In this document: positions 1 through 64,000 of the stretch, in pieces | How positions within the stretch are numbered: the first letter of the stretch is position 1 | Layout: each line of letters opens with the position of its first letter | Assembly: GCA_964502525.1 (NCBI GenBank) | Contig: CAZCXH010000002.1 | Coordinates: forward strand, 28,031-92,030 | DNA length: 64,000 bases | Source of the DNA: an uncultured Chitinophagaceae bacterium | GTDB lineage: Bacteria; Bacteroidota; Bacteroidia; Chitinophagales; CAIOSU01 | Reading direction: 5' to 3' | Program-made: the position numbers and the translations under genes | The notes under the pieces: model-generated | Seen by the model: only the letters and a program-made list of their open reading frames with translations | Database searches by the model: none | Told to the model about the DNA's origin: nothing

Positions 1-2
1 GT

Positions 3-452
3 GCGGCTATTGATGTTTTCCCGGCAGAACCGAAGTCAAAACAGGAGAAGTTTGTTTCGCCCCTGCAAAACCTCCGCAATGTGATCCTCACGCCCCACAT
101 CGGTGGCTCAACGCTCGAAGCGCAGGAAAATATCGGACTTGACGTATCAAGAAAAATCATCAGCCTTTTGGACACGGGCGCAACGATGGGTTCGCATACG
201 GTGCCTCCGCTCACCCTGCCTGTTCAGCAGGACACGCATCGTCTGCTGCACATTCATAAGAACCTGCCGGGCATGTTGTCGCAGATCAACGGCATCTGCT
301 CCGCTCTCAATGTGAACATTGTCGGGCAATACCTGAAAACCAACGACAAAATCGGATATGTTGTTCTTGACGTGGAGAAAACCACTTCCAAAAAAGCCTT
401 CGAAGAGATGAAGAAGGTGAAGCACACCATCAAGACAAGGATATTATATTGA
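3..452 (+). CDS. serA: D-3-phosphoglycerate dehydrogenase, C-terminal part (5' end lies outside the window)
   Basis: The frame is open from base 3. AAIDVFPAEP...LTPHIGGSTLEAQENIG is followed by an ACT-type regulatory domain ending TRILY, collinear with the E. coli SerA C-terminus as I remember it. Confidence 0.9.
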   Translation, partial: AAIDVFPAEPKSKQEKFVSPLQNLRNVILTPHIGGSTLEAQENIGLDVSRKIISLLDTGATMGSHTVPPLTLPVQQDTHRLLHIHKNLPGMLSQINGICSALNVNIVGQYLKTNDKIGYVVLDVEKTTSKKAFEEMKKVKHTIKTRILY

Positions 453-467
453 AGCAGACCTGACGGC

Positions 468-501
468 AGACCTGACAGGTTTTTAAAAACCTGTCAGGTC
501 T
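468..501. repeat. GACCTGACAGG palindromic element, copy 1 (just after the serA stop)
   Basis: AGACCTGACAGGTTTTT/AAAAACCTGTCAGGTCT is a perfect 34-nt palindrome. A partial extra half (CAGACCTGACGG) lies at 455-466. Confidence 0.9.
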
Positions 502-677
502 TATCCCCCTCCGTCCGTTATTTCAAACAAACTCCGGTTTGCGTGTTTAAATCGAAAAATGCAAGCTGCCTGTTTAGCGGATACTTTAGCCCATAATTAT
601 TCAGCCATGTTTGCCCAAAGCCCTCCCTGCCAGGAGGGCTTTCTTTTTCTTATTTTCACTCCTCAAATACCTGATTC

Positions 678-1079
678 ATGTCATCTAAAATCGCTCATAT
701 TGGCGGTACGTTCATCTACTCAAAAAATCCCGCGCGGTTAGCCGCATGGTATAAAGCGAATCTTGGGATTGAGTACACCCATTCACCTGAGTATAACGCC
801 TGGTTTGCATCATTCTATTACAATGATGAAAAAACCGGAAGGCGGGCTTATGTGGCATGGTCAATTCTTGAAAACAAAAACCGCCCTGAACTGAGTGATA
901 ACGAAAAAGTTTTCTGCATCAACTACCGCGTGAATGACCTTGAATCGCTGGCGGCTGAATTGAAAGCCAAAGGCATTGCGGTTAAGGGCATCGAAACTTA
1001 TCCTGAAGGAAAATTCGCGTGGATACATGATCCGGATGATAATTACATCGAACTGTGGGAAGACACCGCTTTGAAATAG
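678..1079 (+). CDS. VOC / glyoxalase-bleomycin resistance family protein
   Basis: 133 aa. The small beta-alpha-beta-beta-beta style sequence and the C-terminal FAWIHDPDDNYIELWE are typical of glyoxalase-fold proteins. Confidence 0.65.
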   Translation: MSSKIAHIGGTFIYSKNPARLAAWYKANLGIEYTHSPEYNAWFASFYYNDEKTGRRAYVAWSILENKNRPELSDNEKVFCINYRVNDLESLAAELKAKGIAVKGIETYPEGKFAWIHDPDDNYIELWEDTALK

Positions 1080-1092
1080 CAAATTTGAAATC

Positions 1093-2271
1093 ATGAATAT
1101 CGCATCCCGAATGGCGAAAGTTATTTTGACTCTTCTTTTGCTGAATTTTCATGCTTACGCGCAGAAATTTCCAAACCTCGCCCTCACCCCGCCCATGGGC
1201 TGGAACAGTTGGAACTACTTTCATTGCGAGGGGCTGAATGAGCAAATGGTGCGCGAGATGGCTGATGCCATGGTGAGCAGCGGCATGAAAGATGCAGGAT
1301 ACGAGTACATCGTGCTGGACGATTGCTGGCAGACTGCACGAGATAAAGACGGCAATATCATTGCTGACTCAACAAAATTTCCTTCCGGAATGAAGGCGCT
1401 GGGCGATTACATCCATTCAAAAGGTTTGAAATATGGAATCTACTCCTGCGCGGGCAGAAAGACCTGCCAGGATCGCCCTGGCGGGCATCGTTATGAGAAA
1501 CAGGACGCGCAAGCCTACGCCTCATGGGATGTTGATTATTTGAAATATGACTGGTGCCACCATCGTTTTCTCAAATCGAAAAAACAATATGCGAAGATGC
1601 GCGATGCGCTCTACGAGGCAGGCCGTCCTGTGGTTTTCAGCATCTGCGAATGGGGTACCACCAAACCCTGGAAGTGGGGAAAAGACGTTGGACACCTGTG
1701 GCGCACCACGCGCGACATTGTTGACTGCTGGGATTGCAGCAAATACCTCGGCTACCTTGATGGCGTGATGAAAATTCTGGATCAGCAGACGGGGCTTGAA
1801 CAATATGCTGGTCCCGGGCATTGGAACGATCCCGACATGCTCGAAGTGGGCAATGGCGGCATGACCGAAAGCGAATACCGCGCCCACTTCAGCCTGTGGT
1901 GCATGTTAACCGCTCCGCTCATGGCGGGAAATGATTTGCGCAGCATGTCGCAAAGCACCATTGACATTCTGACCAATAAGGAAGCGATTGCCATTGACCA
2001 GGACACTCTTGGCGCGCAGGGTTTTAAGATCTCTGATGAGGGCGACTTTGAGGTTTGGGCGAAACGCCTCGCAGGTGACGAATGGGCGTTCTGTTTCCTC
2101 AATCGCGGATCAGCGTCTGTCAGCCGTGCCATTGACTGGAGCAAGTTTAATATCACGCAGTCTTACCGCATCCGTGATCTATGGAAACATGCCGATGCGG
2201 GAACCACCCGGTCTCCCTTTGAAATCACCGTGCAGCCGCATGATGTGGTGATGGTGAGGTTAAGAAATTAG
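1093..2271 (+). CDS. alpha-galactosidase, glycoside hydrolase family 27, secreted
   Basis: An N-terminal signal peptide is present, with the GH27 motifs PPMGWNSWN, YIVLDDCW and YLKYDWC. Confidence 0.9.
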   Translation: MNIASRMAKVILTLLLLNFHAYAQKFPNLALTPPMGWNSWNYFHCEGLNEQMVREMADAMVSSGMKDAGYEYIVLDDCWQTARDKDGNIIADSTKFPSGMKALGDYIHSKGLKYGIYSCAGRKTCQDRPGGHRYEKQDAQAYASWDVDYLKYDWCHHRFLKSKKQYAKMRDALYEAGRPVVFSICEWGTTKPWKWGKDVGHLWRTTRDIVDCWDCSKYLGYLDGVMKILDQQTGLEQYAGPGHWNDPDMLEVGNGGMTESEYRAHFSLWCMLTAPLMAGNDLRSMSQSTIDILTNKEAIAIDQDTLGAQGFKISDEGDFEVWAKRLAGDEWAFCFLNRGSASVSRAIDWSKFNITQSYRIRDLWKHADAGTTRSPFEITVQPHDVVMVRLRN

Positions 2272-2279
2272 GTTCTCTA

Positions 2280-2924
2280 TTGAAACAGGAATTGCTGAGA
2301 GAATATGAATTTAACCCTGGGCGAATCAATGTCTTTTGGTTTTCCCTTTTGCTATTGATTCAAACAGTACGCGCGCAGCCTGATGCCATTTCAAAAGCGT
2401 TTCCTTTCGAATTATCAAAATTTACATGGGAGTCAGGAGTTGAGTATCTGTGGCCGGTTGAGCGGGAGCGCCAAATCCAAACTGTTTCTTTTAATACGTT
2501 CATTGGAAAAGAGTTCTTCAAAAAAATCCACTTGTCCCCTTATGGAGGAATCACTGCAACTTATGCATGGGGAAGCATCATCCAAACTGACGATACTTTT
2601 CAGGAAGTGGAATATGATAATGCCGCTTTTGGCGCAGGTCCCGTTTTCATGCTGCGCTTTGAGCCGCTCGTTTACAGGGGCTTCTCGCTCGGTGCGGACG
2701 CCAGCGGTGGAATTATTTTCTACACCAGCGATTTTCCTGCCGGAGGCGATTTCTACAATTTCATGTGGCGCATAGGCCCAACAGCAGCCTGGCGATTCAA
2801 CAACAAATATTCAATCAACGCGGGCTTCCGCTGGATGCACGTCTCAAACGGACAGGGGATTGGACGGCATAATCCATATTACCCCGCTCGGGGAATTTTC
2901 TTCAACTTTAGACGGTATTTCTGA
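2280..2924 (+). CDS. outer-membrane acyloxyacyl hydrolase / lipid A 3-O-deacylase (PagL)-like beta-barrel protein
   Basis: It has a signal peptide, alternating beta-strand pattern, the PagL-type WMHVSNGQG His-Ser motif and a terminal aromatic residue. The start codon is uncertain (TTG 2280). Confidence 0.6.
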   Translation: MKQELLREYEFNPGRINVFWFSLLLLIQTVRAQPDAISKAFPFELSKFTWESGVEYLWPVERERQIQTVSFNTFIGKEFFKKIHLSPYGGITATYAWGSIIQTDDTFQEVEYDNAAFGAGPVFMLRFEPLVYRGFSLGADASGGIIFYTSDFPAGGDFYNFMWRIGPTAAWRFNNKYSINAGFRWMHVSNGQGIGRHNPYYPARGIFFNFRRYF

Positions 2925-2985
2925 TCGGGTTTGATTTTCACTTCGTCATTCATTATATTCATTTCCCATAGTAGCGCAACAACAA

Positions 2986-3477
2986 ATGCCTGCCTGGATT
3001 TTTAAAAAATTTGAGGAACTTACCCCGCACGAATTGTATGACGCGCTTGCCCTCCGTCAGAAGGTCTTCATTGTCGAGCAACACTGCCCCTACCTCGATG
3101 CTGACGGCAAAGACAAGCAGGCGCATCACCTCCTCGCTTACGAAGGCAGCAGGCTGCTGGCTTATGCCCGCATTACGTTCCCTGGGGTGCGTTTCAGGGA
3201 AGTTTCTGTCGGACGCATCATCAGCGACCCGGGGCACCGGAGAAAAGGACTCGGAAAGAAAGTGACCGCCATGGGATTGCAGAAAATAAAAGAAATATAT
3301 GGTGATGTCCCCGTCCGCATTTCGGCTCAGAGCTATCTTGTTCCTTTCTATGAATCATTCGGGTTTGAGGCGGTTGGCAATGAATATGACGAGGATGGAA
3401 TTCCGCACCGGGAAATGGTCAGGATGGCGGATTCAGATGATGAATTGCTTTTTGAACCTATCTCAAAAATGCCATAA
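2986..3477 (+). CDS. GNAT family N-acetyltransferase (ElaA-like)
   Basis: ELTPHELYDALALRQKVFIVEQHCPYLDADGKD and the RRKGLGKK acetyl-CoA loop are present. Confidence 0.8.
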   Translation: MPAWIFKKFEELTPHELYDALALRQKVFIVEQHCPYLDADGKDKQAHHLLAYEGSRLLAYARITFPGVRFREVSVGRIISDPGHRRKGLGKKVTAMGLQKIKEIYGDVPVRISAQSYLVPFYESFGFEAVGNEYDEDGIPHREMVRMADSDDELLFEPISKMP

Positions 3478-3526
3478 TTGCAATATGATGCGGCAATCAA
3501 CCTGCGAAAATCAGCGGGAAATTATA

Positions 3527-3637
3527 CAGGTTTTCGAACTCGTACTGCATAGTACCCGATGGCATATCCTCCGAAGGAGTCCGGAGTCCTTCGGACCGAT
3601 CGCAATTCGTTTTTTACACTTGTTTCGGGATAATTAT
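3527..3637 (+). repeat. about 85-110-nt intergenic repeat, copy A (carries a 26-nt palindromic insertion)
   Basis: CAGGTTTTCGAACTCGTACTGCATAGTACCCGATGG...CCGATCGCAATTCGTTTTTTACACTTGTTTCGGGATAA aligns with 24639-24720. The extra TCCGAAGGAGTCCGGAGTCCTTCGGA lies at 3570-3595. Confidence 0.85.
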
Positions 3638-3657
3638 CCACTCGTCATTTCTCTTGC

Positions 3658-3665
3658 TACCTTTG
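3658..3665 (+). promoter_or_regulatory. -7 box TACCTTTG upstream of tag
   Basis: Exact TAnnTTTG match, with 7 nt between the box and the ATG at 3673. Confidence 0.45.
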
Positions 3666-3672
3666 AGATTAA

Positions 3673-4275
3673 ATGTCAAAGCAACTTACCCGTTGCCTCT
3701 GGCCCGGAACAAATCCGCTGATGATCGCCTATCACGACCGCGAATGGGGCCGTCCGAGCCATAACGATCGCAAGCTGTTTGAAGCCGTTGTGCTGGATGG
3801 CTTTCAGGCAGGGCTGAGCTGGAGCACCATCTTGAACAAGCGCGAAAACTTCCGCAAGGCATTCGACAACTTCGATGCGGAAAAAATTGCGCGTTACAAT
3901 TCCCGAAAGCTCAACGCTCTGATGAACGATGCCGGCATCATCCGCAACAAGATGAAGATTGAAGCTTCAGTAAAGAACGCCAAAACCTTTTTGAAAACAC
4001 AGGAAGAGTTCGGCAGCTTCGACAGATACATCTGGCAATTCACCGATCACAAAACAATTCATAACAAATGGGAGCACAGGAAGCAGATTCCCGCAAGCAC
4101 AAAAGAATCTGACGCCATGAGCAAAGACATGAAGCAAAGGGGGTTCGGCTTCTGCGGCACCACCATTTGTTACGCCTTCATGCAGGCGGTGGGCATGGTG
4201 AACGATCATCTGATGGATTGCTTTTGCTACAATCAGATAAGAGCATCATCCTATGATAATACATCTGATGACTAA
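3673..4275 (+). CDS. tag: DNA-3-methyladenine glycosylase I
   Basis: RCLWPGTNPLMIAYHDREWGRP and the C-terminal zinc-site HLMDC pattern are present. Confidence 0.9.
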   Translation: MSKQLTRCLWPGTNPLMIAYHDREWGRPSHNDRKLFEAVVLDGFQAGLSWSTILNKRENFRKAFDNFDAEKIARYNSRKLNALMNDAGIIRNKMKIEASVKNAKTFLKTQEEFGSFDRYIWQFTDHKTIHNKWEHRKQIPASTKESDAMSKDMKQRGFGFCGTTICYAFMQAVGMVNDHLMDCFCYNQIRASSYDNTSDD

Positions 4276-4302
4276 TGTCGGTTTTTCGGAGGAGGCTCAA
4301 AC

Positions 4303-5073
4303 TTGCAAACTTCACTACCTTTATCCCGCGTGAATAAAAACCAGATCATCTACGGCAGGCACCCTGTTTTCGAAGCTCTGAAAGCCGGGAAGACATTTGA
4401 AAAAATCCTCTTGCAGCAGGGGATCGCCTCTCCTGAAATCAGATCCGTCAAGCAACTGGCGAGACAGATGGAGATTCCCCTGCAGAATGTTCCACCGCAA
4501 AAGCTGTACGCCATCACCGCGAAAAACCACCAGGGCGTGGTGGCTTTTCTTTCGCTGATACAATATTATAATGTGGAGGATGTGATGCTGAAGGCGTATG
4601 ACGAGGGGCGTGCACCCCTATTAATGGTGCTCGACAATATTACCGATGTGCGGAATTTCGGGGCGATAGCGCGCTCGGCAGAGGTGGCGGGTGTGGATGC
4701 GCTGGTGGTGCCGCAAAAAGGGGGCGCGCTGATCAATGAAGATGCGGTGAAAACATCGGCAGGCGCATTGAACCTGATTCACGTATGCAAGGCAAGGTCG
4801 CTGGCTGAAGCGGTTGATTACCTGAAACTCAACGGCATCCGTATTTTTGCGGCAGAGGAGCGGGCTGATAAAAAAGTGTTCGAGATGGATTTCACGATTC
4901 CCGCAGCGGTAATATTGGGTGCCGAAGGTGAAGGTATCGGCAAAGAGTTGATGAAAAAGGCCGATGCATCATTCAGCATCCCGATGAAGGGAAAAATCGG
5001 CTCGTTCAATGTTTCTGTGGCAGCGGGAATTGTGATGTATGAAGCAATGCGGCAACGTACCAGTGTCAAGTAG
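4303..5073 (+). CDS. rlmB: 23S rRNA (guanosine-2'-O)-methyltransferase RlmB / TrmH-SpoU family
   Basis: An N-terminal substrate-binding domain (YGRHPVFEAL) is followed by SpoU motifs (NFGAIARSAE, ILGAEGEGI, SFNVSVAAGIVMYE). Confidence 0.85.
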   Translation: MQTSLPLSRVNKNQIIYGRHPVFEALKAGKTFEKILLQQGIASPEIRSVKQLARQMEIPLQNVPPQKLYAITAKNHQGVVAFLSLIQYYNVEDVMLKAYDEGRAPLLMVLDNITDVRNFGAIARSAEVAGVDALVVPQKGGALINEDAVKTSAGALNLIHVCKARSLAEAVDYLKLNGIRIFAAEERADKKVFEMDFTIPAAVILGAEGEGIGKELMKKADASFSIPMKGKIGSFNVSVAAGIVMYEAMRQRTSVK

Positions 5074-5142
5074 CCGGTGCCCGGATCTCAGTTATCCGCG
5101 CACCGAGCATCAGCGCTGATGCGCTCAGTGCTCAGCGCTTGC

Positions 5143-6492
5143 TTACAGCGTATTGAACTCATCCATGGTCACCGTCTTGCCCTCCAGCGTCACTTTGCCC
5201 TTGATGAACTCGATAACTTTCCTGCCGGTCAATTCCTCATAGAAACGCTTCGCATGTTCTTCCTTTTTCAGCATTTCGTCAGCCAACCCTCCGATCATTT
5301 TGCCGCTCTCTTCATTATCGGGCAAACCATAATAGCTGCGGATAATTTCCTTTGCATGAGCTTTCATTTCACCGGCTGACACTTCCAGGTTGCTATCCTT
5401 TTTGATCTTACTGGAGATGAGCGTCCATTTCAGGTTTCTCGCAAAGCCATTGTATTCGTGCTCCACCTGTTCGCGCGACACGGGCTTTTCGCTGCTGTGC
5501 TGTATCCACCGCTTCAGGAATTCATCCGGCAATTGCACGTTCGTTTTTTCAAGAAATACATTGACGATGTCGCGGTTCAGCAGGTGTTCGCATTCTTTTT
5601 TGTAAGCTTCCTCCAGATCCTTTTTCAGCCTTTCGCGGAATTCTTCTGTTGATTTAACAGCGTCTTTTCCGAAAACCTTGTCGAACAGTTGCTGATTGAT
5701 TTCAGCCGGAATAACGCGGTTGATTTTTTCCAATTGAATCCGGAAGATTTTATTCAGATGAACATGCTCCTTTAATTTCAGGTAATGATGAATAATATCT
5801 TCCACACCGGCTTTTAATGATTTCATCAGCTCGGCATCAAGATGCTCGCCCGGTTTTTTACCGATCCATTGTTCGGCAACCGCATCCTCAAACTTTGCGA
5901 GGGGAACTGCCGTTGCATTCTGAACACCGCCTTCCTTCACGTTTCCGGTTTCGTCCAATTCAATAAACTTAACATATAATATGTCTCCGCTTGCAACCGC
6001 ATCTTCTGGATTGGTCATCTCTCCGTAGCGTTTCTGCAAGTATTCCGCATTCTTGTCAACAGCCTTGTCGTCAATTTTCACTTCATAGCGGGTTATTTTG
6101 GTATCAAGGCTCAGGGCTGTCACTTCTATCATAGGGTTTAATCCCAGATCGTAGGCGAACTCGTAGTTTTTCTGCTCATTCACTTCTAATTGGAGCTTTC
6201 CCCCATTTTCATGGGGCAAAGGACTGCCGAGAATTTCGATCTTGTTGTCCGTGAGATATTTGGTAAGCTCTTTGTTAATGAGGTTATTCAACTCTTCAGC
6301 AAGCACATCGTTGCCATAAAGCTTCTTAATGTGCCCAACGGGGACAAAACCCTTGCGGAAGCCTTTGATATCAGCCTTTTTGCTGAGTTTCTTCAATGAT
6401 TCGCTCACCAGCGGCTCATAGTCCTGCGGGGTTACATTGATTTTGAGCGTTGCGTTTTGGGCGTCAACGGTTTCCTTTGTAATTGTAGCCAT
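5143..6492 (-). CDS. tig: trigger factor
   Basis: 449 aa. The N-terminal ribosome-binding motif GFRKGFVP is present and the domain order is typical of trigger factor. Confidence 0.9.
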   Translation of the reverse strand: MATITKETVDAQNATLKINVTPQDYEPLVSESLKKLSKKADIKGFRKGFVPVGHIKKLYGNDVLAEELNNLINKELTKYLTDNKIEILGSPLPHENGGKLQLEVNEQKNYEFAYDLGLNPMIEVTALSLDTKITRYEVKIDDKAVDKNAEYLQKRYGEMTNPEDAVASGDILYVKFIELDETGNVKEGGVQNATAVPLAKFEDAVAEQWIGKKPGEHLDAELMKSLKAGVEDIIHHYLKLKEHVHLNKIFRIQLEKINRVIPAEINQQLFDKVFGKDAVKSTEEFRERLKKDLEEAYKKECEHLLNRDIVNVFLEKTNVQLPDEFLKRWIQHSSEKPVSREQVEHEYNGFARNLKWTLISSKIKKDSNLEVSAGEMKAHAKEIIRSYYGLPDNEESGKMIGGLADEMLKKEEHAKRFYEELTGRKVIEFIKGKVTLEGKTVTMDEFNTL

Positions 6493-6496
6493 TTTG

Positions 6497-6588
6497 ATTT
6501 GGTTATTTGTTGATCGGTTTATTGGTTAATTGGTAATAGGTATCTGGAATTCCCAATTAACCTATTAACGAATTAACCGATAACCGAA
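6497..6588. repeat. tandem-word hairpin (GGTTAAT/ATTAACC words) between tRNA-Leu and the tig start
   Basis: The left arm CGGTTTATTGGTTAATTGGTAATAGGT is complementary, with mismatches, to the right arm CCAATTAACCTATTAACGAATTAACCGATAACCG. Confidence 0.75.
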
Positions 6589-6594
6589 TGAAAG

Positions 6595-6676
6595 TGCGGA
6601 TGAAGGGACTCGAACCCCCAAGGATTGCTCCACCAGATCCTAAGTCTGGCGCGTCTGCCAGTTCCGCCACATCCGC
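6595..6676 (-). tRNA. tRNA-Leu, anticodon TAG, type II with long variable arm; CCA not encoded
   Basis: The reverse complement folds as acceptor GCGGATG/CATCCGC, D-arm GCG-GAACTGGCAGA-CGC, anticodon stem-loop CCAGA-CTTAGGA-TCTGG, a 13-nt variable arm, and T-arm GGGGG-TTCGAGT-CCCTT. Confidence 0.85.
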
Positions 6677-6689
6677 CTGAAAAACAGGG

Positions 6690-6697
6690 CAAAGTTA
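6690..6697 (-). promoter_or_regulatory. Bacteroidota -7 box TAACTTTG upstream of tRNA-Leu
   Basis: The reverse complement of CAAAGTTA is an exact TAnnTTTG match, 13 nt before the mature tRNA 5' end. Confidence 0.5.
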
Positions 6698-6791
6698 CAA
6701 AATCAGGATGGTAAGAAGTACCTGAAAAACGGTTTCGGCAACTAAATCCCCCGCATTTCCGTCTGAATTATTACCCTGAATTTTTGTTAAA

Positions 6792-9077
6792 ATGAAGGCG
6801 GCTCTATCTAAATTTACTTCCGCACCAAAGGTTATGACGCAAAATCCTGTCATATACGACATTGAACAGGAGCGCAAGGAAATCCTGAAGCGTTACCGCT
6901 ACCTGCTGAGGGTGGTCAAGCCGCGGCTCAATGATGAGCAGGACAAGCGCATGCTGCGCAAAGCTTTTGAGATAGCGCTTGAAGCCCATAAGGAGATGCG
7001 CAGGAAGTCCGGTGAGCCGTATATATTGCATCCCCTTGCCGTTGCAACTATCGTAGCGGAGGAGATGGGGATGGGCCCGACATCTGTCATCTGCGCGTTA
7101 TTGCACGACACCGTGGAGGACACGGAACTCTCCATTGAAGACATACGCGCGGAGTTCAGCGAATCCATCGCCAAGATCGTTGACGGGCTGACAAAAATCT
7201 CAGGGATATTTGACCTGCACAGCTCGCAGCAGGCGGAGAACTTCCGCAAGCTCGTTTTTTCGATCGCTGACGACATGCGCGTGATACTGATCAAGATAGC
7301 CGACCGTCTCCACAACATGCGAACGCTCGAACACATGCCGCGCGACAAGCAGCTTAAAATCGCTTCCGAAACTTCCTATCTGTATGCCCCGCTTGCCCAC
7401 CGTCTTGGATTCTATGAAATAAAATCGGAGCTGGAAGACCTCGCGATGAAATACACCCAGCGGGACATGTACCGCTTCATCGCCAAAAAGCTGAACGAAA
7501 GCAAGCGCGAGCGCAACAAATACATCAATGAGTTCATCAAGCCGATAGAGGAGCGGCTGAAGAAGGAAGGCTTGAAATTCCGCATCTACGGACGCCCGAA
7601 ATCCATTCATTCCATATGGAATAAGATGCAGACGAAGCAAGTGGATTTCGAGCAGGTGTATGATCTGTTCGCCATCCGCATCATTATTGACACCACGCCC
7701 GACAAGGAAAAGGCTGAGTGCTGGAGAGTTTATTCTATCGTTACTGACTTCTACCGTCCCAACCCCAGCAGGCTGCGCGACTGGATCAGCAACCCCAAGG
7801 CAAACGGTTATGAAGCCCTGCACACAACGGTAGTCAAGAACGGCAAATGGGTGGAAGTGCAGATACGCACCGAGCGGATGGATGAGATTGCCGACCGGGG
7901 ATATGCTGCGCATTGGAAATACAAGGAAGGCAGCAACGCCTCTACCGAAAGCGCACTGGACGAATGGCTGATGAAGATGCGCGAGATCATCAAGAATCCT
8001 GAATCGAGCGCGCTCGACTTCATGAACGATTTCCGGCTGAATCTTTATTCGCAGGAAATCTATGTGTTTACCCCGAAAGGTCAGTTGAAACGCCTGCCCA
8101 GCGGCTCCACCGCGCTGGATTTCGCTTTCGATATTCACACGCAGATCGGGATGTCATGCATTGGCGCCAAAGTGAATTACAAGCTGGTGCCCCTGAGCCA
8201 CACGCTCAGAACGGGAGACCAGGTGGAGATCATCACGTCCAAAAAACAAAAGCCAAAAGAAGACTGGCTCAACTTCGTCACCACCGGCAAGGCGAAAGCG
8301 AAAATCAAGAATGCGCTCAAGGAGGAAATGCGCCTCGTGGCTGCCGAAGGCAGGGAAATCCTCGAACGCAGGCTGCGCGCGCTGAAAGTGGACTTTTCAC
8401 CCGACCTTGCCCAAGCCCTTGCAAAACACTACAAGTTGCCTGGCACAAATGAGATGTATGCGGAGATAGTGTCGAAAAAAATTGACCTGAAAAATCTTGC
8501 AAAAGACAACTTTGACGGCAACAAGCTGGCAGCGCCTAAGGAGGCTGAGAAGAAGGTTGTTGAAAAACCAGAAAGCATCGAAGATGCCGTCCGCAAAACG
8601 CTGAACAGAAATGCAGAACTGCTGATCTTTGACGATAACATTGAAAAGATTGACTATAAGTTCGCTCAATGCTGCAATCCTATACCCGGTGATGACGTAT
8701 TCGGTTTCATCACCATCAATGAAGGGATCAAGATCCATAAAACCAACTGTCCGAATGCCACGCAGCTCATGAGCAATTACGGGTACCGCATCATCAAAAC
8801 ACGGTGGAACAAGCAGCATGAAATCGCATTCCTTACGGAACTGAAGGTGAACGGCATTGATGATGTGGGGGTGATGCAGAAGATCACCAACATCATTTCA
8901 GGAGAAATGCGGCTCAACATGCAAAGCATATCGCTGGACAGCAAAGACGGCATCTTCGAAGGTGTGATCACCGTTTTCGTCCACGACACCGGGCAGTTGG
9001 AAGATTTGATCACCCGGCTTAAAAAAATTGAAGGACTGCTTTCGATCAGCAGAAGCGACAACCTCGAAAAAAAATAG
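6792..9077 (+). CDS. bifunctional (p)ppGpp synthetase/hydrolase, RelA/SpoT family
   Basis: The domains are HD hydrolase (HPLAVATIVAEE...LLHDTVEDT), synthetase (RPKSIHSIWNKM, YEALHTTV), TGS and ACT. The true start may be the Met at 6834. Confidence 0.95.
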   Translation: MKAALSKFTSAPKVMTQNPVIYDIEQERKEILKRYRYLLRVVKPRLNDEQDKRMLRKAFEIALEAHKEMRRKSGEPYILHPLAVATIVAEEMGMGPTSVICALLHDTVEDTELSIEDIRAEFSESIAKIVDGLTKISGIFDLHSSQQAENFRKLVFSIADDMRVILIKIADRLHNMRTLEHMPRDKQLKIASETSYLYAPLAHRLGFYEIKSELEDLAMKYTQRDMYRFIAKKLNESKRERNKYINEFIKPIEERLKKEGLKFRIYGRPKSIHSIWNKMQTKQVDFEQVYDLFAIRIIIDTTPDKEKAECWRVYSIVTDFYRPNPSRLRDWISNPKANGYEALHTTVVKNGKWVEVQIRTERMDEIADRGYAAHWKYKEGSNASTESALDEWLMKMREIIKNPESSALDFMNDFRLNLYSQEIYVFTPKGQLKRLPSGSTALDFAFDIHTQIGMSCIGAKVNYKLVPLSHTLRTGDQVEIITSKKQKPKEDWLNFVTTGKAKAKIKNALKEEMRLVAAEGREILERRLRALKVDFSPDLAQALAKHYKLPGTNEMYAEIVSKKIDLKNLAKDNFDGNKLAAPKEAEKKVVEKPESIEDAVRKTLNRNAELLIFDDNIEKIDYKFAQCCNPIPGDDVFGFITINEGIKIHKTNCPNATQLMSNYGYRIIKTRWNKQHEIAFLTELKVNGIDDVGVMQKITNIISGEMRLNMQSISLDSKDGIFEGVITVFVHDTGQLEDLITRLKKIEGLLSISRSDNLEKK

Positions 9078-9617
9078 CTATCCCTTCAGGTTGAAACTCC
9101 CCGCCACGTTGTAAACAGGGCCGGATGGACGGTTAGCGGATTCCATCAGTTCGATATTTCTAACATCAAATGATATTTTCCTTATCTCAGGTAAAGCCGG
9201 AATTTCCAATCCCTTGCCTTCCTTAATTCTTGCCAGCGTGATGTGCGGATTAGGCTTCCTGCTGCCATCTCCTGAAAGCTCTTGATGGAATCTCAGAGCA
9301 AGATCAGAAAATATTTCATTTTCTTTCAATGCCGCCCATATCATCACCGGATTTTTGCCTTTCCTGATCACTTTAATATTCTCCATCGTCATGCTGAATG
9401 GCGGAGTTTTATCGGCAGTTGCAGAAATTTTCCCGGCAATCAGAGCAAGCTCATTCAGTTCCGTTTGCCCGATAAAGTGCACCGTGATGTGCAGATTTTG
9501 TCGGGGCGTCCAGCGAACGGCAGGATGTTTGAGAAAAGAATTCAGCGCGGCAAGCTCGTTTCTTACGGATTCGGGAATATTGATGGCGATGAAAAGACGC
9601 CTGGAGTTTTTGAGCAT
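9078..9617 (-). CDS. thpR: RNA 2',3'-cyclic phosphodiesterase (2H phosphoesterase, LigT/ThpR)
   Basis: Two HxT motifs are present (LHITVHF and PHITLAR), at the usual spacing for the family. Confidence 0.8.
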   Translation of the reverse strand: MLKNSRRLFIAINIPESVRNELAALNSFLKHPAVRWTPRQNLHITVHFIGQTELNELALIAGKISATADKTPPFSMTMENIKVIRKGKNPVMIWAALKENEIFSDLALRFHQELSGDGSRKPNPHITLARIKEGKGLEIPALPEIRKISFDVRNIELMESANRPSGPVYNVAGSFNLKG

Positions 9618-9624
9618 TGCATTA

Positions 9625-9657
9625 GACCTGACAGGTTTTCGAAAAACCTGTCAGGTC
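9625..9657. repeat. GACCTGACAGG palindromic element, copy 2 (between divergent thpR and udg starts)
   Basis: GACCTGACAGGTTTT-CGA-AAAACCTGTCAGGTC has perfect 15-bp arms. Confidence 0.9.
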
Positions 9658-9674
9658 ATCAAGGTTACGAGAGT

Positions 9675-9682
9675 TATTTTTG
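9675..9682 (+). promoter_or_regulatory. -7 box TATTTTTG upstream of the uracil-DNA glycosylase gene
   Basis: Exact TAnnTTTG match, with 9-12 nt before TTG 9692 / ATG 9695. Confidence 0.45.
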
Positions 9683-9691
9683 GAATTTTGA

Positions 9692-10360
9692 TTGATGGAT
9701 ACTATCACCAGCCTTTCACGGACGATCACCGGCTGCACACGCTGTCCCCGTCTGACGAAATATACCCGTGCAATCGCGTCAACTAAAGTAAGGAGGTTCA
9801 GGGAATGGAACTATTGGGGGAAGCCTGTTCCCGGCTTCGGTGATCCGCTTGCTGAAGTGCTCATTATCGGTCTTGCGCCTGCAGCGCATGGCGCCAACAG
9901 AACGGGCAGGATGTTCACCGGAGACTCCTCTGGCGATTGGCTGTATCGGGCATTGCATGAAACCGGGTTTGCCAGCCAGCCGGACAGCACGAGCACAGAT
10001 GATGGACTTCAGTTGAAAAATGTTTTTATTTCGGCAGTTTGCCGGTGCGCTCCGCCTGACAACAAGCCACTCCCAACGGAAATTGCCAACTGCTCTCCTT
10101 TCCTGGAAAAAGAAATTGAATTGCTGCGAAACGTGAAGGTGATTGTATGCCTCGGTCAAATTGCCTTCACCCGCTATTGCAAACTTCACGCTTTAAAAGG
10201 GCTCGCTTTTTCTCATGGAAAAAAATACAAATTGGATGATGGAACAATCCTGATCAGTTCTTACCATCCGAGCAGGCAAAACACCAATACCGGAAAACTG
10301 AAATGGCGCCATTGGCTGAACGTGTTTCAGGATGTGCGATCCATCGTTGAAAAAGGTTGA
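9692..10360 (+). CDS. uracil-DNA glycosylase, family 4/5 (Fe-S type)
   Basis: CTRCPRL Cys motif, GLAPAAHGANRTGRMFTGD active-site region and YHPSRQN are present. Confidence 0.8.
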   Translation: MMDTITSLSRTITGCTRCPRLTKYTRAIASTKVRRFREWNYWGKPVPGFGDPLAEVLIIGLAPAAHGANRTGRMFTGDSSGDWLYRALHETGFASQPDSTSTDDGLQLKNVFISAVCRCAPPDNKPLPTEIANCSPFLEKEIELLRNVKVIVCLGQIAFTRYCKLHALKGLAFSHGKKYKLDDGTILISSYHPSRQNTNTGKLKWRHWLNVFQDVRSIVEKG

Positions 10361-10364
10361 ATCC

Positions 10365-12029
10365 CTACCACTTGAATTTCCCGGTGAATTTTTTCGCCCC
10401 GCATGTTACCATGCAGAAATAAATTCCAGGATATGAATAGAATCCTGCATTCAACCCGTTTTGAAGAAAAGCATTTTCCTCAAACAATTTTCTTCCCGTA
10501 ATATCAAAAATTTCAATTAACGCGTTGCCCAGGACATCATCATTTGAAAACCTGATATTGACAGACCCCGTCTGCGGATCAGGGGAGATGATGATTTCAG
10601 AAGAGTTAACCTTTTCAATTCCGGAAGCAATTTCGCTTAAGCAATACCGGCTGCCGGTTTGAACCGGTTCATATTGAGGGCTTTCAATCACATCCTCTGT
10701 AACCAAAGCTGGCCGCAGGTCTGCTGCATCCGCTTCAAAGCAAACGTTGCTGAGTTTCAAATTTTTAACATGACGCGCATACAACCCTTGCGCAGGAATC
10801 GTATCACCAAATATGTCACAGTTGGGGCGATCGGTTTCGTTTTCCGGGACAATATATCCAGGGCGAACCTCCTGCTCTCCTCCGGGAAAATTGACGGTAA
10901 CATCTTCCAGCGTCACATCCTCAACATAATAACCCGGTATCCCGGTGATTGAACTTGTCAGATTGCTTTCAGCAGTGATGGTGATATTTTGAAAACTGAC
11001 ATTCCTGATATAGCCTACCGGAGGCGTTGGCGCAGCAGGCGTGTATTTTCTCCCCTGATTGCCGAGGCGAAGGAACAGCGCGGTATTCACGCCAGCCATG
11101 GTGATATTGCGGAGCGTGAGACTGTCAATGAAGCCGCCATCCACAATGGAGAGGTTCATGCCGCAATCCGCTGTGGGAATAATGCTGTGAGGCTGCACCA
11201 CGCAATCCTCAATCAGGATGTTTCTAAATCCTCCGGTCGTTTCCGTTCCTATTTTGATGGCCCGCGCAACCGTTGAAACCGTGCAGTTGCGGATAACAAC
11301 GTTCTCGCAGTTCAATGGCGTAGTGGTTTTCAACACCAACGGGTCGTCAAGCGAACTGACGGTGCAGTTTTCTATCAGCACATTGCGGCAGGCGTCAATG
11401 CCGATTCCGTCATTATTGGAATTGGAGTTGTTGGATACCGTGACATTGCGGATGGCGAGCGAATCAACATCGAGGTTGTGCATCATCCAGAAAGCGGCAT
11501 TCACAAGTTCAATGCTGTCATACATTACGTTTTGGCAAGAAATGATCCGGATACCGTAAGGGCGTTCGTTCGCTCCGAGAAATGAAAATCCGTTCCCGTC
11601 AACGGTCCCTGTGCCGGTAATGGAAATATTGTGCCGGTTTTCGGCATAGATGATTGACTTCTGCGAATTCTCATCGGCAAGGGAGCGCAGGGCGGGAATC
11701 ATATCAGGGTAATGGCTGATGTTTGTACTGCCTTTCAACGTTCCAACAACGCGAAGATTAACATTGCTTTTAAGCATAATCGTGCCGGTGACAAATGTGC
11801 CGGAAGGCACGAGCACGGTTCCACCGGCAATTGCGCATGAGTCAATGGCATCCTGGATAGCGTTGGTGTTAACCGTGCTGCCGTTGCCGATAGCGCCAAA
11901 ATCAGTGATATCCCATGTTTGGGCAAATGATAGGATTGAGCAAAGCGCGAAGCAGGCAAAAGCGGTCAGAACTCTCATCAAAAGAATTGAATCCGCTAAA
12001 AATAATGTTTTCATGGGAAGGGAAGGCAA
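10365..12029 (-). CDS. glycoside hydrolase family 28 (polygalacturonase-like, right-handed beta-helix) with T9SS C-terminal sorting domain
   Basis: ITDFGAIGNGSTVNTNAIQDAID is followed by repeated NxxIxN beta-helix turns and NNDGIGID. The C-terminal roughly 80 aa end in GIYFCMVTCGAKKFTGKFKW, which is Por_Secre_tail-like. Confidence 0.8.
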   Translation of the reverse strand: MPSLPMKTLFLADSILLMRVLTAFACFALCSILSFAQTWDITDFGAIGNGSTVNTNAIQDAIDSCAIAGGTVLVPSGTFVTGTIMLKSNVNLRVVGTLKGSTNISHYPDMIPALRSLADENSQKSIIYAENRHNISITGTGTVDGNGFSFLGANERPYGIRIISCQNVMYDSIELVNAAFWMMHNLDVDSLAIRNVTVSNNSNSNNDGIGIDACRNVLIENCTVSSLDDPLVLKTTTPLNCENVVIRNCTVSTVARAIKIGTETTGGFRNILIEDCVVQPHSIIPTADCGMNLSIVDGGFIDSLTLRNITMAGVNTALFLRLGNQGRKYTPAAPTPPVGYIRNVSFQNITITAESNLTSSITGIPGYYVEDVTLEDVTVNFPGGEQEVRPGYIVPENETDRPNCDIFGDTIPAQGLYARHVKNLKLSNVCFEADAADLRPALVTEDVIESPQYEPVQTGSRYCLSEIASGIEKVNSSEIIISPDPQTGSVNIRFSNDDVLGNALIEIFDITGRKLFEENAFLQNGLNAGFYSYPGIYFCMVTCGAKKFTGKFKW

Positions 12030-12056
12030 ACAATCTTAAACCGCAATTTCAGGCTT

Positions 12057-13463
12057 TCAGCGATACTGATTCACCACCTGCTGCACGGCAAGGTCTTTTT
12101 CCATTTTCGGAGCCACCTCGAAAATGACGGGGTGAAGCTTGAAATCAATCAGCAACGCCTTTTCAAGGTTGAGAAGGGATTCCTTTTTATTGCCGATTAA
12201 ATAATAGTAGGCGCTTTTAACATAGATGATATCTGCCGGATCATCGAACTCTTCGCAGGCGTCATCCAAAACGGTAAATGCGTCACGATGCATCCCTGAT
12301 TCGAGGAGCGTGCGCGCCAGAGCCAGCCAGGCATCACGCGAGTTAGGGCGTATGTCAATGGCTTTGCTGAACAGCTCGATAGCCAAATCCAAATCACCCA
12401 ACTCATAGTTGGCATCAGCAAGCATTTCCAAATAATCCGGATCATCGTCTTTCAGCTTGCAGGCTCTTTCAAAAGAGGTGAGCGCGTTGTTCCACTTCTC
12501 TTCCTCGCGGTAACACAAGCCGATATGGAAAAAGGCTTCATGAAAATGCGGATCAATGTTTATTGCCTTGCGGTAGTAGTTGCGCGCATTGCCGTAATCT
12601 TCGAGGCACTGGTAACACTCCCCTATGCCGAAGTAAACTTCTTTTGACGGTCGGGCAACTTCAAGCGCGCCCTTGTAATACTCAATCGCTTTGGGGTATT
12701 GCTCCATCCTGAAAAGCACGTCCCCGCAATCCTTGTGGGCATACTCAAATTTCTCATTGATGGCGATCACGAAATCGAAAGCCTCCACTGCATTTTCCAA
12801 TTCACCCGTTCCAACGTAAGCATGGGCAAGATTGAACCATGCGAGGTGGCTGTATGGACGCAGGTCAATGATGCGCCTGTGCAGCTCAACGCTCTCCTTG
12901 AATTTCTCGGCAAACTGAACGCAGAACCACATGCGGTTGAGCGCCTCTTCGTTGCCGGCATCATGCTCAAGCGACTGTTTCAGACATTCAAAAACCTGAC
13001 CATACTTCTCCCACTCCTCGTAGATGTCGGCAAGTTCGAGATAAAGCGATCCGATGTCGTCCTCCTCGCAGATCTCCATGGCATATTCAATGGTTGCAAC
13101 AGCCTTTTTGTAATCATCCATCCATACGTACACGTCCGCCCGCAGCAGGTATAGCTGTATCTCATGTTTGTCAAGGACTTCAGCTTTATCCAGCGCTTCG
13201 AGCGCCTGGTCAAACAGCTTCATATCGAAAAGAAACTGCGCTTTTTTAACCAGAAAATATGCTGAAAAAGGATATTGGATGATTGCCTGATCCGCCACTT
13301 TTGAAGCCTTGTCGTTCTTTTTCTTCCGCTCGTAGTAATCAATCAGTTGTTCGTAGGATGATTCTTCAAGGAAAAGATGGGAATTGGTTCTTTCCATCTC
13401 TTCAAAATGGGCTGCAAGGTCGCTCACCTTCAGGTGGTCATCGAATGGGTTGCTCGCAGACAT
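12057..13463 (-). CDS. tetratricopeptide repeat protein
   Basis: There are multiple 34-aa TPR units (W..LA..Y...G....A...F..A pattern) throughout the 468 aa. Confidence 0.8.
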   Translation of the reverse strand: MSASNPFDDHLKVSDLAAHFEEMERTNSHLFLEESSYEQLIDYYERKKKNDKASKVADQAIIQYPFSAYFLVKKAQFLFDMKLFDQALEALDKAEVLDKHEIQLYLLRADVYVWMDDYKKAVATIEYAMEICEEDDIGSLYLELADIYEEWEKYGQVFECLKQSLEHDAGNEEALNRMWFCVQFAEKFKESVELHRRIIDLRPYSHLAWFNLAHAYVGTGELENAVEAFDFVIAINEKFEYAHKDCGDVLFRMEQYPKAIEYYKGALEVARPSKEVYFGIGECYQCLEDYGNARNYYRKAINIDPHFHEAFFHIGLCYREEEKWNNALTSFERACKLKDDDPDYLEMLADANYELGDLDLAIELFSKAIDIRPNSRDAWLALARTLLESGMHRDAFTVLDDACEEFDDPADIIYVKSAYYYLIGNKKESLLNLEKALLIDFKLHPVIFEVAPKMEKDLAVQQVVNQYR

Positions 13464-13535
13464 TCGGCAGATGGTTGTCTTGTTTAAAAGTACGGGCTAA
13501 AAGTAAAGAATTCCATTTTAACTTTCCGCAGTATC

Positions 13536-16500
13536 TTGCAAAAATTTCTCAACACGGGAGTTAATGCAATAATGACGCGAGTTTTCACGCTGTTACTGCC
13601 GTATTTTTTTTCCACATTTTTCCTTCCTGCTCCGGTTTTTTCGCAAAATCCACCTTACTGGCAGCAAAAAGCCAGCTATGCCATTGAAGTGAGGCTGGAT
13701 GACGTCAGGCACGAACTGCACGGAAATATCAGAATAGAATACACCAACAATTCTCCGGATACTCTTTCATTCATCTGGTTTCATTTGTGGCCCAATGCCT
13801 ATAAAAATCTGAACACTGCCTTTGCAAATCAGCAGTTGGAAAACCGCAACACAAAATTCTATTTCTCAAAACCCGAAGAGCGCGGATACATTGACAGCCT
13901 TGACTTTCGATCCGAAGGCCGGAAGCTGGAATGGCAATATGATTCCATCCACATTGACGTCTGCAAGGTGTTTTTGGCAGAACCGCTTGCGAGCGGAGAA
14001 ACCCTAACTGTCACCACGCCCTTTCATGTGAAAATCCCCGAAAGTTTTTCGCGCCTTGGGCATGTCAGGCAATCTTATCAGATTACGCAATGGTATCCCA
14101 AGCCGGCCGTGTATGATAATAATGGCTGGCACCCGATGCCTTATCTGGATCAGGGAGAATTCTATTCTGAATTCGGCTCGTTTGACGTGAAGATTACGCT
14201 GCCGAAAAATTATGTAGTGGGCGCATCCGGCAATTTGCAGAATGAAGATGAGTTGCAATGGCTGAATGAGCTTGCGGAGAAAACTGCGAAGCTGACAAAA
14301 TTTGAAGGCGATGAAGGCTTTCCTCCATCGGACAGCGTCATGAAAACATTGCATTACAAGCTCGATAACGCTCACGACTTCGCCTGGTTTGCCGACAAAC
14401 GGTTTCATGTGCTGAAGGGCGAAGTGGCGCTTCCTCATTCGCAGCGAAAGATTACAACATGGGCGATGTTCACCAACCATGATGCAGACCTTTGGAAAAA
14501 CAGCCTCGAATATCTTCACGATGCAGCTTACTATTATTCGCTTTGGATTGGTGATTACGCATACGATCAGGTGACTGCCGTGGAAGGAGCGCTGAGCGCA
14601 GGCAGCGGAATGGAATATCCAACCATTACGATAATCGGCAGTTCAAGAAATGCATCCGAACTCGAAACAATCATCATGCACGAGGTGGGGCATAACTGGT
14701 TTTACGGCATGCTTGGAACGAACGAGCGCGACCATCCGTGGATGGATGAGGGCATCAACTCGTTTTATGAGAACCGTTATCTGCTCAGGAAATATCCCGA
14801 TAAGAAATGGCTGTCTCAATTCAAGTTCGATGGAGTGAAGCGTTTCCTTGATCTGAATAATTATCCGCTTGATTTCACCGATGAACTGGGTTATCTCTAC
14901 ACCGCCACCCGCCATCTTGACCAGCCCATCGAACTGCCCGCGGTGAAATACTACTACATCAACTACGGAACCATCGTTTATTTCAAAACGGCAATAGTTT
15001 TTAAGCATCTGCAGGCTTATCTCGGTGACAGCATTTTCGACAATATCATGCAGCGCTATTTTGACGAATGGAGATTCAAGCATCCGCAGCCGGAAGATTT
15101 GCGGACGCTGTTTGAAACGATGAGCGGGAAAAATCTGTCATGGTTTTTCGATGATTTAATCGGAACGGATAAAAAGATGGATTACAAAATTTCAAAGATC
15201 AAAAAAGACAAGGTCAACAACATCCACACGCTGAAGGTTGCCAATAAATCGGGAATCGCTGCGCCTGTTTCCGTATCAGCCCTCCGCAAAGACACGGTGG
15301 CGAAAACAATCTGGATGGAAGGCTTTGAAGGCGAAAGGGAAATCGAAATCCTCAATGAAAAATATCAGCAGTACCGCATTGATGCGGCAGGAGCTACAAC
15401 CGAAATTAAACGCAGGAACAACAACTACCGTGTAAGCGGCTTGCTGCATAAATCAGAACGGCTGCGTTTTCAGATGTTCGGCAGCGTTGAAAACCCGCAA
15501 CGGACGCAATTGTTTTTCACGCCCGCAGTAGGCTGGAATAACTATGACAAGACATTGGTGGGTATTGCATTTTACAATCACGTCCTGCCGTTTAAAAGGT
15601 TTGAGTTCGAACTGGTGCCGCTGTTCGGAACGGGCTCGCTTCAGTTTGCGGGGATGGGAAGCGTTGGTTACAATTTCTATCTGAAGAAGAGCAGGCTGCA
15701 CAACATCAATCTGAGCTTGCAGGGCAGGCGGTTCAGTTACGATTTGTTTCCCGATGCGCTCAACTATAATAAAATACAGCCGGTGCTTTCATTTGAGTTC
15801 AGGAAAAAAAATCCCAGAAGCTGGGTGGACAAGAAGCTTGTGTTGCGCAACGTGCAGGTGTGGCAGGATCACCGCGAATACAATCAGGAGTTGAAGGCGT
15901 ATGAAAATGTCACCACCCGTTATTGCCTGAATGAAGCCGCTTTTTTTTGGAACAACTCCCGTGTGATTAACCCTTTTGGCTTCAGCCTCGCTTTGCAGCA
16001 GCAGCGGGAAAATTTCATCCGTGTTTTTGGCGAGTTCAACTGCAAGATCACCTACGACAGCGAGAGGAAGGGACTTTTCATCCGGCTTTTTGCCGGAGGT
16101 TTCCCGTACAATAACCGGGATGAAAGCAAAATTCCCGATCCGAGATTCAGGATGAACTTTTCCACCGGCAAGGAACTATATCAAAAGGATTTTCTTTTTG
16201 ACGAATATTTCTTCGGTAGAAACGAAACCGAGATTTTCTCATCGCAGCAGGTAGTTGCCAAAGAAGGCGGGTTCCGTTCGCATAATAATTTCGGACAAAC
16301 GGATAAATGGATCACAACGGTAAATCTCACTTCCACCATCCCGGGAAAAATTCCAATCCGTCCATACACCAGCTTTGGCATTTATGGCGATGAAGGTTCA
16401 AACTTCAATATGGCTTATGAACTTGGCTTAGCGGTAGCCATTCTTCCCGACATCTTTGAAATTTATTTTCCCTTGGTTTCAATTACGCAATACACCCCCG

Positions 16501-16658
16501 AAGGCGGTGACACCGAAACAGCCAAGTGGTATCTTGGCTTGGACAAGGAAGATCCGGACAACCTGTATTATGGAGAAAAATACTGGAGCCTCATCACCTT
16601 CCAGTTCAACATCAAAAAGATGAATCCGTTTGATGCAGTGAAGAAGCTGCCGTTTTAG
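13536..16658 (+). CDS. M1 family metallopeptidase (aminopeptidase N-like), secreted, with long C-terminal extension
   Basis: The HEVGHNWFYG zincin motif is followed by WMDEG. A signal peptide starts at the Met at 13572, which may be the true start. Confidence 0.85.
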   Translation: MQKFLNTGVNAIMTRVFTLLLPYFFSTFFLPAPVFSQNPPYWQQKASYAIEVRLDDVRHELHGNIRIEYTNNSPDTLSFIWFHLWPNAYKNLNTAFANQQLENRNTKFYFSKPEERGYIDSLDFRSEGRKLEWQYDSIHIDVCKVFLAEPLASGETLTVTTPFHVKIPESFSRLGHVRQSYQITQWYPKPAVYDNNGWHPMPYLDQGEFYSEFGSFDVKITLPKNYVVGASGNLQNEDELQWLNELAEKTAKLTKFEGDEGFPPSDSVMKTLHYKLDNAHDFAWFADKRFHVLKGEVALPHSQRKITTWAMFTNHDADLWKNSLEYLHDAAYYYSLWIGDYAYDQVTAVEGALSAGSGMEYPTITIIGSSRNASELETIIMHEVGHNWFYGMLGTNERDHPWMDEGINSFYENRYLLRKYPDKKWLSQFKFDGVKRFLDLNNYPLDFTDELGYLYTATRHLDQPIELPAVKYYYINYGTIVYFKTAIVFKHLQAYLGDSIFDNIMQRYFDEWRFKHPQPEDLRTLFETMSGKNLSWFFDDLIGTDKKMDYKISKIKKDKVNNIHTLKVANKSGIAAPVSVSALRKDTVAKTIWMEGFEGEREIEILNEKYQQYRIDAAGATTEIKRRNNNYRVSGLLHKSERLRFQMFGSVENPQRTQLFFTPAVGWNNYDKTLVGIAFYNHVLPFKRFEFELVPLFGTGSLQFAGMGSVGYNFYLKKSRLHNINLSLQGRRFSYDLFPDALNYNKIQPVLSFEFRKKNPRSWVDKKLVLRNVQVWQDHREYNQELKAYENVTTRYCLNEAAFFWNNSRVINPFGFSLALQQQRENFIRVFGEFNCKITYDSERKGLFIRLFAGGFPYNNRDESKIPDPRFRMNFSTGKELYQKDFLFDEYFFGRNETEIFSSQQVVAKEGGFRSHNNFGQTDKWITTVNLTSTIPGKIPIRPYTSFGIYGDEGSNFNMAYELGLAVAILPDIFEIYFPLVSITQYTPEGGDTETAKWYLGLDKEDPDNLYYGEKYWSLITFQFNIKKMNPFDAVKKLPF

Positions 16659-16701
16659 GAAAAGGCATAAGGTAATTGGAATCTAAAGCCGTCATCTTTT
16701 G

Positions 16702-16768
16702 AAAAAATGCAAAAGGCAAATTTGCAAAGGGCAATCGCTTTCTTGCCTTTTGCACTTTGCCTTTTTCT
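16702..16768. repeat. tandem-word hairpin (AAAGGCAA/TTGCCTTT words) between convergent genes
   Basis: TGCAAAAGGCAAATTTGCAAAGGGCAA-TCGCTTTC-TTGCCTTTTGCACTTTGCCTTTTT. Confidence 0.8.
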
Positions 16769-16798
16769 TGGGCTTGTTCGATTTCAAATTGAGGTGTA

Positions 16799-18058
16799 TT
16801 ACGTCTTCTGCGGTTTCTTCTTCGCTGCGGGGAAGAGGACGTTGTTGAGAATCAGCCGGTAGCCCGGTGAGTTGGGGTGCAGATTCAAATCGGTGGGGGG
16901 GTCACCGACAAAGTGCTGATAATCTTCAGGATCATGGCCGCCATAAAACGTCCAGGTGCCGAAGCCATGGCTGCTGTGAATATAACGCGCTTCACTGGCT
17001 GATTTGTTTTCACCCATCACCAGCACTTCCGACTTGATAATCTCATTTCTGAACGCGGTGGTTTGCCCCATGAATCCTTTGACCGTTCGCGTGTGACATT
17101 GCGTAAGCATGGTGGGAACCGGATCCCACTTGGCTGAAAATTCAAACAGGGTGAAATAATCAGTACTGGGCGGCACCTGCCTCGGAACAGGCACGTCAAT
17201 GTTAGCAAATTCGTATTGGTAAGGGTTCATCTCCAGTTTAAATTTTTCAAATGCAAAAGTTTTACCATAATCGAGCTTCTGCTGCGCCTGCGGGTCAGGG
17301 GGATCGCCATCAAACATCTGGTCGCAAATATCATCTCCTTCGGCAGCTAATGCAATGTCATAAGAATCAGTTGCCGAGCACATCGCAAACATGAATCCGC
17401 CACCCACCACGTAGTCCCTGATTTTTTGCGCCACCGCGAGTTTCAGTTGCGATACTTTGCTGAATCCCATTTTAGCCGCATCAGCCTCTGCGTCACGCAC
17501 CTGCTGCTGATACCATTGCTGGTTGCGGTATTGTCCATAAAATTTTCCGTATTGTCCGGTAAAATCTTCGTGATGAAGGTGGAGCCAGTCATATTTCGGA
17601 AGTATTCCTGAGAGGACTTCTTCATCATAAATCAGATCATAAGGAATTTCTGCATACGTCAAAACCAGTGTCACGGCATCGTCCCACGGCAGGTTGTAGG
17701 GTGGCGCATACACGGCAATTCTGGGCGCTTTCTCCATTTTCACAATATCCATGTTCACCTCCGGATTGGCGATTTCAGCCTGTATTTTGGAGTATTGCCC
17801 GTCAGCAAGCACCTCATAGGAAACTCCGCGGATCTGACATTCCTGTTCGAGAGCGGCTGCGTGTTTGTAAGCAAAAGAACCTCCGCGGTAATTCAGCAGC
17901 CAGTCAACGCTCACGCCATTCTTCAAAATCCAGTAAGCAACCCCATAAGCCTTAAGATGATTTTTTTGCTCTGTATCCATCGGAATGAGGACATACGCAG
18001 CACGAAGGGGAGCAGAAAAAACGATGAAAACAATGGTAATATATGCGAGTATCTTCAT
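16799..18058 (-). CDS. conserved secreted protein of unknown function
   Basis: The ORF is 419 aa, long and clean, with a signal peptide. I recall homologs in Bacteroidota being auto-annotated as asparagine synthetase B, but I see no supporting motif. Confidence 0.6.
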   Translation of the reverse strand: MKILAYITIVFIVFSAPLRAAYVLIPMDTEQKNHLKAYGVAYWILKNGVSVDWLLNYRGGSFAYKHAAALEQECQIRGVSYEVLADGQYSKIQAEIANPEVNMDIVKMEKAPRIAVYAPPYNLPWDDAVTLVLTYAEIPYDLIYDEEVLSGILPKYDWLHLHHEDFTGQYGKFYGQYRNQQWYQQQVRDAEADAAKMGFSKVSQLKLAVAQKIRDYVVGGGFMFAMCSATDSYDIALAAEGDDICDQMFDGDPPDPQAQQKLDYGKTFAFEKFKLEMNPYQYEFANIDVPVPRQVPPSTDYFTLFEFSAKWDPVPTMLTQCHTRTVKGFMGQTTAFRNEIIKSEVLVMGENKSASEARYIHSSHGFGTWTFYGGHDPEDYQHFVGDPPTDLNLHPNSPGYRLILNNVLFPAAKKKPQKT

Positions 18059-18117
18059 AAGGAGAATCTAACGGATATTGATTCGGAAAATTTTGTAGAG
18101 TTCGTCATGTGGAGTTC

Positions 18118-18172
18118 ATCATCACCGAATTATCAAATTATCGAATCACCGAATCAGCAAATCACCGAATCA
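18118..18172. repeat. tandem 8-nt word array YAYCRAAT (reverse complement of ATTYGRTR), single arm, abutting the icd stop
   Basis: CACCGAAT TATCAAAT TATCGAAT CACCGAAT CAGCAAAT CACCGAAT. Confidence 0.8.
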
Positions 18173-19450
18173 CACCTCCACCAAATCCATGCTGTTGATG
18201 ACCTCCGTTCCAAACTCAGAACACTTCAGCAGCGTGGCTCCTTCCATGAGGCGATGGAAATCATAGGTAACTTTCTTGTTTGCGAAAGCCGTTTCCAGTC
18301 CTTTGATGATGAGGTCTTTCGCCTCAAGCCAGCCCATGTATTCCAGCATCATCGCGCCTGAGAGTATCACCGAACTGGGGTTCACCTTATCCTGACCGGC
18401 ATATTTGGGAGCCGTGCCGTGCGTGGCTTCAAAGATGGCAGCCCCGATTTCGTAGTTGATATTGGCGCCCGGAGCGATGCCTATTCCTCCAACTCCCGCA
18501 GCGAGCGCATCGGAGATATAATCGCCATTCAGGTTGAGCGTTGCCAGCACGGAATATTCCTGCGGTCTTAACTGAATCTGCTGCAGGAACGCATCCGCGA
18601 TGGAATCTTTAATGATCACCTTTCCTCCTTCAGTTGCCTGTTTCATCATCTTGTTCGCCTGCTCCGACCCCTTTTCCTGAACTATCTTATCATACTGTTG
18701 CCAGGTGAACACCTTGTCTCCGAATTCTTTTTCCGCCAGTTCATATCCCCATTTTTTGAAACCGCCCTCAGTGTATTTCATGATGTTGCCCTTATGCACT
18801 AATGTCAGTGAAGGTTTTTTCTGCTCAATGGCATACCTGAGGGCAGCTCTCACCAGCCGCTCAGTGCCTTCCTTTGAAACCGGCTTGATGCCGATGGATG
18901 ATGTTTTCGGGAAACGTATCTGGTTCACCCCCATTTCGTTTTGCAGGAAAGCAATGACCTTGTTCGCTTCCGGTGTGCCCGCATTCCACTCTATACCCGC
19001 GTAAATGTCCTCTGTGTTTTCACGGAACACCACCATGTCAATCCATTCCGGATGCTTCATGGGCGATGGGACGTTCGTGAAATACTGCACCGGGCGCACA
19101 CAGGCATAGAGATCAAGCTTTTGCCGCAAAGCCACATTGAGCGAACGGATGCCGCCCCCAACGGGCGTTGTCAAAGGACCTTTGATTGCGATGAGATACT
19201 TGGTGATGGCTTCCAGCGTTTCTTCCGGCAGCCAGTCGCCTTTCAGATTAAAGGCTTTCTCCCCGGCATAAACCTCCATCCATTGAATCTTTCGCTTGCC
19301 GTGATAGGCTTTCTCCACAGCGGCATCCAGCACACGCACCGATGCCGCCCAGATGTCGGGTCCGGTGCCATCGCCCTCTATAAATGGAATAACCGGGTTG
19401 TCAGGAACTTGCAACTTGCCGTTTTTGATGGTTACTTTTTCGCTAGACAT
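18170..19450 (-). CDS. icd: NADP-dependent isocitrate dehydrogenase
   Basis: [21 protein letters not shown] and NLNGDYISD motifs are present, with the 426-aa length typical of prokaryotic homodimeric IDH. Confidence 0.95.
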
Positions 19451-19566
19451 GGTTGATGGTTTTATGAATTATATAATTGTATGGCTAAATTACGGATTTC
19501 GGCAGAATGGAATGGACATGCGAGGTCATGCCCTGCTTTGATTATCTTTACAAAATATAGATTGAG

Positions 19567-19788
19567 ATGAAGCACGTAGTGGAAATTGATGACAAAAGCG
19601 AGGCTGGTAAACGGCTTGTCAGACATTTAAAATCCGTGGCGCAGCGCAATAAGACGGTAAATATCCTTACACGCTCATCCCTCCGGGCAAAAGAAGATGA
19701 TGCACTTGCCCGTATGATAAATGAAGGTTTGAAGAGCGGGATGACTAATAAGAACCGCGTTCTGAAGAAATTCGGCATCAAGCCATGA
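19567..19788 (+). CDS. putative antitoxin partner of the downstream RelE/ParE-family toxin
   Basis: The 73-aa ORF overlaps the toxin start by 4 nt (ATGA). No family was recognised by eye. Confidence 0.55.
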   Translation: MKHVVEIDDKSEAGKRLVRHLKSVAQRNKTVNILTRSSLRAKEDDALARMINEGLKSGMTNKNRVLKKFGIKP

Positions 19789-20051
19789 ATGTTGAGTTTA
19801 CTCACCGGTTTGAAAAAGAAACCGATGAGATTTTCGAACCGAAACTTAGGGAAAGGATCAAAAGCATAATTCAAGCAGTGCGCAATGCCTCATCTCCGCG
19901 CCAAATACCGCATCTCAAAAAGTTAAAGGGTTATCGAGAATTTTACAGGATCAGAGTAGCAGATTACCGAATCGGCATCAGGATAGAAGGTGACACGGTA
20001 ATATTTGCTGCATTTGGTTCAAGGAAAGATATTTACAGGAATTTCCCGTGA
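19785..20051 (+). CDS. type II toxin, RelE/ParE family
   Basis: 88 aa. KKLKGYREFYRIRVADYRIGIRIEGDTVIFAAFGSRKDIY matches the RelE/ParE core pattern. Confidence 0.85.
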   Translation: MNVEFTHRFEKETDEIFEPKLRERIKSIIQAVRNASSPRQIPHLKKLKGYREFYRIRVADYRIGIRIEGDTVIFAAFGSRKDIYRNFP

Positions 20052-20851
20052 TGCGAATAATAGAAAAACTTTTCATCATCAAAATTGGCGGTAACATCCT
20101 TGACGATGAACAAAAACTTCATTCATTTTTAAAAAATCTGGTTCAAGTTCAGGGGAAGAAAATTCTGGTGCATGGCGGAGGAAAGCTCGCCACTTCATTG
20201 AGCGCCAAACTTGGCATTGAAGCAAAAATGCACAACGGCAGGCGTATCACCGACTTGGAAACGGTGCGCGTGGTAACGATGGTGTATGCAGGCTGGATTA
20301 ACAAGAGCATCGTTGCGGAATTAAATTCACTGGGTGCAAATGCCATCGGACTTTCAGGAGCAGACGCGCAGCTTATTCCCGCTGAAAAAAGACCAGTGCG
20401 CGATATTGACTATGGTTTTGCCGGAGATATTTTGCAGGAAAAAGTGAATGCAAAATTCCTGGCTGAACTCGTTGCAACCGGTTCACTTCCCGTTATCGCG
20501 CCCATCACGGCTGACAGCAAAGGTCAACTGCTCAACACCAATGCCGACACGATTGCCTCGGCTTTGGCGGTGGCGCTTGCTGACAAGTATGAAGTGAATT
20601 TGATTTATTGCTTCGAGAAAAAAGGCGTGCTCCTTGATGTCAATAAAGACGATTCTGTGATAAGCGCGATGGATGAAAAACGGTTTGCTGAATTAAAATC
20701 GCAAGGTATCATTGACAAGGGTATGCTCCCGAAACTGGATAACGCTTTCGCTGCGCTGGCTCAAGGCGTGGAGCGCGTACTGATTGGTCATGCAGATGAT
20801 ATAATTTCATTGACGGAAAACCAACATGAAGGAACGCTCCTCCACAAGTAA
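20048..20851 (+). CDS. argB: acetylglutamate kinase
   Basis: KIGGNIL, VHGGG, NTNADT and amino-acid kinase fold motifs are present. The ATG at 20051 shares one base with the toxin TGA stop. Confidence 0.9.
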   Translation: MMRIIEKLFIIKIGGNILDDEQKLHSFLKNLVQVQGKKILVHGGGKLATSLSAKLGIEAKMHNGRRITDLETVRVVTMVYAGWINKSIVAELNSLGANAIGLSGADAQLIPAEKRPVRDIDYGFAGDILQEKVNAKFLAELVATGSLPVIAPITADSKGQLLNTNADTIASALAVALADKYEVNLIYCFEKKGVLLDVNKDDSVISAMDEKRFAELKSQGIIDKGMLPKLDNAFAALAQGVERVLIGHADDIISLTENQHEGTLLHK

Positions 20852-21959
20852 TTCCGTTCGCACTCCCCTCTCCACCGGAGAGGGGACGGGGGTGAGGCTT
20901 CTTGCAGAAGAAGCAATCCGGTTGCTCAAACAACTAATTGCCATTCCCTCTTTCAGCCGGGAAGAATCAGGCACTGCTGATTTGTTACAAAACTTTTTAG
21001 AGCAAAAAGGAATTCTTGTCAATCGCAAAATGAATAATGTTTGGGTAAAAAATAAATTCTTCGATGAGAAGAAACCCACGCTGCTGCTGAACTCGCACCA
21101 TGATACGGTAAAACCCAATTCTGCTTACACGCTGAATCCGTTTGAGCCGGTGGAGAAAGACGGCAATCTCTATGGGCTTGGCAGTAATGACGCTGGCGGC
21201 TGTCTGGTGTCGCTGCTTGCTGTGTTCCTGCATTTTTATTTGAAGGAAGATCTCACGTTCAATATCATTTTCGCAGCAACAGCGGAGGAAGAAATTTCGG
21301 GAGTGAACGGCATTGAATCCATCTTCAGTGAGTTAGGAAATATTTCACTTGCCATTGTTGGCGAGCCGACTCAAATGAATCTCGCTATTGCCGAAAAAGG
21401 ACTGCTTGTGCTGGATTGCATCGCGCACGGGAAACCCGGTCATGCCGCCCGCGATGAAGGGGATAATGCGATTTACAAAGCGCTCCGCGACATTGAATGG
21501 TTCAGAACTTTTCAATTTCCAAAAACATCAGACTTGCTTGGTCCGGTGAAGATGAATGTAACCGTGATTAAAGCAGGCACACAACACAACGTTGTTCCCG
21601 GCATGTGCGAGTTTGTAGCGGATGTGCGGCTCAACGAAAAATACACGCACGAAGAAATCCTGAGCATCATTCAACAAAATGTGCAGTGTGAAGTGAAGCC
21701 GCGCTCCCTGCGTATTAAGCCTTCCTCAATTCCAAAAGAACATCCCATTGTGAAAGCCGCTGAAAGCCTCGGCATGAAAACTTTCGGCTCACCGACCACA
21801 TCCGATCAGGCATTAATGAATTTTCCCTCCGTAAAAATCGGTCCCGGAGATTCCGCACGCTCGCACAGCGCGGATGAGTTTATTTATGTGGAGGAGATAA
21901 AAAAAGGGATTGAGGTTTATATACGGTTGATTGGTGCAATTACAGATTCCATCGTTTAA
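20826..21959 (+). CDS. argE: acetylornithine deacetylase-like M20 metallopeptidase
   Basis: LIAIPSFSREE, LNSHHDTV, SNDAGG and ATAEEE metal-ligand motifs are present. The true start is probably the in-frame GTG at 20892, downstream of a CCCCTCTCC hairpin repeat. Confidence 0.85.
   Translation: MKERSSTSNSVRTPLSTGEGTGVRLLAEEAIRLLKQLIAIPSFSREESGTADLLQNFLEQKGILVNRKMNNVWVKNKFFDEKKPTLLLNSHHDTVKPNSAYTLNPFEPVEKDGNLYGLGSNDAGGCLVSLLAVFLHFYLKEDLTFNIIFAATAEEEISGVNGIESIFSELGNISLAIVGEPTQMNLAIAEKGLLVLDCIAHGKPGHAARDEGDNAIYKALRDIEWFRTFQFPKTSDLLGPVKMNVTVIKAGTQHNVVPGMCEFVADVRLNEKYTHEEILSIIQQNVQCEVKPRSLRIKPSSIPKEHPIVKAAESLGMKTFGSPTTSDQALMNFPSVKIGPGDSARSHSADEFIYVEEIKKGIEVYIRLIGAITDSIV
20865..20897 (+). repeat. 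CCCCTCTCC hairpin element between argB and the probable argE start
   Basis: CCCCTCTCC-ACC-GGAGAGGGG is followed by ACGGGGGTGAGG. Confidence 0.75.
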
Positions 21960-22491
21960 GAACTATCATCCCGACATCCGAAGCGGAAAAGAGTATGTTC
22001 TCGCACTCATGTTTGATATGAATCAGTTGTGGGAGGAATTTATTTTCAGGTCTTTGAAGAGGTGCGCTGCTGAAACTGAGTTTACAGTTCACGCGAAAAA
22101 ACGCCACAAATACTGGTTTCCGGATTCGGGATATGGCAAGCGTCTGGAACCTGATATTCTGATTACGAAAGGCTCGGACAATATCATCCTTGACACAAAA
22201 TGGAAAAATGTCGAGGAGAGCGGAGCTGTGGGCGAAGACGACCTCAGGCAATTGTTCGTTTACAATTTGTACTTCGATGCTTCAAAAGCATTTTTGGTTT
22301 ACCCGGGAAAAAAAGGAAATATTCAGCTTACGGAAGGACAGTTCAACCGAAACTCCCGCGAGGAAAAAACAATAACTTTTGACCACAGGCATTTAAACGG
22401 AGGCATCATGAATGTTGACATTTTAACTGACAGCAAGTTGGATAAACGGATTGGCGACAAAATCCTCCAAAGGTTTTATAAAGCTGGATGA
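21931..22491 (+). pseudogene. truncated McrC-like restriction-system subunit (C-terminal PD-(D/E)xK nuclease half only)
   Basis: MNQLWEEFIF...LEPDILI...IILDTKWK...LRQLFVYNLYF matches the McrC C-terminal nuclease region. The N-terminal half and mcrB are absent, and the ORF start overlaps the argE 3' end. Confidence 0.6.
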
Positions 22492-22522
22492 AATCACGCA
22501 GATGTAAATCGTATAATTAATT

Positions 22523-22530
22523 TAGCTTTG
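22523..22530 (+). promoter_or_regulatory. -7 box TAGCTTTG upstream of the HicB-like gene
   Basis: Exact TAnnTTTG match, with 5 nt before the ATG at 22536. Confidence 0.45.
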
Positions 22531-22535
22531 TTCAC

Positions 22536-22718
22536 ATGAATCACAAGCATATCAAAATTGTAATTGAAAAGCACACGGACGGATACGTTGCTTATCCGGT
22601 TGGATTAAAAGGAGTTGAGGTGGGAGAAGGAAATACTTATAAAGAAGCATGGGCAGATGTGCAATCTGCTATGAAATTCCATATCAAAACCTTTGACAAA
22701 GGAGTCTTGGATAACTAA
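22536..22718 (+). CDS. HicB-like (UPF0150) antitoxin-family protein, orphan
   Basis: 60 aa. IVIEKHTDGYVAYPVGLKGV.GEGNTYKEAWADVQSAMKFHI matches the short HicB pattern. I found no HicA-like ORF adjacent. Confidence 0.65.
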   Translation: MNHKHIKIVIEKHTDGYVAYPVGLKGVEVGEGNTYKEAWADVQSAMKFHIKTFDKGVLDN

Positions 22719-22727
22719 ATTGTAATT

Positions 22728-22934
22728 ATGGACCTCTCATCAAAAAAACTTGAACTCCTTGACTGGCTCATGCACATCAATGATGTGAAACTGCTGCGGC
22801 AAATTGAAAAATTGAAGCAAAAGCTAACACCATCCGTAAATGAGCAGGCCGTGTTCGGGAGGCTGAAGGGGAAGATAAAAATGTCTCCCGATTTCGATAC
22901 TCCTTTAAGCGAGTTTAAGGAATACATGGAATGA
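22728..22934 (+). CDS. antitoxin (DUF2281-like) of VapC-type PIN toxin
   Basis: The 68-aa ORF overlaps the PIN gene start by 4 nt. The C-terminal FGRLKGKIKMSPDFDTPLSEFKEY motif is typical of PIN-associated antitoxins. Confidence 0.6.
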   Translation: MDLSSKKLELLDWLMHINDVKLLRQIEKLKQKLTPSVNEQAVFGRLKGKIKMSPDFDTPLSEFKEYME

Positions 22935-23305
22935 ACCTGCTGCTTGATACCCAGGCATTCCTCTGGTTTGAAAGCGGAGATAAGCGCATAACCGCTACGG
23001 TAAAGCAGGCAATTACCGAACCCGTCAATGTCAAGTTTATCAGCATGGCCGTGTTTTGGGAGATTGCCATCAAAAATTCCCTCGGCAAACTTGAGTTGCA
23101 TATTCCTTTTGATGACCTGCTCATGCTGAATGGCTACACGCATCCTCACATCACCGGAAGCCATTTGAAAGCCGTGCGCGCCTTGCCTTATCATCACCGA
23201 GACCCTTTTGACCGGCTTCTTATTGCACAAGCGATGCAAGAGAGCTTCGCTATGATAAGCGCTGACAAGCAATTCGATTCGTATGGAATAAAAAGGATTT
23301 GGTAA
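22931..23305 (+). CDS. vapC: type II toxin, PIN domain (VapC family)
   Basis: LLLDTQAFLW (first acidic residue), FISMAVFWEIAIK and DPFDRLLIAQA are PIN signatures. Confidence 0.85.
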   Translation: MNLLLDTQAFLWFESGDKRITATVKQAITEPVNVKFISMAVFWEIAIKNSLGKLELHIPFDDLLMLNGYTHPHITGSHLKAVRALPYHHRDPFDRLLIAQAMQESFAMISADKQFDSYGIKRIW

Positions 23306-23323
23306 CCTGCACAGGTATTTAAA

Positions 23324-24637
23324 ATGAAACTCTGGCAAAAACCCAATTATAAAGAAACCGGCAAATCAAAGGTGGTCGAGCAATTTACCGTAGGTGATGA
23401 CCGCGAGTTGGATTTGGTGCTGGCTGAATTTGATGTCATCGGCTCAAAGGCTCATGCGGAGATGCTGAGCAAGGTTGGTATTCTCACAAAAGAAGAAAAC
23501 AAAAAACTTCAGAAAGCGCTGGATGAGATTTTGCAGGAAATCAAAAAGGGAAATTTCAAGATTGGCGACAGCGTTGAGGATGTTCATTCGCAAATAGAAT
23601 TTATGCTCACGGAAAGAGTGGGCGAAGCCGGAAAAAAAATTCACACAGGCCGTTCGCGCAATGACCAGGCGCTGCTCGACATCAAGTTATATATCCGGCA
23701 TGAGTTGAAAGAAATCAGGAAGTCCGTTGTGCAGCTTTTTGACAAGCTTCTTTCATTGAGCGAAGTGCATAAAAACAAACTTCTTCCCGGCTACACGCAC
23801 TTTCAACTTGCGATGCCTTCTTCGTTTGGGTTGTGGTTTGCCGCCTATGCCGAAAGCCTTGTTGACGATATGGAGTTAGTCGTTGCCGCCTACCACCTTG
23901 CCAATAAAAATCCACTTGGCTCAGGAGCAGGCTATGGCTCTGCATTTCCGCTCGACAGAAAACTCACAACCACATTGCTGGGGTTTGAAACCATGAACTA
24001 TAATTCCGTTTACGCGCAGATGACACGCGGAAAGACGGAGAAAGCGATGGCAACCGCAATTGCGGCAATTGCCGCAACGCTTTCGAGATTTGCTTATGAT
24101 GTTACGCTCTACATGAATCAGAACTTCGGGTTCATTTCATTTTCCGATGAACTCACCACCGGCAGCAGCATCATGCCGCATAAGAAAAACCCGGACGTGT
24201 TTGAATTGCTCCGCGCAAAATGCAATCGTCTGCAGGCTGTGCCGAATGAGTTGACGTTGCTCACGAACAATCTCCCTTCCGGCTATCACCGCGACCTGCA
24301 GCTCACGAAAAACATTTTGTTTCCGGCAATCAAAGAAATCAAAGAATGTCTGAGCGTTACTCTTTTTGCGCTGAATGACATTCGCGTGAAAGACAACATT
24401 CTCGATGATGCGAAATACAACGAGTTGTTCAGCGTAGAGGAAATCAATAATGAAATCATCAGAGGAACTCCGTTTCGTGATGCGTATAAAATTGTCGGCA
24501 GAAAAATTCAGGAAGGAAAATTCAAGCCGGAGAAAAAGCTGAAACACACGCACGAAGGCAGCATCGGGAATTTATGCACTCGTGAAATCAGGAGGTGGAT
24601 GGAAAAAATTACATTGAGAATAGTATACCATCGGTAA
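23324..24637 (+). CDS. argH: argininosuccinate lyase
   Basis: HTGRSRNDQ, GYTHFQLAMPS and the GSSIMPHKKNPD signature of the fumarate-lyase superfamily are present. Confidence 0.95.
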   Translation: MKLWQKPNYKETGKSKVVEQFTVGDDRELDLVLAEFDVIGSKAHAEMLSKVGILTKEENKKLQKALDEILQEIKKGNFKIGDSVEDVHSQIEFMLTERVGEAGKKIHTGRSRNDQALLDIKLYIRHELKEIRKSVVQLFDKLLSLSEVHKNKLLPGYTHFQLAMPSSFGLWFAAYAESLVDDMELVVAAYHLANKNPLGSGAGYGSAFPLDRKLTTTLLGFETMNYNSVYAQMTRGKTEKAMATAIAAIAATLSRFAYDVTLYMNQNFGFISFSDELTTGSSIMPHKKNPDVFELLRAKCNRLQAVPNELTLLTNNLPSGYHRDLQLTKNILFPAIKEIKECLSVTLFALNDIRVKDNILDDAKYNELFSVEEINNEIIRGTPFRDAYKIVGRKIQEGKFKPEKKLKHTHEGSIGNLCTREIRRWMEKITLRIVYHR

Positions 24638-24638
24638 T

Positions 24639-24720
24639 CAGGTTTTCGAACTTGCACTGAGTAGTCCCCGATGGTGTATCCCGATCACAGTTCGTTTTTT
24701 ACATTTGCTTCGGGATAAAC
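24639..24720 (+). repeat. about 85-nt intergenic repeat, copy B (after argH)
   Basis: CAGGTTTTCGAACTTGCACTGAGTAGTCCCCGATGGTGTATCCCGATCACAGTTCGTTTTTTACATTTGCTTCGGGATAA. Confidence 0.85.
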
Positions 24721-24793
24721 TGATAATTACCTGTTAGCAACCGGGTATATCACGCGAGTTCATGAAATCGAAGCTCCCTGAGAAAGTGCTGCG

Positions 24794-25189
24794 TTAATCA
24801 CCTTTTTCCACAGGATATCCCGCTTTCTCCCAATCGGGATAGCCGCCCTGCATTTCCATTATGCTCCTGAAGCCTGATTTTTTCATTTGTTCAGCGGCTT
24901 TGCTGGCGCGGCCTCCCACGGTGCAATAGACAAGGTATGTTTTGGATGTATCGAGCTTGCCAACTTCACCTGCGAAGTCTTTGCCGTTGTAGTCAACATT
25001 CACCGCGCCCGGCAGATGGCCGGCACTGTACTCGCCCGGTGAGCGCACGTCCAAAATGACCACGCCAGGTTCTTCCATCTTTTGCTTGAATTGTTCCGGG
25101 GCGAGTTTGGTTTGGCTGGTGCCGCTCTGGCAGGCAAACAGAAGGGCTGATAATGCAGGCAGCAGCAGGCGAAGAAAGCGCTTGTTCAT
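24794..25189 (-). CDS. rhodanese-like sulfurtransferase domain protein, exported (lipoprotein-type signal)
   Basis: A signal peptide ending LLFAC is followed by the rhodanese active-site loop YCTVGGRAS. Confidence 0.85.
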   Translation of the reverse strand: MNKRFLRLLLPALSALLFACQSGTSQTKLAPEQFKQKMEEPGVVILDVRSPGEYSAGHLPGAVNVDYNGKDFAGEVGKLDTSKTYLVYCTVGGRASKAAEQMKKSGFRSIMEMQGGYPDWEKAGYPVEKGD

Positions 25190-25200
25190 TGATTTTTTCT

Positions 25201-25208
25201 CAAAAATA
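25201..25208 (-). promoter_or_regulatory. -7 box TATTTTTG upstream of the rhodanese gene
   Basis: The reverse complement of CAAAAATA matches, with 11 nt before the ATG at 25189. Confidence 0.45.
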
Positions 25209-25232
25209 TGAATGTGCGGGCAAACTTGCCGG

Positions 25233-26417
25233 CTACTGCCTCCAGGAGTTCAAAAGTGAATCAGCATGTATCTGTTCGTTGAGGTCAAGGAGCGGGAACA
25301 TCCGCGCCACATACAGGGGCATTCTCCGCGCAAGGTCAGCCAAATCATCATGGGGAGGCTGCTCATACGTTAACGCTATCTGATCGAACATCTCTTTGAA
25401 CTGCGGAGTGAATTGTTGCTTCAATCGGTAGGGCGCCACAATCCTGAAGTATTTGCTGCTGTTTCCCCTTTCGGCCGAAATTATTTCCGAGGTGTCCAAG
25501 CCCCAGGCGGTAAACGGAATACATGGGGAATCGTGAATCAGCAGCTTATAGGTGCCGAAAGTTTCAACGCTCACTTCGCCAAGCGAATGTTCCCGGGCAA
25601 GTTGAAAATATTTTTGCATGTCGAGCCATTCACCATCATGCCGGTAACGGATTCCAAAGAAATTATCCACCGGGTACCACTTTTTGTTATGCGGGTTTTG
25701 AAGAATATTAATCATGTGCCCCACGGCTATGGTCGCAAACCGGGGCACTTCCTCCGGAATCTTTCGCTTTCGGTTCGGGCGCATCGAATAGCAATATGAT
25801 TTGATTCCAAAATGCTTGTAGAACAGCACCGCATAATAACCGTGAAAACCGCAGGCGCCCGCCACGCTGTCGCTGTTATTGACATTATACAGGTATTCAA
25901 GGTCTATATGCTTCAGGACGTATGTTTTGCCGATCACTCTGTCAATGTTGTTTTTGGTTACGTCACCCGTCCTGATATTCTGATAGAGCCACGTGCTTAA
26001 AACATTCACGCTGTCGAACCAGTCCTTGCTGCGGGATAATTCAGAATTGATGCTCTTCAGAACTTCATCCCATGCGCGCTTCCTTTTTATGTCAGTAAAC
26101 TCCGGCATGATGGTGCCTGCCGGGCAGCGCCACTCCGACTTTGGCTGAGGCGCAGGCCTCGCAGCTTCGTTCGCTTCATTGAATGGTTTCGCAACTGAAT
26201 CAATTTCAATCGCGTCCGTGTCAGGCGCAATGTATGTCTGGTTATAGGGCTGCATTTGTCCGCTAAGCGGCAACTCCTTCTTGCGCTCTTCCGGCAAGCT
26301 TTGTTTCTGATGTGTCAAACGCTTTGCAATAAAGAAGCTGAACAGCAAGAGCGCCAGCACCAAAATCAGCTTCTTTGCGCGTATTGACATTGGAGTAAAT
26401 TTAGATGTTTTAAGCAT
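25233..26417 (-). CDS. membrane-anchored protein with possible transglutaminase-like Cys-His-Asp core
   Basis: It has an N-terminal TM helix. GACGFHGYY, VGHMINIL and WYPVDNFF are spaced like a papain/transglutaminase-fold triad. The function call is weak. Confidence 0.5.
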   Translation of the reverse strand: MLKTSKFTPMSIRAKKLILVLALLLFSFFIAKRLTHQKQSLPEERKKELPLSGQMQPYNQTYIAPDTDAIEIDSVAKPFNEANEAARPAPQPKSEWRCPAGTIMPEFTDIKRKRAWDEVLKSINSELSRSKDWFDSVNVLSTWLYQNIRTGDVTKNNIDRVIGKTYVLKHIDLEYLYNVNNSDSVAGACGFHGYYAVLFYKHFGIKSYCYSMRPNRKRKIPEEVPRFATIAVGHMINILQNPHNKKWYPVDNFFGIRYRHDGEWLDMQKYFQLAREHSLGEVSVETFGTYKLLIHDSPCIPFTAWGLDTSEIISAERGNSSKYFRIVAPYRLKQQFTPQFKEMFDQIALTYEQPPHDDLADLARRMPLYVARMFPLLDLNEQIHADSLLNSWRQ

Positions 26418-26659
26418 TAAACCGGAATCTCATGCCGTCTGAAAAAATACCAGTCTGACGGCTTCCTCCTTCCATTTTCGTTATGAGCAATCATACGGGG
26501 AGCCGGAAAAATAATGAAGACACATATCTTCTTCGGATTCCGCAGGTAAACGCTGATAGTTTTCTTTCTGCGGAAAATCAGCGTAAGGCGTAAAAAGGTC
26601 AGCGAAATCGAGGGCAATCTCACCACGGTCAGCGAAGTCTGCCGGGAGTATCAGGTTAC

Positions 26660-26883
26660 CTGGACTGCGATATATTCAACGGCACGATCAGGAATTATTA
26701 TCTGAGCCGTTACTATCCACAAAGCTTTGAAGAGCTCAAACTGATGGTGAAGAAAGCGGGGATATGTACAACCTGCACAAGCCGCATGAATCCCTGAACC
26801 ATCTGAGTCCTGCGGCTTATGAAACCTTATCCGCCCCAAACAATGGTTTTCAAAAAAGAAAAAAAGTAGCAAAAAAGAAATAA
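26660..26883 (+). pseudogene. frameshifted C-terminal remnant of a DDE (rve-type, IS3-like) transposase
   Basis: Two frames read ...FNGTIRNYYLSRYYPQSFEELKLMVKKA / DMYNLHKPHESLNHLSPAAYE. This matches the conserved integrase-core C-terminus (YN..RPH.SL....P..YE). No upstream catalytic part remains. Confidence 0.55.
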
Positions 26884-26957
26884 TATGACGATGGTCATAA
26901 TGGTAAATAAATTAAATTAGGTTTGTCAACTCAAAAAACGGTCAGCGCTATTCAGGC

Positions 26958-27944
26958 ATGGACATTCGCTGTGCCGGAATCATAAAACCGAAAACTGAAA
27001 CAATGACTATCCTCGTCACCGACAACATTCACCTCTCTTTCTTCAAGGAGCTTGAAGAGGGCAAGTTCGATATTGACTATCGTCCGGAGATTGACCAGCA
27101 GGGAATTCTCGACATCATCCACGATTTTGACGGCATCGTCATTAACAGCAAGACCACTGCTGATAAGGCTCTTATTGACAAAGGGAAAAATCTGAAGTTC
27201 ATCGCCCGCATGGGTTCGGGAATGGAAATCGTGGATGTGGCGCATGCAAAACAAAAAGGTATCGCATGCATCAGTTCACCGGAAGGCAACCGCGATGCCG
27301 TTGCGGAACATGCCATCGGAATGCTGTTGTCGTTGTTCAACCACATTCACACTGCCGATGCGGAGGTGCGAAGCTCCCAATGGGAGCGCGAGAAGAACAG
27401 GGGCATGGAGATGGGCGGCAAGGTCGTTGGAATCTATGGTTATGGCAACACCGGCAGCGCACTCGCAAAGAGGCTGAGCTGCTTTGATGCGCAGGTGCTC
27501 GCGTACGACAAATACAAATCCAATTTCAGCGAAGGTCATGTGAAGCAAAGCACGCCTGAAGATATTTTTGACAAAGCTGACGTGCTAAGCCTCCATCTTC
27601 CGCTCACAGATGAAACAAGGTTTCTCGTTGATTATGCCTTTCTTGCCCGTTTCAAAAAACGCATTTGGCTCATCAACACCGCGAGAGGCGCCATCATCAG
27701 GACGGCTGACCTGCTCAAAGCAATCCGGGATGGGAAGGTGATGGGGGCTGCGCTCGATGTGCTCGAAAATGAAAAGTTCGATAACCTGACTGCTGAAGAC
27801 AAGCAATGGTTTGACGAACTGATTAAAGAACGCAGGGTGCTGCTGACGCCCCACATTGCAGGACTTACCAGGGAGTCAAAGGAAAAGATTGCGAGAATAC
27901 TTGCCACGAGAATAAAGGAATTGCGAAGCACGAATGACGAATGA
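26958..27944 (+). CDS. D-isomer-specific 2-hydroxyacid dehydrogenase (phosphoglycerate dehydrogenase-like)
   Basis: The NAD-binding motif GIYGYGNTG is present, with LINTARG and LLTPHIAG catalytic-region motifs. The likely true start is the Met at 27003. Confidence 0.85.
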   Translation: MDIRCAGIIKPKTETMTILVTDNIHLSFFKELEEGKFDIDYRPEIDQQGILDIIHDFDGIVINSKTTADKALIDKGKNLKFIARMGSGMEIVDVAHAKQKGIACISSPEGNRDAVAEHAIGMLLSLFNHIHTADAEVRSSQWEREKNRGMEMGGKVVGIYGYGNTGSALAKRLSCFDAQVLAYDKYKSNFSEGHVKQSTPEDIFDKADVLSLHLPLTDETRFLVDYAFLARFKKRIWLINTARGAIIRTADLLKAIRDGKVMGAALDVLENEKFDNLTAEDKQWFDELIKERRVLLTPHIAGLTRESKEKIARILATRIKELRSTNDE

Positions 27945-28022
27945 CGAATTGAGAACAAGGCTTCATCAATTACGAATGCAATTCAACTAATTCATGAATT
28001 CATAATTCGTCATTCGAAATCG
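27929..28022. repeat. tandem-word hairpin (ACGAATG words) overlapping the dehydrogenase stop codon
   Basis: The left arm CACGAATGACGAATGACGAATTGAG pairs with the right arm ...CATAATTCGTCATTCGAAATCG. Confidence 0.75.
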
Positions 28023-28051
28023 TATTTTAGCCGTTCATTAAAGAAGATTCA

Positions 28052-28729
28052 TTGCAACTCATTCTGTATTTCTTCTGGGTCCTGGCGCTGCTCAACATTG
28101 CGGGTGAATGGATGGAATACCAGCCGCTGGAATATGCCACCAAGCCGCTGCTGATGATTGCGCTTGGACTTTGGTATTTCCGGGCTACGGCAGGCAAACG
28201 CACCGCCACGCAAAAACTGATACTTATTGCCCTGGCATTTTCATGGGCGGGTGATATGTTCCTGATGGGAAGCACGGAGATTTTCTTCCTGCCCGGGCTG
28301 GTATCATTCCTCATCACCCACGTTCTTTATATCATCGGGTTTCGAAAAGAGATCAGTTTGGTTCAGGGATCAACGCTTCTGAAACGGCAGCCGCTGATTG
28401 CAATACCGGTGGTGCTTTTAACAGGAGGACTAATCGTACTCGTGTTCAACCGCATGGAGCCTGCCATGAAAATCCCGGTGGTCGTGTATGCCACAGTCAT
28501 AACCTTGATGGTGCTGACAGCCATGAACAGGTGCGGCAGGGTTTCGGCAAACAGTTTCCGCCTGGTGTTTGCCGGAGCGTTCCTATTCATGCTCTCTGAC
28601 AGCCTTATCGCGCTCAATAAATTCTATTTCAGCGATGCGATGTGGAAAGCCGGCTTTTTCATCATGCTGCTGTATATTGCAGGACAATTTATGATTGCGA
28701 AAGGAACCGCTAAAACCGATCTGACATGA
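28052..28729 (+). CDS. YhhN / lysoplasmalogenase family membrane protein
   Basis: It has about 8 TM helices, and FSWAGDMFLM and FMLSDSLIAL are YhhN-type motifs. Confidence 0.75.
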   Translation: MQLILYFFWVLALLNIAGEWMEYQPLEYATKPLLMIALGLWYFRATAGKRTATQKLILIALAFSWAGDMFLMGSTEIFFLPGLVSFLITHVLYIIGFRKEISLVQGSTLLKRQPLIAIPVVLLTGGLIVLVFNRMEPAMKIPVVVYATVITLMVLTAMNRCGRVSANSFRLVFAGAFLFMLSDSLIALNKFYFSDAMWKAGFFIMLLYIAGQFMIAKGTAKTDLT

Positions 28730-29325
28730 ACGTGAGCCTTTACGCAATACCCTTTATCGCAGCGGGCATCGGCTGGTTCACCAACTGGATTGCCATCAAG
28801 ATGCTTTTCTGGCCGCGCAAAAAAATTACCGTTGGCCCGTTTGCGATACAAGGCATCTTCCCTAAGCGGCAGGAGGAGGTTGCGGAACGTATCGGCAAGC
28901 TGGTTTCCGATGAACTGCTTTCCGTTCACGACATCAGGAATAAAATCAACCGCCCCGAAACGCTCTTCATGATCAATCAGAAGGTGGAATCGAAAATTGA
29001 TGAGTATCTCACCTCCACATTTCCCAATAATTATCCCTTCGTTTCCATCTTTGTAAGCGACAAAGTGAAAAACCGGCTTAAGAACGATTTCCTGCAGGAA
29101 GTTGATGATCTCGCCCCCGAAATCGTGGAGCAGTACATCATCAACATGGAGGGACATTTAAACATCGAAAAAATCATCAAGGAGAAAGTTGCCGTGCTTT
29201 CGCCCGCCAAGCTCGAAGAACTCATCAACCAGATACTCAAGAAGGAATTCCGCTTCATCGAATTCATTGGCGCTGTGCTCGGCTTCGTTATCGGGGTGAT
29301 CCAGTTGGGGCTGACGATGATTTAA
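28726..29325 (+). CDS. DUF445 family membrane-associated protein
   Basis: N-terminal GWFTNWIAIKMLFWPRK and C-terminal TM segments are present. It overlaps the upstream gene by 4 nt. Confidence 0.65.
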   Translation: MNVSLYAIPFIAAGIGWFTNWIAIKMLFWPRKKITVGPFAIQGIFPKRQEEVAERIGKLVSDELLSVHDIRNKINRPETLFMINQKVESKIDEYLTSTFPNNYPFVSIFVSDKVKNRLKNDFLQEVDDLAPEIVEQYIINMEGHLNIEKIIKEKVAVLSPAKLEELINQILKKEFRFIEFIGAVLGFVIGVIQLGLTMI

Positions 29326-29326
29326 T

Positions 29327-29420
29327 GTGCTGTTCTGCTATATATAATATGCTGATTTGCTGATGCGTCACAAGAGTTATCCACCTTAAACTTCAACATA
29401 TCAACATGTTATCAAATTTG
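29327..29420. repeat. tandem-word hairpin (TGCTGAT / ATCAACAT words) between convergent genes
   Basis: ATGCTGATTTGCTGATG pairs with CAACATATCAACATGTTATCAA. Pairing needs G:U only if read as minus-strand RNA. Confidence 0.55.
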
Positions 29421-29421
29421 T

Positions 29422-30375
29422 TCATTTCTTCGGCACCGGCACAGGCGGGTTATCATTCTGATTAATATTGATGGTTTTGATTTTTTCAACATGCGCCCAC
29501 TTTCCTTTCTTTAACCGGAAGCCCTCATAAGTGCCGTCAGGGATGAAGGTGAATTTTAAATCAGCCAATCGCAGCTCCGGTGCAACGAGATGGTCGTAAA
29601 CGATCATCTTGTCGCTGACGGAATAATTCAGCGTGGTGATAGCGTCTTTCCGGAATTCAAGGATGAAGCGGTTCAGCATGGTCTTCTTGCCGGTGCTGTC
29701 AGTAAATTCAAAAATGGGCGCACCAAACACGGGCTTGCCGTTTTCAAAATGCAATACTTCGAGCAGCTTTTTGCTGCTCCACAAATCGTTCTGGTCAAAG
29801 CCGAAGAGGATATAATATTTCTTCCCTTTCGATTTGAATTCATAGATATTGTAATAAAGCCCTCCGTACCATTTATCCTTGTCAAGTATCAGGGACTGTG
29901 CATTTCCCAATGAATCTGAAAAATCAAACAAGGGATGCAGCACCAACTTGGCAGGATCGTTCATCTGTATTGCCCCGTAATGCCGGAACAGCCCGTTACC
30001 CCACCGCAGTTGCCATGTGAAGATGCGGAACGAATTGTCAGCCGGCTTCAGGATGGAAATGGTTTCCAGCGAGTCAAAAGGATAGTCGAATGAGCCTGGA
30101 ATTTTCAATGCCTCCACCAGCTTCGGTATGAATTTAAAGCACGCCTTCGCCCGCTGCTCCTGCGCAGAGTCGTTCACGATGCGGAAACTGAGCTTCGCCA
30201 GTTCGCGCTCGTATTTTGTGAGCGAATCAATTTGCGGGGAAACAACCTGTGCGGATGATTGCAATGGAATAAATAACATCCCGCACAAAATGAATAATGA
30301 ACAAAGACAAATTACTTTGTCATTACTCATTTTCTGTTGAGCGCTATTCACATCAATTTGACGGCAGAACTTCAA
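29422..30375 (-). CDS. secreted hypothetical protein
   Basis: The ORF is clean and has a signal peptide (likely start at MSNDKVICL). No motif was recognised. Confidence 0.6.
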   Translation of the reverse strand: MKFCRQIDVNSAQQKMSNDKVICLCSLFILCGMLFIPLQSSAQVVSPQIDSLTKYERELAKLSFRIVNDSAQEQRAKACFKFIPKLVEALKIPGSFDYPFDSLETISILKPADNSFRIFTWQLRWGNGLFRHYGAIQMNDPAKLVLHPLFDFSDSLGNAQSLILDKDKWYGGLYYNIYEFKSKGKKYYILFGFDQNDLWSSKKLLEVLHFENGKPVFGAPIFEFTDSTGKKTMLNRFILEFRKDAITTLNYSVSDKMIVYDHLVAPELRLADLKFTFIPDGTYEGFRLKKGKWAHVEKIKTININQNDNPPVPVPKK

Positions 30376-30478
30376 ATCTTCTTCGTCCGCAAAGAAACGA
30401 AAACGGAGGAGATGTATTATCGGAGGATAATGGGGTGATGGATGATGGGGTAACGAATGCAGCGAGCCGAGATTGGAC

Positions 30479-31138
30479 TCAATCCAACCGTGCTATCACC
30501 GTCTTGCCGCCCTTCACTTTCTGCTTAAGCTCGATTGCCAGCTTGGTGTCAACCGGAAGGAAGAGGTCAATGCGCGAGCCGAATTTGATGAATCCAAGCT
30601 GTTTGCCTTGTTCGATTTCCTCGCCTTCTTCGAGGTAGTTGACGATTCTTCTTGCGAGAACACCGGCAATCTGCCGCACCAGCACTTCCACGCCATCTTC
30701 ATCTTCAATTACAACGGAAGTCCGTTCATTCTTCACCGATGATTTCGGATGCCACGCGACAAGATACTTCCCAGGATGGTAGGCGGTGTATTTCACCTCA
30801 CCGCTGATGGGCGTCCAGTTCACATGCACATTTGCTGGCGACATGAAGATGGAAACCTGAAGGCGCTTGTCTTTGAAGTATTCAGGCTCATACACTTCCT
30901 CAATGGCAACCACCTTTCCATCGCAGGGAGCGATAACAATATCTTCGTCTGCCACAATATAGCGTTTCGGATTGCGAAAAAAGAAAGCCGTGAAGAGGAA
31001 CAAGCCCAAAGACAGCAGGGTGCAAAAAAGAATCACGTCATCGCTGCTTGTCAACTGCCTCACCGCGATATTAAATATCAGCAGCATCATGATCAGCCCT
31101 AACAGAATCTTATACCCTTCTTTGTGGATCGTCATCAT
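30479..31138 (-). CDS. psd: phosphatidylserine decarboxylase proenzyme
   Basis: N-terminal TM segments are followed by the C-terminal FGSRID self-cleavage (G-S) site. Confidence 0.9.
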   Translation of the reverse strand: MMTIHKEGYKILLGLIMMLLIFNIAVRQLTSSDDVILFCTLLSLGLFLFTAFFFRNPKRYIVADEDIVIAPCDGKVVAIEEVYEPEYFKDKRLQVSIFMSPANVHVNWTPISGEVKYTAYHPGKYLVAWHPKSSVKNERTSVVIEDEDGVEVLVRQIAGVLARRIVNYLEEGEEIEQGKQLGFIKFGSRIDLFLPVDTKLAIELKQKVKGGKTVIARLD

Positions 31139-31160
31139 GGTTTAGTTCATTAATAATAAT

Positions 31161-31168
31161 CAAAGTTA
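31161..31168 (-). promoter_or_regulatory. -7 box TAACTTTG upstream of psd
   Basis: The reverse complement of CAAAGTTA matches, with 22 nt before the ATG at 31138. Confidence 0.45.
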
Positions 31169-31228
31169 GAGAATCCTGCAAATCTCAATATTAATAATAG
31201 TCAATCCTGTCTTGTGTTTTCGTTGCTT

Positions 31229-32053
31229 TTACCGGATAAACAAAACATAAGCCGCAGCGAATGGAACGGAAAAAATAAAAGCGTCAAACCTGTCTAAGAA
31301 CCCTCCATGTCCCGGGAAAAAATGCCCGGTATCCTTGATGCTCACGCTGCGTTTAAACATGGAGACGATCAAATCACCGGCAGTGGCCACCACCCAGATA
31401 ATCAAAGCAAGCGCCATCCAATCAGCAATCGAAAAGATTCCGAAAAGCAGGTACTGCAAATATGCTACCACCAAACATCCGAAAGCCCCGCCAAAAAATC
31501 CCTCAATGGTTTTGTTGGGGGATATCCTCTGGAGAAATTTATGCTTGCCGAACAGCGAGCCGAACACATAGGCAGCCGCATCATTTACCCAAACAAGGAA
31601 CAAAATTCCTATTACTACTTTCGGCTGATATTGATCCTGGAAAAAAGCCACGTAATTGAGGATTGCAAAAGGAATGGATACGTAAATGATGCCCGTTATG
31701 TTTTGCGCGATGTTGGCAAGCGGTGTGGATGATTCCGAAAAGATTTCAAGCGCGAAAAATGTAAAAAGCAGGCAGGTGGGTATTATATAAATAATACCGC
31801 CCGTCCACCCTTGTATCACAGCAAATGAAGCCATAAAAGTTGCCAGCCCCGTCACGATACCTACCGGCATGTAAAGCAGGCTTATCCGGTTGGCTTCGCG
31901 CGTGTAACTGATCAGCGTGAAGTACTCATACAGACTGAATATGATAATAACCGCCATCAGCCCCAAATATGACCAATGATTCCAGAAAATCCCGCCAAGC
32001 ATCACCACCACGAAAAATATTGCCGTTTGAGACCGGATAAGGAAGTTACGCAT
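31229..32053 (-). CDS. cdsA: phosphatidate cytidylyltransferase
   Basis: It is a polytopic membrane protein with the signature SMFKRSVSIKDTGHFFPGHGGFLDRFD. Confidence 0.9.
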   Translation of the reverse strand: MRNFLIRSQTAIFFVVVMLGGIFWNHWSYLGLMAVIIIFSLYEYFTLISYTREANRISLLYMPVGIVTGLATFMASFAVIQGWTGGIIYIIPTCLLFTFFALEIFSESSTPLANIAQNITGIIYVSIPFAILNYVAFFQDQYQPKVVIGILFLVWVNDAAAYVFGSLFGKHKFLQRISPNKTIEGFFGGAFGCLVVAYLQYLLFGIFSIADWMALALIIWVVATAGDLIVSMFKRSVSIKDTGHFFPGHGGFLDRFDAFIFSVPFAAAYVLFIR

Positions 32054-32252
32054 CCAACACGTTTTTGATGAGATGTGTCGCCTTCAGCACGTCTTCCTGC
32101 TTCACATATAGCTCGGCTTCCCCGATAAACAGGGATGAATCTTTCTTATTGATCACCACCGGCTGGATGCCGTTTTCCAGCAGCAGGCTCTTTGCCATTT
32201 CAGCCTTAATCACGTCTGAAGTTGCATAAATCTTAACCCAATCCTTTTCCAT
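32046..32252 (-). CDS. DUF2007-like small protein (putative signal-transducing fold)
   Basis: MEKDWVKIYATSDVIKAEMAKSLLLENGIQPVVINKKDSS is present. The longer ORF to 32324 would overlap the upstream CPBP gene, so the Met at 32252 is preferred. Confidence 0.6.
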   Translation of the reverse strand: MEKDWVKIYATSDVIKAEMAKSLLLENGIQPVVINKKDSSLFIGEAELYVKQEDVLKATHLIKNVLDA

Positions 32253-33165
32253 CCTCAGGCGTTGTTTTCTTTTGGGTAGCGAGGTCAAAGATATAAACTG
32301 CCGCAAACAGTAAAACTGTCGCAATCATGGTGATGTAGGGCGGAAATGCCGGCATTTCCTCTACGTCATAAGAAATCATACCCGCCTGAAACAGGTAAAG
32401 CATCACCACCTGGACGGCATTATTCAGGAAATGCGCGAATATCGGCACCCACAAACTGCCGCTCCAGTAAAACAGATAGCCGAACAGAATGCCGAGCAGC
32501 ATGCGCGGAAAAAAACCATAGAACTGGAAATGGATGAAGCTGAAAAACATGCCCGTGATAAAAATGGCAATATGAACATCACCCAGGGCTTTGTGAAGCA
32601 TCTGCTGCAACGAGCCTCTGAAAAGAAGTTCTTCCGCCAGTGCCGGCACAATGGCGATCATCAGGAAATTAACCATGAAGTCAAACCGGCTGTTCATGAT
32701 TAAAAGCGTCTTCAGCATCTGCTCGTTCTTGTCCTCAAGGTCGCGCAGGTAATTCTCAATCTCTCTCAGCGCTGAAGGAAAACTCATGTCCTGGTTCACG
32801 TCCAGCGCCCAAATGATCACCGGGGCTGCCAGCGCCATGATTAACACCGTCAGCGAAACCAATCTCAGAGGCGGAACTTTATTCAGCCTGAAAAACGACC
32901 AGTCCCGTTGCTTGCTGATAATCATGTAAACAAAGGGGGGAACTCCGAAAATGCCGATGGAGAGAATGATCTGCAGGAAGCGGACGATGTTAAGATGCTC
33001 CGTAGCAACGTTATCGGAGGAAGAAGAGATAACGCTATACACTTCTTCACCGAAAGACAGTAGCAGCACACCTGCCATCAGCAGGTTGAAGAAGAGGAAG
33101 CATCCCATCCACACCATAAAAAACAACCCCAACTGCTCTAAGGGCGTACGCTCCTGTTGAATCAT
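32233..33165 (-). CDS. CPBP family intramembrane glutamic endopeptidase (CAAX protease-like)
   Basis: The EELLFRG, FSFIHF and HFLNN motifs sit in TM helices. Confidence 0.85.
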   Translation of the reverse strand: MIQQERTPLEQLGLFFMVWMGCFLFFNLLMAGVLLLSFGEEVYSVISSSSDNVATEHLNIVRFLQIILSIGIFGVPPFVYMIISKQRDWSFFRLNKVPPLRLVSLTVLIMALAAPVIIWALDVNQDMSFPSALREIENYLRDLEDKNEQMLKTLLIMNSRFDFMVNFLMIAIVPALAEELLFRGSLQQMLHKALGDVHIAIFITGMFFSFIHFQFYGFFPRMLLGILFGYLFYWSGSLWVPIFAHFLNNAVQVVMLYLFQAGMISYDVEEMPAFPPYITMIATVLLFAAVYIFDLATQKKTTPEDGKGLG

Positions 33166-33270
33166 CCTAATTATAAATCTGTGAAGTCCGGGTAATCAGC
33201 GATTATCAGATTAATCGCTTTGAAACTGTGTTTGCGTTCGTAAATTTACACTTTCCTTCATGGGAAAGAA

Positions 33271-34278
33271 TTGACAATGGTTAAAATCGGCAACATAGAA
33301 TTGGGCGAATTTCCGTTGCTCCTTGCCCCCATGGAAGATGTGAGCGACCCTCCCTTCCGCGGACTGTGCAAGAAGCATGGCGCTGACCTCATGTTCACCG
33401 AGTTCATCTCGTCTGAAGGCTTGATTCGCTATGCGGACAAAAGCGTTCAGAAGCTCGACATCTTCGACTATGAGCGACCCATCGGCATCCAGATTTTCGG
33501 AGGCGAGATCGAATCCATGCGCAGGGCGGCTGAAATCGTTGAACAAGCTAAACCTGATATTCTCGACATCAACTACGGCTGCCCGGTGAAGAAGGTAGTG
33601 TGCAAAGATGCCGGAGCGGGCATCCTGCGCGATGTTCCGAGGATGGTGAAGCTTACGGAGGAAATTGTAAAATCCACTTCGCTGTCCGTCACCGTGAAAA
33701 CCCGACTGGGCTGGGACGACAAAACAAAATACGTGGTGGAAGTAGCTGAGCGACTGCAAGACGTGGGCATCAAAGCCATTTCCATCCATGGGCGCACCCG
33801 CCAGCAGATGTACAAAGGCGGTGCCGACTGGACTTTAATCGCTGCTGTGAAGAACAATCCCCGCATGAAGATTCCCGTGTTCGGCAATGGCGATGTGGAT
33901 ACTCCGCAAAAGGCAAAGCTCATGCGCGACACTTATGGCGTTGACGGCATCATGGTTGGCAGGGCATCCATCGGTCATCCATGGATTTTCAGGGAAATCA
34001 AGCATTTCCTGGCAACCGGAGAAACTCTTGCTCCACCCACTTTGGAGGAGCGGGTTGAAGCCTGCCGTGAGCATGTGATGCGATCTGTGGAATGGAAGGG
34101 GGAAAAACTTGGCATCCTTGAAATGCGCAGGCATTATGCCAATTACTTCCGTGGATATCCCAACGTGAAACCTGTAAGGGCGCAGTTGGTTTCAGCCGAA
34201 ACGCTTCCTGCCATTTTGGAAATTCTTGCATCTTTGCCCCGAAACCTGTCCATTTCAGAACTGGAACAGGCAGCGTGA
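33271..34278 (+). CDS. dusB: tRNA-dihydrouridine synthase
   Basis: LAPMEDVSDPPFR, DINYGCP and ISIHGRTR motifs are present. Confidence 0.9.
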   Translation: MTMVKIGNIELGEFPLLLAPMEDVSDPPFRGLCKKHGADLMFTEFISSEGLIRYADKSVQKLDIFDYERPIGIQIFGGEIESMRRAAEIVEQAKPDILDINYGCPVKKVVCKDAGAGILRDVPRMVKLTEEIVKSTSLSVTVKTRLGWDDKTKYVVEVAERLQDVGIKAISIHGRTRQQMYKGGADWTLIAAVKNNPRMKIPVFGNGDVDTPQKAKLMRDTYGVDGIMVGRASIGHPWIFREIKHFLATGETLAPPTLEERVEACREHVMRSVEWKGEKLGILEMRRHYANYFRGYPNVKPVRAQLVSAETLPAILEILASLPRNLSISELEQAA

Positions 34279-34383
34279 TGTTGAACGGGTGACATTATTA
34301 CAGGAAAAATTCTAACGGCATATCATTTGCAAAAACTTATTCGTGAAGAAATTTGAACATTAATAACTTAAAACCATCGTAAA

Positions 34384-35055
34384 ATGTACATGATTCTCAT
34401 TCTCGTGATTATGGGGGCAAGCTGGGCGGTTGGCGCCATGCTCAAAAGCAAGTTCCAGAAATATTCGCAGGTGCCCACCGGCAGCGGGTTGAGCGGCAAA
34501 GAAATCGCTGAAAAGATGCTGCGCGACAACAACATCAGCGGGGTGCAGGTCATCTCCGTTCCCGGTCAGTTGACCGACCATTACAATCCGCTGAAGAAAA
34601 CCGTCAACCTCAGCCCTGAAGTGTATCACGGCAAAAGCGTTGCGGCTGCTGCAGTGGCAGCGCACGAATGCGGTCATGCGGTGCAACACGCCCAGGCTTA
34701 TTTATGGTTGCAAATGCGCTCGTCTCTCGTGCCGGTTGTTAACGTTTCTTCAAAATGGATGCAGTGGATATTGCTGGCAGGCATTCTGCTGATACAGGTT
34801 TCCATCATACCCCTTACGGTGGGAGTGGCGCTGTTTGCCATGACTACGCTGTTTGCCTTTATCACCCTGCCGGTTGAGTTCGATGCTTCGCGCAGGGCTT
34901 TGGTGTGGCTCGAAAGCACCCGTATGACCAACCGCCAGGAACACGATCAGGCAAAAGATGCCTTGAAATGGGCGGCAATGACCTACGTGGTGGCTGCATT
35001 GGCTTCACTCGCTACATTGCTGTATTATCTTTCGATGCTGAACCGGAGAAGGTAA
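34384..35055 (+). CDS. membrane zinc metallopeptidase (YugP / Zn_peptidase_2-like)
   Basis: The HECGHAVQH zincin motif lies between TM helices, with the family-typical N-terminus. Confidence 0.8.
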   Translation: MYMILILVIMGASWAVGAMLKSKFQKYSQVPTGSGLSGKEIAEKMLRDNNISGVQVISVPGQLTDHYNPLKKTVNLSPEVYHGKSVAAAAVAAHECGHAVQHAQAYLWLQMRSSLVPVVNVSSKWMQWILLAGILLIQVSIIPLTVGVALFAMTTLFAFITLPVEFDASRRALVWLESTRMTNRQEHDQAKDALKWAAMTYVVAALASLATLLYYLSMLNRRR

Positions 35056-35063
35056 TGGCTGAA

Positions 35064-35759
35064 TTAATCCAGCGGCAGGTAGAATCTGCCGTCACGGATA
35101 TAATAATTTTCCCCGGTGCCTGAAACTGAAATATCTGCCGTGAAAGTTCCTTCAGAGTGACTGGTATTGTTAATGATATCAATGGAGAAGGTGACCACCG
35201 TGATGCCTCCGGCAACCGGGTAGGCAATTTTTCCGGAGTTGGTGAATACCACCTTTAAAGCAATGCAGGCAGAATCCGTTCCGCAGAGGGGAAAGGTGGT
35301 AACCTGCAAAGCAGGTATTCGCGACACAATGATCGAATCAATTTCACCTCCAACTGGAAACACGCCAGAGAAGTCATAGAACTTCCAAATCGTATCTTCC
35401 TGCGTATAGTTGCTGGTCTTCACATTACTCATCGCTGTCGTATCGGAGCCAAACCAGAATCGGATGTAATAAGCCGGATCGCGCTGGTCGCAATTAGCGC
35501 CTACCCAACCCTGGATACAACTGCAGCCGCACGGAGGTGAAAAAAGGCCTCCATAGCTATAGACGCCATGAACCACGTTGGGCGGACAGTGGAAGTTGAT
35601 GCTGTCATTCAGGCATGTGCAATCAGCCTGCACAATTTGACAATCAGAGCACCAATTGAATGAGCAATCATCATGTTTGTCCTTGCATGAAGGAATAAGA
35701 AATATAAAACTGGCGTTAATAACAATCATCCAAAAATTTAACGCTTGCCTTCTTTGCAT
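35064..35759 (-). CDS. Cys-rich lipoprotein with EGF-like motif
   Basis: It has a lipobox (FLIPSC) and 14 Cys in the first roughly 90 mature residues, including CSCIQGWVGANC. The C-terminal region is beta-rich. Confidence 0.6.
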   Translation of the reverse strand: MQRRQALNFWMIVINASFIFLIPSCKDKHDDCSFNWCSDCQIVQADCTCLNDSINFHCPPNVVHGVYSYGGLFSPPCGCSCIQGWVGANCDQRDPAYYIRFWFGSDTTAMSNVKTSNYTQEDTIWKFYDFSGVFPVGGEIDSIIVSRIPALQVTTFPLCGTDSACIALKVVFTNSGKIAYPVAGGITVVTFSIDIINNTSHSEGTFTADISVSGTGENYYIRDGRFYLPLD

Positions 35760-35772
35760 CTCGTTTGTATTT

Positions 35773-36027
35773 AACGTGAGTTATGGATTCAAAACTATCT
35801 CGCAACTGTCCTCATTGCCATCCGCTTTAGCGGATGGCAATGAATTTCAATAAGTTAAGTTACCCTGGTTGTTTCAAGTCTTCCGAAGGAGGACTTGGAA
35901 CATGGGATAGAGGAAGGTCTTTCGACCTTCCGGCAAGACGAAAGTCTTGCCGTTATTACGAATCACAAGTGTCCCTTCGGAACACTTGCGATAACGGGTA
36001 TCTTGTCGGTAATCCATAACTCACGTT
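35773..36027. other. 255-nt multi-hairpin element closed by a perfect 17-bp stem (candidate structured RNA / 5' leader, or nested palindromic repeats)
   Basis: AACGTGAGTTATGGATT (35773-35789) pairs perfectly with 36011-36027. Inside are five near-perfect hairpins: 35815-35840, 35875-35897, 35912-35931, 35932-35951 and 35966-35988. There is also a CCGTTAT/ATAACGG helix. Confidence 0.5.
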
Positions 36028-36034
36028 TATATTG

Positions 36035-36065
36035 AAAACTTACTATTAAAAAGTCACCCTCCAAA
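36035..36065 (-). promoter_or_regulatory. candidate promoter TTTG-N19-TAAGTTTT reading into the 255-nt structured element and the lipoprotein gene
   Basis: On the minus strand, TTTG (36065-36062) is followed by a 19-nt spacer and TAAGTTTT (36042-35). This is an imperfect -7 box ending 7 nt before the first base of the 17-bp closing stem. Confidence 0.35.
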
Positions 36066-36162
36066 TGACATTTGTCAATTTGAATTAAAGTCTGCCGGAT
36101 AACCAACCCGCCCATTCATGGCAATTACAATCCCGAGCGATGCATACAAAAAGAAAGTTTTA

Positions 36163-36220
36163 CTCCTCTCCATCCGGAATGGGTTGAGGTGAGGCGTAAA
36201 AGAGCAATTTTTAGAACTGC
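36163..36220 (+). repeat. degenerate CCTCTCC element with AATTTTTAGAACTGC tail
   Basis: CTCCTCTCCATCCGGAATGGGTTGAGGTGAGGCGTAAAAGAGCAATTTTTAGAACTGC shares its head and 15-nt tail with 49555-49601. Confidence 0.6.
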
Positions 36221-36222
36221 GC

Positions 36223-37197
36223 TTAAACAATTTCATGCACATCAATATCCGCGCATTTGAAATGCCCTTCCGGGCAGTTGCGGAAGCCATGGATGCCGCA
36301 TGGTCTGCAGGAGAGATGTTCCCGGGTTTCTGCAACCTTCGACTTGCCGGAAAGAGGCGTAAAACCAAATTCCGGAACTGTTGAACAATAAACCGCTGTC
36401 ACCGGAGCATCCACCGCTGATGCCAAATGAAGCGGGGCAGAGTCGTTCACGTAATTCATCACTGCGCTTTTCATCAGCGCTGCCGACTGCATGAGGTTGA
36501 TCTTGCCCGCAAGGCTGATGACTCTTTCTCTTGCCGATTTGCCGCGGATATATTCGCACAAAGCGGCATCGTCCTTTCCTCCGAGCAAATAAATTGCAAA
36601 GGACTTGTCAATCAGCCCGATCAATTCAATCCATTTTTCCTTTGGCAACTGCTTGGTGAACCAGATGGAGCTGGGGGCGATGCAAACAAAACTTTCATCT
36701 TTTTTCACCTGCGCGAAATCTTCCGCTGAAGGATATATTTTGGGTTTCACGAAACTGTCGTCCGTAAGATGCCTGATGAGCATGAGGTTGCGCCCGGTTT
36801 CGTGCACCGGCATTTCTTTTGAGCCGAGGATGTGTTTGACTCTTTTGCCGAAAAGGAACGACATCGGATTTTTATCGAAACCGGCTGTCTCCTTAGCGCC
36901 TGAAAAAGCCGCGAGCAACCCGGTTGAGAAAAAACGCTGCACGGTAATCACCGCATCATACTTTCTTTTTCTGATTTCTCCCAGCATCCGCAGCAGGTTG
37001 GCGGTTTTGTTTTGCGATTTATCCCAAACCAAAATCTCATGGATGTGCGGGTTGTTTGCAAGCAGGATTTCGTTTCCTTTGCGCAGCAGGAAATCAATCC
37101 TTGCCTGCGGGTAAAACGCATGAAGCTTTTCAACTAACGGTGTGGCGAGGATGACGTCACCGATAAAGGCAGTTTGGATGATGAGGAAGTTGTTCAG
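36223..37197 (-). CDS. glycosyltransferase family 9 (LPS heptosyltransferase-like)
   Basis: The frame is open to 37197 and encodes LNNFLIIQTAFIGDVILATP, the conserved GT9 N-terminus. There is no ATG/GTG/TTG before the TTG at 37032, so a CTG (37197) or other non-canonical start is implied. Confidence 0.8.
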   Translation of the reverse strand: MNNFLIIQTAFIGDVILATPLVEKLHAFYPQARIDFLLRKGNEILLANNPHIHEILVWDKSQNKTANLLRMLGEIRKRKYDAVITVQRFFSTGLLAAFSGAKETAGFDKNPMSFLFGKRVKHILGSKEMPVHETGRNLMLIRHLTDDSFVKPKIYPSAEDFAQVKKDESFVCIAPSSIWFTKQLPKEKWIELIGLIDKSFAIYLLGGKDDAALCEYIRGKSARERVISLAGKINLMQSAALMKSAVMNYVNDSAPLHLASAVDAPVTAVYCSTVPEFGFTPLSGKSKVAETREHLSCRPCGIHGFRNCPEGHFKCADIDVHEIV

Positions 37198-37347
37198 ATG
37201 TTAGATGGCGGATGTTAGATATTAGATATTAGATATTGGATATTAGATATTGGATGTTAGATGTTAGATATTGGATGTTAGATATTGGATGTTAGATATT
37301 TAGATATTGTTCGTCTAACATCTAATATCTAATATCTAAAATCTAAC
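37198..37347. repeat. 16 tandem heptamers ATRTTRG followed by an inverted arm of 4.7 CYAAYAT units
   Basis: The units are ATGTTAG/ATATTAG/ATATTGG, and 14 of 16 fit ATRTTRG. The right arm is CTAACAT CTAATAT CTAATAT CTAAAAT CTAAC. The element fills the whole murB-GT9 intergenic gap. Confidence 0.9.
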
Positions 37348-37349
37348 TT

Positions 37350-38378
37350 TCAAACCACATTCACCTCCGCAACAATCTCAATCCCGAATTTCTCTTTCAC
37401 CGAGTCTTTGATTTTCATGGCAAGATCAATCACTTCAGCGCCAGTTGCGTTGCCGTAGTTCACCAGCACCAGCGCCTGGTCTTTGTGCGAGCCGGTGTTG
37501 CCGATGCGCTTGCCCTTCCACCCACACTGCTCGATGAGCCATCCGGCCGGGATTTTTATTTTGCCGTCCTTGCCGGGATAATGCGGAACAGACGGAAATT
37601 TTTCCGCCAATGTTTTATAAACGTCCTGCGCCACCTCCGGATTTTTGAAGAAGCTGCCTGCATTGCCTATCACCTTCGGATCGGGCAGCTTGCTTGCGCG
37701 TATCGCAATCACCGCATCGCTGACGGCTTTGATGGAAATCTCTTTCACTCCCATCCTTTCCAGCGTCTCGCGGATGGCTCCGTATGAAGTGTTGAACACC
37801 GGCTTCTTGTTCAGCCGCAGCGTAACGGAAGTGATGATGTACTGATCCTTCAGCGCGCCCTTGAACACGCTTTCGCGGTAGCCGAAGCCGCAAGCCTTAC
37901 GCAGGAAAATCCGCTCCTCGCCCGTGTGGATGTTCACCGCCTGCAGGCTGTCAAACACCGATTCAAGCTCCACTCCGTAGGCACCGATGTTCTGCATGGG
38001 CGCAGCGCCCACCAGCCCCGGTATCAGCGAGAGGTTTTCGATGCCGGCATAATTATTTTTAATGCAAAACATTACCAATTCATGCCACACCTCGCCCGCG
38101 CCCGCTTTCAGCCACACGTTGCCGCCATCTTCCTTCATCACTTCGATTCCCCGCAGCGAATTTTTGATAACCAGCCCGTCAAAATCTTTGGTGAACAAAA
38201 TGTTGCTGCCGCCTCCAAGAACCAGTTTTTCATATTCATCAAGCTCAGGCGAATGGATGATCTCGCGGAGGGCGTCCATATCTTCGATTTCAGCAAACAG
38301 GGCGCACCGTGCGTCAATCCCGAAGGTGTTGCAGGATTTGAGGGAATAGTTTCTCCTGATATTTAAAGATGTTGTCAT
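37350..38378 (-). CDS. murB: UDP-N-acetylenolpyruvoylglucosamine reductase
   Basis: The FAD-binding domain (LGGGSNILF) and the C-terminal MurB domain (AGWLIEQCGWKG, HKDQALVLVN) are present. Confidence 0.95.
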   Translation of the reverse strand: MTTSLNIRRNYSLKSCNTFGIDARCALFAEIEDMDALREIIHSPELDEYEKLVLGGGSNILFTKDFDGLVIKNSLRGIEVMKEDGGNVWLKAGAGEVWHELVMFCIKNNYAGIENLSLIPGLVGAAPMQNIGAYGVELESVFDSLQAVNIHTGEERIFLRKACGFGYRESVFKGALKDQYIITSVTLRLNKKPVFNTSYGAIRETLERMGVKEISIKAVSDAVIAIRASKLPDPKVIGNAGSFFKNPEVAQDVYKTLAEKFPSVPHYPGKDGKIKIPAGWLIEQCGWKGKRIGNTGSHKDQALVLVNYGNATGAEVIDLAMKIKDSVKEKFGIEIVAEVNVV

Positions 38379-40453
38379 TCCTTGACGGTTTCGGGGTAAG
38401 CAATCCTGACGTGATAGATGCTGTTGAGCATTTTCTTGAAAATCCGCTTGATAGCGGTGATTTCCCTGAAGGTGATGTTGCTGTTCACCAACTGGTTTTC
38501 CCTGATCTTGTGTTGGATGATATTTTCCACCAGCTTGTCAATCTCCGCGCTGGACGGGCTTTTGAGGCTCCTGGCAGCGGCTTCCGTTGAATCAGCCATC
38601 ATCACAATGGCAGTCTCGCGCGAATAGGGCAGCGGACCCGGATAGCGGAAATCTTCTATATCCGCTTCCTTTTCCGGATAGTTCTTCAGAAACGATTGGT
38701 AGAAGTAATGCACTACGGTTGTCCCGTGATGCGTGCGGATAAAATCAATCAGGATATCGGGCAGTTTGTTCGCCTTAGCCATCCGCACGCCATCCTTCAC
38801 GTGGTCAATGATGATGCGCGCGCTCTCATCAAAGGTAAGCTCGTCATGCGGGTTGACGTCAGGATTTTGATTCTCGATGAAGTAATGCGGCTTGTTCATC
38901 TTGCCGATGTCGTGATACAGCGCGCCCGCCTTCACCAGCAGTGTGTTGGCTTTTATCTCGAATGCAGCCGCCTCGGCAAGGTTGGCCACCTGCAATGAAT
39001 GTTGAAACGTTCCGGGCGCTTTGATGGAAAGTTCTTTCAGCAGCGGCTTGTTGATGTCGGAAAGCTCCAGCAGCGTGATGTCGGAAACAAAGCCGAACCC
39101 TTTTTCCAGCAGCGGCACCAGGGGGTAGGCGAGCAGCAGCAGCAGCACGTTGAGCCCCAGCCACCCGAAGTTGGCGTAATCAATATCATGGAACGTGCCT
39201 TCCTGAACGATGGCAAGCGCAAAATAGCCGGTCAGGTAGGCAGCGAGTATAAAACCGTTTGATTGAAAAAACTGCGACCAATAGTAGGATCGCACGTTGG
39301 TGAGAATCGCCACCATGCCGGCAATGAACTGGAGGAAGGCAAACTGCACTCCGTTATGAACAATGAAGCTGCTCAGCAAAACCAGCGCGATATGCGCGTG
39401 AAGGGCCGTGGTGGTGCCGAAAAACGTGCGCAGGATAACCGGCACGATACATACGGGAATAGCATAAAGTATTGGCAGGTCGGTTTTCACGATCGTGCTG
39501 ATCACCACGATCATCACCGTGATGAGGAAAAAAATGAGCAGGTGCTTCCGGTTGCTGTCCCACACCTCCGGGGAAAACACCTTCAGCAAAACCGACAATA
39601 TCACCAGGACGATCAGCGACAGCAGGAAATTGCCGAGATAAATCACCTGCATCTTTTTAATGCCAAACACGTTGCCTTCATACTCCTCCTGAAACGAAAG
39701 CAGCATCTGGTATTTATCGGGTGTGATGATCGCCCCCTTGGCGATGATCATTTCCCCCTGCTGCACCTTGCCGCGCGTGAGGGAAATGTTTTCCAGCAAT
39801 TCGTTCTGAAACTTCTGAGTGGTTGCCTCATCATAAAAAACATTGTAAGCGAGCGACTGCTCAATCAGCGGAAGCAGGAATCCCATATCCGCACGGCTGG
39901 CGGCTTTCAGGCTGTCCTTCACAAATTCAAACGCCTGCTTGATGCTGAACAGTCCGCCCAACAGCCGTTTTTCAGCCACATTCTCCTCCGTCAATACGTT
40001 CAGCTCGCGCGATGGCGCAAACGACTTGTGCTCGTCAATGAGGCTGATGATGCCAACGGAAAAAATGCGGTCGAGGATGCGCGTGCCGGCTTCACGCGCC
40101 CTGGCTGAATCAATCTTCACCTGCCCCCCTACCTCCGTCAGCTTACGGTAAAAGCTTTCGCTGAATTTTTTCTGCTGCTCCTCCTTCACGCCCTCGTCAA
40201 ATTTGTAATAGGGCGAAAACCCTTCCAGCAGCCAGTCCTTCTCTTCGGTAATCTGCTGCTCTGTTTTCAGGATGCCTATGTCGAAAGGCGCTATCAGGTC
40301 GTCATACTTCCACGGCTTGCCTACCTCAAACGAATATTTGAAAATGCCTGTTTTCGGAAAAAAATAAGAGATGACCAGCGATGATGCGATAACGATGACA
40401 TACCGCAGGTAGTCCTGGTGGCGGTTGACGATGTTGACAAAAATCCTGTTCAA
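38375..40453 (-). CDS. 7TM-HD membrane phosphohydrolase (PgpH/YqfF-like, HDIG domain)
   Basis: An extracellular N-terminal domain and a 7-TM block are followed by an HD domain (HSLQVANLAE, ALYHDIGK, HHG). Confidence 0.9.
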   Translation of the reverse strand: MNRIFVNIVNRHQDYLRYVIVIASSLVISYFFPKTGIFKYSFEVGKPWKYDDLIAPFDIGILKTEQQITEEKDWLLEGFSPYYKFDEGVKEEQQKKFSESFYRKLTEVGGQVKIDSARAREAGTRILDRIFSVGIISLIDEHKSFAPSRELNVLTEENVAEKRLLGGLFSIKQAFEFVKDSLKAASRADMGFLLPLIEQSLAYNVFYDEATTQKFQNELLENISLTRGKVQQGEMIIAKGAIITPDKYQMLLSFQEEYEGNVFGIKKMQVIYLGNFLLSLIVLVILSVLLKVFSPEVWDSNRKHLLIFFLITVMIVVISTIVKTDLPILYAIPVCIVPVILRTFFGTTTALHAHIALVLLSSFIVHNGVQFAFLQFIAGMVAILTNVRSYYWSQFFQSNGFILAAYLTGYFALAIVQEGTFHDIDYANFGWLGLNVLLLLLAYPLVPLLEKGFGFVSDITLLELSDINKPLLKELSIKAPGTFQHSLQVANLAEAAAFEIKANTLLVKAGALYHDIGKMNKPHYFIENQNPDVNPHDELTFDESARIIIDHVKDGVRMAKANKLPDILIDFIRTHHGTTVVHYFYQSFLKNYPEKEADIEDFRYPGPLPYSRETAIVMMADSTEAAARSLKSPSSAEIDKLVENIIQHKIRENQLVNSNITFREITAIKRIFKKMLNSIYHVRIAYPETVKE

Positions 40454-40493
40454 CGAACCCGTTTTTGCACGCCTAAAGTTACAGCCTTCGAAA

Positions 40494-40528
40494 AAGACCT
40501 GACGGGGTTTTATAACCTGTCAGGTCTT
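40494..40528. repeat. GACCTGACAGG palindromic element, copy 3 (next to the IS256 remnant)
   Basis: AAGACCTGACGGGGTTTTATAACCTGTCAGGTCTT is an imperfect copy. Confidence 0.8.
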
Positions 40529-40639
40529 GATAACTTTTCGGTGGAAACAGTTTGGAGTTTGAAGTTTAATAAGATTTTTTTTAGCCCGTCAAGGATTGAA
40601 AGCACTTCCTGCAATTCCTTTTTTGAACAACATCACGGT

Positions 40640-40810
40640 GCAAACCAAAGCCAAGCCTACAAGGTAGTCTTCAAAAGCTGGCGCCACAACTGGGAACGCC
40701 TGAGTAACTTCTTCAAATATCCGCCCGCATTAAGACGAGTGATTTACACCACCAACCCCATAGAAAGCTATCACCGCATGATTCGCAAAGTCACCAAAAC
40801 AGACTTAACG
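40640..40810 (+). pseudogene. C-terminal remnant of an IS256-family (Mutator-type) transposase
   Basis: ...KSWRHNWERLSNFFKYPPALRRVIYTTNPIESYHRMIRKVTKT matches the conserved IS256 transposase C-terminus. No upstream catalytic region remains. Confidence 0.6.
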
Positions 40811-40851
40811 TTGCAGCAGGTTGTAGAATTTTCAGAACCTTCCATTATTCG

Positions 40852-42627
40852 TCATTTCCTCAGATAATATTCCCCTTTCTGAACATTCCCTTTTTTCTTT
40901 AAAGCCGTTCCGAGTTTTTGATAAAACGGGATGAGATTGTGCCTCTCCCCCACCCTTTCAAGATAATTAAGATACTCGTCCACAAATGGCATGGGGCGCG
41001 TCATTTGAATTTTGAAAAATCCATCGAGAAGCTTATCGAGGTTGCGGTCATTCTGATAATAGCCTGTTAACAATCCCGCCTTGGCGGTAAGCGCATCCGG
41101 ATATTCGGGGTAAATGGACAATGCGCGGTCAACATATGGCGCAGCTTCATCAAATAATTTTAACTGCTCTTCAGCGGTCTTTGCTTCCAGACCCTTGCGG
41201 TATAATCCGTAACCCATGAAGCTGTTGGCGCGGGCGCTGTTGGTTGAAACCCTCACGGCAGCGCGGTCCAGCGAGAGGCTGTCTTTCCAGGCGGGAACGC
41301 GGGTGATGGTTTTCACGCTGAAGCCTGCAATTACCACCGCAATCAACCCAAAGCTTACCGCTCTCTTCAAAGACTCGTTTTTTATCCATCCGGGAATTTT
41401 TACGGCAAACCAATAGGCTGCAAGAATGCAAAACGCGAGTGACGGCATATATAAAAACCGTTCATTCATAAACGTGCCGATGGGAAACACGATGTTGGAT
41501 GCGATGGAGAGCGTGATGATGAAGTACAGGATGCAGAATGAAGCAATTGTCTTTTTCCGGAAGAAGACCAGCGCGTAAACGATGATTCCGGCATAAAATA
41601 CCAGCGGCAGGAAAGCCCTTAGATCGCTCCAGTTGATGATGGGAATTTGATAAGGATAATAGTCATGCGTGAGCGGATGGGGAAAAAAAAGCAGCTTCAC
41701 GTAAAGAATCAATGTGTAAAAGATGGTTGCATATTTCTCCGCCTCCGTAGCTCCCAGAAAGGGATTGTTCATCAGCCCGGTGATTTCCCTGCCGCTGTCA
41801 AGCAGGTATCCGATCACCTGATGCCGCAAGATGATATAAGATGCAGCCGCGACAATAAGCGGGATGGACGATAGCAGAATTTTTTTGAATGAAGAATCCT
41901 TGACAAAGAAGTAAAGCGCCAGCGGTATCACAGCGAGAAAAGTGATTGCGTTTTCCTTTGCAAGCAAGGCGAGAAAAAACGCCAATGCAGAAATTGCCGG
42001 AAGATATTTCTTCCCATGATGAACATATTTGATGCTTGCAGCCAGCGCGAGCAATGCAAACAGGAACGAAAGAATCTCATCGCGGCTCTTGATATTCGCT
42101 ACAACCTCCGTGTGAACGGGATGCGCCACAAACAGCAGTGCCGCAACAAACGGCATTCCCGTCATCCATTTCGCTTTTCCTCTTAACGGAAACAAGAGGG
42201 AAAGCAGCCACAGCAAAAGCACGGCAGTTGCGCCATACAGCAGCACATTGATAAAATGACTCACCCGGGGATTCAACCCCAGGAACTGATATTCAATCGC
42301 AAAAGTGATGATTGACAGGGGCCTGTAACGCGCGCCAGCAACCAGATGCTGTTGCGTTCCCAGATAGCCGGTGAAGCTGTCGTTGGCGAGGATATCGCCT
42401 ATTCCTGCAAAGCCTTTTTTTACAAACTTATTTTCAGACAGCACCAGTTCATCATCGAGCACGTAGCCAAAGGTGATGCTGTAGCCATATAAGATAAAAG
42501 GAAATACGAAGAGGATGAATGCCGCAGCCTTATAATCTTTCCGGAAAGAAGGCTGCATGATGCGCGGTGTTTCCGCTGTCGAATTTTTATTTTCCTTGCG
42601 GGCTTTTCTTTTTGCCTGCTGCTTCAC
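40852..42627 (-). CDS. TMTC-like / DUF1736 polytopic membrane glycosyltransferase-like protein with C-terminal TPR
   Basis: It has more than 10 TM helices, the HPVHTEVVANIKSRDEIL motif and C-terminal TPR-like repeats. Confidence 0.7.
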   Translation of the reverse strand: MKQQAKRKARKENKNSTAETPRIMQPSFRKDYKAAAFILFVFPFILYGYSITFGYVLDDELVLSENKFVKKGFAGIGDILANDSFTGYLGTQQHLVAGARYRPLSIITFAIEYQFLGLNPRVSHFINVLLYGATAVLLLWLLSLLFPLRGKAKWMTGMPFVAALLFVAHPVHTEVVANIKSRDEILSFLFALLALAASIKYVHHGKKYLPAISALAFFLALLAKENAITFLAVIPLALYFFVKDSSFKKILLSSIPLIVAAASYIILRHQVIGYLLDSGREITGLMNNPFLGATEAEKYATIFYTLILYVKLLFFPHPLTHDYYPYQIPIINWSDLRAFLPLVFYAGIIVYALVFFRKKTIASFCILYFIITLSIASNIVFPIGTFMNERFLYMPSLAFCILAAYWFAVKIPGWIKNESLKRAVSFGLIAVVIAGFSVKTITRVPAWKDSLSLDRAAVRVSTNSARANSFMGYGLYRKGLEAKTAEEQLKLFDEAAPYVDRALSIYPEYPDALTAKAGLLTGYYQNDRNLDKLLDGFFKIQMTRPMPFVDEYLNYLERVGERHNLIPFYQKLGTALKKKGNVQKGEYYLRK

Positions 42628-42636
42628 TCAGGAAAT

Positions 42637-43839
42637 CTACTCCGCTTTCATCAACTTTCCGAAGGAAATCTTTCCATCATCATTGCTGCGTATCTCATAC
42701 AGGTAGCAGCCTTCTGGCAATGATGACGCTTGCAGAATATTTTTACCGCGTGAAACTGCTGCCATTTTCACCATCTTCCCACCGGAATCGTAGAGGCTGA
42801 ATACCGCGCTTTCCGCATCAATTTCTACTGTCAGGAAATCGCTGACCGGGTTGGGGAATATCCTGCTGAAACCGGCATTGACTTCAGGCGCGGCAGTGAG
42901 GGGAATCTGGTATGACCACAGGTCAGCGTGGCACACGCCCGGAGAATCAATTCCCATGCCCACATAGATGGTGGTGCCGATGGCAAACCCAATGGCGCTC
43001 CTTCTGCCGCTGCCGCCAAAATTGGGGCATCTGCTCCACAGCTTCGTAGCCTGATCCAGCGACCAGCAGTCGTTCAGATAAGAAGTGCCCCTGAAATATC
43101 CGCATAGGATATATCCCTTGCCAATCGCATCCACACCGAGCGCCACCGCATCTTCCCTGCCCACTCCCGGGAATTCATCGGGGATGCGGTACCAATAATT
43201 GCCTTCCGGAATATATTCATACACATCCTTGCGGTATTCCCCGCGCGACTCAAAGCCGAGACCGACATACCCCCTGTTGCCGATGCTGAAGCCCACTGCG
43301 CCCATTTTCTTATGCCCCGGAACGTTGGCTTTCTGCGTCCACGCATCGGCAGCCGGATCGTATTCCCATAAATCTTCATAATAGTCGAGATGGTCCATGC
43401 CGGTGCCCATGTATCCTTTATTGCCGATGCTGAAGGCAACGGCTTTTTGCCTTGGCGAGGCGGCAAAACCAGCTTTCTGCCCCCATGCCCCGCTGCCGGT
43501 GTTATATTCAAAGAAATCATTGCTCAAGCCGGAGGCGGTGACGCCCGTTCCGATATACGCGTTGCCGCTGATGCTCATTCCTGCGGAATATTTCCTGCCT
43601 TCGCCAATGAAGTCGGTCTTTTGCGACCATTGGTCGGAGGCGGGATCGTACTGCCAGAAATCAGTGTAAAAAGTATCTTCCTGCGTGCCGTTGCAGACAT
43701 ATCCTTTGTCGCCAATGCCGAATGAGACGGCTGACTCCCTCGGCTGAGCGGGGAAATTGTTTTTCTGAACCCATCCGTTCTGTGCCTCCGCGCGCAGCGA
43801 TAGCAGGAAAATGAGAATTAATGCACTATTGTTTTTCAT
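42637..43839 (-). CDS. Kelch-type beta-propeller protein with T9SS C-terminal sorting domain
   Basis: A signal peptide is followed by about 6 repeats of the G.GY.G.G....Y..D.W.YDP pattern. The C-terminal roughly 80 aa are Por_Secre_tail-like. Confidence 0.75.
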   Translation of the reverse strand: MKNNSALILIFLLSLRAEAQNGWVQKNNFPAQPRESAVSFGIGDKGYVCNGTQEDTFYTDFWQYDPASDQWSQKTDFIGEGRKYSAGMSISGNAYIGTGVTASGLSNDFFEYNTGSGAWGQKAGFAASPRQKAVAFSIGNKGYMGTGMDHLDYYEDLWEYDPAADAWTQKANVPGHKKMGAVGFSIGNRGYVGLGFESRGEYRKDVYEYIPEGNYWYRIPDEFPGVGREDAVALGVDAIGKGYILCGYFRGTSYLNDCWSLDQATKLWSRCPNFGGSGRRSAIGFAIGTTIYVGMGIDSPGVCHADLWSYQIPLTAAPEVNAGFSRIFPNPVSDFLTVEIDAESAVFSLYDSGGKMVKMAAVSRGKNILQASSLPEGCYLYEIRSNDDGKISFGKLMKAE

Positions 43840-43949
43840 TCCTTAAGGGTTTTTGTTAAGTCCTTATCAAGCTATTATCCAATTCGCCCGGCAAAGTAAA
43901 GAGAAAATGGTTATTATCAAAACGGTGTTGAATGCCCGGTGCTAAGTGT

Positions 43950-44098
43950 TCAATGGTTTTGCCTTTGCTTATTGCCTTTTACCTTTTGTCCCTTGCCTAT
44001 TGCCTATTGGCCTTTTACTAATGGAATTCGGATGGTTGATTTCAATCCCTTTGCCTATTGGCCTTTTACCTTTTGCCCTTTGCCTTTTCCACTTTTTT
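43950..44098. repeat. T-rich tandem-word array (TTGCCTTT / TTGCCTAT words) with an internal 19-nt direct repeat
   Basis: TTGCCTATTGGCCTTTTAC occurs twice, flanked by TTTGCC/CTTTTGCC words. There is no inverted arm. Confidence 0.75.
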
Positions 44099-44107
44099 CA
44101 AAGATTG

Positions 44108-45397
44108 CTACCCGGCAATCTTCCTGATCGCCTCCACCAGCCTGTCAAGATCGGAAATCTTCGTGTAAACGTGGGGAGTGATGCGGATGCCTTCAAAAGC
44201 ATCATGCACGATGGTGGTGGTGTAGATTTTATAATCCTCGAAAAGGGCTTTGTGCATGTCGCCCGCTTTCATGTCTTTGATTCTGAAATTGCACAGCCCG
44301 CAGGAAAATTCTTTTTTCAGCGAAGTATTGAATTTTATTGCGGGTATTCCGGCAACCGCATTCGCCCAGTAATCTTTCAGGTAGCGCAGCCGCGCCTCTT
44401 TCCGCTGGATGCCGATGCCGTTGTGGAAGTCAATGGCCTCGTTGATGGCAAGTTCGGCAGGGAAGGAGCGCGTGCCGAGGTGCTCGAACTTGCTCATCCT
44501 GTCAGCCTGGTCTTCGGGGCTGCCAAACAGCGACCATATCTTGCTGATTTTTTCTTTTTTCACGTACAGCATTCCGCAGCCGAACGGGGCGTTCAGCCAT
44601 TTGTGCAGGCTGGTACCGAAATAGTCGCAATGCAGATCGGGTATCTTGAAATCGAGCTGCGCGAACGAATGCGCCCCATCCACCACCACCTCCAGCCCTC
44701 GCTCATGCGCCATGTCGCAGATTTCGCGCACCGGCATGATCTGCCCGGTGGTGTAGTTGATATGGCAAACAACAATCACTTTTGTTTTCGAGGTGATTGC
44801 TTTTTTGAAACGATTCACTACCTCCTCCTTGTCTTCTGCCGGAGTGGGGATGGAGATTTTTACAATCTTCACGCCCTCCCTGCGCGCGCGCTGGTCAAGC
44901 CCCGCCATCACGGTGGGATAATCCTGGCTGGTGGTGATGACCTCATCATCTTTTTTCAGATCCATGCCGAGTATCACGGTTTCCAACGCTTCTGTCGTAT
45001 TACGGCAAAGCGAAATCTCTTCCTGCGCGCATCCTGCGAGCACCGACAGCCTGCGCTTGATGGTTTCGCGCTGGCGCGTGAATTCACCGAACATATAATA
45101 TGTGGGAGCCTGGTTTGCCAGCTTGTAATAGTGCAGGAACGACTCCTGCACCACCTTCGGCTGAGGACACACTCCGCCATTGTTGAGGTTGATGAACAGC
45201 GAGGTGGGCGTGTATTCCTGCTGAATCTGGAACCAAAAGTCCTCATCAGCGGCTGCCTGCTCCGTGCTTTTGTGCTCAAACGAGGCGAGCGCTTTTCTTT
45301 TTTCGAGAAAATCACCGGAGGTGAAAAGCGTCATTGACAATCCGCCTAAGGAAATTGCGCCCATGTCGGTTAGGAATTTTCTGCGTGAGTGGGTCAC
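44108..45397 (-). CDS. aminotransferase class V-fold PLP enzyme with twin-arginine signal
   Basis: The N-terminal SRRKFLTDMGAISLGG is a Tat motif, and the PLP-lysine region is TSLHKWLNAPFGCGMLY. Confidence 0.85.
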   Translation of the reverse strand: MTHSRRKFLTDMGAISLGGLSMTLFTSGDFLEKRKALASFEHKSTEQAAADEDFWFQIQQEYTPTSLFINLNNGGVCPQPKVVQESFLHYYKLANQAPTYYMFGEFTRQRETIKRRLSVLAGCAQEEISLCRNTTEALETVILGMDLKKDDEVITTSQDYPTVMAGLDQRARREGVKIVKISIPTPAEDKEEVVNRFKKAITSKTKVIVVCHINYTTGQIMPVREICDMAHERGLEVVVDGAHSFAQLDFKIPDLHCDYFGTSLHKWLNAPFGCGMLYVKKEKISKIWSLFGSPEDQADRMSKFEHLGTRSFPAELAINEAIDFHNGIGIQRKEARLRYLKDYWANAVAGIPAIKFNTSLKKEFSCGLCNFRIKDMKAGDMHKALFEDYKIYTTTIVHDAFEGIRITPHVYTKISDLDRLVEAIRKIAG

Positions 45398-45417
45398 GAG
45401 TGCGAAGATAATCTAAG

Positions 45418-45497
45418 GTTCACGGTTTACACGTTTACGTTTACGGTTGCACAAGAAAATAGAACCGTAAACAAGTAAACCGTAAACGTGTAAACCC
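45418..45497. repeat. tandem-word hairpin, GTTTACR family, copy 1 (divergent promoter region)
   Basis: CACGGTTTACACGTTTACGTTTACGGTT ... AACCGTAAACAAGTAAACCGTAAACGTGTAAACCC. Confidence 0.85.
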
Positions 45498-45516
45498 ATT
45501 TTCCTATCTTTCCCCC

Positions 45517-46230
45517 ATGCCGATTTTTGAATTGAACAATGACGTTGTTTTCCCCAACCCAGAATTAGCTGACGACAATGGCATCATCGCCATCGGTGGC
45601 GACCTGGAGCCGGGCAGGCTGCTGCAGGCTTACCGCATGGGCATCTTCCCGTGGTTTAACGAGAACGACCCTATCGTGTGGTGGTCGCCCGACCCGCGCA
45701 TGGTGATGCACCCGTCAGAATTGAAAGTGTCGCACAGCATGAGGAAGATTTTGCGCGACAATATTTTCCGCGTGACGTTCGATCAGGAGTTTGAAGCGGT
45801 GATCAGAAACTGCCGAGAGCAAAAGCGGCCGGGGCAAAAGGGCACGTGGATCACAGATGAAATGATAAAAGCATATTTGCAGTTGCATCATCTTGGGTAT
45901 GCTCATTCGGTGGAGGTGTGGAAAGACAACAATCTTGCCGGAGGGCTGTATGGCATGTCGCTGGGAAAAATGTTTGCCGGTGAATCCATGTTCAGCAAGA
46001 TGAGCAACGCCTCGAAAACGGGGTTCATCATTTTAGCGCGAAAATTAGAATCGCTCGGGTTTGAGATGATTGACTGCCAGATGCACACGCAGCACCTCGC
46101 CAGCATGGGGGCGAAAGCCATCAGCAGGAAAAAATATCTGAGGATGCTGCAAGAAAGTCTTCAGAACAGTACGCTGAAAGGCAACTGGGGCGAGATGCGG
46201 GCTTTTCAGGAGGCGTTCAGTTTGTCGTGA
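45517..46230 (+). CDS. aat: leucyl/phenylalanyl-tRNA--protein transferase
   Basis: GIFPWFNENDPIVWWSPDPR, GTWITDEM and GESMFS motifs are present. Confidence 0.9.
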   Translation: MPIFELNNDVVFPNPELADDNGIIAIGGDLEPGRLLQAYRMGIFPWFNENDPIVWWSPDPRMVMHPSELKVSHSMRKILRDNIFRVTFDQEFEAVIRNCREQKRPGQKGTWITDEMIKAYLQLHHLGYAHSVEVWKDNNLAGGLYGMSLGKMFAGESMFSKMSNASKTGFIILARKLESLGFEMIDCQMHTQHLASMGAKAISRKKYLRMLQESLQNSTLKGNWGEMRAFQEAFSLS

Positions 46231-46266
46231 AGCGGGTTCTTTCGACTTGCCATCCTCAAATCTACT

Positions 46267-46327
46267 TTACCGTTTACGGTTACACAATACAACAAACTGT
46301 AAACGTGTAAACCGGAAACCGTAAACT
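46267..46327. repeat. tandem-word hairpin, GTTTACR family, copy 2 (convergent gene ends)
   Basis: CCGTTTACGGTTACAC ... CTGTAAACGTGTAAACCGGAAACCGTAAAC. Confidence 0.85.
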
Positions 46328-46341
46328 ATTAATTTAATAAT

Positions 46342-47343
46342 TTAATTTAGAATCCTGTACGCAAGCTCCGTGAGCAGCGTGCCTTTCTCCGCTCCGGCAA
46401 AGTCAACGCCTTTGACTTTCATATCATATTCGTGAAGGGTATTCAGGATTTTCACGGTTTCCTGTGTTTTGTACTTCTTCATGTAATTCTTCAAATCATC
46501 AGCCATCGGCTTGGAGCGTATCTGCAAATCGCTCATCATCTCATAAGGATTTGAATTCATGCTTTGCAGCACGAGCGCCTTGCTGAAAAACGAGTAGAGC
46601 ATCCCCAGCACCATCACCGGCTCGCCCGCCTTGGGATTTTTTTCAAAGTACTTCACGATGCGGTAAGTCTTCACCGGGTCGCGCATCGCCAGCGACTTGG
46701 TCAGCTCGAACACATTATACTCCTTGCTGATGCCGATGTACTTCTCGATATGATGCGTGGAAACCGTAACGCCTTCCTTCACGTTAAGCGCAAGTTTTTC
46801 CAGCTCGTGAACGATTTTGGAGAGGTCGTTGCCGAGATATTCCGCCAGCAGTTCTTTCGCATCATGGCTGACGCTGAGCTTCATGTCTTTGGTGACAGAA
46901 TCAATAAATGGCGGGATTTGGTTGTCATATAATTTTTTGCTTTCCAGCGCGACACCTTTTGTCGAAAGCAGCTTGTAGGATTTGCTACGCCCGTCAAACT
47001 TTTTGTATTTGTAGCAGATCACGAAAATTGTTGACCGCACGGGATGCTCGAAATACTTCTGCAGCTTGTCCATATCCCTGAATTGCTGCGCCTCCTTGAG
47101 GATCACCACCTGGTGAGCCGACATCATGGGATAGCGCCTCAGCGTGTCGAGCAGCGCCATGTGATTGGCGTCCTTGCCATAGACAACGGTTTGGTTGAAG
47201 CTGCGCTCGCTTTCGCTGAGCAGGTTATGCTCGATATAGTTGCAGGCAACATCAATATAGTACGGCTCCTCCCCGTGCAGCAGGTACAACGGGTGATAGA
47301 TTTTATTTTGAAGATCTTTGAGGAGTTGCTTGAATTCGGACAT
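46342..47343 (-). CDS. holA: DNA polymerase III subunit delta
   Basis: 333 aa. YLLHGEEPYYID has the N-terminal delta-subunit pattern, and the gene sits in the conserved Bacteroidota context next to an HsdR_N-domain gene. Confidence 0.8.
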   Translation of the reverse strand: MSEFKQLLKDLQNKIYHPLYLLHGEEPYYIDVACNYIEHNLLSESERSFNQTVVYGKDANHMALLDTLRRYPMMSAHQVVILKEAQQFRDMDKLQKYFEHPVRSTIFVICYKYKKFDGRSKSYKLLSTKGVALESKKLYDNQIPPFIDSVTKDMKLSVSHDAKELLAEYLGNDLSKIVHELEKLALNVKEGVTVSTHHIEKYIGISKEYNVFELTKSLAMRDPVKTYRIVKYFEKNPKAGEPVMVLGMLYSFFSKALVLQSMNSNPYEMMSDLQIRSKPMADDLKNYMKKYKTQETVKILNTLHEYDMKVKGVDFAGAEKGTLLTELAYRILN

Positions 47344-47348
47344 TATGC

Positions 47349-47417
47349 GGTCGTTTACGGTTTACACGTTTACTGTTTACATGTTGCTAAAACCTTAAAC
47401 ATGTAAACCGTAAACCG
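47349..47417. repeat. tandem-word hairpin, GTTTACR family, copy 3 (divergent promoter region)
   Basis: CGTTTACGGTTTACACGTTTACTGTTTACATGTT ... AACATGTAAACCGTAAACCG. Confidence 0.85.
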
Positions 47418-47446
47418 AGTCAGCCAAGTTATTTATTTTTCGCCAG

Positions 47447-47893
47447 ATGAAAATTATCAGGATTGAAAGCATGGGGGAAAAGTTTAAGTCGCTTGCGGGC
47501 GCAAAGTCATTGTTCGATGTCGTCAGGAAGAAGCATGTTGCCGCCACTCCTGAGGAAAAGATACGGCAGTTGATGATCCAGTATTTGATCGAAAAGAAAA
47601 ACTTCCCGCGCTCATTGCTTGGCATAGAGGTTTCTCTTTCCATCAATCGCCTTGCCAGGCGATGCGATATAGTCGCTTACAAAAACAGTTTGCCGGTGAT
47701 GATTGCGGAGTGCAAAGCGCCATCCATTAAAATTGACCAGTCGGTTTTCGAACAAGCATCGCGGTATAATCTGGCGTTAAGAGTTCCCTACCTGCTGGCG
47801 ACAAACGGTGGGGTAACGCTATGCTGCAAAGTTGATTTGAAGGAGAGCAGTTTTGAGTTTTTGGAGGAGATACCGGAATACCAACAACTTTAA
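47447..47893 (+). CDS. type I restriction enzyme HsdR N-terminal-domain-like small protein
   Basis: 148 aa with a PD-(D/E)xK-like core (RCDIVAY...IAECKAP). It is commonly found divergent from holA in Bacteroidota. Confidence 0.65.
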   Translation: MKIIRIESMGEKFKSLAGAKSLFDVVRKKHVAATPEEKIRQLMIQYLIEKKNFPRSLLGIEVSLSINRLARRCDIVAYKNSLPVMIAECKAPSIKIDQSVFEQASRYNLALRVPYLLATNGGVTLCCKVDLKESSFEFLEEIPEYQQL

Positions 47894-47909
47894 ACTTTAA
47901 ACTCCAAAT

Positions 47910-48039
47910 GGCTTTGTTGCATGAATAACTTCAATACTGATAAGGGTTTCGGAAGTTTTCAAGTTGTTTTTTCGTTAAATTTCGACATCAAAAATCTTGA
48001 AACGCCTGTAAAATCAGGGTTTATTCGTGCAACAAAGCC
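47910..48039. repeat. 130-nt element with 19-bp terminal inverted repeats between convergent genes
   Basis: GGCTTTGTTGCATGAATAA (47910-47928) pairs with TTATTCGTGCAACAAAGCC (48021-48039) with 1 mismatch. There is an inner GTTTTCAAG / CTTGAAAC stem. Confidence 0.7.
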
Positions 48040-48058
48040 ACTCCAAACTCTAAACTTC

Positions 48059-49495
48059 TCAAGGGAAAATCCCCAGCGCCATATAATCATCGGCCACTTT
48101 GTTGATGGCGCAGACGAACGCAGCGGTGCGCAGGTCTTTGATGTCTTTGCTGCGCAGCCATATCTCGCGAATCTGGCGATAGGCGAAAATCATGGTTTCT
48201 TCCAACCCCGAATTCACGAGATCAATTTCTTCCGCCCCTCGCGCGATGATTGATTTCTCTTTTGCGGAAACACTTTTCTTGGTAAGGCGCTCCACCAATT
48301 CAATCACACCGGTCATAGAAGATTCGTCAAAGCGCTTTTGCATCCTGCCGAAACGAACATGCGACAGGTTTTTCAGCCATTCAAAGTACGAAACGGTGAC
48401 ACCGCCCGCGTTCAAATAAATATCGGGTATTATAAATACACCGTGCTTCAGCAATTTTCTTTCAGCCTCAGGATTGATAGGTCCGTTGGCGCCTTCCGCA
48501 ATGATTTTTGCTTTTATTTCATCCACGTTGCCCTCATGGATCTGGTTTTCCAGCGCAGCGGGAACAAGGATGTCGCATTCCAGTTCAAGCGCGTCATATT
48601 TATCCTTCATGTTGATGGCGCCTTCAAAATCCATGATGGAGCCTGTTTCCTGCCGGTGCTTGTAAAGCTTGTTGATGTCAATTCCATTCTGGTCATAAAT
48701 AGCCCCTTCCACCTCCGAGATGGCGATGATTTTTGCGCCCTCTTCAAAAAGGAACTTCGCGCAGTAATAGCCCACGTTGCCGAAACCCTGCACCACAATG
48801 GTTTTTCCCTCGATGCCCGGCTCAAGGCCCAATTCAGCCATGTCATCCTTATAGCTTAACGCTTCCTTCATCCCGTACATAATGCCCTTGCCGGTTGCCT
48901 CCTTCCTTCCGCGGATGCCGTTCTGGCTCACCGGCTTGCCGGTGACGCAGGCGTAGCCGTCAAGGTTTCCGGGATTGTATGACATATAAGTGTCGAGTAT
49001 CCACGCCATTTCGCGCTCTCCCGAACCGTAGTCGGGCGCGGGCACGTCAATGCCGGGTCCGATAAAATTTTTCTTAATCAATTCGGCAGTGTATCTCCGC
49101 ACGATTCTCTGCAGTTGCTGCTGCGTCACTTTGCGCGGGCTGATTTTGATGCCGCCTTTTGCTCCGCCAAACGGCACGTCAACGATGGCGCACTTGTAGG
49201 TCATGAGCGCAGCGAGCGCCATCACTTCGTCCTGCGTCACCATGGAACTGATGCGGATGCCGCCCTTGGTAGGAACGCGGTGGTGGCTGTGCTGCGCGCG
49301 ATATGCTTCCACCACCTGATACTCATTGCCAATCTTCACCGGGTATCGCATGCGGTAAACGCTGTTGCAGGCTTTGATCTGCTCCAGCAAGCCTTTTGGC
49401 ACTTTCGTGTGTTCAGCGGCTTTATCGAAGTAGTTGTTTACGCCCTGGAAAAAACTGAACTCGGCTTTTGCTTTTTCTTTTTTATCAGCAATCAT
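48059..49495 (-). CDS. Glu/Leu/Phe/Val dehydrogenase family, glutamate dehydrogenase-like
   Basis: The catalytic-lysine motif PFGGAKGGIKI and the NAD(P) Rossmann motif VQGFGNVG are present. Confidence 0.9.
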   Translation of the reverse strand: MIADKKEKAKAEFSFFQGVNNYFDKAAEHTKVPKGLLEQIKACNSVYRMRYPVKIGNEYQVVEAYRAQHSHHRVPTKGGIRISSMVTQDEVMALAALMTYKCAIVDVPFGGAKGGIKISPRKVTQQQLQRIVRRYTAELIKKNFIGPGIDVPAPDYGSGEREMAWILDTYMSYNPGNLDGYACVTGKPVSQNGIRGRKEATGKGIMYGMKEALSYKDDMAELGLEPGIEGKTIVVQGFGNVGYYCAKFLFEEGAKIIAISEVEGAIYDQNGIDINKLYKHRQETGSIMDFEGAINMKDKYDALELECDILVPAALENQIHEGNVDEIKAKIIAEGANGPINPEAERKLLKHGVFIIPDIYLNAGGVTVSYFEWLKNLSHVRFGRMQKRFDESSMTGVIELVERLTKKSVSAKEKSIIARGAEEIDLVNSGLEETMIFAYRQIREIWLRSKDIKDLRTAAFVCAINKVADDYMALGIFP

Positions 49496-49554
49496 AGGGA
49501 TAGGGATTTGTCAATTGGTTTATGGGCAGTTCCAAAAATTGCTCTTTTTATCGC

Positions 49555-49601
49555 CTCATCCTTTCCCTCTCCAGAAGGAGAGGGCGTAAGCGGTAGAATT
49601 T
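49555..49601 (+). repeat. CCCTCTCC hairpin element with AATTTTTAGAACTGC tail
   Basis: CCCTCTCC-AGAA-GGAGAGGG is followed by CGTAAGCGGTAGAATTTTTAGAACTGC. Confidence 0.75.
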
Positions 49602-49661
49602 TTAGAACTGCTCTTATGGGAAATTTTGATTCTGTTTGCGGCATATTTGCTGATGTCCTCA

Positions 49662-49853
49662 TCACATCTTTTTTTCCAAACGGCTTATTTTTCTCTCCAG
49701 AATGAAAAGGAATATAAAAATTAATATAAGAATCGTCAGCAGCACACCCAGCACCACATGTATTTTGCCCGTGGTCCACAGCGTTTCCGCTTCCGCTGCC
49801 ATTGCCGGCACCATCATTGCCAGGAAAATTAATATGCTAAACAACGCTTTCAT
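49662..49853 (-). CDS. CcmD-like small membrane protein
   Basis: 63 aa from the Met at 49853, with a signal-like N-terminus, one TM helix and a basic tail (ERKISRLEKKM). It lies immediately after the ccmC stop. Confidence 0.55.
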   Translation of the reverse strand: MKALFSILIFLAMMVPAMAAEAETLWTTGKIHVVLGVLLTILILIFIFLFILERKISRLEKKM

Positions 49854-49854
49854 A

Positions 49855-50916
49855 TCAGTTGTGCATTTTTTCAGATTGAATTTGCGACAATGACCTGTAC
49901 CGCGCAGCAAGCGACAGCATCCACGATCCGAGAAAAATAAATCCCAGCACCGCTGAATAAAAAACAGGTCTCATTTTATCATCGAGGTCATAGGTTTTGA
50001 AAGCCGGATTGCCTCCGCTGCCGGGATGCAGCGTATCGGTGAGGCGCGGAACCACAAAGATGAACACAATAAAAATCACGAAAGCGAACACATTATAAAC
50101 AGCCGACACCTTGGCGCGCGCCCGGCTGTCGGTCAGCGAACCGCGCAGGATGAAATATGCGAAATAAATCAGCATGCCCAGAGCGGCTCCGTTCAGCTTG
50201 GGATCATTCACCCAGGGAGCGCCCCATGTGAAATTCGCCCATTGCATGCCGGTAAGGATTCCGAGCGCTCCAAAGAAAATGCCCACGCCCGCTGCCGTTG
50301 AGCCAATCAGATCATATTGCTGATTGCTCTTTGACAGAAAGAATATGCCGCACACAAACGAAACCAGCATCAGGAAAATCATCGTGAACCACATGGGCAC
50401 GTGAAAAAAGAGGTTGCGGATAGATTCGTACAAAATTTCACGGTAAGGAAAAGTCATTCCTGCAGCGGGAACAACTTCCAATATTGTGGTGCATCGCAAA
50501 CTGATACCCTTTACCGTGTCGGTTCTACCGATGGAGAAGGCGTTGTTGAGGAAAAAGGTGCCGTCCTTTTCATTATAAATAATCAGGCTGTAAAAATCCT
50601 GCTTGTTGTCGGTTCGCAGGTCGCCCGGGATGCCGAATTCAACATTGAGATGCTTTTCATTAATTACGGTCACGAAATTGTTGCAGATGAGGTTGTTCTC
50701 ATTTTTCAGCACCACGTTGAGCGACTGGTCGTCTTCGTTGAAGTGTGTGTTATAGCAAACGATGTCGAGCGAAATGGTTGCCCCACGGTCGGTATGAACA
50801 GGGTTAATGCTGACAATGCCGGGACCCAGCGGGATGAGCATCCCGGCTGTGAGCGCATAAACCAACAAAGGAATACTGAGGAATTTCCACCACCTCTGTC
50901 GGAGAAGACTCATCAT
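49855..50916 (-). CDS. ccmC: CcmC-like heme exporter / cytochrome c assembly protein with about 130-aa N-terminal periplasmic extension
   Basis: The Trp-rich motif WGAPWVNDPKL lies in a TM core. A beta-rich domain is inserted after the first TM helix. Confidence 0.8.
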   Translation of the reverse strand: MMSLLRQRWWKFLSIPLLVYALTAGMLIPLGPGIVSINPVHTDRGATISLDIVCYNTHFNEDDQSLNVVLKNENNLICNNFVTVINEKHLNVEFGIPGDLRTDNKQDFYSLIIYNEKDGTFFLNNAFSIGRTDTVKGISLRCTTILEVVPAAGMTFPYREILYESIRNLFFHVPMWFTMIFLMLVSFVCGIFFLSKSNQQYDLIGSTAAGVGIFFGALGILTGMQWANFTWGAPWVNDPKLNGAALGMLIYFAYFILRGSLTDSRARAKVSAVYNVFAFVIFIVFIFVVPRLTDTLHPGSGGNPAFKTYDLDDKMRPVFYSAVLGFIFLGSWMLSLAARYRSLSQIQSEKMHN

Positions 50917-50919
50917 GCG

Positions 50920-51594
50920 TTAATCGCGCCAAAGATAGGGAAATAAAATGTACGACAGCGAGACGAGCATCACGTCAAACGCGAGCAGAACGGCAATATC
51001 TTTTGCAACACCATTCAGTGTCGTATCAACGAAAAAGGCGCTGCCGGCAAATTTCATCAGCACAAGGATAAACACCAATATGACCGGCAGGCTGAGGATG
51101 GGCATCAGCGTGGCGTTGTTATCGGCTTTGGAGGCGATGGACGAGACAAGCGTTAGCAGGAACGAAAAGCCGCTGCCGCCCAGCGCCAGCGCGATGAGGA
51201 ACACCGCAAAGTTTTTCACCGGAGCGCCCAGCATCACAAAAAACACTGCCGATGCGATTACCGCTAAAACAAGCATCAGCAGCATGTTGTAAAGCATCTT
51301 CGCAAGGATGATGGATTGCGGGCGCACCAGCGTGTAATAATAAAGCAGCCGCTCGCGGCTCTCCTGCGTGAAGCTTTTGGCGATGGCATTCACCGCAGTG
51401 AAAACCATCGTGAGCCAAAACAGCACATTCCACCAACGGTAATTCACCATGCCCAGCGCCTGTTCGCTGTTGAGGATGGAGTAGATGACAAACACGGTAG
51501 CCACCACATAAAGCAGGATGCCCCCAACAGCATAGCGCATGCGCCATTCGAGCAATACATCCTTTTTCACCAGCAGCAGTATTTCGCGGAGCAT
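50920..51594 (-). CDS. ccmB: heme exporter protein CcmB-like ABC permease
   Basis: 224 aa with 6 TM helices and the CcmB-like N-terminus LLVKKDVLLEWR. Confidence 0.8.
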   Translation of the reverse strand: MLREILLLVKKDVLLEWRMRYAVGGILLYVVATVFVIYSILNSEQALGMVNYRWWNVLFWLTMVFTAVNAIAKSFTQESRERLLYYYTLVRPQSIILAKMLYNMLLMLVLAVIASAVFFVMLGAPVKNFAVFLIALALGGSGFSFLLTLVSSIASKADNNATLMPILSLPVILVFILVLMKFAGSAFFVDTTLNGVAKDIAVLLAFDVMLVSLSYILFPYLWRD

Positions 51595-51734
51595 GGGGGA
51601 AAGTTACAAAAGGGGATTTTGATTATGTCATATACTCTCATCTATTACAGAGCAGTAGCCTCCGGGTATTATTTATTTAAAGAACCAATTCGCCAGGATG
51701 AGCAGAACACTCCCCTCAGTCTTTTCCCCGGCTA

Positions 51735-51876
51735 TGGCGCAAGCGTCCGCGCTTGTGTCCATCATCCTGAAGCGTCCGCTTACCCAGCTCTGGCGCGGGC
51801 GTCCGCCCGTGTCCAGTTATTTACAAGCGTCCGCTTTTATTTGTCGCACCAGCGGGAAGCTGGCGCGAGGTGAGGG
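51735..51876 (+). repeat. 142-nt GC-rich multi-hairpin direct repeat, copy A (a further partial unit lies at 51889-51917)
   Basis: It aligns to 52572-52714 with about 6 differences, all substitutions being transitions. Confidence 0.9.
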
Positions 51877-51944
51877 GAACCCTTAAACTGGCGCAAGCGT
51901 GCGCGCTTGTGCCCATCCCTCCCTTGGGGGAGGTTGTAGGGTAA

Positions 51945-52110
51945 GTTTGAACCTTAAATCCGCAAACTATTTGAAATGACAGGTCTCCCGCTGATTTCGC
52001 TGATTCAAGCAGATGAATGTTAGAAAAGAATATTTTCTGCGGAAATCTGCGGTATCTGCAGGAAATTGATTGTTCATGGAATTTGAGTTTGCGGAATTTA
52101 GGTTGAAGCT
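51945..52110. repeat. imperfect about 32-nt inverted repeats enclosing CTGATTTCGCTGATT / CTGCGGAAATCTGCGG words
   Basis: GTTTGAACCTTAAATCCGCAAACT... pairs with ...AGTTTGCGGAATTTAGGTTGAAGC. Similar CTGCGRAAAATCAGCG words occur at 3502-3517 and 26572-26587. Confidence 0.6.
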
Positions 52111-52141
52111 AAAACCTCCGGAGTCGCGCAGAGGTTTTTTT
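52111..52141 (+). terminator. intrinsic-terminator-like hairpin with T-run
   Basis: AAAACCTC-CGGAGTCGCGCA-GAGGTTTT is followed by TTT. Confidence 0.4.
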
Positions 52142-52220
52142 GCGCATCACAAAACCGGAAGCGTTTTTGCTTGTGAAACTTTACTTCGTTGTAAGGGTTT
52201 GTTATCTTTGAAGGAAATCT

Positions 52221-52508
52221 TTGGACATGGTAGTTTCAGAAATCACCTTATTCAATGTATTAAGGGAAAAATTTGGGGAACAGACCGCCCAGAGTGTGAT
52301 TGAGGGCATCCGTTCATCCGTAAAAACGGAATTTGAAAATCAAAAAGACATTCTGGCGAGCAAAGAATTGGTGAAGGATGAAATTCACCGGCTGGAAATT
52401 AAAATCGAAAAATCAGATATACAGACATCCATTTACATTGTCGGTTTGATTCAATATCTCGCCATCCTTGGTTCGTTGGTTGCCTTGATTAAGTTTGTGA
52501 TGAATTAG
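52221..52508 (+). CDS. small coiled-coil protein with C-terminal TM anchor (DUF1640-like), hypothetical
   Basis: The 95-aa ORF (ATG at 52227) has a heptad-like charged middle and a hydrophobic tail IYIVGLIQYLAILGSLVALI. Confidence 0.45.
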   Translation: MDMVVSEITLFNVLREKFGEQTAQSVIEGIRSSVKTEFENQKDILASKELVKDEIHRLEIKIEKSDIQTSIYIVGLIQYLAILGSLVALIKFVMN

Positions 52509-52571
52509 ACCTTTTGTATCTTCCTGCAATCAGCCAAGGCCTGCAACTGCATATTCATCTACCCCTCAAAC

Positions 52572-52714
52572 TGGCGCAAGCGTCCGTGCTTGTGCCCATC
52601 ATCTTGAAGCGTCCGCTTACCCCAACTCTGGCGCGGGCGTCCGCCCGTGTCCAGCTATTTACAAGCGTCCGCTTTTATTTGTCGCACCAGCGGGAAGCTG
52701 GCGCGAGGTGAGGG
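52572..52714 (+). repeat. 143-nt GC-rich multi-hairpin direct repeat, copy B
   Basis: See copy A. It contains the GGCGCAAGCG-TCCG-YGCTTGTGYCC and GGCGCGGGC-GTCC-GCCCGTGTCC hairpins. Confidence 0.9.
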
Positions 52715-52840
52715 TTGAGGGGATTCTTCGCTACGCTCAGAATGACGCTTTGATTAAGCCAATAGATACCGCTGAACTTCTGGCAAGGTCGCTACCAAAC
52801 AGAGCCGCTGAAGAAACGAAGTCAGTACGCGCCAAAACCA

Positions 52841-52950
52841 ATTCGGTGATTCGGTAATTCGATGATTCGATAATGAAATACACCATCGAATTATCAAATT
52901 ATCGAATCATCACATCACCGAATCATCGAATCACCGAATTATCGAATTAC
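52841..52950. repeat. tandem-word hairpin, ATTCGRTR family (4 left units, 8 right units)
   Basis: The left arm is ATTCGGTG ATTCGGTA ATTCGATG ATTCGATA. The right arm has eight YAYCRAAT units and runs into the TACTTTTG box. Confidence 0.9.
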
Positions 52951-52955
52951 TTTTG
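52948..52955 (+). promoter_or_regulatory. -7 box TACTTTTG at the flavoprotein gene start
   Basis: Exact TAnnTTTG match. It overlaps the TTG at 52953, so the real start may be the GTG at 52962. Confidence 0.4.
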
Positions 52956-54233
52956 CGGAGCGTGCCTAAAAAAATCAAACAGGTAGCCATCATCGGGGGC
53001 GGTCCCTCGGGGTGCACCACGGCAATCAAGGTGGCGCGGCAGGGCAAGAAGGTCGCCATCTTCGACACCGGCAAGCGCCCCGACCTCATCGTGGGCGAGT
53101 CGCTCATCCCTGCCGTGATGCCCATCATCCGCGACCTGGGCGTGGAGGACGACATCAAGGGCTTCAGCGTGGTGAAGCCGGGCGCCTCGGTGTGGATGTC
53201 CGATGCCGAAGAGGCGACAGGACACTATACGCGGGCTGGCGGAAACTTGCCCACGTATGCCTACCAGGTGCCGCGCGGCCAGTTCGATGAGGTGCTGCTG
53301 AGGGCTGCCGAAAAAGAAGGCGTGAAGATTTTCAAGCTGCGCGCCAAAGTGGAGCGCGTGGGCAACACCGACCGCGTACGCCTTGCCGGTGAGACGCTCG
53401 CTGAAACCGAGGGCTTCTTCGATGGCGAGCCTGACTTCATCGTTGACTCCACCGGCAGAACGCGGATGTTCTCCAATCTGCTGGATGTAACCGCGAAAGA
53501 GGGTTCCCGCAAGGATTTTGCGCTCTTTGCCCATGTGAACCAGGCATCCATGAGCCCTGACGGGCATGTGCACATGCACCGCTGCGAGCACGGCTGGTCA
53601 TGGCGCATCCCGCTGCACAACCGCATTTCGGTGGGCGTGGTGGCAAGCCCGCAGCACCTGGAGAAATATGGCGCCACCATCGAGGAGCAGTATGACAATT
53701 TTATCAAACATGAAAAGGGCATCAGCAAATTCACCGCCAGTTCGGTGAGAGTGTCGAAAGTGATGAAGTATAATAATTATCAATTGATTTCCGACCGCAT
53801 GGCGGGCGACAACTGGGCGATGGCGGGTGATGCGGCAGGATTCATTGATCCGGTGTTTTCATCCGGTGTGTACCTTGCGATGAAAAGCGGTGTGGAGCTG
53901 GCAAGGGCGCTGGAAGCCGGCACTCCGGAAGCGATGATGCGCTATGAACGCATCTGGCGCAGGGAACTCAAGCTGTGGCAGCGCATGGTGAACACCTGGT
54001 ACAACGGCAGGCTGTTCACACTCTTCCGCGTGGGGCAGGATATGATGGGCAACTTTGTGGGTCGCGCCATCGAGCCGCACATGGCAAGCCAACTGATACA
54101 GATATTCACGGGTGGAGCCAACGACAGCGCCTACTGCCGCAACTTCCTGCGCTTCGTCACCGGCCCGCTGCTCGACTTCATGAACAACACGCGGATGACC
54201 AAGCGCCACCACAGCGAGCTGACGATTAACTGA
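52953..54233 (+). CDS. FAD-dependent oxidoreductase, flavin-halogenase-like (alternatively geranylgeranyl-reductase-like)
   Basis: The N-terminal dinucleotide motif IIGGGPSG and a WxWxIP-type motif GWSWRIPL are present. GC is much higher than in neighbouring genes. Confidence 0.8.
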   Translation: MRSVPKKIKQVAIIGGGPSGCTTAIKVARQGKKVAIFDTGKRPDLIVGESLIPAVMPIIRDLGVEDDIKGFSVVKPGASVWMSDAEEATGHYTRAGGNLPTYAYQVPRGQFDEVLLRAAEKEGVKIFKLRAKVERVGNTDRVRLAGETLAETEGFFDGEPDFIVDSTGRTRMFSNLLDVTAKEGSRKDFALFAHVNQASMSPDGHVHMHRCEHGWSWRIPLHNRISVGVVASPQHLEKYGATIEEQYDNFIKHEKGISKFTASSVRVSKVMKYNNYQLISDRMAGDNWAMAGDAAGFIDPVFSSGVYLAMKSGVELARALEAGTPEAMMRYERIWRRELKLWQRMVNTWYNGRLFTLFRVGQDMMGNFVGRAIEPHMASQLIQIFTGGANDSAYCRNFLRFVTGPLLDFMNNTRMTKRHHSELTIN

Positions 54234-54236
54234 GGA

Positions 54237-54938
54237 ATGTCACTAATTCGAATTTTTGCAATCATGATGCTGTGCTTTTCGTCATCGGCTTTGGCTTTGT
54301 GCCAAACGGGAGAGACGCTGAGCGGAGACAAATCAGCGGAAATCGCCAAACGGGAAATCAGCAAGTTGAAGAATGGTGTGCTGCTGGTTCGACTGATGAC
54401 AAAATCAAAATCCATAGATGCTTTGCGGGCGCGAGGCGACAACTACACCGCTGATAAGATTCAGCAAAAACAGAATGAGCTCAACACGAGGATAGTTGTG
54501 GCTTTCAGGATAGAGTTTGACTTTTGCCCGGTTTATTTTTTCTACAGCGACTACACGCAGCAAGTGAAAGACAAGCAGCTTGACAACGTGGTCTTCGTTA
54601 ACGACAGCCTCCAGCCGGATTCTTCCATCCGGTTAAACAATGAAAATTTCCTGATTGCCGAGTTCGGAACCGTGATGCAGGAATCGGGGAAACATCGCGA
54701 TGGATATTATTATTATAAAGATAAAGAAAGCGACAGCCTTGCCCGATCTGATTATTATTCAGCCCAATCCGAGTTTCCAGCTTTGGTCATCAGGAACGAC
54801 CGGTTCATCCCGATGCGCTTCTGGCTCTTTCCTTATTACGTCCGTACGCTTGCAGGCATTCGGAACGAGCAAAGCGCAGTGGGTATCATGAACAAAAAGT
54901 TGCTGAAGTTTTACGAAACCCACGGCAAGGGAGAATAG
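54237..54938 (+). CDS. secreted hypothetical protein
   Basis: It has a signal peptide (MLCFSSSALALC) and starts 3 nt after the upstream stop. No motif was recognised. Confidence 0.55.
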   Translation: MSLIRIFAIMMLCFSSSALALCQTGETLSGDKSAEIAKREISKLKNGVLLVRLMTKSKSIDALRARGDNYTADKIQQKQNELNTRIVVAFRIEFDFCPVYFFYSDYTQQVKDKQLDNVVFVNDSLQPDSSIRLNNENFLIAEFGTVMQESGKHRDGYYYYKDKESDSLARSDYYSAQSEFPALVIRNDRFIPMRFWLFPYYVRTLAGIRNEQSAVGIMNKKLLKFYETHGKGE

Positions 54939-54960
54939 CGTTTCCGCTATTTTTGCGCCC

Positions 54961-56463
54961 GTGCCTTCCATCAAAAAAATCCTTGTCGCCAATCGCGGTG
55001 AGATAGCGTTGCGCGTGATGCGCTCCGCCAGGGAAATGGGCATTAAAACTGTGGCAGTTTTTTCCGATGCCGACAGGACGATGCCCTTCGTGAGATTTGC
55101 GGACGAAGCGATTCACATCGGAGGTTCGTTGTCATCACAATCTTATCTGGTGGCGGAAAAAATAATTGATGCCGCGCGGAAAACAAAAGCTAACGCGATT
55201 CATCCCGGCTACGGCTTTCTTTCGGAAAACGAATCCTTTGCTGCGAAAGTCAAAAAAGCCGGAATCATTTTTGTTGGTCCGGATGCAAAGTCCATTGAGA
55301 TGATGGGAAACAAACTGGCGGCTAAAGAAATTGCAAAGAAGCTGAAGGTGCCGCTCGTTCCCGGAACGGAGAAAGCTATCGCCAATCCAAAACAGGCGGC
55401 AGATGAAGCGAAGAAAATCGGCTTTCCCGTTTTGCTGAAAGCGGCCGCTGGCGGTGGCGGAAAAGGGATGCGCGTGGTCAATAAAGAATCGGAACTCGCT
55501 CCTCAGATGGAAAGGGCGCAAAGCGAGGCGCTTTCGTCATTCGGAGATGATTCCGTTTTCATTGAGAAATATATTTCGTCTCCCCGTCATATTGAAATTC
55601 AGATTCTTGCCGACAGTCACGGCAATGTGGTTCACCTGTTCGAGCGCGAATGTTCCATCCAGCGCAGGCATCAGAAGCTAATCGAGGAAGCGCCATCGTC
55701 AGTTCTTACGGAAGAATTGAGAAATAAAATGGGCGAATGTGCCGTTGCAATAGCGAAAGCATGCAAGTACATGAGTGCCGGAACGGTGGAGTTTTTGATG
55801 GATGAAAAGCTCAACTTTTATTTCCTCGAAATGAACACGCGATTGCAGGTGGAACATCCCGTTACGGAAATGATAACGGGAATGGATTTGGTGAAAGAGC
55901 AGATTCGGGTAGCGCAAGGAGAAAAGTTGAGTGTCAAACAAAAAGACTTATCCATTCGCGGACACGCGATTGAATTAAGAGTGAATGCTGAAGATCCCGC
56001 AAATGATTTCCTCCCGAATGCAGGTGCGTTAAAGACCTATAAGAAGCCCTGCGGTCCTGGCATCAGAGTTGATGATGGTTATGAAGAAGGAATGGAAATC
56101 CCTATCTATTACGACCCCATGATTGCAAAACTCATTACGCACGGCAGTGACAGGGAAGAAGCCGTTCACCGCATGGTGAGGGCAATTGATGAATATGCGA
56201 TAACGGGGATGAAGACGACTCTTGGTTTCGGAAAATTCATCATGAACCATAAAGAATTCAGCAAAGGAAACCTCAGCACAAGATTTATCGAACAGCACTT
56301 CAACCCGGAAAGCCTTACATCTCATAAGGATGACGAGGAAGTCATCGCTTCCCTGATTGCCGCAACAATAATGGGCAACAACAACCAACCCAAATCCGTA
56401 AACCAAAAACAGGAACGGGTATCCTCCCGCTGGAAACAAAACCGTTTGAACCTTGAGCTTTAA
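54961..56463 (+). CDS. accC: biotin carboxylase (acetyl/acyl-CoA carboxylase BC subunit), no adjacent BCCP or carboxyltransferase
   Basis: ATP-grasp motifs KAAAGGGGKGMRVV and EMNTRLQVEHPVTE are present. The protein is 500 aa with a C-terminal extension. Confidence 0.9.
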   Translation: MPSIKKILVANRGEIALRVMRSAREMGIKTVAVFSDADRTMPFVRFADEAIHIGGSLSSQSYLVAEKIIDAARKTKANAIHPGYGFLSENESFAAKVKKAGIIFVGPDAKSIEMMGNKLAAKEIAKKLKVPLVPGTEKAIANPKQAADEAKKIGFPVLLKAAAGGGGKGMRVVNKESELAPQMERAQSEALSSFGDDSVFIEKYISSPRHIEIQILADSHGNVVHLFERECSIQRRHQKLIEEAPSSVLTEELRNKMGECAVAIAKACKYMSAGTVEFLMDEKLNFYFLEMNTRLQVEHPVTEMITGMDLVKEQIRVAQGEKLSVKQKDLSIRGHAIELRVNAEDPANDFLPNAGALKTYKKPCGPGIRVDDGYEEGMEIPIYYDPMIAKLITHGSDREEAVHRMVRAIDEYAITGMKTTLGFGKFIMNHKEFSKGNLSTRFIEQHFNPESLTSHKDDEEVIASLIAATIMGNNNQPKSVNQKQERVSSRWKQNRLNLEL

Positions 56464-57196
56464 AGATCATTTTTCAACCCAGTCAGCCGACTACGCCAGA
56501 TACAGGCCGCGCTATCCGAAAGCACTTTACGATTTCCTGCTCGCACATGCGAAAGAGAAAAAAATTGCATGGGATGTGGCAACGGGCAACGGGCAGGTAG
56601 CCGTTGAATTAGCGGAACATTTCGAAAAAGTAATTGCAACTGATGCGAGCGAAAGTCAGATCAGCCATGCGTCTTCACATCCAAAAGTTATTTACAAGGT
56701 GAGCATGGCTGAAAACTGCGGTCTTCCGGATGGAATTGCAGACCTGATTACCGTTGGACAGGCACTGCATTGGTTTGACTTTGAGAAATTTTTCAGCGAA
56801 GTAAAACGAACGGCTAAGCCGGGATGTTTTTTTGCCGCGTGGGGATATAAGCTGCACCATATTTCTCCCGAGGTTGACAAGGTGATCAGCCGCTTTTATG
56901 AGGAGATTGTCGGTCCCTATTGGCCGCGAGAGAGAACCTACGTTGACAATGCCTACAACAACATACCACTGCCGCTTATCCCTGTTGCAACACCTCCGTT
57001 TGAACTTCAGTGGAGATGGAACATGAATGAATTGCTGGGGTATCTCAGCACATGGTCAAGCACTCAGCTTTATCTCAAGTATCAGGGCCGTAATCCGCTG
57101 GAACTGATTGAAGGCGATTTGCAGCAGGCATGGGGCAATCCGCTGGAAGATTTGGAAGTAGTGTGGCCCATTTTCATGAAAGCAGGGCACTTGTAA
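56453..57196 (+). CDS. class I SAM-dependent methyltransferase
   Basis: Motif I is WDVATGNGQ and post-I is ATDASESQ. The TTG start overlaps the accC end by 11 nt. Confidence 0.8.
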   Translation: MSFKDHFSTQSADYARYRPRYPKALYDFLLAHAKEKKIAWDVATGNGQVAVELAEHFEKVIATDASESQISHASSHPKVIYKVSMAENCGLPDGIADLITVGQALHWFDFEKFFSEVKRTAKPGCFFAAWGYKLHHISPEVDKVISRFYEEIVGPYWPRERTYVDNAYNNIPLPLIPVATPPFELQWRWNMNELLGYLSTWSSTQLYLKYQGRNPLELIEGDLQQAWGNPLEDLEVVWPIFMKAGHL

Positions 57197-57251
57197 GTTA
57201 TCCCCTCCGCATCGGCAGCAGCAAGGCATTGAGGGGCTGTCATTCAAATTG

Positions 57252-57259
57252 TAACTTTG
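57252..57259 (+). promoter_or_regulatory. -7 box TAACTTTG immediately upstream of eboA
   Basis: Exact TAnnTTTG match, with 6 nt before the ATG at 57266. Confidence 0.5.
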
Positions 57260-58168
57260 CCCACCATGCATCAGGTGAATCTTCAGGCTGCGCAAAGCTT
57301 TTTCCATTCCGTTCTGTCTCGCAATTCCACCGGAGATTCGCTAACATGGTTGACGGAAAAGATAAATAGGTCTGGAAAGAAATTTTCAGAAAAGGATTTT
57401 TACCTCACCTTCAGCCTGCTCCCGCGCTATTTCAGCAAAGACCAGTTGAAATTCTCTGAAGAGCCTGAGAAGACCGGGGCGCAAATAAGGCAGGGCTTTA
57501 ACCCTTCGGACTTCACCATTGCACAGACAGCAAGAGTGTTGCTTCTGCTGATGATTCCAACGGAGGATGAAAATCTCTTTTTAAAAATCCTGAATAATCT
57601 TTTCACCACAGCGGAAGTAAATGAGCTGGTTGCGCTTTATTCAGCGCTTCCGCTTTTATCTTATCCTGAATCGCTGAAGTCCCGGACGGCTGAAGGCATA
57701 AGAAGCAACATGGCGGTAGTGTTCGATGCCGTTGCTTTAAACAATCCTTATCCGGCAGATTTTTTGGATGATGACGCCTTCAACCAGATGGTGTTGAAAG
57801 CCGTATTCATCGAGCGCTCATTGGACAAAATTTATAAGCTCGATTCAAGAGCCAATAAAGATCTCGCGCGCATGTTGTCTGATTATGCCCACGAGCGTTG
57901 GGCGGCATCGCGTTATGTGACACCGGAATTATGGCGACCGATCGGTCCCTTTATTGATGACAGCTTGCTGAAAGACATTGAACGCCTGCTTGAACAAGGA
58001 AGCGAACTCGATAAACAGGCGGCTGCGTTAGCCGTTCAAAGCAGTAAATCGCTGAAAGCAGCAGAATTGGTTCCTGAGCCTTTAAAATTAAAAGCAGAAA
58101 AAAAAGAATTTGACTGGCACAGTATTTCCAAGAAATGGTTCGCTGAAAGGAATGCGGTGATTCGGTGA
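57257..58168 (+). CDS. eboA: EboA-like protein (ebo cluster gene 1)
   Basis: The position, size and motifs (EGIRSNMAVVFDAVALNNPYP, NQMVLKAVF, LSDYAHERWAA) fit what I remember of EboA. The likely start is the ATG at 57266. Confidence 0.7.
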   Translation: MPTMHQVNLQAAQSFFHSVLSRNSTGDSLTWLTEKINRSGKKFSEKDFYLTFSLLPRYFSKDQLKFSEEPEKTGAQIRQGFNPSDFTIAQTARVLLLLMIPTEDENLFLKILNNLFTTAEVNELVALYSALPLLSYPESLKSRTAEGIRSNMAVVFDAVALNNPYPADFLDDDAFNQMVLKAVFIERSLDKIYKLDSRANKDLARMLSDYAHERWAASRYVTPELWRPIGPFIDDSLLKDIERLLEQGSELDKQAAALAVQSSKSLKAAELVPEPLKLKAEKKEFDWHSISKKWFAERNAVIR

Positions 58169-58241
58169 TTTGATAATTATCAATAAATACAAAACTCCAT
58201 TTCCATTATCGAATCATCAAATTATCGAATTATCGAATTAC
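58154..58241. repeat. tandem-word hairpin, ATTCGRTR family, between eboA and eboB
   Basis: The left arm GCGGTGATTCGGTGATTTGATAATTATC covers the last eboA codons and the stop. The right arm is TTATCGAATCATCAAATTATCGAATTATCGAATTAC. Confidence 0.85.
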
Positions 58242-58257
58242 ACTAAAAATAAACATC

Positions 58258-59172
58258 ATGACGAACTCCAGGATACTATTCATTGACCCGCACATCCACA
58301 TGTCTTCACGAACGACTGACGATTACGAAGCGATGTCCGCGGCAGGTGTTGTTGCGGTGATAGAGCCTTCCTTCTGGCAGGGACAGCCGCGCACGGAAGT
58401 CGGCACGTTCAAAGATTATTTCAGCAGCCTCATAGGATGGGAACGTTTTCGCGCGAGCCAATTTGGAATTAAGCACTATTGCACGATTGGTTTGAATTCA
58501 AAGGAAGCTAATAATGAAGAGCTGGCTGAACAGGTGATTGAATTATTGCCTTTGTTCGCAGCCAAAGAAGGCGTGGTAGCCATTGGCGAAATCGGCTATG
58601 ACGACCAGACCAGGGCTGAAGATAAATATTTCCGAATTCAACTGGAACTGGCAAAAGAACTCAACCTGCCCGTTCAAATTCACACTCCTCACCGCGACAA
58701 AAAGCGCGGAACAACCCGCAGCATGGATGTGTGTGAAGAGCACGGGCTTGATCCTAAAAAAGTGATTATAGATCATAATAATGAAGAAACGATGCGGGAG
58801 GTTTTGGACAGGGGTTATTGGGCTGCTTTCACCATCTATCCTAAAACAAAAATGGGCAATGAGCGCATGGCGGAAGTTGTCAGGAAATTCGGGTATGAGC
58901 GCATCATCGTTGACAGCTCGGCAGATTGGGGTGTGAGCGATCCCCTTGCTGTCCCGAAAACCGCCAACCTGATGTTGAAAAGCGGAGTTGCTGAAGAAAG
59001 TGTAAGGATGACGTGTTACACAAATGCACTCACCGCCTACGGACAGAGCGGGCAAATGAGTGAATCAGACTGGCTCCAGCCAAAAGACATAGATCAAACA
59101 CAACTGTTTTCCGGAAATTCCGTTTTAAGGGGGCAAGCACCAATAATCGCCAAATCAGATATTATAAAATAG
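58258..59172 (+). CDS. eboB: TatD-related metal-dependent hydrolase (EboB)
   Basis: FIDPHIHM, AIGEIGYD and QIHTPH are metal-ligand motifs of the amidohydrolase/TatD fold. Confidence 0.8.
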   Translation: MTNSRILFIDPHIHMSSRTTDDYEAMSAAGVVAVIEPSFWQGQPRTEVGTFKDYFSSLIGWERFRASQFGIKHYCTIGLNSKEANNEELAEQVIELLPLFAAKEGVVAIGEIGYDDQTRAEDKYFRIQLELAKELNLPVQIHTPHRDKKRGTTRSMDVCEEHGLDPKKVIIDHNNEETMREVLDRGYWAAFTIYPKTKMGNERMAEVVRKFGYERIIVDSSADWGVSDPLAVPKTANLMLKSGVAEESVRMTCYTNALTAYGQSGQMSESDWLQPKDIDQTQLFSGNSVLRGQAPIIAKSDIIK

Positions 59173-59212
59173 CAAGTTGTCAGTGAGCAGTTCGCCATCA
59201 TGAGCCAGTAAA

Positions 59213-60160
59213 ATGCCCGATTCCCCGACCAAAGCCCGTCATTCACTATCGGCAAGGTTTTCAGCCTACCTGCAATTAACACGTCCCGCAAATATTCTTA
59301 CCGCAATCGCGGATATCATGGCCGGTTTTGCCGTTTCAGGAGCTATTATCGAAATAGTTGATACCGGAAAAGGATGGTTTTGTATTCCCGAACTTCGCAA
59401 CCTTGCGTTGCTGATTGTCTCTACAACCGGGTTGTATGGAGGAGGTGTGGTGCTGAATGATTTTTTTGATGCAGCGCTGGATTCAACAGAAAGACCGGAA
59501 AGACCGATACCCAGCGGAAAAGCCTCCAGGGCTGGGGCATTCATCTTGGGAATGCTCCTTATTTCTGTTGGCATACAAGCGGCTTCATTTGTTTCATTTC
59601 CCAGCGCGATAATAGCCATTACCATCGCGTCACTTGCGGTATTATATGATGCATGGGGTAAGCATCAGACTTATTTTGGTCCGATTAACATGGGTCTATG
59701 TCGTGGCGGGAATTTGCTGCTTGGCGTGAGCGCATTAACAGCGGCAATTTTTGATTTCTGGTTTATTGCATTTATTCCTGTTCTCTACATCGCAGCGGTA
59801 ACCACCGTCAGCCGGGGAGAGGTGCATGGCAATCATGGCAACTCGCTTCGGAAAGCAGGATGGATGTATTCGGTTGTCATCTTCTTAATTGCTGGTTTAG
59901 CATTTCATCCTGATTTTCATCTGCGTCCTGCCCTACCCTACCTGGTGCTATTTGGATGGATGATATTCGGTCCATTGCGCACCGCTCAAATCACCGGTCA
60001 GCCAAAAGATATTGGCAAGGCGGTGAAATTTGGCGTGCTCTCGCTGATATTGATGGATGCCGCGATTGCCGCGGGTTTTGCCGGATGGGATTACGCGCTT
60101 TTAATTGTTTGCCTGCTGCCCCTGTCGCTATTGCTGTCAAAATTGTTTGCGGTAACATAG
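59213..60160 (+). CDS. eboC: UbiA-family prenyltransferase (EboC)
   Basis: It has 8-9 TM helices and the first Asp-rich motif NDFFDAALDSTERPERPIPSG. Confidence 0.85.
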   Translation: MPDSPTKARHSLSARFSAYLQLTRPANILTAIADIMAGFAVSGAIIEIVDTGKGWFCIPELRNLALLIVSTTGLYGGGVVLNDFFDAALDSTERPERPIPSGKASRAGAFILGMLLISVGIQAASFVSFPSAIIAITIASLAVLYDAWGKHQTYFGPINMGLCRGGNLLLGVSALTAAIFDFWFIAFIPVLYIAAVTTVSRGEVHGNHGNSLRKAGWMYSVVIFLIAGLAFHPDFHLRPALPYLVLFGWMIFGPLRTAQITGQPKDIGKAVKFGVLSLILMDAAIAAGFAGWDYALLIVCLLPLSLLLSKLFAVT

Positions 60161-60247
60161 CCAACGCAGGCTAATCAAGGATTTTCACGCAACTCTTTCG
60201 CGCAAAGTCCGTAAATTCTTAGCGAATTTGTATATCTCAGCCTATTT

Positions 60248-61432
60248 ATGCGTACTATCCGGCAATCATTTTCCGTCAAGTTCAGCTACCCGGTGCATTT
60301 CACCGAAAGTGTTTTTTCAAGTGAAAACACCGTATTTGCAAACCTGCTCTCGGACGATGGCAATCCGGGACCAAAGAAAACGTTGTTCGTTATTGACGAT
60401 GGAGTGAATTTCCATCACCGAAGATTGATCGAAAACATAAAAGCTTATGCAAATGCTCGCAAAAATGTAATCGAGATCTGCGGTGACCTTTTAGTGGTTC
60501 CGGGTGGAGAAGCATGCAAAAATGATATCAGCGCTTTCGATGAAATTATCGCGTCAATTAACCATCACGGGATTGACCGTCATTCCTACGTTATAGGTGT
60601 TGGAGGTGGTGCAGTGCTTGATCTTGTCGGCTATGCTGCAGCCGTTGCGCACAGAGGTATCCGCCACATCAGAATTCCTACAACCGTATTGTCGCAAAAC
60701 GATTCCGGGGTTGGCGTGAAGAATGGCATCAACGCTTTCGGGAAAAAAAATTTTCTCGGAACATTTGCTCCGCCTGTTGGAGTCATCAATGACCATACTT
60801 TCCTGACAACGCTCGACATCCGCGACTGGCGTTCGGGAATTGCCGAGGCAATCAAGGTTGGGCTGATAAAAGATGCCGACTTTTTTCTTTATATCAAAAT
60901 GAACGTGGAAAAGCTGATTGCAAGGGATTCCACCGTAATGCAGGAGCTGATTTATCGCTGCGCAAAGCTGCACCTTGAGCACATTTCCGGTGGCGATCCA
61001 TTTGAAATGGGCTCGTCACGCCCGCTGGATTTCGGACACTGGGCTTCGCACAAGCTGGAAGGATTAACGCAATATGATATCCGCCATGGTGAAGCGGTCG
61101 CTGTTGGAATTTGCCTCGACTCCATATACTCGCATCTTTCCGGATTGCTATCCAAAATTGAATTGGAAGAAATTATTCATTTGATCCGAAAAATCGGCTT
61201 TCAGCTCTATTTTCCGGAATTGTCACAGAACCTTGAAAACCCAAACGATCCAGACAGTTTACTTTCCGGATTAAACGAATTCCGCGAACATCTTGGCGGC
61301 AAACTCACGGTGATGTTGCTGAAAAGGATAGGTCAGGGAGTGGAAGTGAACGAAATGGATTTTGACATGATTAGGAAATCGGTCAATATCCTGAAATCCT
61401 ACCAATCACAGGTTGAATTGCGCAACGCATAA
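60248..61432 (+). CDS. eboD: 3-dehydroquinate synthase-like sugar phosphate cyclase (EboD)
   Basis: GVGGGAVLDLVGYAAA, IPTTVLSQNDSGVGVKNGIN and the metal-ligand His region HWASHKLE are present. Confidence 0.85.
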   Translation: MRTIRQSFSVKFSYPVHFTESVFSSENTVFANLLSDDGNPGPKKTLFVIDDGVNFHHRRLIENIKAYANARKNVIEICGDLLVVPGGEACKNDISAFDEIIASINHHGIDRHSYVIGVGGGAVLDLVGYAAAVAHRGIRHIRIPTTVLSQNDSGVGVKNGINAFGKKNFLGTFAPPVGVINDHTFLTTLDIRDWRSGIAEAIKVGLIKDADFFLYIKMNVEKLIARDSTVMQELIYRCAKLHLEHISGGDPFEMGSSRPLDFGHWASHKLEGLTQYDIRHGEAVAVGICLDSIYSHLSGLLSKIELEEIIHLIRKIGFQLYFPELSQNLENPNDPDSLLSGLNEFREHLGGKLTVMLLKRIGQGVEVNEMDFDMIRKSVNILKSYQSQVELRNA

Positions 61433-61459
61433 ACCCGATAGTCACATATCTTTGGAGAA

Positions 61460-62620
61460 ATGGATGTTGCGGGCAAATATCACCTCACTTATTGCACAAA
61501 CGTACACGCGGGAGAAGGTTGGGAAGAAATGTACCGGCAATTAAAAAATCACCTTCCTTCTGTAAAGCAAGCAGTTTCGCCTAAAGAGAATTTCGGAGTC
61601 GGACTGTACTTATCTGACAAAGCCAGTCGTGAAATTCTGGTTGGAAATAAGCTGCCGGAATTTAAAGAATGGCTCAACAAAGAAGGGTTGTATGTTTTCA
61701 CCATGAACGGGTTTCCGTATGGCAATTTCCACGGTGACATTGTTAAGGATAACGTTTACAAGCCCGATTGGACAACCCGTGAGCGTGTGGAATATACCAA
61801 ACGCCTGTTTCACATACTCGCTGAACTTTTACCAGAAGGTGTAGAAGGAGGAATTTCAACATCTCCCATATCTTACAAGCATTGGTTCGCAGATAGCGAG
61901 CAAAAAGAAAAAGTTTTTGCCACAGCATTCAAGCATTTTGTAGAAATAGCTTGGTTTCTGAATGACCTGTGCGAAAAAACTCAGATGAACCTGCATCTTG
62001 ACATTGAACCGGAACCGGATTGCCTGCTTGAAAATTCAGACGAAGCCGTCAATTTTTTTGAAAGGCTCCATGCCTGTGAAAAAAGAAATGACATTATCAG
62101 CAAATTCCTGGCTCTGTGTTTTGATGTCTGTCATTTTTCCGTTGAGTTTGAGAAACCGGAATCTGCGCTCGCTAAATTGATTTCACAAGGAATCAGGATC
62201 GGAAAGGTTCAACTCAGTTCCGCCCTGAAATTCTCCCTCAACGGCAAAAATGAAAATGACGTCAAAGAGATTTTGCAATTGGATGAGCCGAGATATCTTC
62301 ACCAAACGGTGAAAAGTAAAGTGTCTGGAGAAATTGAAAAATTCCGGGATATTTCCACTGTGGTCACCGGTAATGGAGCTTATGATGCTGAATGGCGCAC
62401 ACATTTTCATGTGCCTTTATTTCTAAACAGTTATGGCAATCTTCAATCAACACAGGATGATGTGGTGGCGGCATTGAGATTTTTAAAGAAAGAAGAAATA
62501 ACAAAACATCTTGAAGTTGAAACATATACGTGGGATGTGCTTCCTGCCGGATTAAAGGGAGATCTGACTGTTTCCATCATTCGCGAATTGGAATGGGTTA
62601 AAAAGGCTCTTGGTGAATGA
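61460..62620 (+). CDS. eboE: xylose-isomerase-like TIM-barrel protein (EboE)
   Basis: The N-terminal YCTNVHAGEGW, the HLDIEPEPDC and CFDVCHFSVEF barrel motifs, and the position in the cluster all fit. Confidence 0.75.
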   Translation: MDVAGKYHLTYCTNVHAGEGWEEMYRQLKNHLPSVKQAVSPKENFGVGLYLSDKASREILVGNKLPEFKEWLNKEGLYVFTMNGFPYGNFHGDIVKDNVYKPDWTTRERVEYTKRLFHILAELLPEGVEGGISTSPISYKHWFADSEQKEKVFATAFKHFVEIAWFLNDLCEKTQMNLHLDIEPEPDCLLENSDEAVNFFERLHACEKRNDIISKFLALCFDVCHFSVEFEKPESALAKLISQGIRIGKVQLSSALKFSLNGKNENDVKEILQLDEPRYLHQTVKSKVSGEIEKFRDISTVVTGNGAYDAEWRTHFHVPLFLNSYGNLQSTQDDVVAALRFLKKEEITKHLEVETYTWDVLPAGLKGDLTVSIIRELEWVKKALGE

Positions 62621-63996
62621 AAAAAACCGCTGTATTGAATGTTGTTGGATTAACTCCTTCGCTCATCGGAGAACACACTCCTTTTTTGAATAAATGGTCG
62701 AAGCTGGGAAAAACAGTTTCCATCGTTCCGCCATTGCCTGCCGTAACCTGCACTTCTCAATCAACATTTCTGACCGGCACCGCGCCTTCCGTTCATGGCA
62801 TCGTTGGCAACGGCTGGTATTTCAGGGAAGAGTGCGAAGTAAAATTCTGGAGGCAGTCCAACCATTTGGTGCAAGGCAAGAAAATCTGGGAAATTGCAAA
62901 AGAAAAGAACCCGGAGTTCACCTGCGCCAACTTATTCTGGTGGTATAACATGTATTCGGGCGTGGATTATTCGGTCACTCCGCGTCCACAGTACCTCGCT
63001 GATGGAAGAAAGTTTCCCGACATCTATGCTTACCCCGCAGGATTACGCGACACCTTGCAGCAGAAGCTTGGAACATTTCCGCTATTTGATTTCTGGGGAC
63101 CGCGAACTACCATTCGTTCGAGCCGGTGGATTGCGGATTCCGCAAAAATGATTGAAAACCTTTACCACCCCACTCTAACGCTGATTTATCTGCCTCATCT
63201 GGACTACAACCTGCAGCGGTACGGAATTGATTTCTCCAAAATCACCAAAGACTTGCAAGAAATTGATTCCGTATGCGAAGATTTGATTTCTTTTTATGAA
63301 ACGCGGGACACTCAGGTAATCGTGCTTTCGGAATATGGAATCACCAATGTCAGCAAGCCAATATCGCTTAACAGGATTTTCCGCGAAAATGGATTGCTTG
63401 CTGTTCGTGAAGAGCGCGGTTTGGAACTGCTGGACGCTGGCGCCAGCAAGGCTTTTGCCGTTGCAGACCACCAATTAGCGCATGTATATGTGAATGATTT
63501 ATCAGAATTAAACCGTGTAAAAAATATTTTGGAGAAAACACAGGGTATTGAGTTGGTTCTTGATGAATTTGGTAAGAGAAAATATAATTTGAATCATGCC
63601 AGATCTGGCGAGTTAACAGCCATTGCGGACAAAGATTCCTGGTTTACCTACTACTATTGGCTGGAAGACAACAAGGCGCCTGATTTTGCAAGAACCGTGG
63701 ACATTCATAAAAAACCAGGCTACGATCCGGTGGAATTATTTATCAATCCGGAACTTGGTTTTATTCCTCTCAGAGTCGGAATTAAGTTATTGAAAAAACA
63801 GGTAGGGTTCAGAATATTGATGGATTTGATTCCGCTTAAGCCGGAATTGGTCCGCGGCTCCCACGGGCGGCTTCCGGAAAGCGAAGGTGATGGACCCTTG
63901 TTTATCAGCAAGGATAAAGCGCTCGTGCCGGACAAGAAAATTGCCGGGCATGAAGTATTCCGCTTGCTTCTCACGCACCTTGTGTTAGCGGGTTAA
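62617..63996 (+). CDS. eboF: alkaline-phosphatase-superfamily nucleotide pyrophosphatase/phosphodiesterase (EboF)
   Basis: VVGLTP...PAVTCTSQSTFLTGTAPSVHGIVGNGWY carries a nucleophile Thr/Ser motif, and SHG lies near the C-terminus. It overlaps eboE by 4 nt. Confidence 0.8.
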   Translation: MKKTAVLNVVGLTPSLIGEHTPFLNKWSKLGKTVSIVPPLPAVTCTSQSTFLTGTAPSVHGIVGNGWYFREECEVKFWRQSNHLVQGKKIWEIAKEKNPEFTCANLFWWYNMYSGVDYSVTPRPQYLADGRKFPDIYAYPAGLRDTLQQKLGTFPLFDFWGPRTTIRSSRWIADSAKMIENLYHPTLTLIYLPHLDYNLQRYGIDFSKITKDLQEIDSVCEDLISFYETRDTQVIVLSEYGITNVSKPISLNRIFRENGLLAVREERGLELLDAGASKAFAVADHQLAHVYVNDLSELNRVKNILEKTQGIELVLDEFGKRKYNLNHARSGELTAIADKDSWFTYYYWLEDNKAPDFARTVDIHKKPGYDPVELFINPELGFIPLRVGIKLLKKQVGFRILMDLIPLKPELVRGSHGRLPESEGDGPLFISKDKALVPDKKIAGHEVFRLLLTHLVLAG

Positions 63997-64000
63997 CCGC

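Follow-up and report, generated by a model that had tools for sequence, protein, structure and literature searches.

A long inverted heptamer repeat fills the gap between murB and a glycosyltransferase gene in an uncultured Chitinophagaceae bacterium and belongs to a repeat class of the Bacteroidota

In cyanobacteria, short tandemly repeated repetitive (STRR) sequences form families of tandem heptamers that are dispersed in intergenic regions. Work by Rehm et al. (2015) described mostly intergenic, G-rich heptamer repeats with the units GGGAATC in Xanthomonas and GGGGAYT in Nostoc (PMC4692102). Downstream of stop codons the coding strand of these repeats is the G-rich one, and upstream of start codons it is the non-coding strand that is rich in G; both length and sequence vary strongly between close relatives. 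Each Xanthomonas genome also holds 70–75 convergent inverted pairs, which could possibly form stem-loops (PMC4692102).

Other tandem heptamers have been approached from different directions. Mrazek, Guo and Shah (2007) studied long simple sequence repeats, among which, according to the summary in a later paper, heptamers were the most abundant and polymerase slippage was proposed as their origin (PMC4679880; see also PMC4060949). MacGregor (2015) reported TAACTGA heptamers in Beggiatoaceae, cyanobacteria and five Bacteroidetes, with long arrays in Gramella and Aequorivita; these repeats lie in the forward orientation, end 0–1 nt before a start codon and show indels in 7-nt steps between strains (PMC4679880). 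A functional precedent comes from Haemophilus influenzae, where a 7-bp repeat upstream of hmw1A and hmw2A grades expression according to its unit number, and where the structure of the 5′-UTR matters (PMC8262952, PMC12721329).

The element considered here lies between two minus-strand genes in a 64-kb stretch of DNA from an uncultured Chitinophagaceae bacterium, the whole of which is referred to as the window. On one side is murB (37350..38378; stop codon TGA at 37352-37350), which encodes a 342-aa UDP-N-acetylenolpyruvoylglucosamine reductase with FAD_binding_4 and MurB_C domains. On the other is the gene for a heptosyltransferase-like glycosyltransferase of family 9 (GT9; 36223..37197), with 324 codons counted from a CTG at 37197-37195. 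A gene for a 7TM-HD receptor lies upstream of the pair. An earlier note on this DNA had claimed that the element occupies the whole murB–GT9 gap, with 16 consecutive units from 37198, 14 of them fitting ATRTTRG, then 4.7 inverted units ending at 37347, a left arm about three times as long as the right and many alternative pairing registers between the two. Reading of the sequence, Tandem Repeats Finder and pairing counts agree with this description in every point except one count.

The long arm (37198..37310) consists of 15 heptamers and one 8-mer set head to tail, which read on the plus strand ATGTTAG, ATGGCGG, ATGTTAG, ATATTAG, ATATTAG, ATATTGG, ATATTAG, ATATTGG, ATGTTAG, ATGTTAG, ATATTGG, ATGTTAG, ATATTGG, ATGTTAG, ATATTTAG and ATATTGT. 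Exact fits to ATRTTRG number 13 of 16, since ATGGCGG and ATATTTAG are joined as exceptions by the final unit, ATATTGT. A loop of 4 nt (37311..37314; TCGT on the plus strand) separates this arm from the short inverted arm (37315..37347), whose 4.7 units are CTAACAT, CTAATAT, CTAATAT, CTAAAAT and CTAAC; TT follows, and then TCA, the murB stop at 37350-37352. The stop is 2 nt from the short arm by direct reading and 3 nt by the array coordinates of Tandem Repeats Finder, and there is no spacer between the long arm and the GT9 start codon at 37197. On the strand of the murB/GT9 mRNA, the long arm reads as AYATCYA units and contains 1% G, 26% C, 42% A and 31% U over 112 nt; the short arm is G/U-rich (GUUAGAU...), with 18% G and no C. 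At least seven registers of pairing between the two arms reach 83–91% complementarity. A larger imperfect inverted repeat (37180..37367), whose 54-nt arms at 37180-37233 and 37314-37367 are 72% complementary, takes in the final codons of murB and the opening codons of GT9, with UGA set opposite CUG.

Tandem Repeats Finder assigned the element a period of 7, with 13.9 copies in the long arm and 4.7 in the inverted arm, and found higher-order periods of 14 and 21. Two-unit matches to ATRTTRG occurred 14 times in the window, all inside the element, against 0.28 expected from shuffles, and none of 100 shuffles reached that number. The array is therefore a long simple sequence repeat in the accepted sense of head-to-tail units of 1–11 nt in excess of chance. 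The units are heterogeneous (three types plus variants, with a longest perfect run of 2 x 14 nt), so present slippage rates may be low. Stop codons occur in every frame of both strands, TAA recurring in all frames, which rules out a coding element. Among the 38 intergenic gaps of the window, the murB–GT9 gap has by far the strongest short-period signal and, when folded alone, the strongest fold (z = -9.6). The element is very probably a long heptamer simple-sequence repeat arranged as a convergent inverted pair, with the G/T-rich arm first and the A/C-rich arm second on either strand.

This architecture is already known. The 7-nt unit, the intergenic position, the polarity relative to genes, the convergent pairs and the rapid variation of the Xanthomonas and Nostoc repeats are all shared by the element or by the class to which it belongs, and the two arms form an inverted pair of the same type, G-rich arm 5′ on either strand. 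What is new is the phylum, Bacteroidota, and the AT-rich unit. Xanthomonas and Nostoc units can form G-quadruplexes, whereas ATRTTRG has no GGG run and so forms none; the architecture is shared and the quadruplex chemistry is not. Further differences are the 16 units with a 3:1 arm asymmetry, against the usual four units in Xanthomonas, and the coexistence of many different unit sequences in one genome. The long repeats of Mrazek and colleagues resemble the element in their intergenic tandem units of the 5–11-nt class, but the available summary of that work describes neither hairpin pairing of two arrays nor polarity relative to genes, both of which are present here. The element resembles the TAACTGA repeats in having stops in all frames and in ending (37198) directly at a start codon (37197), and differs from them in its unit, AYATCYA (ATCTAAC), its inverted arm and the lack of one unit dominating the genome. 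The STRR families likewise consist of tandem intergenic heptamers, but they belong to another phylum and are defined by specific heptamers that are absent here. The hmw1A and hmw2A repeats also lie in the 5′ leader of a gene for a surface structure; they are perfect repeats of demonstrated polymorphism, unlike the heterogeneous units of the element, and the class described below is not limited to surface genes. Finally, a stable intergenic hairpin in a transcribed spacer recalls intrinsic terminators and REP/BIME palindromes, from which the element differs in having no U tract, no GC-rich stem and no dispersed conserved sequence.

The exact fit of the element between the two genes depends on where GT9 begins. 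The GT9 frame contains no ATG, GTG or TTG ahead of codon 56, the in-frame codons before the CTG are TAA-CAT, and the source record gives a product of only 254 aa from an internal Met. Comparison with relatives places the start at the CTG. Four of them (L161, L162, L164 and L171) have TTG at the homologous position, and the first codons correspond: CTG AAC AAC TTC in the window, TTG ACC AAA TTC in L161, TTG AAT AAA ATT in L162, TTG AAG AAA ATC in L164 and TTG AAC AAA TTC in L171. Counted from this codon, GT9 is 975 nt long in the window, L161 and L162 alike, and the first 55 codons have pN/pS values of 0.13 and 0.09, as under purifying selection. Together these observations indicate that the N-terminus is translated and that the element fills the gap exactly, so the frame start at 37197 given in the earlier note holds. 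A non-canonical CTG behind 150 nt of repeat would also explain why automatic annotation shortens GT9 by 70 residues.

Bacteroidota ribosomes ignore Shine-Dalgarno sequences. In Flavobacterium johnsoniae, A at positions -3, -6, -12 and -13 is a positive determinant of initiation, and secondary structure lowers initiation (PMC6847099). The corresponding GT9 bases are C, U, G and C; with a CUG start, none of the four favourable A residues and partial base pairing in predicted folds, the GT9 initiation region is probably weak. As a consequence, GT9 would continue to rely on ribosomes that terminate at murB. Both genes run in the same direction, and in relatives they overlap or lie 7–29 nt apart, which argues for an operon; as the earlier note had it, any bicistronic read-through mRNA must then contain the element. 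Co-transcription of murB and GT9, folding of their RNA and coupling of the two would follow from this arrangement.

The junction differs sharply among relatives. The close ones were found through a protein database, as scans of genome and metagenome contigs gave at most 63% MurB identity; exact-protein look-ups with murB and the annotated GT9 gave no match, and two same-species contigs of 1.5–1.7 kb (L163, L168) end short of the junction. At 75–77% MurB identity there is no repeat: L162 (75%) has a 29-nt gap, and L164/L165 (77%) have a 7-nt gap or an 11-nt overlap. At 88% (L171), a 91-nt gap holds a hairpin of GCACATYA units (-40.9 kcal/mol, z = -4.9), in which GCACATTA GCACATCA ACTCATTA GCACATTG is the partner of a G/T arm (TTTAATGTGCTGATGTG...) that follows the stop, and the TTG start lies inside the last array unit. 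At 94% (L161/L169), 4.5 copies of AAAGTTT are followed by a GC-rich spacer and 4.5 copies of GCACATCA ending in the TTG start; these arms are not complementary (fold z = -0.3). Since GT9 is nevertheless intact in L161, the hairpin is evidently dispensable. In a sister population from a second sample (L170), the contig ends inside an 8-mer array.

The AYATCYA units of the window and the arrays of L161 and L171 have a common core, ACATC/ACATT, and a junction of the form ...ACAT(C)TG AAC AA. On this comparison, the simplest history would be that an array was born once, at the start codon, in an ancestor shared by all three, after which units turned over (GCACATYA 8-mers in the relatives, AYATCYA 7-mers in the window) and the inverted arm was gained or lost. 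The murB–GT9 junction, to judge from these sequences, evolves fast, and such turnover is the behaviour of a slipping repeat, which argues against a conserved regulatory RNA.

These comparisons bear on two rival explanations. By the first, the array is neutral debris of slippage with no measurable effect on either gene, and selection only filters the polarity that is tolerated near stop and start codons. Its absence or altered form in relatives is what this would predict, as is the loss of the hairpin in L161 with GT9 kept; against it, an array persists at the junction across lineages 6–12% apart in MurB, and 150 nt of structured RNA abutting a weak, non-canonical start are unlikely to be silent. 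With the further evidence given below, we consider wholly neutral debris somewhat unlikely. By the second, the junction is a contingency locus at which gain and loss of heptamers switch or grade a lipopolysaccharide-core glycosyltransferase in a phase-variable manner, as at hmw1A. A heptamer repeat immediately 5′ of a surface-glycan gene, repeats that are completely different among close relatives and the H. influenzae precedent would all fit, and the contig break inside the L170 array is suggestive only. The imperfect units, however, lower slippage, and the same class of repeat flanks such housekeeping genes as tig, icd, holA and murB rather than being aimed at surface genes, so that phase variation has only a slim chance of being the explanation.

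The account that we favour, with somewhat better than even confidence, is that of a slippage-born repeat hairpin within the murB–GT9 operon, largely tolerated because it keeps stop and start together and exerting at most a modest damping of GT9 that could be tuned by copy number. The array would have grown in the junction by slipped-strand mispairing, and the second arm was probably added by fold-back or template switching. The bicistronic mRNA would carry the element as a multi-register hairpin, whose base would set the murB stop, 2 nt from the 5′ arm, beside the GT9 start at the end of the 3′ arm. An insertion of 152 nt would thereby be folded out of the way while stop and start remain adjacent, the surplus G-free units forming a loop or leader that lacks structure. 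The registers would shift as units are gained or lost, and GT9 output could be tuned in this way.

RNA folding gives this account partial support. The murB-sense RNA of the element is predicted to fold at -41 kcal/mol (z = -6.1), and in the minimum-energy structure the short arm has the units nearest the start as its partner, which leaves a loop of about 66 nt unpaired. For the free RNA, the predicted pairing probability is 0.75 for the GT9 start codon and 0.65 for the region from -20 to +5. When a ribosome footprint is placed in silico on the stop of murB, the short arm moves over to the distal units and pairing of the -20 to +5 region falls to 0.20. When the short arm was shuffled in silico, masking of the start region went from 0.65 to 0.53, so the array itself adds little masking, a result that suits the neutral reading. 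Most of the predicted masking is due instead to the 3′ end of murB and the 5′ end of GT9, which happen to be complementary. GT9 expression may plausibly be affected; if so, the effect is more likely translational than one on 3′-end formation. The functional part of the favoured account as a whole (bicistronic hairpin, adjacent stop and start, murB-dependent and tunable GT9) is held only tentatively, as rather less likely than not.

Another means by which the element could conceivably act is as a transcription attenuator between murB and GT9, either through a hairpin terminator or through a G-free, C-containing arm of about 80–110 nt that loads Rho; in the latter case, Rho would end transcription near the beginning of GT9 whenever the weak CUG start was idle. 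The hairpin is very stable, and the long arm has, as given above, hardly any G and abundant C on the mRNA strand. Such a C-rich, G-poor composition is that expected of a Rho utilisation site, which is a stretch of some 70–80 nt or more, rich in C, poor in G and free of structure, ahead of the termination zone; about 66 nt of the element are unpaired in its minimum-energy fold. The weak initiation region of GT9 would favour this mechanism too, and with the G-rich arm first, the C-rich arm would be exposed later. A terminator scan of 37198-37349, however, returned nothing, and no T run follows any hairpin register, which rules out an intrinsic (Rho-independent) terminator. The same class of repeat also occurs in divergent promoter regions and inside ORFs, where termination would do harm. 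Attenuation is accordingly improbable.

A promoter for GT9 alone was also sought and rejected. The Bacteroidetes -7 box consensus TAnnTTTG (PMC6847099) is absent from the sense strand of 36000–38800 and occurs only at 38837, leaving none within 1.6 kb upstream of GT9. A two-part consensus was not found anywhere in the window, and σ70-like matches inside the repeat were no more numerous than in shuffles. A known RNA family was excluded with Rfam 15: only a tRNA-Leu passes the gathering threshold in the window, none does so for the element, and the region 36900–37700 yielded nothing beyond sub-threshold matches, all to generic microRNA hairpins of plants and animals.

A mobile element of the REP or MITE type can be rejected as well. 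ATRTTRG dimers were found nowhere else in the window, and the heptamer is shared with just one unrelated locus (L009); neither terminal inverted repeats nor target duplications were found at the element. Array ends at this junction grade into the sequence around them, with the start codon falling inside the final unit in relatives, which points to local birth. A separate REP-like palindrome occurs in the same genome at 468-501, 9624-9658 and 40495-40527. A mobile origin, a protein-binding array and an assembly artefact are hardly credible even when taken together. For a binding array one may cite CspB, for which binding of one protein per heptamer has been noted (PMC4679880), and the recurrence of unit families such as GCACATYA above shuffle level, whereas the confinement of the ATRTTRG family to a single place in the window speaks against it; the presence of the same class in isolate genomes (L015, L020, L031, L059) argues against an artefact.

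The element is not specific to murB but belongs to a class of repeats found across the genome and the phylum. At least nine further arrays of 7–8-nt units lie in intergenic DNA of the window, most of them with an inverted arm, including a GGTTAATT-type array at 6499-6589, ATTCGRTR arrays at 18121-18173, 52841-52949 and 58155-58240, TTGCCTW arrays at 43959-44095 and 16743-16765, and GTTTACR arrays at 45420-45496, 46260-46327 and 47352-47417. These occupy co-directional, convergent and divergent gaps near tig, icd, aat, holA and other housekeeping genes; those at 45420-45496 and 47352-47417 sit in divergent promoter regions, and the class is also found within ORFs. A survey of intergenic arrays of at least 3.5 copies by Tandem Repeats Finder covered the window and 163 other Bacteroidota loci (1.45 Mb in total). 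Periods peaked sharply at 7 (27 of 69 arrays) and 8 (25 of 69), and array density in the window was about four times that of the other loci. Several loci have a like architecture directly after murB, for example TCGGTTG x3.9 followed by about ten CNGACAA units in L075, and in L112 an 8-mer repeated 24 times ends at the murB ATG. Between unrelated loci, and between distant genomes, unit families are shared more often than letter-shuffled units are (10 exact pairs, as opposed to 3.6), GCACATYA being found at L052, L112, L161 and L171.

Across the three gap orientations, arrays are distributed in proportion to availability, as neutral debris would be, and neither arrays nor array hairpins are enriched in co-directional (operon) or convergent gaps. 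This gives no support to the idea that the class is dedicated to coupling or to termination. The earlier note had also proposed that the element is positioned to set the murB:GT9 expression ratio, but neither a dedicated device of that kind nor 3′-end formation is supported: there is no U-tract terminator and no Rfam family, the array is missing at 75–77% MurB identity and different in closer relatives, its class fills all gap types by availability, and the predicted masking, 0.65 with the native short arm, is still 0.53 after its shuffling. The existence of the element can be explained without any dedicated regulatory role.

The polarity of the class speaks against the neutral reading. On the sense strand, C exceeds G in 19 of the 20 arrays that lie no more than 40 nt upstream of a start codon (mean G-C -0.18), and G exceeds C in 20 of the 22 that lie equally close downstream of a stop (mean +0.14). 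Background composition does not account for this: in array-free flanks the G-C skew is -0.044 ahead of starts and -0.002 behind stops, and the arrays exceed these values at p = 0.013 for starts and 4e-5 for stops. A check for bias in ORF calling found that over-extended ORFs had swallowed only one or two G-rich start-proximal arrays. Chirality is equally strict. The G-rich arm is 5′ in all 18 hairpin-type arrays, and an independent inverted-repeat finder gave G-first to C-first ratios of 25:4 for array hairpins, 61:68 for other intergenic hairpins and 29:29 for genic ones. The murB–GT9 element obeys both rules, with its C-free G/U-rich arm after the stop and its arm of 1% G at the start. Such strictness implies that selection or a directional mechanism acts on the class.

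The polarity rules of Xanthomonas and Nostoc thus extend to AT-rich, non-quadruplex units in a third phylum. Since these units cannot form quadruplexes, the rules point to constraints of transcription or translation, or to a directional mutational mechanism, rather than to quadruplex biology, and the G-first order of array hairpins, which holds for these units too, is the point of wider interest. In the boldest reading, G-first tandem-unit hairpins would be a selected termination-reinitiation device of organisms that, like the Bacteroidota, do without Shine-Dalgarno sequences; the G/U arm just behind a stop and the G-free arm just ahead of the next start would keep the two codons together, with unit number as an evolvable dial of operon stoichiometry; sliding registers and the G-free leader would then set the frequency of downstream initiation. 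Such a leader would resemble the omega leader of tobacco mosaic virus, which is also G-poor and contains repeats. We hold this idea to be very unlikely as it stands.

On the practical side, arrays of this kind break short-read assemblies and mislead the calling of start codons in metagenome-assembled Bacteroidota genomes. At the locus itself, expression of GT9, a glycosyltransferase of the lipopolysaccharide-core type, probably depends on the translation of murB.

The GT9 gene downstream of murB (window 36223–37197, minus strand) begins with a CTG codon, and a TTG occupies that place in the relatives. The protein given for it in the source record, P0002, is 254 aa long and starts from an internal Met, leaving out 70 conserved N-terminal residues. 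This truncation is likely an annotation error, likely made because the start codon of the gene is non-canonical. The 463-nt gap downstream of GT9 (35760–36222) is highly structured, with several perfect GC-rich hairpins and a predicted fold of −158 kcal/mol (z = −8.0); no ORF was called in it, and no matching family was found in Rfam.

Besides the murB–GT9 element, the window holds at least nine intergenic arrays with units of 7–8 nt, including those at 6499–6589, 18121–18173, 43959–44095, 45420–45496, 46260–46327, 47352–47417, 52841–52949 and 58155–58240. Most have an inverted arm, and the G/T-rich arm always comes first. Three unit families are shared between separate loci of the window: three successive gaps around aat and holA all carry GTTTACR, ATTCGRTR is found at three loci, and TTGCCTW makes up the arrays at 43959–44095 and 16743–16765.

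Other kinds of repeats occur in the window as well. A near-perfect REP-like palindrome (AGACCTGACAGGTTTT...AAAACCTGTCAGGTCT) is found at three intergenic sites (468–501, 9624–9658 and 40495–40527), with six matches to its half-sites against 0.03 expected. A GC-rich repeat roughly 145 nt long, with internal GCGTCCGC hairpins, is present in two copies that are 94–98% identical (51735–51876 and 52572–52714). These copies lie in long non-coding stretches at 51595–52220 and 52509–52952, which fold strongly (z = −7.6 and −5.2, respectively) and for which Rfam gave no match.

Many other Bacteroidota carry a G-free tandem heptamer array inside the murB coding sequence itself (L080 4480–4532, L060 6110–6143, L131 1333–1363, L112 4124–4152, L090 4109–4146, L032 2955–2986, L033 6126–6158 and L126 556–583). 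It always lies immediately ahead of the conserved LILGGGSN motif, and the linker it encodes, for which QPQTSNLKPQTTNHKPQT is an example, is variable and of low complexity. The murB gene of the window has no internal tandem heptamer array.

In a distant, metagenome-assembled Bacteroidota genome (L009 10443–10470), four copies of ATATTGG, a heptamer identical to one in the murB–GT9 element, lie within a lysA-like (diaminopimelate decarboxylase) ORF, apparently inserted in frame into a variable loop. The L112 locus (3682–4004) also bears 24 eight-mers (ATYAGCAC / ATTATCAC) in an array of 191 nt that reaches the murB ATG at its end; about 100 nt upstream of the array lies a G/T-rich arm complementary to it. 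Units of this family, GCACATYA, occur upstream of GT9 in the close relatives L161 and L171 and are present in L052; unit families are therefore recurrent across distant genomes.

Follow-up and report, generated by a model that had tools for sequence, protein, structure and literature searches.

The gene at 52962-54233 of the window, which here means the whole 64-kb stretch of DNA that was analysed, encodes a protein that, judged by its sequence and its predicted fold, is a member of the flavin-dependent halogenase family. We favor, at a probability of about 0.6, the reading that it is a phenol/pyrrole-type halogenase of a pigment-type subfamily, which was relocated or acquired within the Bacteroidota and now heads an ebo-containing run of genes. 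The features of the window around the gene are as follows.

49855..51594, minus strand, ccmC-like and ccmB-like cytochrome c maturation genes, divergent from the block
51595..54236, unstranded, segment of 2.64 kb from the start of ccmB to that of hyp233, inferred insertion
51735..51876, plus strand, left copy of a direct repeat of ~142 nt, with four GCGTCCGC words
51889-51939, third, partial copy of the ~142-nt direct repeat
52221..52508, plus strand, orf95, small putative gene flanked by the two direct repeats, 95 aa, C-terminus hydrophobic
52572..52714, plus strand, right copy of the ~142-nt direct repeat, with 94-98% identity to its left counterpart
52825..52965, plus strand, long hairpin of 141 nt with ~14 copies of the 8-nt word TCGAATYA in inverted arrays
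52948-52955, TACTTTTG
52953-54233, plus strand, halogenase-family ORF opening with TTG; likely start GTG at 52962, giving 423 aa
54237..54938, plus strand, hyp233, 233 aa, signal-peptide-like N-terminus and invariant FCPVYFF
54961..56463, plus strand, stand-alone biotin carboxylase of AccC type (accC), 500 aa
56453..57196, plus strand, SAM-dependent methyltransferase, 11-nt overlap with accC
57257..63996, plus strand, eboA-eboF, assigned with NCBIfam

The GTG start agrees with the database entry P0001 and with the N-termini of homologues. The family is annotated in the database only as "NAD(P)/FAD-dependent oxidoreductase". The protein matched the Pfam family PF04820 (Trp_halogenase) at 104.9 bits, where the gathering cut-off is 21, and a profile search of the PDB returned 3nix, ChlB4, FasV, Mpy16, PltA, CmlS, CndH, and RadH at E values of 1e-48 to 1e-35. 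An AF2 model of the protein (pLDDT 79, pTM 0.82) was compared with the PDB in Foldseek, where ranks 1-39 were occupied only by flavin-dependent halogenases or 3nix (E 1e-25 to 1e-19). The scores for NCBIfam equivalogs were all under their cut-offs (CmlS, 132 versus 900 bits; QhpG, 121.6 versus 240; LodB, 98 versus 400). Halogenase-like folds include non-halogenating enzymes. The helical C-terminus of ~70 residues (residues 355-426, pLDDT ~60-68) matches no solved structure. The following motifs were located in the protein.

residues 13-20, IIGGGPSG (GGGPSG at 15-20), FAD-binding, GxGxxG type
residues 48-53, GESLIP
residue 75, K75, within KPGASVW
residues 214-221, GWSWRIPL, WxWxIP type
residues 292-305, GDAAGFIDPVFSSG

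GGGPSG, GESLIP, K75, and GWSWRIPL were kept in 43-44 of 44 relatives from at least six phyla; residue by residue, G15, G17, E49, W215, W217, and P220 were conserved in all 44, and I219 and K75 in 43. In the profile alignment, K75 falls on the K-x-G-A lysine of ChlB4, 3nix, and FasV. In gapless pairwise alignments it lies one residue off the catalytic lysine of CndH, CmlS, and Mpy16. We take the catalytic lysine of the reference halogenases to be K79 in PrnA, K71 in CmlS, and K76 in CndH. Because of the K-x-G motif and the profile alignment, K75 is assigned as the equivalent of this lysine, with the gapless register off by one. E49 of GESLIP aligns to residue 64 of the CmlS chain; a 20-residue tag precedes the native sequence, so this residue is native E44. 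The region that carries the E346-type glutamate of PrnA in tryptophan halogenases gave no alignment to the protein. Among those window ORFs that were scanned, a part of the whole set, none was recognized as a flavin reductase. The first-pass annotation had proposed a halogenase from the motifs IIGGGPSG and GWSWRIPL. Both motifs are present as claimed, and the proposal of a halogenase-family flavoprotein is supported by the WxWxIP signature and the lysine together with the sequence and fold neighbors, which are halogenases; the GES glutamate is present as well.

The gene had also been described as a GC-rich compositional outlier, and its composition agrees with this. With GC 0.592 and GC3 0.775 it ranks highest in both measures among the 57 ORFs of the 64-kb window, which served as the host composition sample (means, GC 0.483, sd 0.032, and GC3 0.570, sd 0.074; z ~3.4 and ~2.8, respectively). 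In 150-nt steps the GC content was 0.62-0.65 in the 5' half of the gene and 0.47-0.62 in the 3' half, compared with 0.39 just upstream and 0.43-0.52 downstream; the drop on both sides means that the compositional edges coincide with the edges of the ORF. Three antisense ORFs (214, 157, and 117 aa) lie within the gene, as the same annotation had claimed of spurious reading frames. Amino-acid composition alone predicts ~0.034 of the GC excess of 0.11, about one-third. No other ORF of the window reaches its synonymous-codon GC excess of +0.071, the next one standing at +0.053. In most other low-GC Bacteroidota loci the family likewise exceeds its flanks by ~+0.02 to +0.08, and the excess of the window gene over its flanks, +0.114, is the largest among all loci examined.

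In a neighbor-joining tree the window gene nests within a Bacteroidota/Chitinophagales clade, and RelA similarity places the host in the Chitinophagales. The nearest relatives of the gene are all Bacteroidota and all of lower GC, so that the phylogeny revealed neither a conflict with the taxon tree nor foreign nearest relatives. Any transfer would, on this tree, have been within the phylum. A high-GC donor from the Actinomycetota or Pseudomonadota was rejected, as relatives from those phyla share only 31-49% identity with the gene product and fall outside the Bacteroidota clade. Polarised substitutions from S to W and from W to S numbered 19 and 20 in the window lineage and 44 and 38 in both lineages, whereas an S-to-W share of 0.72 is expected under the host bias (departure, p = 0.0003-0.025). 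Amelioration toward the host composition was thus not detected in these substitutions. The codon choice of the gene tracks that of the host's own high-GC3 genes (r = 0.925), and its codon log-likelihood is host-typical. This pattern shows a GC3 that is apparently at equilibrium, maintained rather than decaying. Because the substitutions are balanced and the codon choice is host-like, the composition is no simple fading foreign signature. The high GC is best explained by three contributions: the amino-acid composition, a tendency that the family shows in low-GC hosts, and a strong preference for G/C-ending codons that is being maintained.

The synteny around the gene was compared with ccmC/ccmB as the conserved left anchor. 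In locus L091, from a relative, ccmC-ccmB is followed by a 72-bp spacer and hyp233, whereas the same junction in the window spans 2.64 kb; homology between the two ends at 51612 and restarts at 54355. Locus L085 carries an 88% homologue of the halogenase-family gene and shares with the window only this ORF, with unrelated flanks on both sides. Because of the short spacer in L091 and the restriction of the L085 match to the ORF, the gene looks secondarily inserted. A secondary insertion of the gene-bearing segment is supported by these sequence comparisons, with a polarity that is given by one outgroup locus, L091; gene loss in the L091 lineage is possible instead. The segment at 51595..54236 contains the direct repeats, orf95, the hairpin, and the halogenase-family gene. 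No mobility genes (integrase or transposase) were present in it, just repeats and orf95. Neither orf95 nor hyp233 had a credible Pfam match at E≤1. Exact-sequence look-ups of hyp233 and P0001 gave no record, and elsewhere hyp233 is linked neither to ebo nor to the halogenase-family gene.

The hairpin at 52825-52965 has a predicted RNA folding energy of -53 kcal/mol (z -7.2), and the base of its stem pairs with the GTG start region. Rfam searches of 51400-54400 returned for the hairpin chance-level miRNA and snoRNA matches, far under the gathering scores. It is also found upstream of the halogenase-family gene in L088, and the element recurs in intergenic sites at 18.1 kb and 58.2 kb of the window. 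The hairpin and repeats upstream of the gene had been read as its boundary. They are present, but the hairpin was rejected as the mark of an island boundary, since with two further intergenic copies it is a dispersed element.

Locus L088, from a close relative, carries the same block. Its halogenase-family gene has a GC of 0.584 and is 95% identical in amino acids to that of the window (dN 0.032, dS 0.399, dN/dS 0.08). The best explanation is that the insertion predates the split between the window and L088 lineages and that the gene is under strong purifying selection. The dS of 0.40 for this gene is lower than that of its neighbors (0.53-1.69), as might also be expected if the gene had passed from one lineage to the other once they had diverged.

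Relatives in genome contigs were found by an alignment-based scan; a single-sequence scan found none. Besides the window and L088, 89 homologue loci (L001-L087, L171, and L172) were available, and in none of them did ebo, accC, the methyltransferase, or hyp233 occur within 10 kb. Adjacency to ebo is confined to the window and L088, and the ebo link is lineage-specific. Aryl-polyene-type neighbors, counted as MMPL exporter, GT2-DUF2062, AMP-ligase, KS/CLF, amino-oxidase, or condensation-like genes, were found in 47 of the 87 clustered homologue loci and in 34 of the 53 loci of at least 15 kb. In the sister clade (65-68% identity, GC 0.45-0.48), four loci have the same ACP/AMP-ligase cassette, which also includes condensation-like and sulfotransferase genes, and the gene is oriented head-to-head with an ACP gene. 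Hundreds of Chitinophagaceae members belong to the subfamily, with relatives in Verrucomicrobiota, Myxococcota, and Lysobacterales. A halogenase has been described in the xanthomonadin and arcuflavin clusters (PMC3691225, PMC3949708). By tblastn (E≤1e-4), no aryl-polyene, ACP, or AMP-ligase genes were detected in the 64-kb window. As the relatives elsewhere reside in aryl-polyene or carrier-protein pigment-type clusters and never beside ebo, we read the gene as encoding an ordinary enzyme that has been relocated, rather than as one of the regular tailoring genes of ebo.

The ebo genes downstream, which the first-pass annotation had named, were confirmed with NCBIfam as encoding EboA, TatD-like EboB, UbiA-like EboC, DHQS-like EboD, TIM-barrel EboE, and phosphodiesterase-type EboF. 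The ebo cluster (eustigmatophyte/bacterial operon), on which PMC5133447 and bioRxiv 10.64898/2026.05.21.724671 report, has now been tied to thallusin biosynthesis, and the scaffold of the Ebo product is an electron-rich trihydroxyquinoline (bioRxiv 10.64898/2026.05.21.724671). This ebo literature mentions no halogenase, flavoprotein, methyltransferase, carboxylase, or halogenated product. Adjacency to ebo was recovered in the window and L088 and in none of the 89 other loci, which leaves that annotation's suggestion that the enzyme tailors the ebo product without comparative support. The claim of horizontal acquisition was supported with respect to a secondary insertion, as indicated by L091 and L085, and fell with respect to a high-GC foreign donor, as the nearest relatives are lower-GC Bacteroidota and the gene nests in the phylum of its host.

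In the favored reading the enzyme would be of the "variant B" phenol/pyrrole type (PltA/Mpy16/CndH/CmlS-like). By analogy with the family, reduced FAD, O2, and halide would yield hypohalous acid, which K75, aided by the GES glutamate E49, would steer to an electron-rich aromatic substrate, while the WxWxIP wall would hold the substrate off the flavin. The subfamily's home would be aryl-polyene clusters of the flexirubin or xanthomonadin type together with the small ACP/AMP-ligase cassette. A single copy may have been relocated in the window lineage, an uncultured Chitinophagales bacterium, or acquired from another member of the Bacteroidota. It would have come with the 2.6 kb of DNA, rich in repeats, that now separates ccmB from hyp233, and would now head the hyp233-accC-methyltransferase-eboABCDEF run. 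The gene is probably co-transcribed with this run; hyp233 starts 3 nt past its stop codon. A sigma-70 promoter and terminator scan of 51500-58400, a model that does not cover Bacteroidota promoters, gave counts within ~1-1.6 sd of shuffled controls and no terminator-like site between the gene and hyp233. The substrate would most likely be an aryl pigment, or an aromatic acid bound to a carrier, that other parts of the genome supply, and not the product of ebo; the absence of such pathway genes from the 64 kb speaks against this part of the reading.

The 3-nt gap, the lack of a terminator, and the conservation in L088 are equally expected of a recruited ebo tailoring enzyme, co-transcribed with the cluster and halogenating the hydroxyquinoline/saccharoquinoline/thallusin scaffold to a halogenated signal of the thallusin type. 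This role is further suggested by the shared strand, by the arrangement kept in L088 at 95% identity and a dN/dS of 0.08, by the trihydroxyquinoline as a plausible substrate of a phenol-type halogenase (bioRxiv 10.64898/2026.05.21.724671), and by the absence of aryl-polyene and ACP genes from the 64 kb. We nevertheless consider it unlikely. Within 10 kb of the gene, the 89 other homologue loci carry no ebo gene, the conserved partners of the family are aryl-polyene or ACP-cassette genes, and the ebo literature is silent on such an enzyme or product. In addition, L091 suggests that hyp233 adjoins ccmB without a halogenase-family gene, and the closest structural relatives use carrier-bound substrates, whereas a carrier protein is absent here. 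A fuller scenario appears rather doubtful, namely a pigment-type halogenase captured by ebo, co-transcribed and halogenating the trihydroxyquinoline/saccharoquinoline core, with the carboxylase and methyltransferase as further lineage-specific tailoring and the high GC3 as the result of selection on first-gene expression. A rather unlikely history would dispense with any horizontal event: the gene would be an ancestral resident that L091 lost, and its high GC wholly intrinsic or selected. A GC3 at equilibrium, codon preferences that match native high-GC3 genes with host-typical log-likelihood, the GC-richness of the family relative to its flanks in most low-GC hosts, and the nesting of the gene in the Bacteroidota are all in line with such a history. 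However, neither flank of the 88% homologue in L085 is related to those of the window gene, the cassette of the sister clade is another one, itself conserved and at GC 0.45-0.48, the extra 2.6 kb is packed with repeats, and the GC excess of +0.114 tops all loci examined.

Two other enzymatic identities were weighed against that of a halogenase. A halogenase-fold monooxygenase, a hydroxylase or oxidase like QhpG or LodB, might supply the oxidative step from saccharoquinoline to thallusin, a rearrangement without an assigned enzyme. Both QhpG (121.6 bits) and LodB (98 bits) gave sub-threshold NCBIfam matches, which together with the generic oxidoreductase annotation point in this direction, but the scores are far under the cut-offs of 240 and 400, and the PDB match to QhpG (E 1.4e-7) compares with 1e-48 for halogenases. 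As WxWxIP and the lysine, which separate halogenases from monooxygenases, are present in 43-44 of 44 relatives, and as the gene is missing from ebo clusters elsewhere although all thallusin producers need that step, this identity appears quite improbable. Exceedingly unlikely is a prenyl reductase of the geranylgeranyl-reductase type, the alternative named in the first-pass annotation; its substrate would be the prenyl chain that EboC attaches. A UbiA prenyltransferase nearby would suit it, as would a TIGR02032 match of 104.5 bits and a match to the archaeal DGGGPL reductase 3oz2 (E 2e-12). This candidate was rejected, since the TIGR02032 score is below the cut-off of 158.8, halogenases match 36 orders of magnitude better, the motif is W-S-W-R-I-P and not Y-x-W-x-F-P, and the top fold matches are all halogenases.

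The gene adds a well-conserved, uncharacterised subfamily of putative flavin-dependent halogenases, which is here unusually placed and detached. Were the link to ebo a functional one, thallusin-type algal morphogens might be expected to exist in halogenated forms, and the tailoring chemistry of ebo would gain a handle. The sharp GC/GC3 outlier and the synteny gap resemble textbook horizontal transfer, yet with lower-GC nearest relatives in the same phylum and a maintained GC3, composition alone misreads the history of the gene.

The best sequence match in the PDB, 3nix from Cytophaga hutchinsonii (Bacteroidota; E 8e-48 over residues 1-355), also gave the top TM-scores (0.75-0.79) at similar length and ~24% identity. 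It is a structural genomics entry, an unannotated "flavoprotein/dehydrogenase," and being without known function it carries no functional information for the window protein. The carrier-dependent and phenolic halogenases PltA (5dbj), Mpy16 (5buk), Bmp2 (5bva), ChlB4 (7fco), FasV (8zop), CndH (3e1t), CmlS (3i3l), and RadH (8gu0) share its fold at TM-scores of 0.66-0.75, together with the GxGxxG, GESLxP, K-x-G lysine, WxWxIP, and GDAxxFxDPxxSxG motifs, and the head-to-head ACP gene of the sister clade resembles the arrangement of carrier-dependent halogenases. However, the window protein is only 22-29% identical to these enzymes, has a C-terminus of its own, and is encoded with no carrier protein or partners nearby. 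In the case of the xanthomonadin and arcuflavin clusters, Lysobacterales, Verrucomicrobiota, Myxococcota, and Chitinophagaceae relatives of the gene have the same partner set, comprising a KS/CLF pair, an AMP-ligase, a GT2 "dolichyl-phosphate mannose synthase-like" protein, an MMPL exporter, and an acyltransferase. The window copy is 31-36% identical to the Lysobacterales members, and it differs from the aryl-polyene-cluster halogenases in having none of those partners within 64 kb. With respect to the ebo cluster, the halogenase-family gene is not among the six defining ebo genes, but in both the window and L088 it directly precedes, with the same orientation, a complete eboABCDEF set.

The first-pass annotation singled out a GC-rich outlier at the head of the ebo-containing block, and the composition of the gene bears this out. 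The open reading frame at 52953-54233 (+) has a GC content of 0.592 and a GC3 of 0.775, the highest of the 57 ORFs called in the window (mean GC 0.483, sd 0.032; mean GC3 0.570, sd 0.074; GC of the whole window 47.8%). In 150-nt steps, GC is 0.39 directly upstream, climbs to 0.62-0.65 over the first half of the gene and drops to 0.43-0.52 in the gene that follows. The long antisense ORFs noted earlier were recovered (three, 117-214 aa), and the translation contains both reported motifs, IIGGGPSG and GWSWRIPL. Translation likely starts at GTG 52962, yielding a product of 423 aa; an identical database protein (P0001) and the N termini of homologues agree with this start. The block is arranged as follows.

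52953-54233 (+), halogenase-family gene
54237-54938 (+), hyp233, a 233-aa protein of unknown function, 3 nt after the halogenase gene stop
54961-56463 (+), stand-alone biotin carboxylase (accC, 500 aa), downstream of hyp233
56453-57196 (+), SAM methyltransferase, overlapping the biotin carboxylase gene by 11 nt, 60 nt upstream of eboA
57257-63996 (+), complete eboA-F, recognized by NCBIfam, downstream of the methyltransferase

The remaining window is ordinary chromosome, with genes for trigger factor, RelA/SpoT, isocitrate dehydrogenase, arginine metabolism, MurB, HolA, GDH, ccmBC and T9SS-tailed proteins.

Assignment of the putative enzyme to the halogenase family is supported by Pfam, structure profiles, the modeled fold and motifs, and the earlier halogenase call was correct. 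Pfam Trp_halogenase matched with 104.9 bits (cut-off 21), and the best NCBIfam rows (CmlS, QhpG, geranylgeranyl reductase superfamily, LodB) all scored under their own cut-offs. A PDB search with a profile built from 24 homologues gave 3nix, an unannotated Cytophaga flavoprotein, as best match; the top matches (3nix, ChlB4, FasV, Mpy16, PltA, CmlS, CndH, RadH) had E values of 1e-48 to 1e-35. Foldseek ranks 1-39 of the AlphaFold model (pLDDT 79, pTM 0.82) were exclusively flavin-dependent halogenases or 3nix. Geranylgeranyl reductase, which had been proposed as the alternative, was rejected, since its superfamily model stayed below cut-off and the archaeal reductase reached only E 2e-12 in the same profile search (QhpG, E 1e-7). 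Among 44 relatives, which span six or more phyla, no variation was seen at G15/G17, E49 (GESLIP), W215, W217, P220 or the GD...DP..S.G motif, and K75 is kept in 43 of the 44. As candidates for the catalytic Glu and Lys, E49 aligns with CmlS E44, and K75 matches the lysine in the K-x-G-A motif of ChlB4, 3nix and FasV in the profile alignment. Equivalence of K75 to the halogenase lysine is well supported but not proven, because it falls one residue off when CndH, CmlS and Mpy16 are each aligned to the protein without gaps. Less probably, the protein may be a non-halogenating oxidase built on the halogenase fold.

In the protein database, identity to the product was 100% for one protein, 88% for another and 65-68% for four more; below these came hundreds of entries at ~50-54%, and those with names are from Ferruginibacter or Chitinophagaceae. 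Scanning genomes extended the set to Verrucomicrobiota, Myxococcota and Lysobacterales, at 31-49%. Several loci from MAG records (L017, L018, L039) with implausible labels (Nitrosomonas, Bifidobacterium, Bifidobacteriaceae) tree with Verrucomicrobiota, and the labels are probably binning or labeling errors in public records. The ORFs of 87 homologue loci were clustered. Recurrent neighbors were an MMPL exporter (24 loci), a phytoene-desaturase-like amine oxidase (21), an AMP-ligase (20), GT2-DUF2062 (18), an SDR (11), a condensation-like protein (9), a KS (9) and its CLF-like partner (8). With the SDR left aside, 47 of the 87 loci had one or more of these types, as did 34 of the 53 loci that span 15 kb or more. 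The same gene set makes up xanthomonadin/flexirubin-type aryl-polyene clusters; no aryl-polyene-type gene was found in the 64-kb window.

The four loci of the 65-68% sister clade share one conserved cassette, in the order sulfotransferase, AMP-ligase, FAD oxidoreductase, 429-aa condensation-like protein and ACP. The halogenase homologue stands head-to-head with the ACP end, and an amine oxidase is next. The cassette (L001, 18-8555; L002, 829-6721; L171, 3031-11203; L172, 178-5119) is apparently undescribed and lies on low-GC contigs, probably of Bacteroidota. Its FAD oxidoreductase belongs to PF12831. The sulfotransferase is absent in L002, and the L172 contig ends short of that position; the AMP-ligase is present in L001 and L171 and would fall past the contig ends in L002 and L172. 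From the gene content, the product may be a carrier-bound aromatic acid that is halogenated and possibly also sulfated.

Homologues of hyp233 provided two informative loci. The Logan contig L088 carries the same block as the window, with protein identities of 95% for the halogenase gene, 85% for hyp233, 89% for accC, 88% for the methyltransferase and 73-93% for EboA-F. Its halogenase gene is likewise a GC outlier (0.584 versus 0.42-0.50 in neighbors). Between the two copies dN is 0.032 and dS 0.399 (neighbors, dS 0.53-1.69), so the gene either predates the divergence of the two lineages or passed between them shortly afterwards; it is under strong purifying selection. The JGI contig L091, the single outgroup that polarizes the insertion, carries ccmC (77%), ccmB (81%), a 72-bp spacer and hyp233 (61%). 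Homology to the window ends at 51612 and resumes within hyp233. In place of the spacer the window has 2.64 kb, in which two 142-nt direct repeats enclose a 95-aa ORF and a long hairpin precedes the halogenase gene. At L085, which encodes the closest homologue outside the block (88% aa, 80% nt), homology starts and stops with the ORF, and the flanks (Maf and a T9SS protein) are unrelated. Together, the three loci support relocation or acquisition of a single gene into the ccmB/hyp233 spacer.

The ~142-nt repeats (51735-51876 and 52572-52714; 94-98% identical, partial third copy at 51889-51939) each contain four GCGTCCGC words and bracket ~700 bp including the 95-aa ORF (52221-52508), which matched no family. 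No other copies occur in the window, and the pair may be what is left of a small mobile element. The hairpin consists of tandem and inverted 8-nt TCGAATYA units, a dispersed intergenic element with 19 matches in the window versus 1.2 expected (18124-18162, 52841-52947, 58160-58238; L088, 5252-5343 and 1-22). Such hairpins directly precede the halogenase gene and eboB, two positions kept in L088; a third occupies the gap between the 16799-18058 ORF and an icd-like gene. REP-like, regulatory and terminator functions are candidate roles. The sequence TACTTTTG at 52948-52955 ends 6 nt before the ORF's GTG start and fits the Bacteroidota -7 promoter consensus, TAnnTTTG. Transcription from this candidate promoter would leave almost no 5' leader on the mRNA and place the hairpin upstream of the transcript. 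The unannotated hyp233 family (26 protein-database matches, 139 metagenome loci; loci covered, L089-L170) has a signal-peptide-like N terminus and an invariant FCPVYFF motif. Where Pfam called neighbors of hyp233, T9SS-tailed proteins are among them, an indication of Bacteroidota. Elsewhere hyp233 does not adjoin ebo, ccm or the halogenase gene.

Horizontal acquisition had been proposed from composition. The insertion stands, but composition is not a clean witness to it, and any transfer appears to have been within the phylum: in the NJ tree the window and L088 join L085, the ACP-cassette clade is their sister, and the whole assemblage nests inside a Chitinophagaceae/Bacteroidota clade. RelA, at 77-84% similarity to MAGs named Chitinophagales, identifies the host as an uncultured member of that order. 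The closest relatives are lower in GC (L085, 0.529; cassette clade, 0.45-0.48). Amino-acid composition explains about one-third of the excess, since the GC predicted from the protein with pooled window codon usage is 0.521 against a mean of 0.487. The remaining +0.071 is synonymous; no ORF of the window has a higher value, but it stands at the end of a continuum in which native 7TM-HD, HolA, RelA/SpoT, MurB and CcmB genes reach +0.040 to +0.053. Codon preferences correlate with those of native high-GC3 genes (r = 0.925), and both avoid the G/C-ending codons GTC, GGG and CGG. Family members in other Bacteroidota hosts of low GC mostly exceed their flanks by ~0.02 to 0.08, and the window gene shows the largest excess (+0.114). 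Polarized against L085, substitutions from GC to AT and from AT to GC were balanced (19:20 in the window lineage, 44:38 in both), departing from the 72:28 split expected on relaxation to host GC3 (p = 0.0003-0.025), which argues that the high GC3 is maintained rather than a fading import signature.

Tailoring of the ebo product, as first suggested, found no support beyond the window lineage. At the 89 other homologue loci (L001-L087, L171, L172), no ebo gene lies within 10 kb of the homologue, and neither do accC, hyp233 and the methyltransferase, which speaks against a general ebo role. The 3-nt spacing to hyp233, the conserved arrangement in L088 and the lack of a terminator-like site would be compatible with recruitment to the operon in the window/L088 lineage. 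The ebo genes are themselves the low-GC3 outliers of the window (0.40-0.51; z -2.8 to -6.9 versus amino-acid expectation) with atypical codon likelihood, and eboE is far more diverged from L088 than its neighbors (73% aa, dS 1.69). In a 2026 preprint, eboA-F are connected with thallusin, a morphogen of algae: a cyclitol and aspartate give a trihydroxyquinoline, which EboC farnesylates, and an oxidative rearrangement lacks an assigned enzyme (bioRxiv 10.64898/2026.05.21.724671). A halogenase or flavoprotein is named neither in the preprint nor in the earlier literature on ebo, and a biotin carboxylase or methyltransferase is not given there as an ebo part; the latter translationally coupled pair may provide lineage-specific tailoring or simply be adjacent. 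Overall, the gene is best described from these comparisons as a relocated, intact member of an uncharacterized halogenase-family subfamily whose usual context is aryl-polyene or carrier-protein clusters. Published xanthomonadin/aryl-polyene-type clusters include a halogenase gene that adjoins the KS/CLF pair and the glycosyltransferase (PMC3691225, PMC3949708). The window gene, in one small lineage, heads an ebo-containing block.
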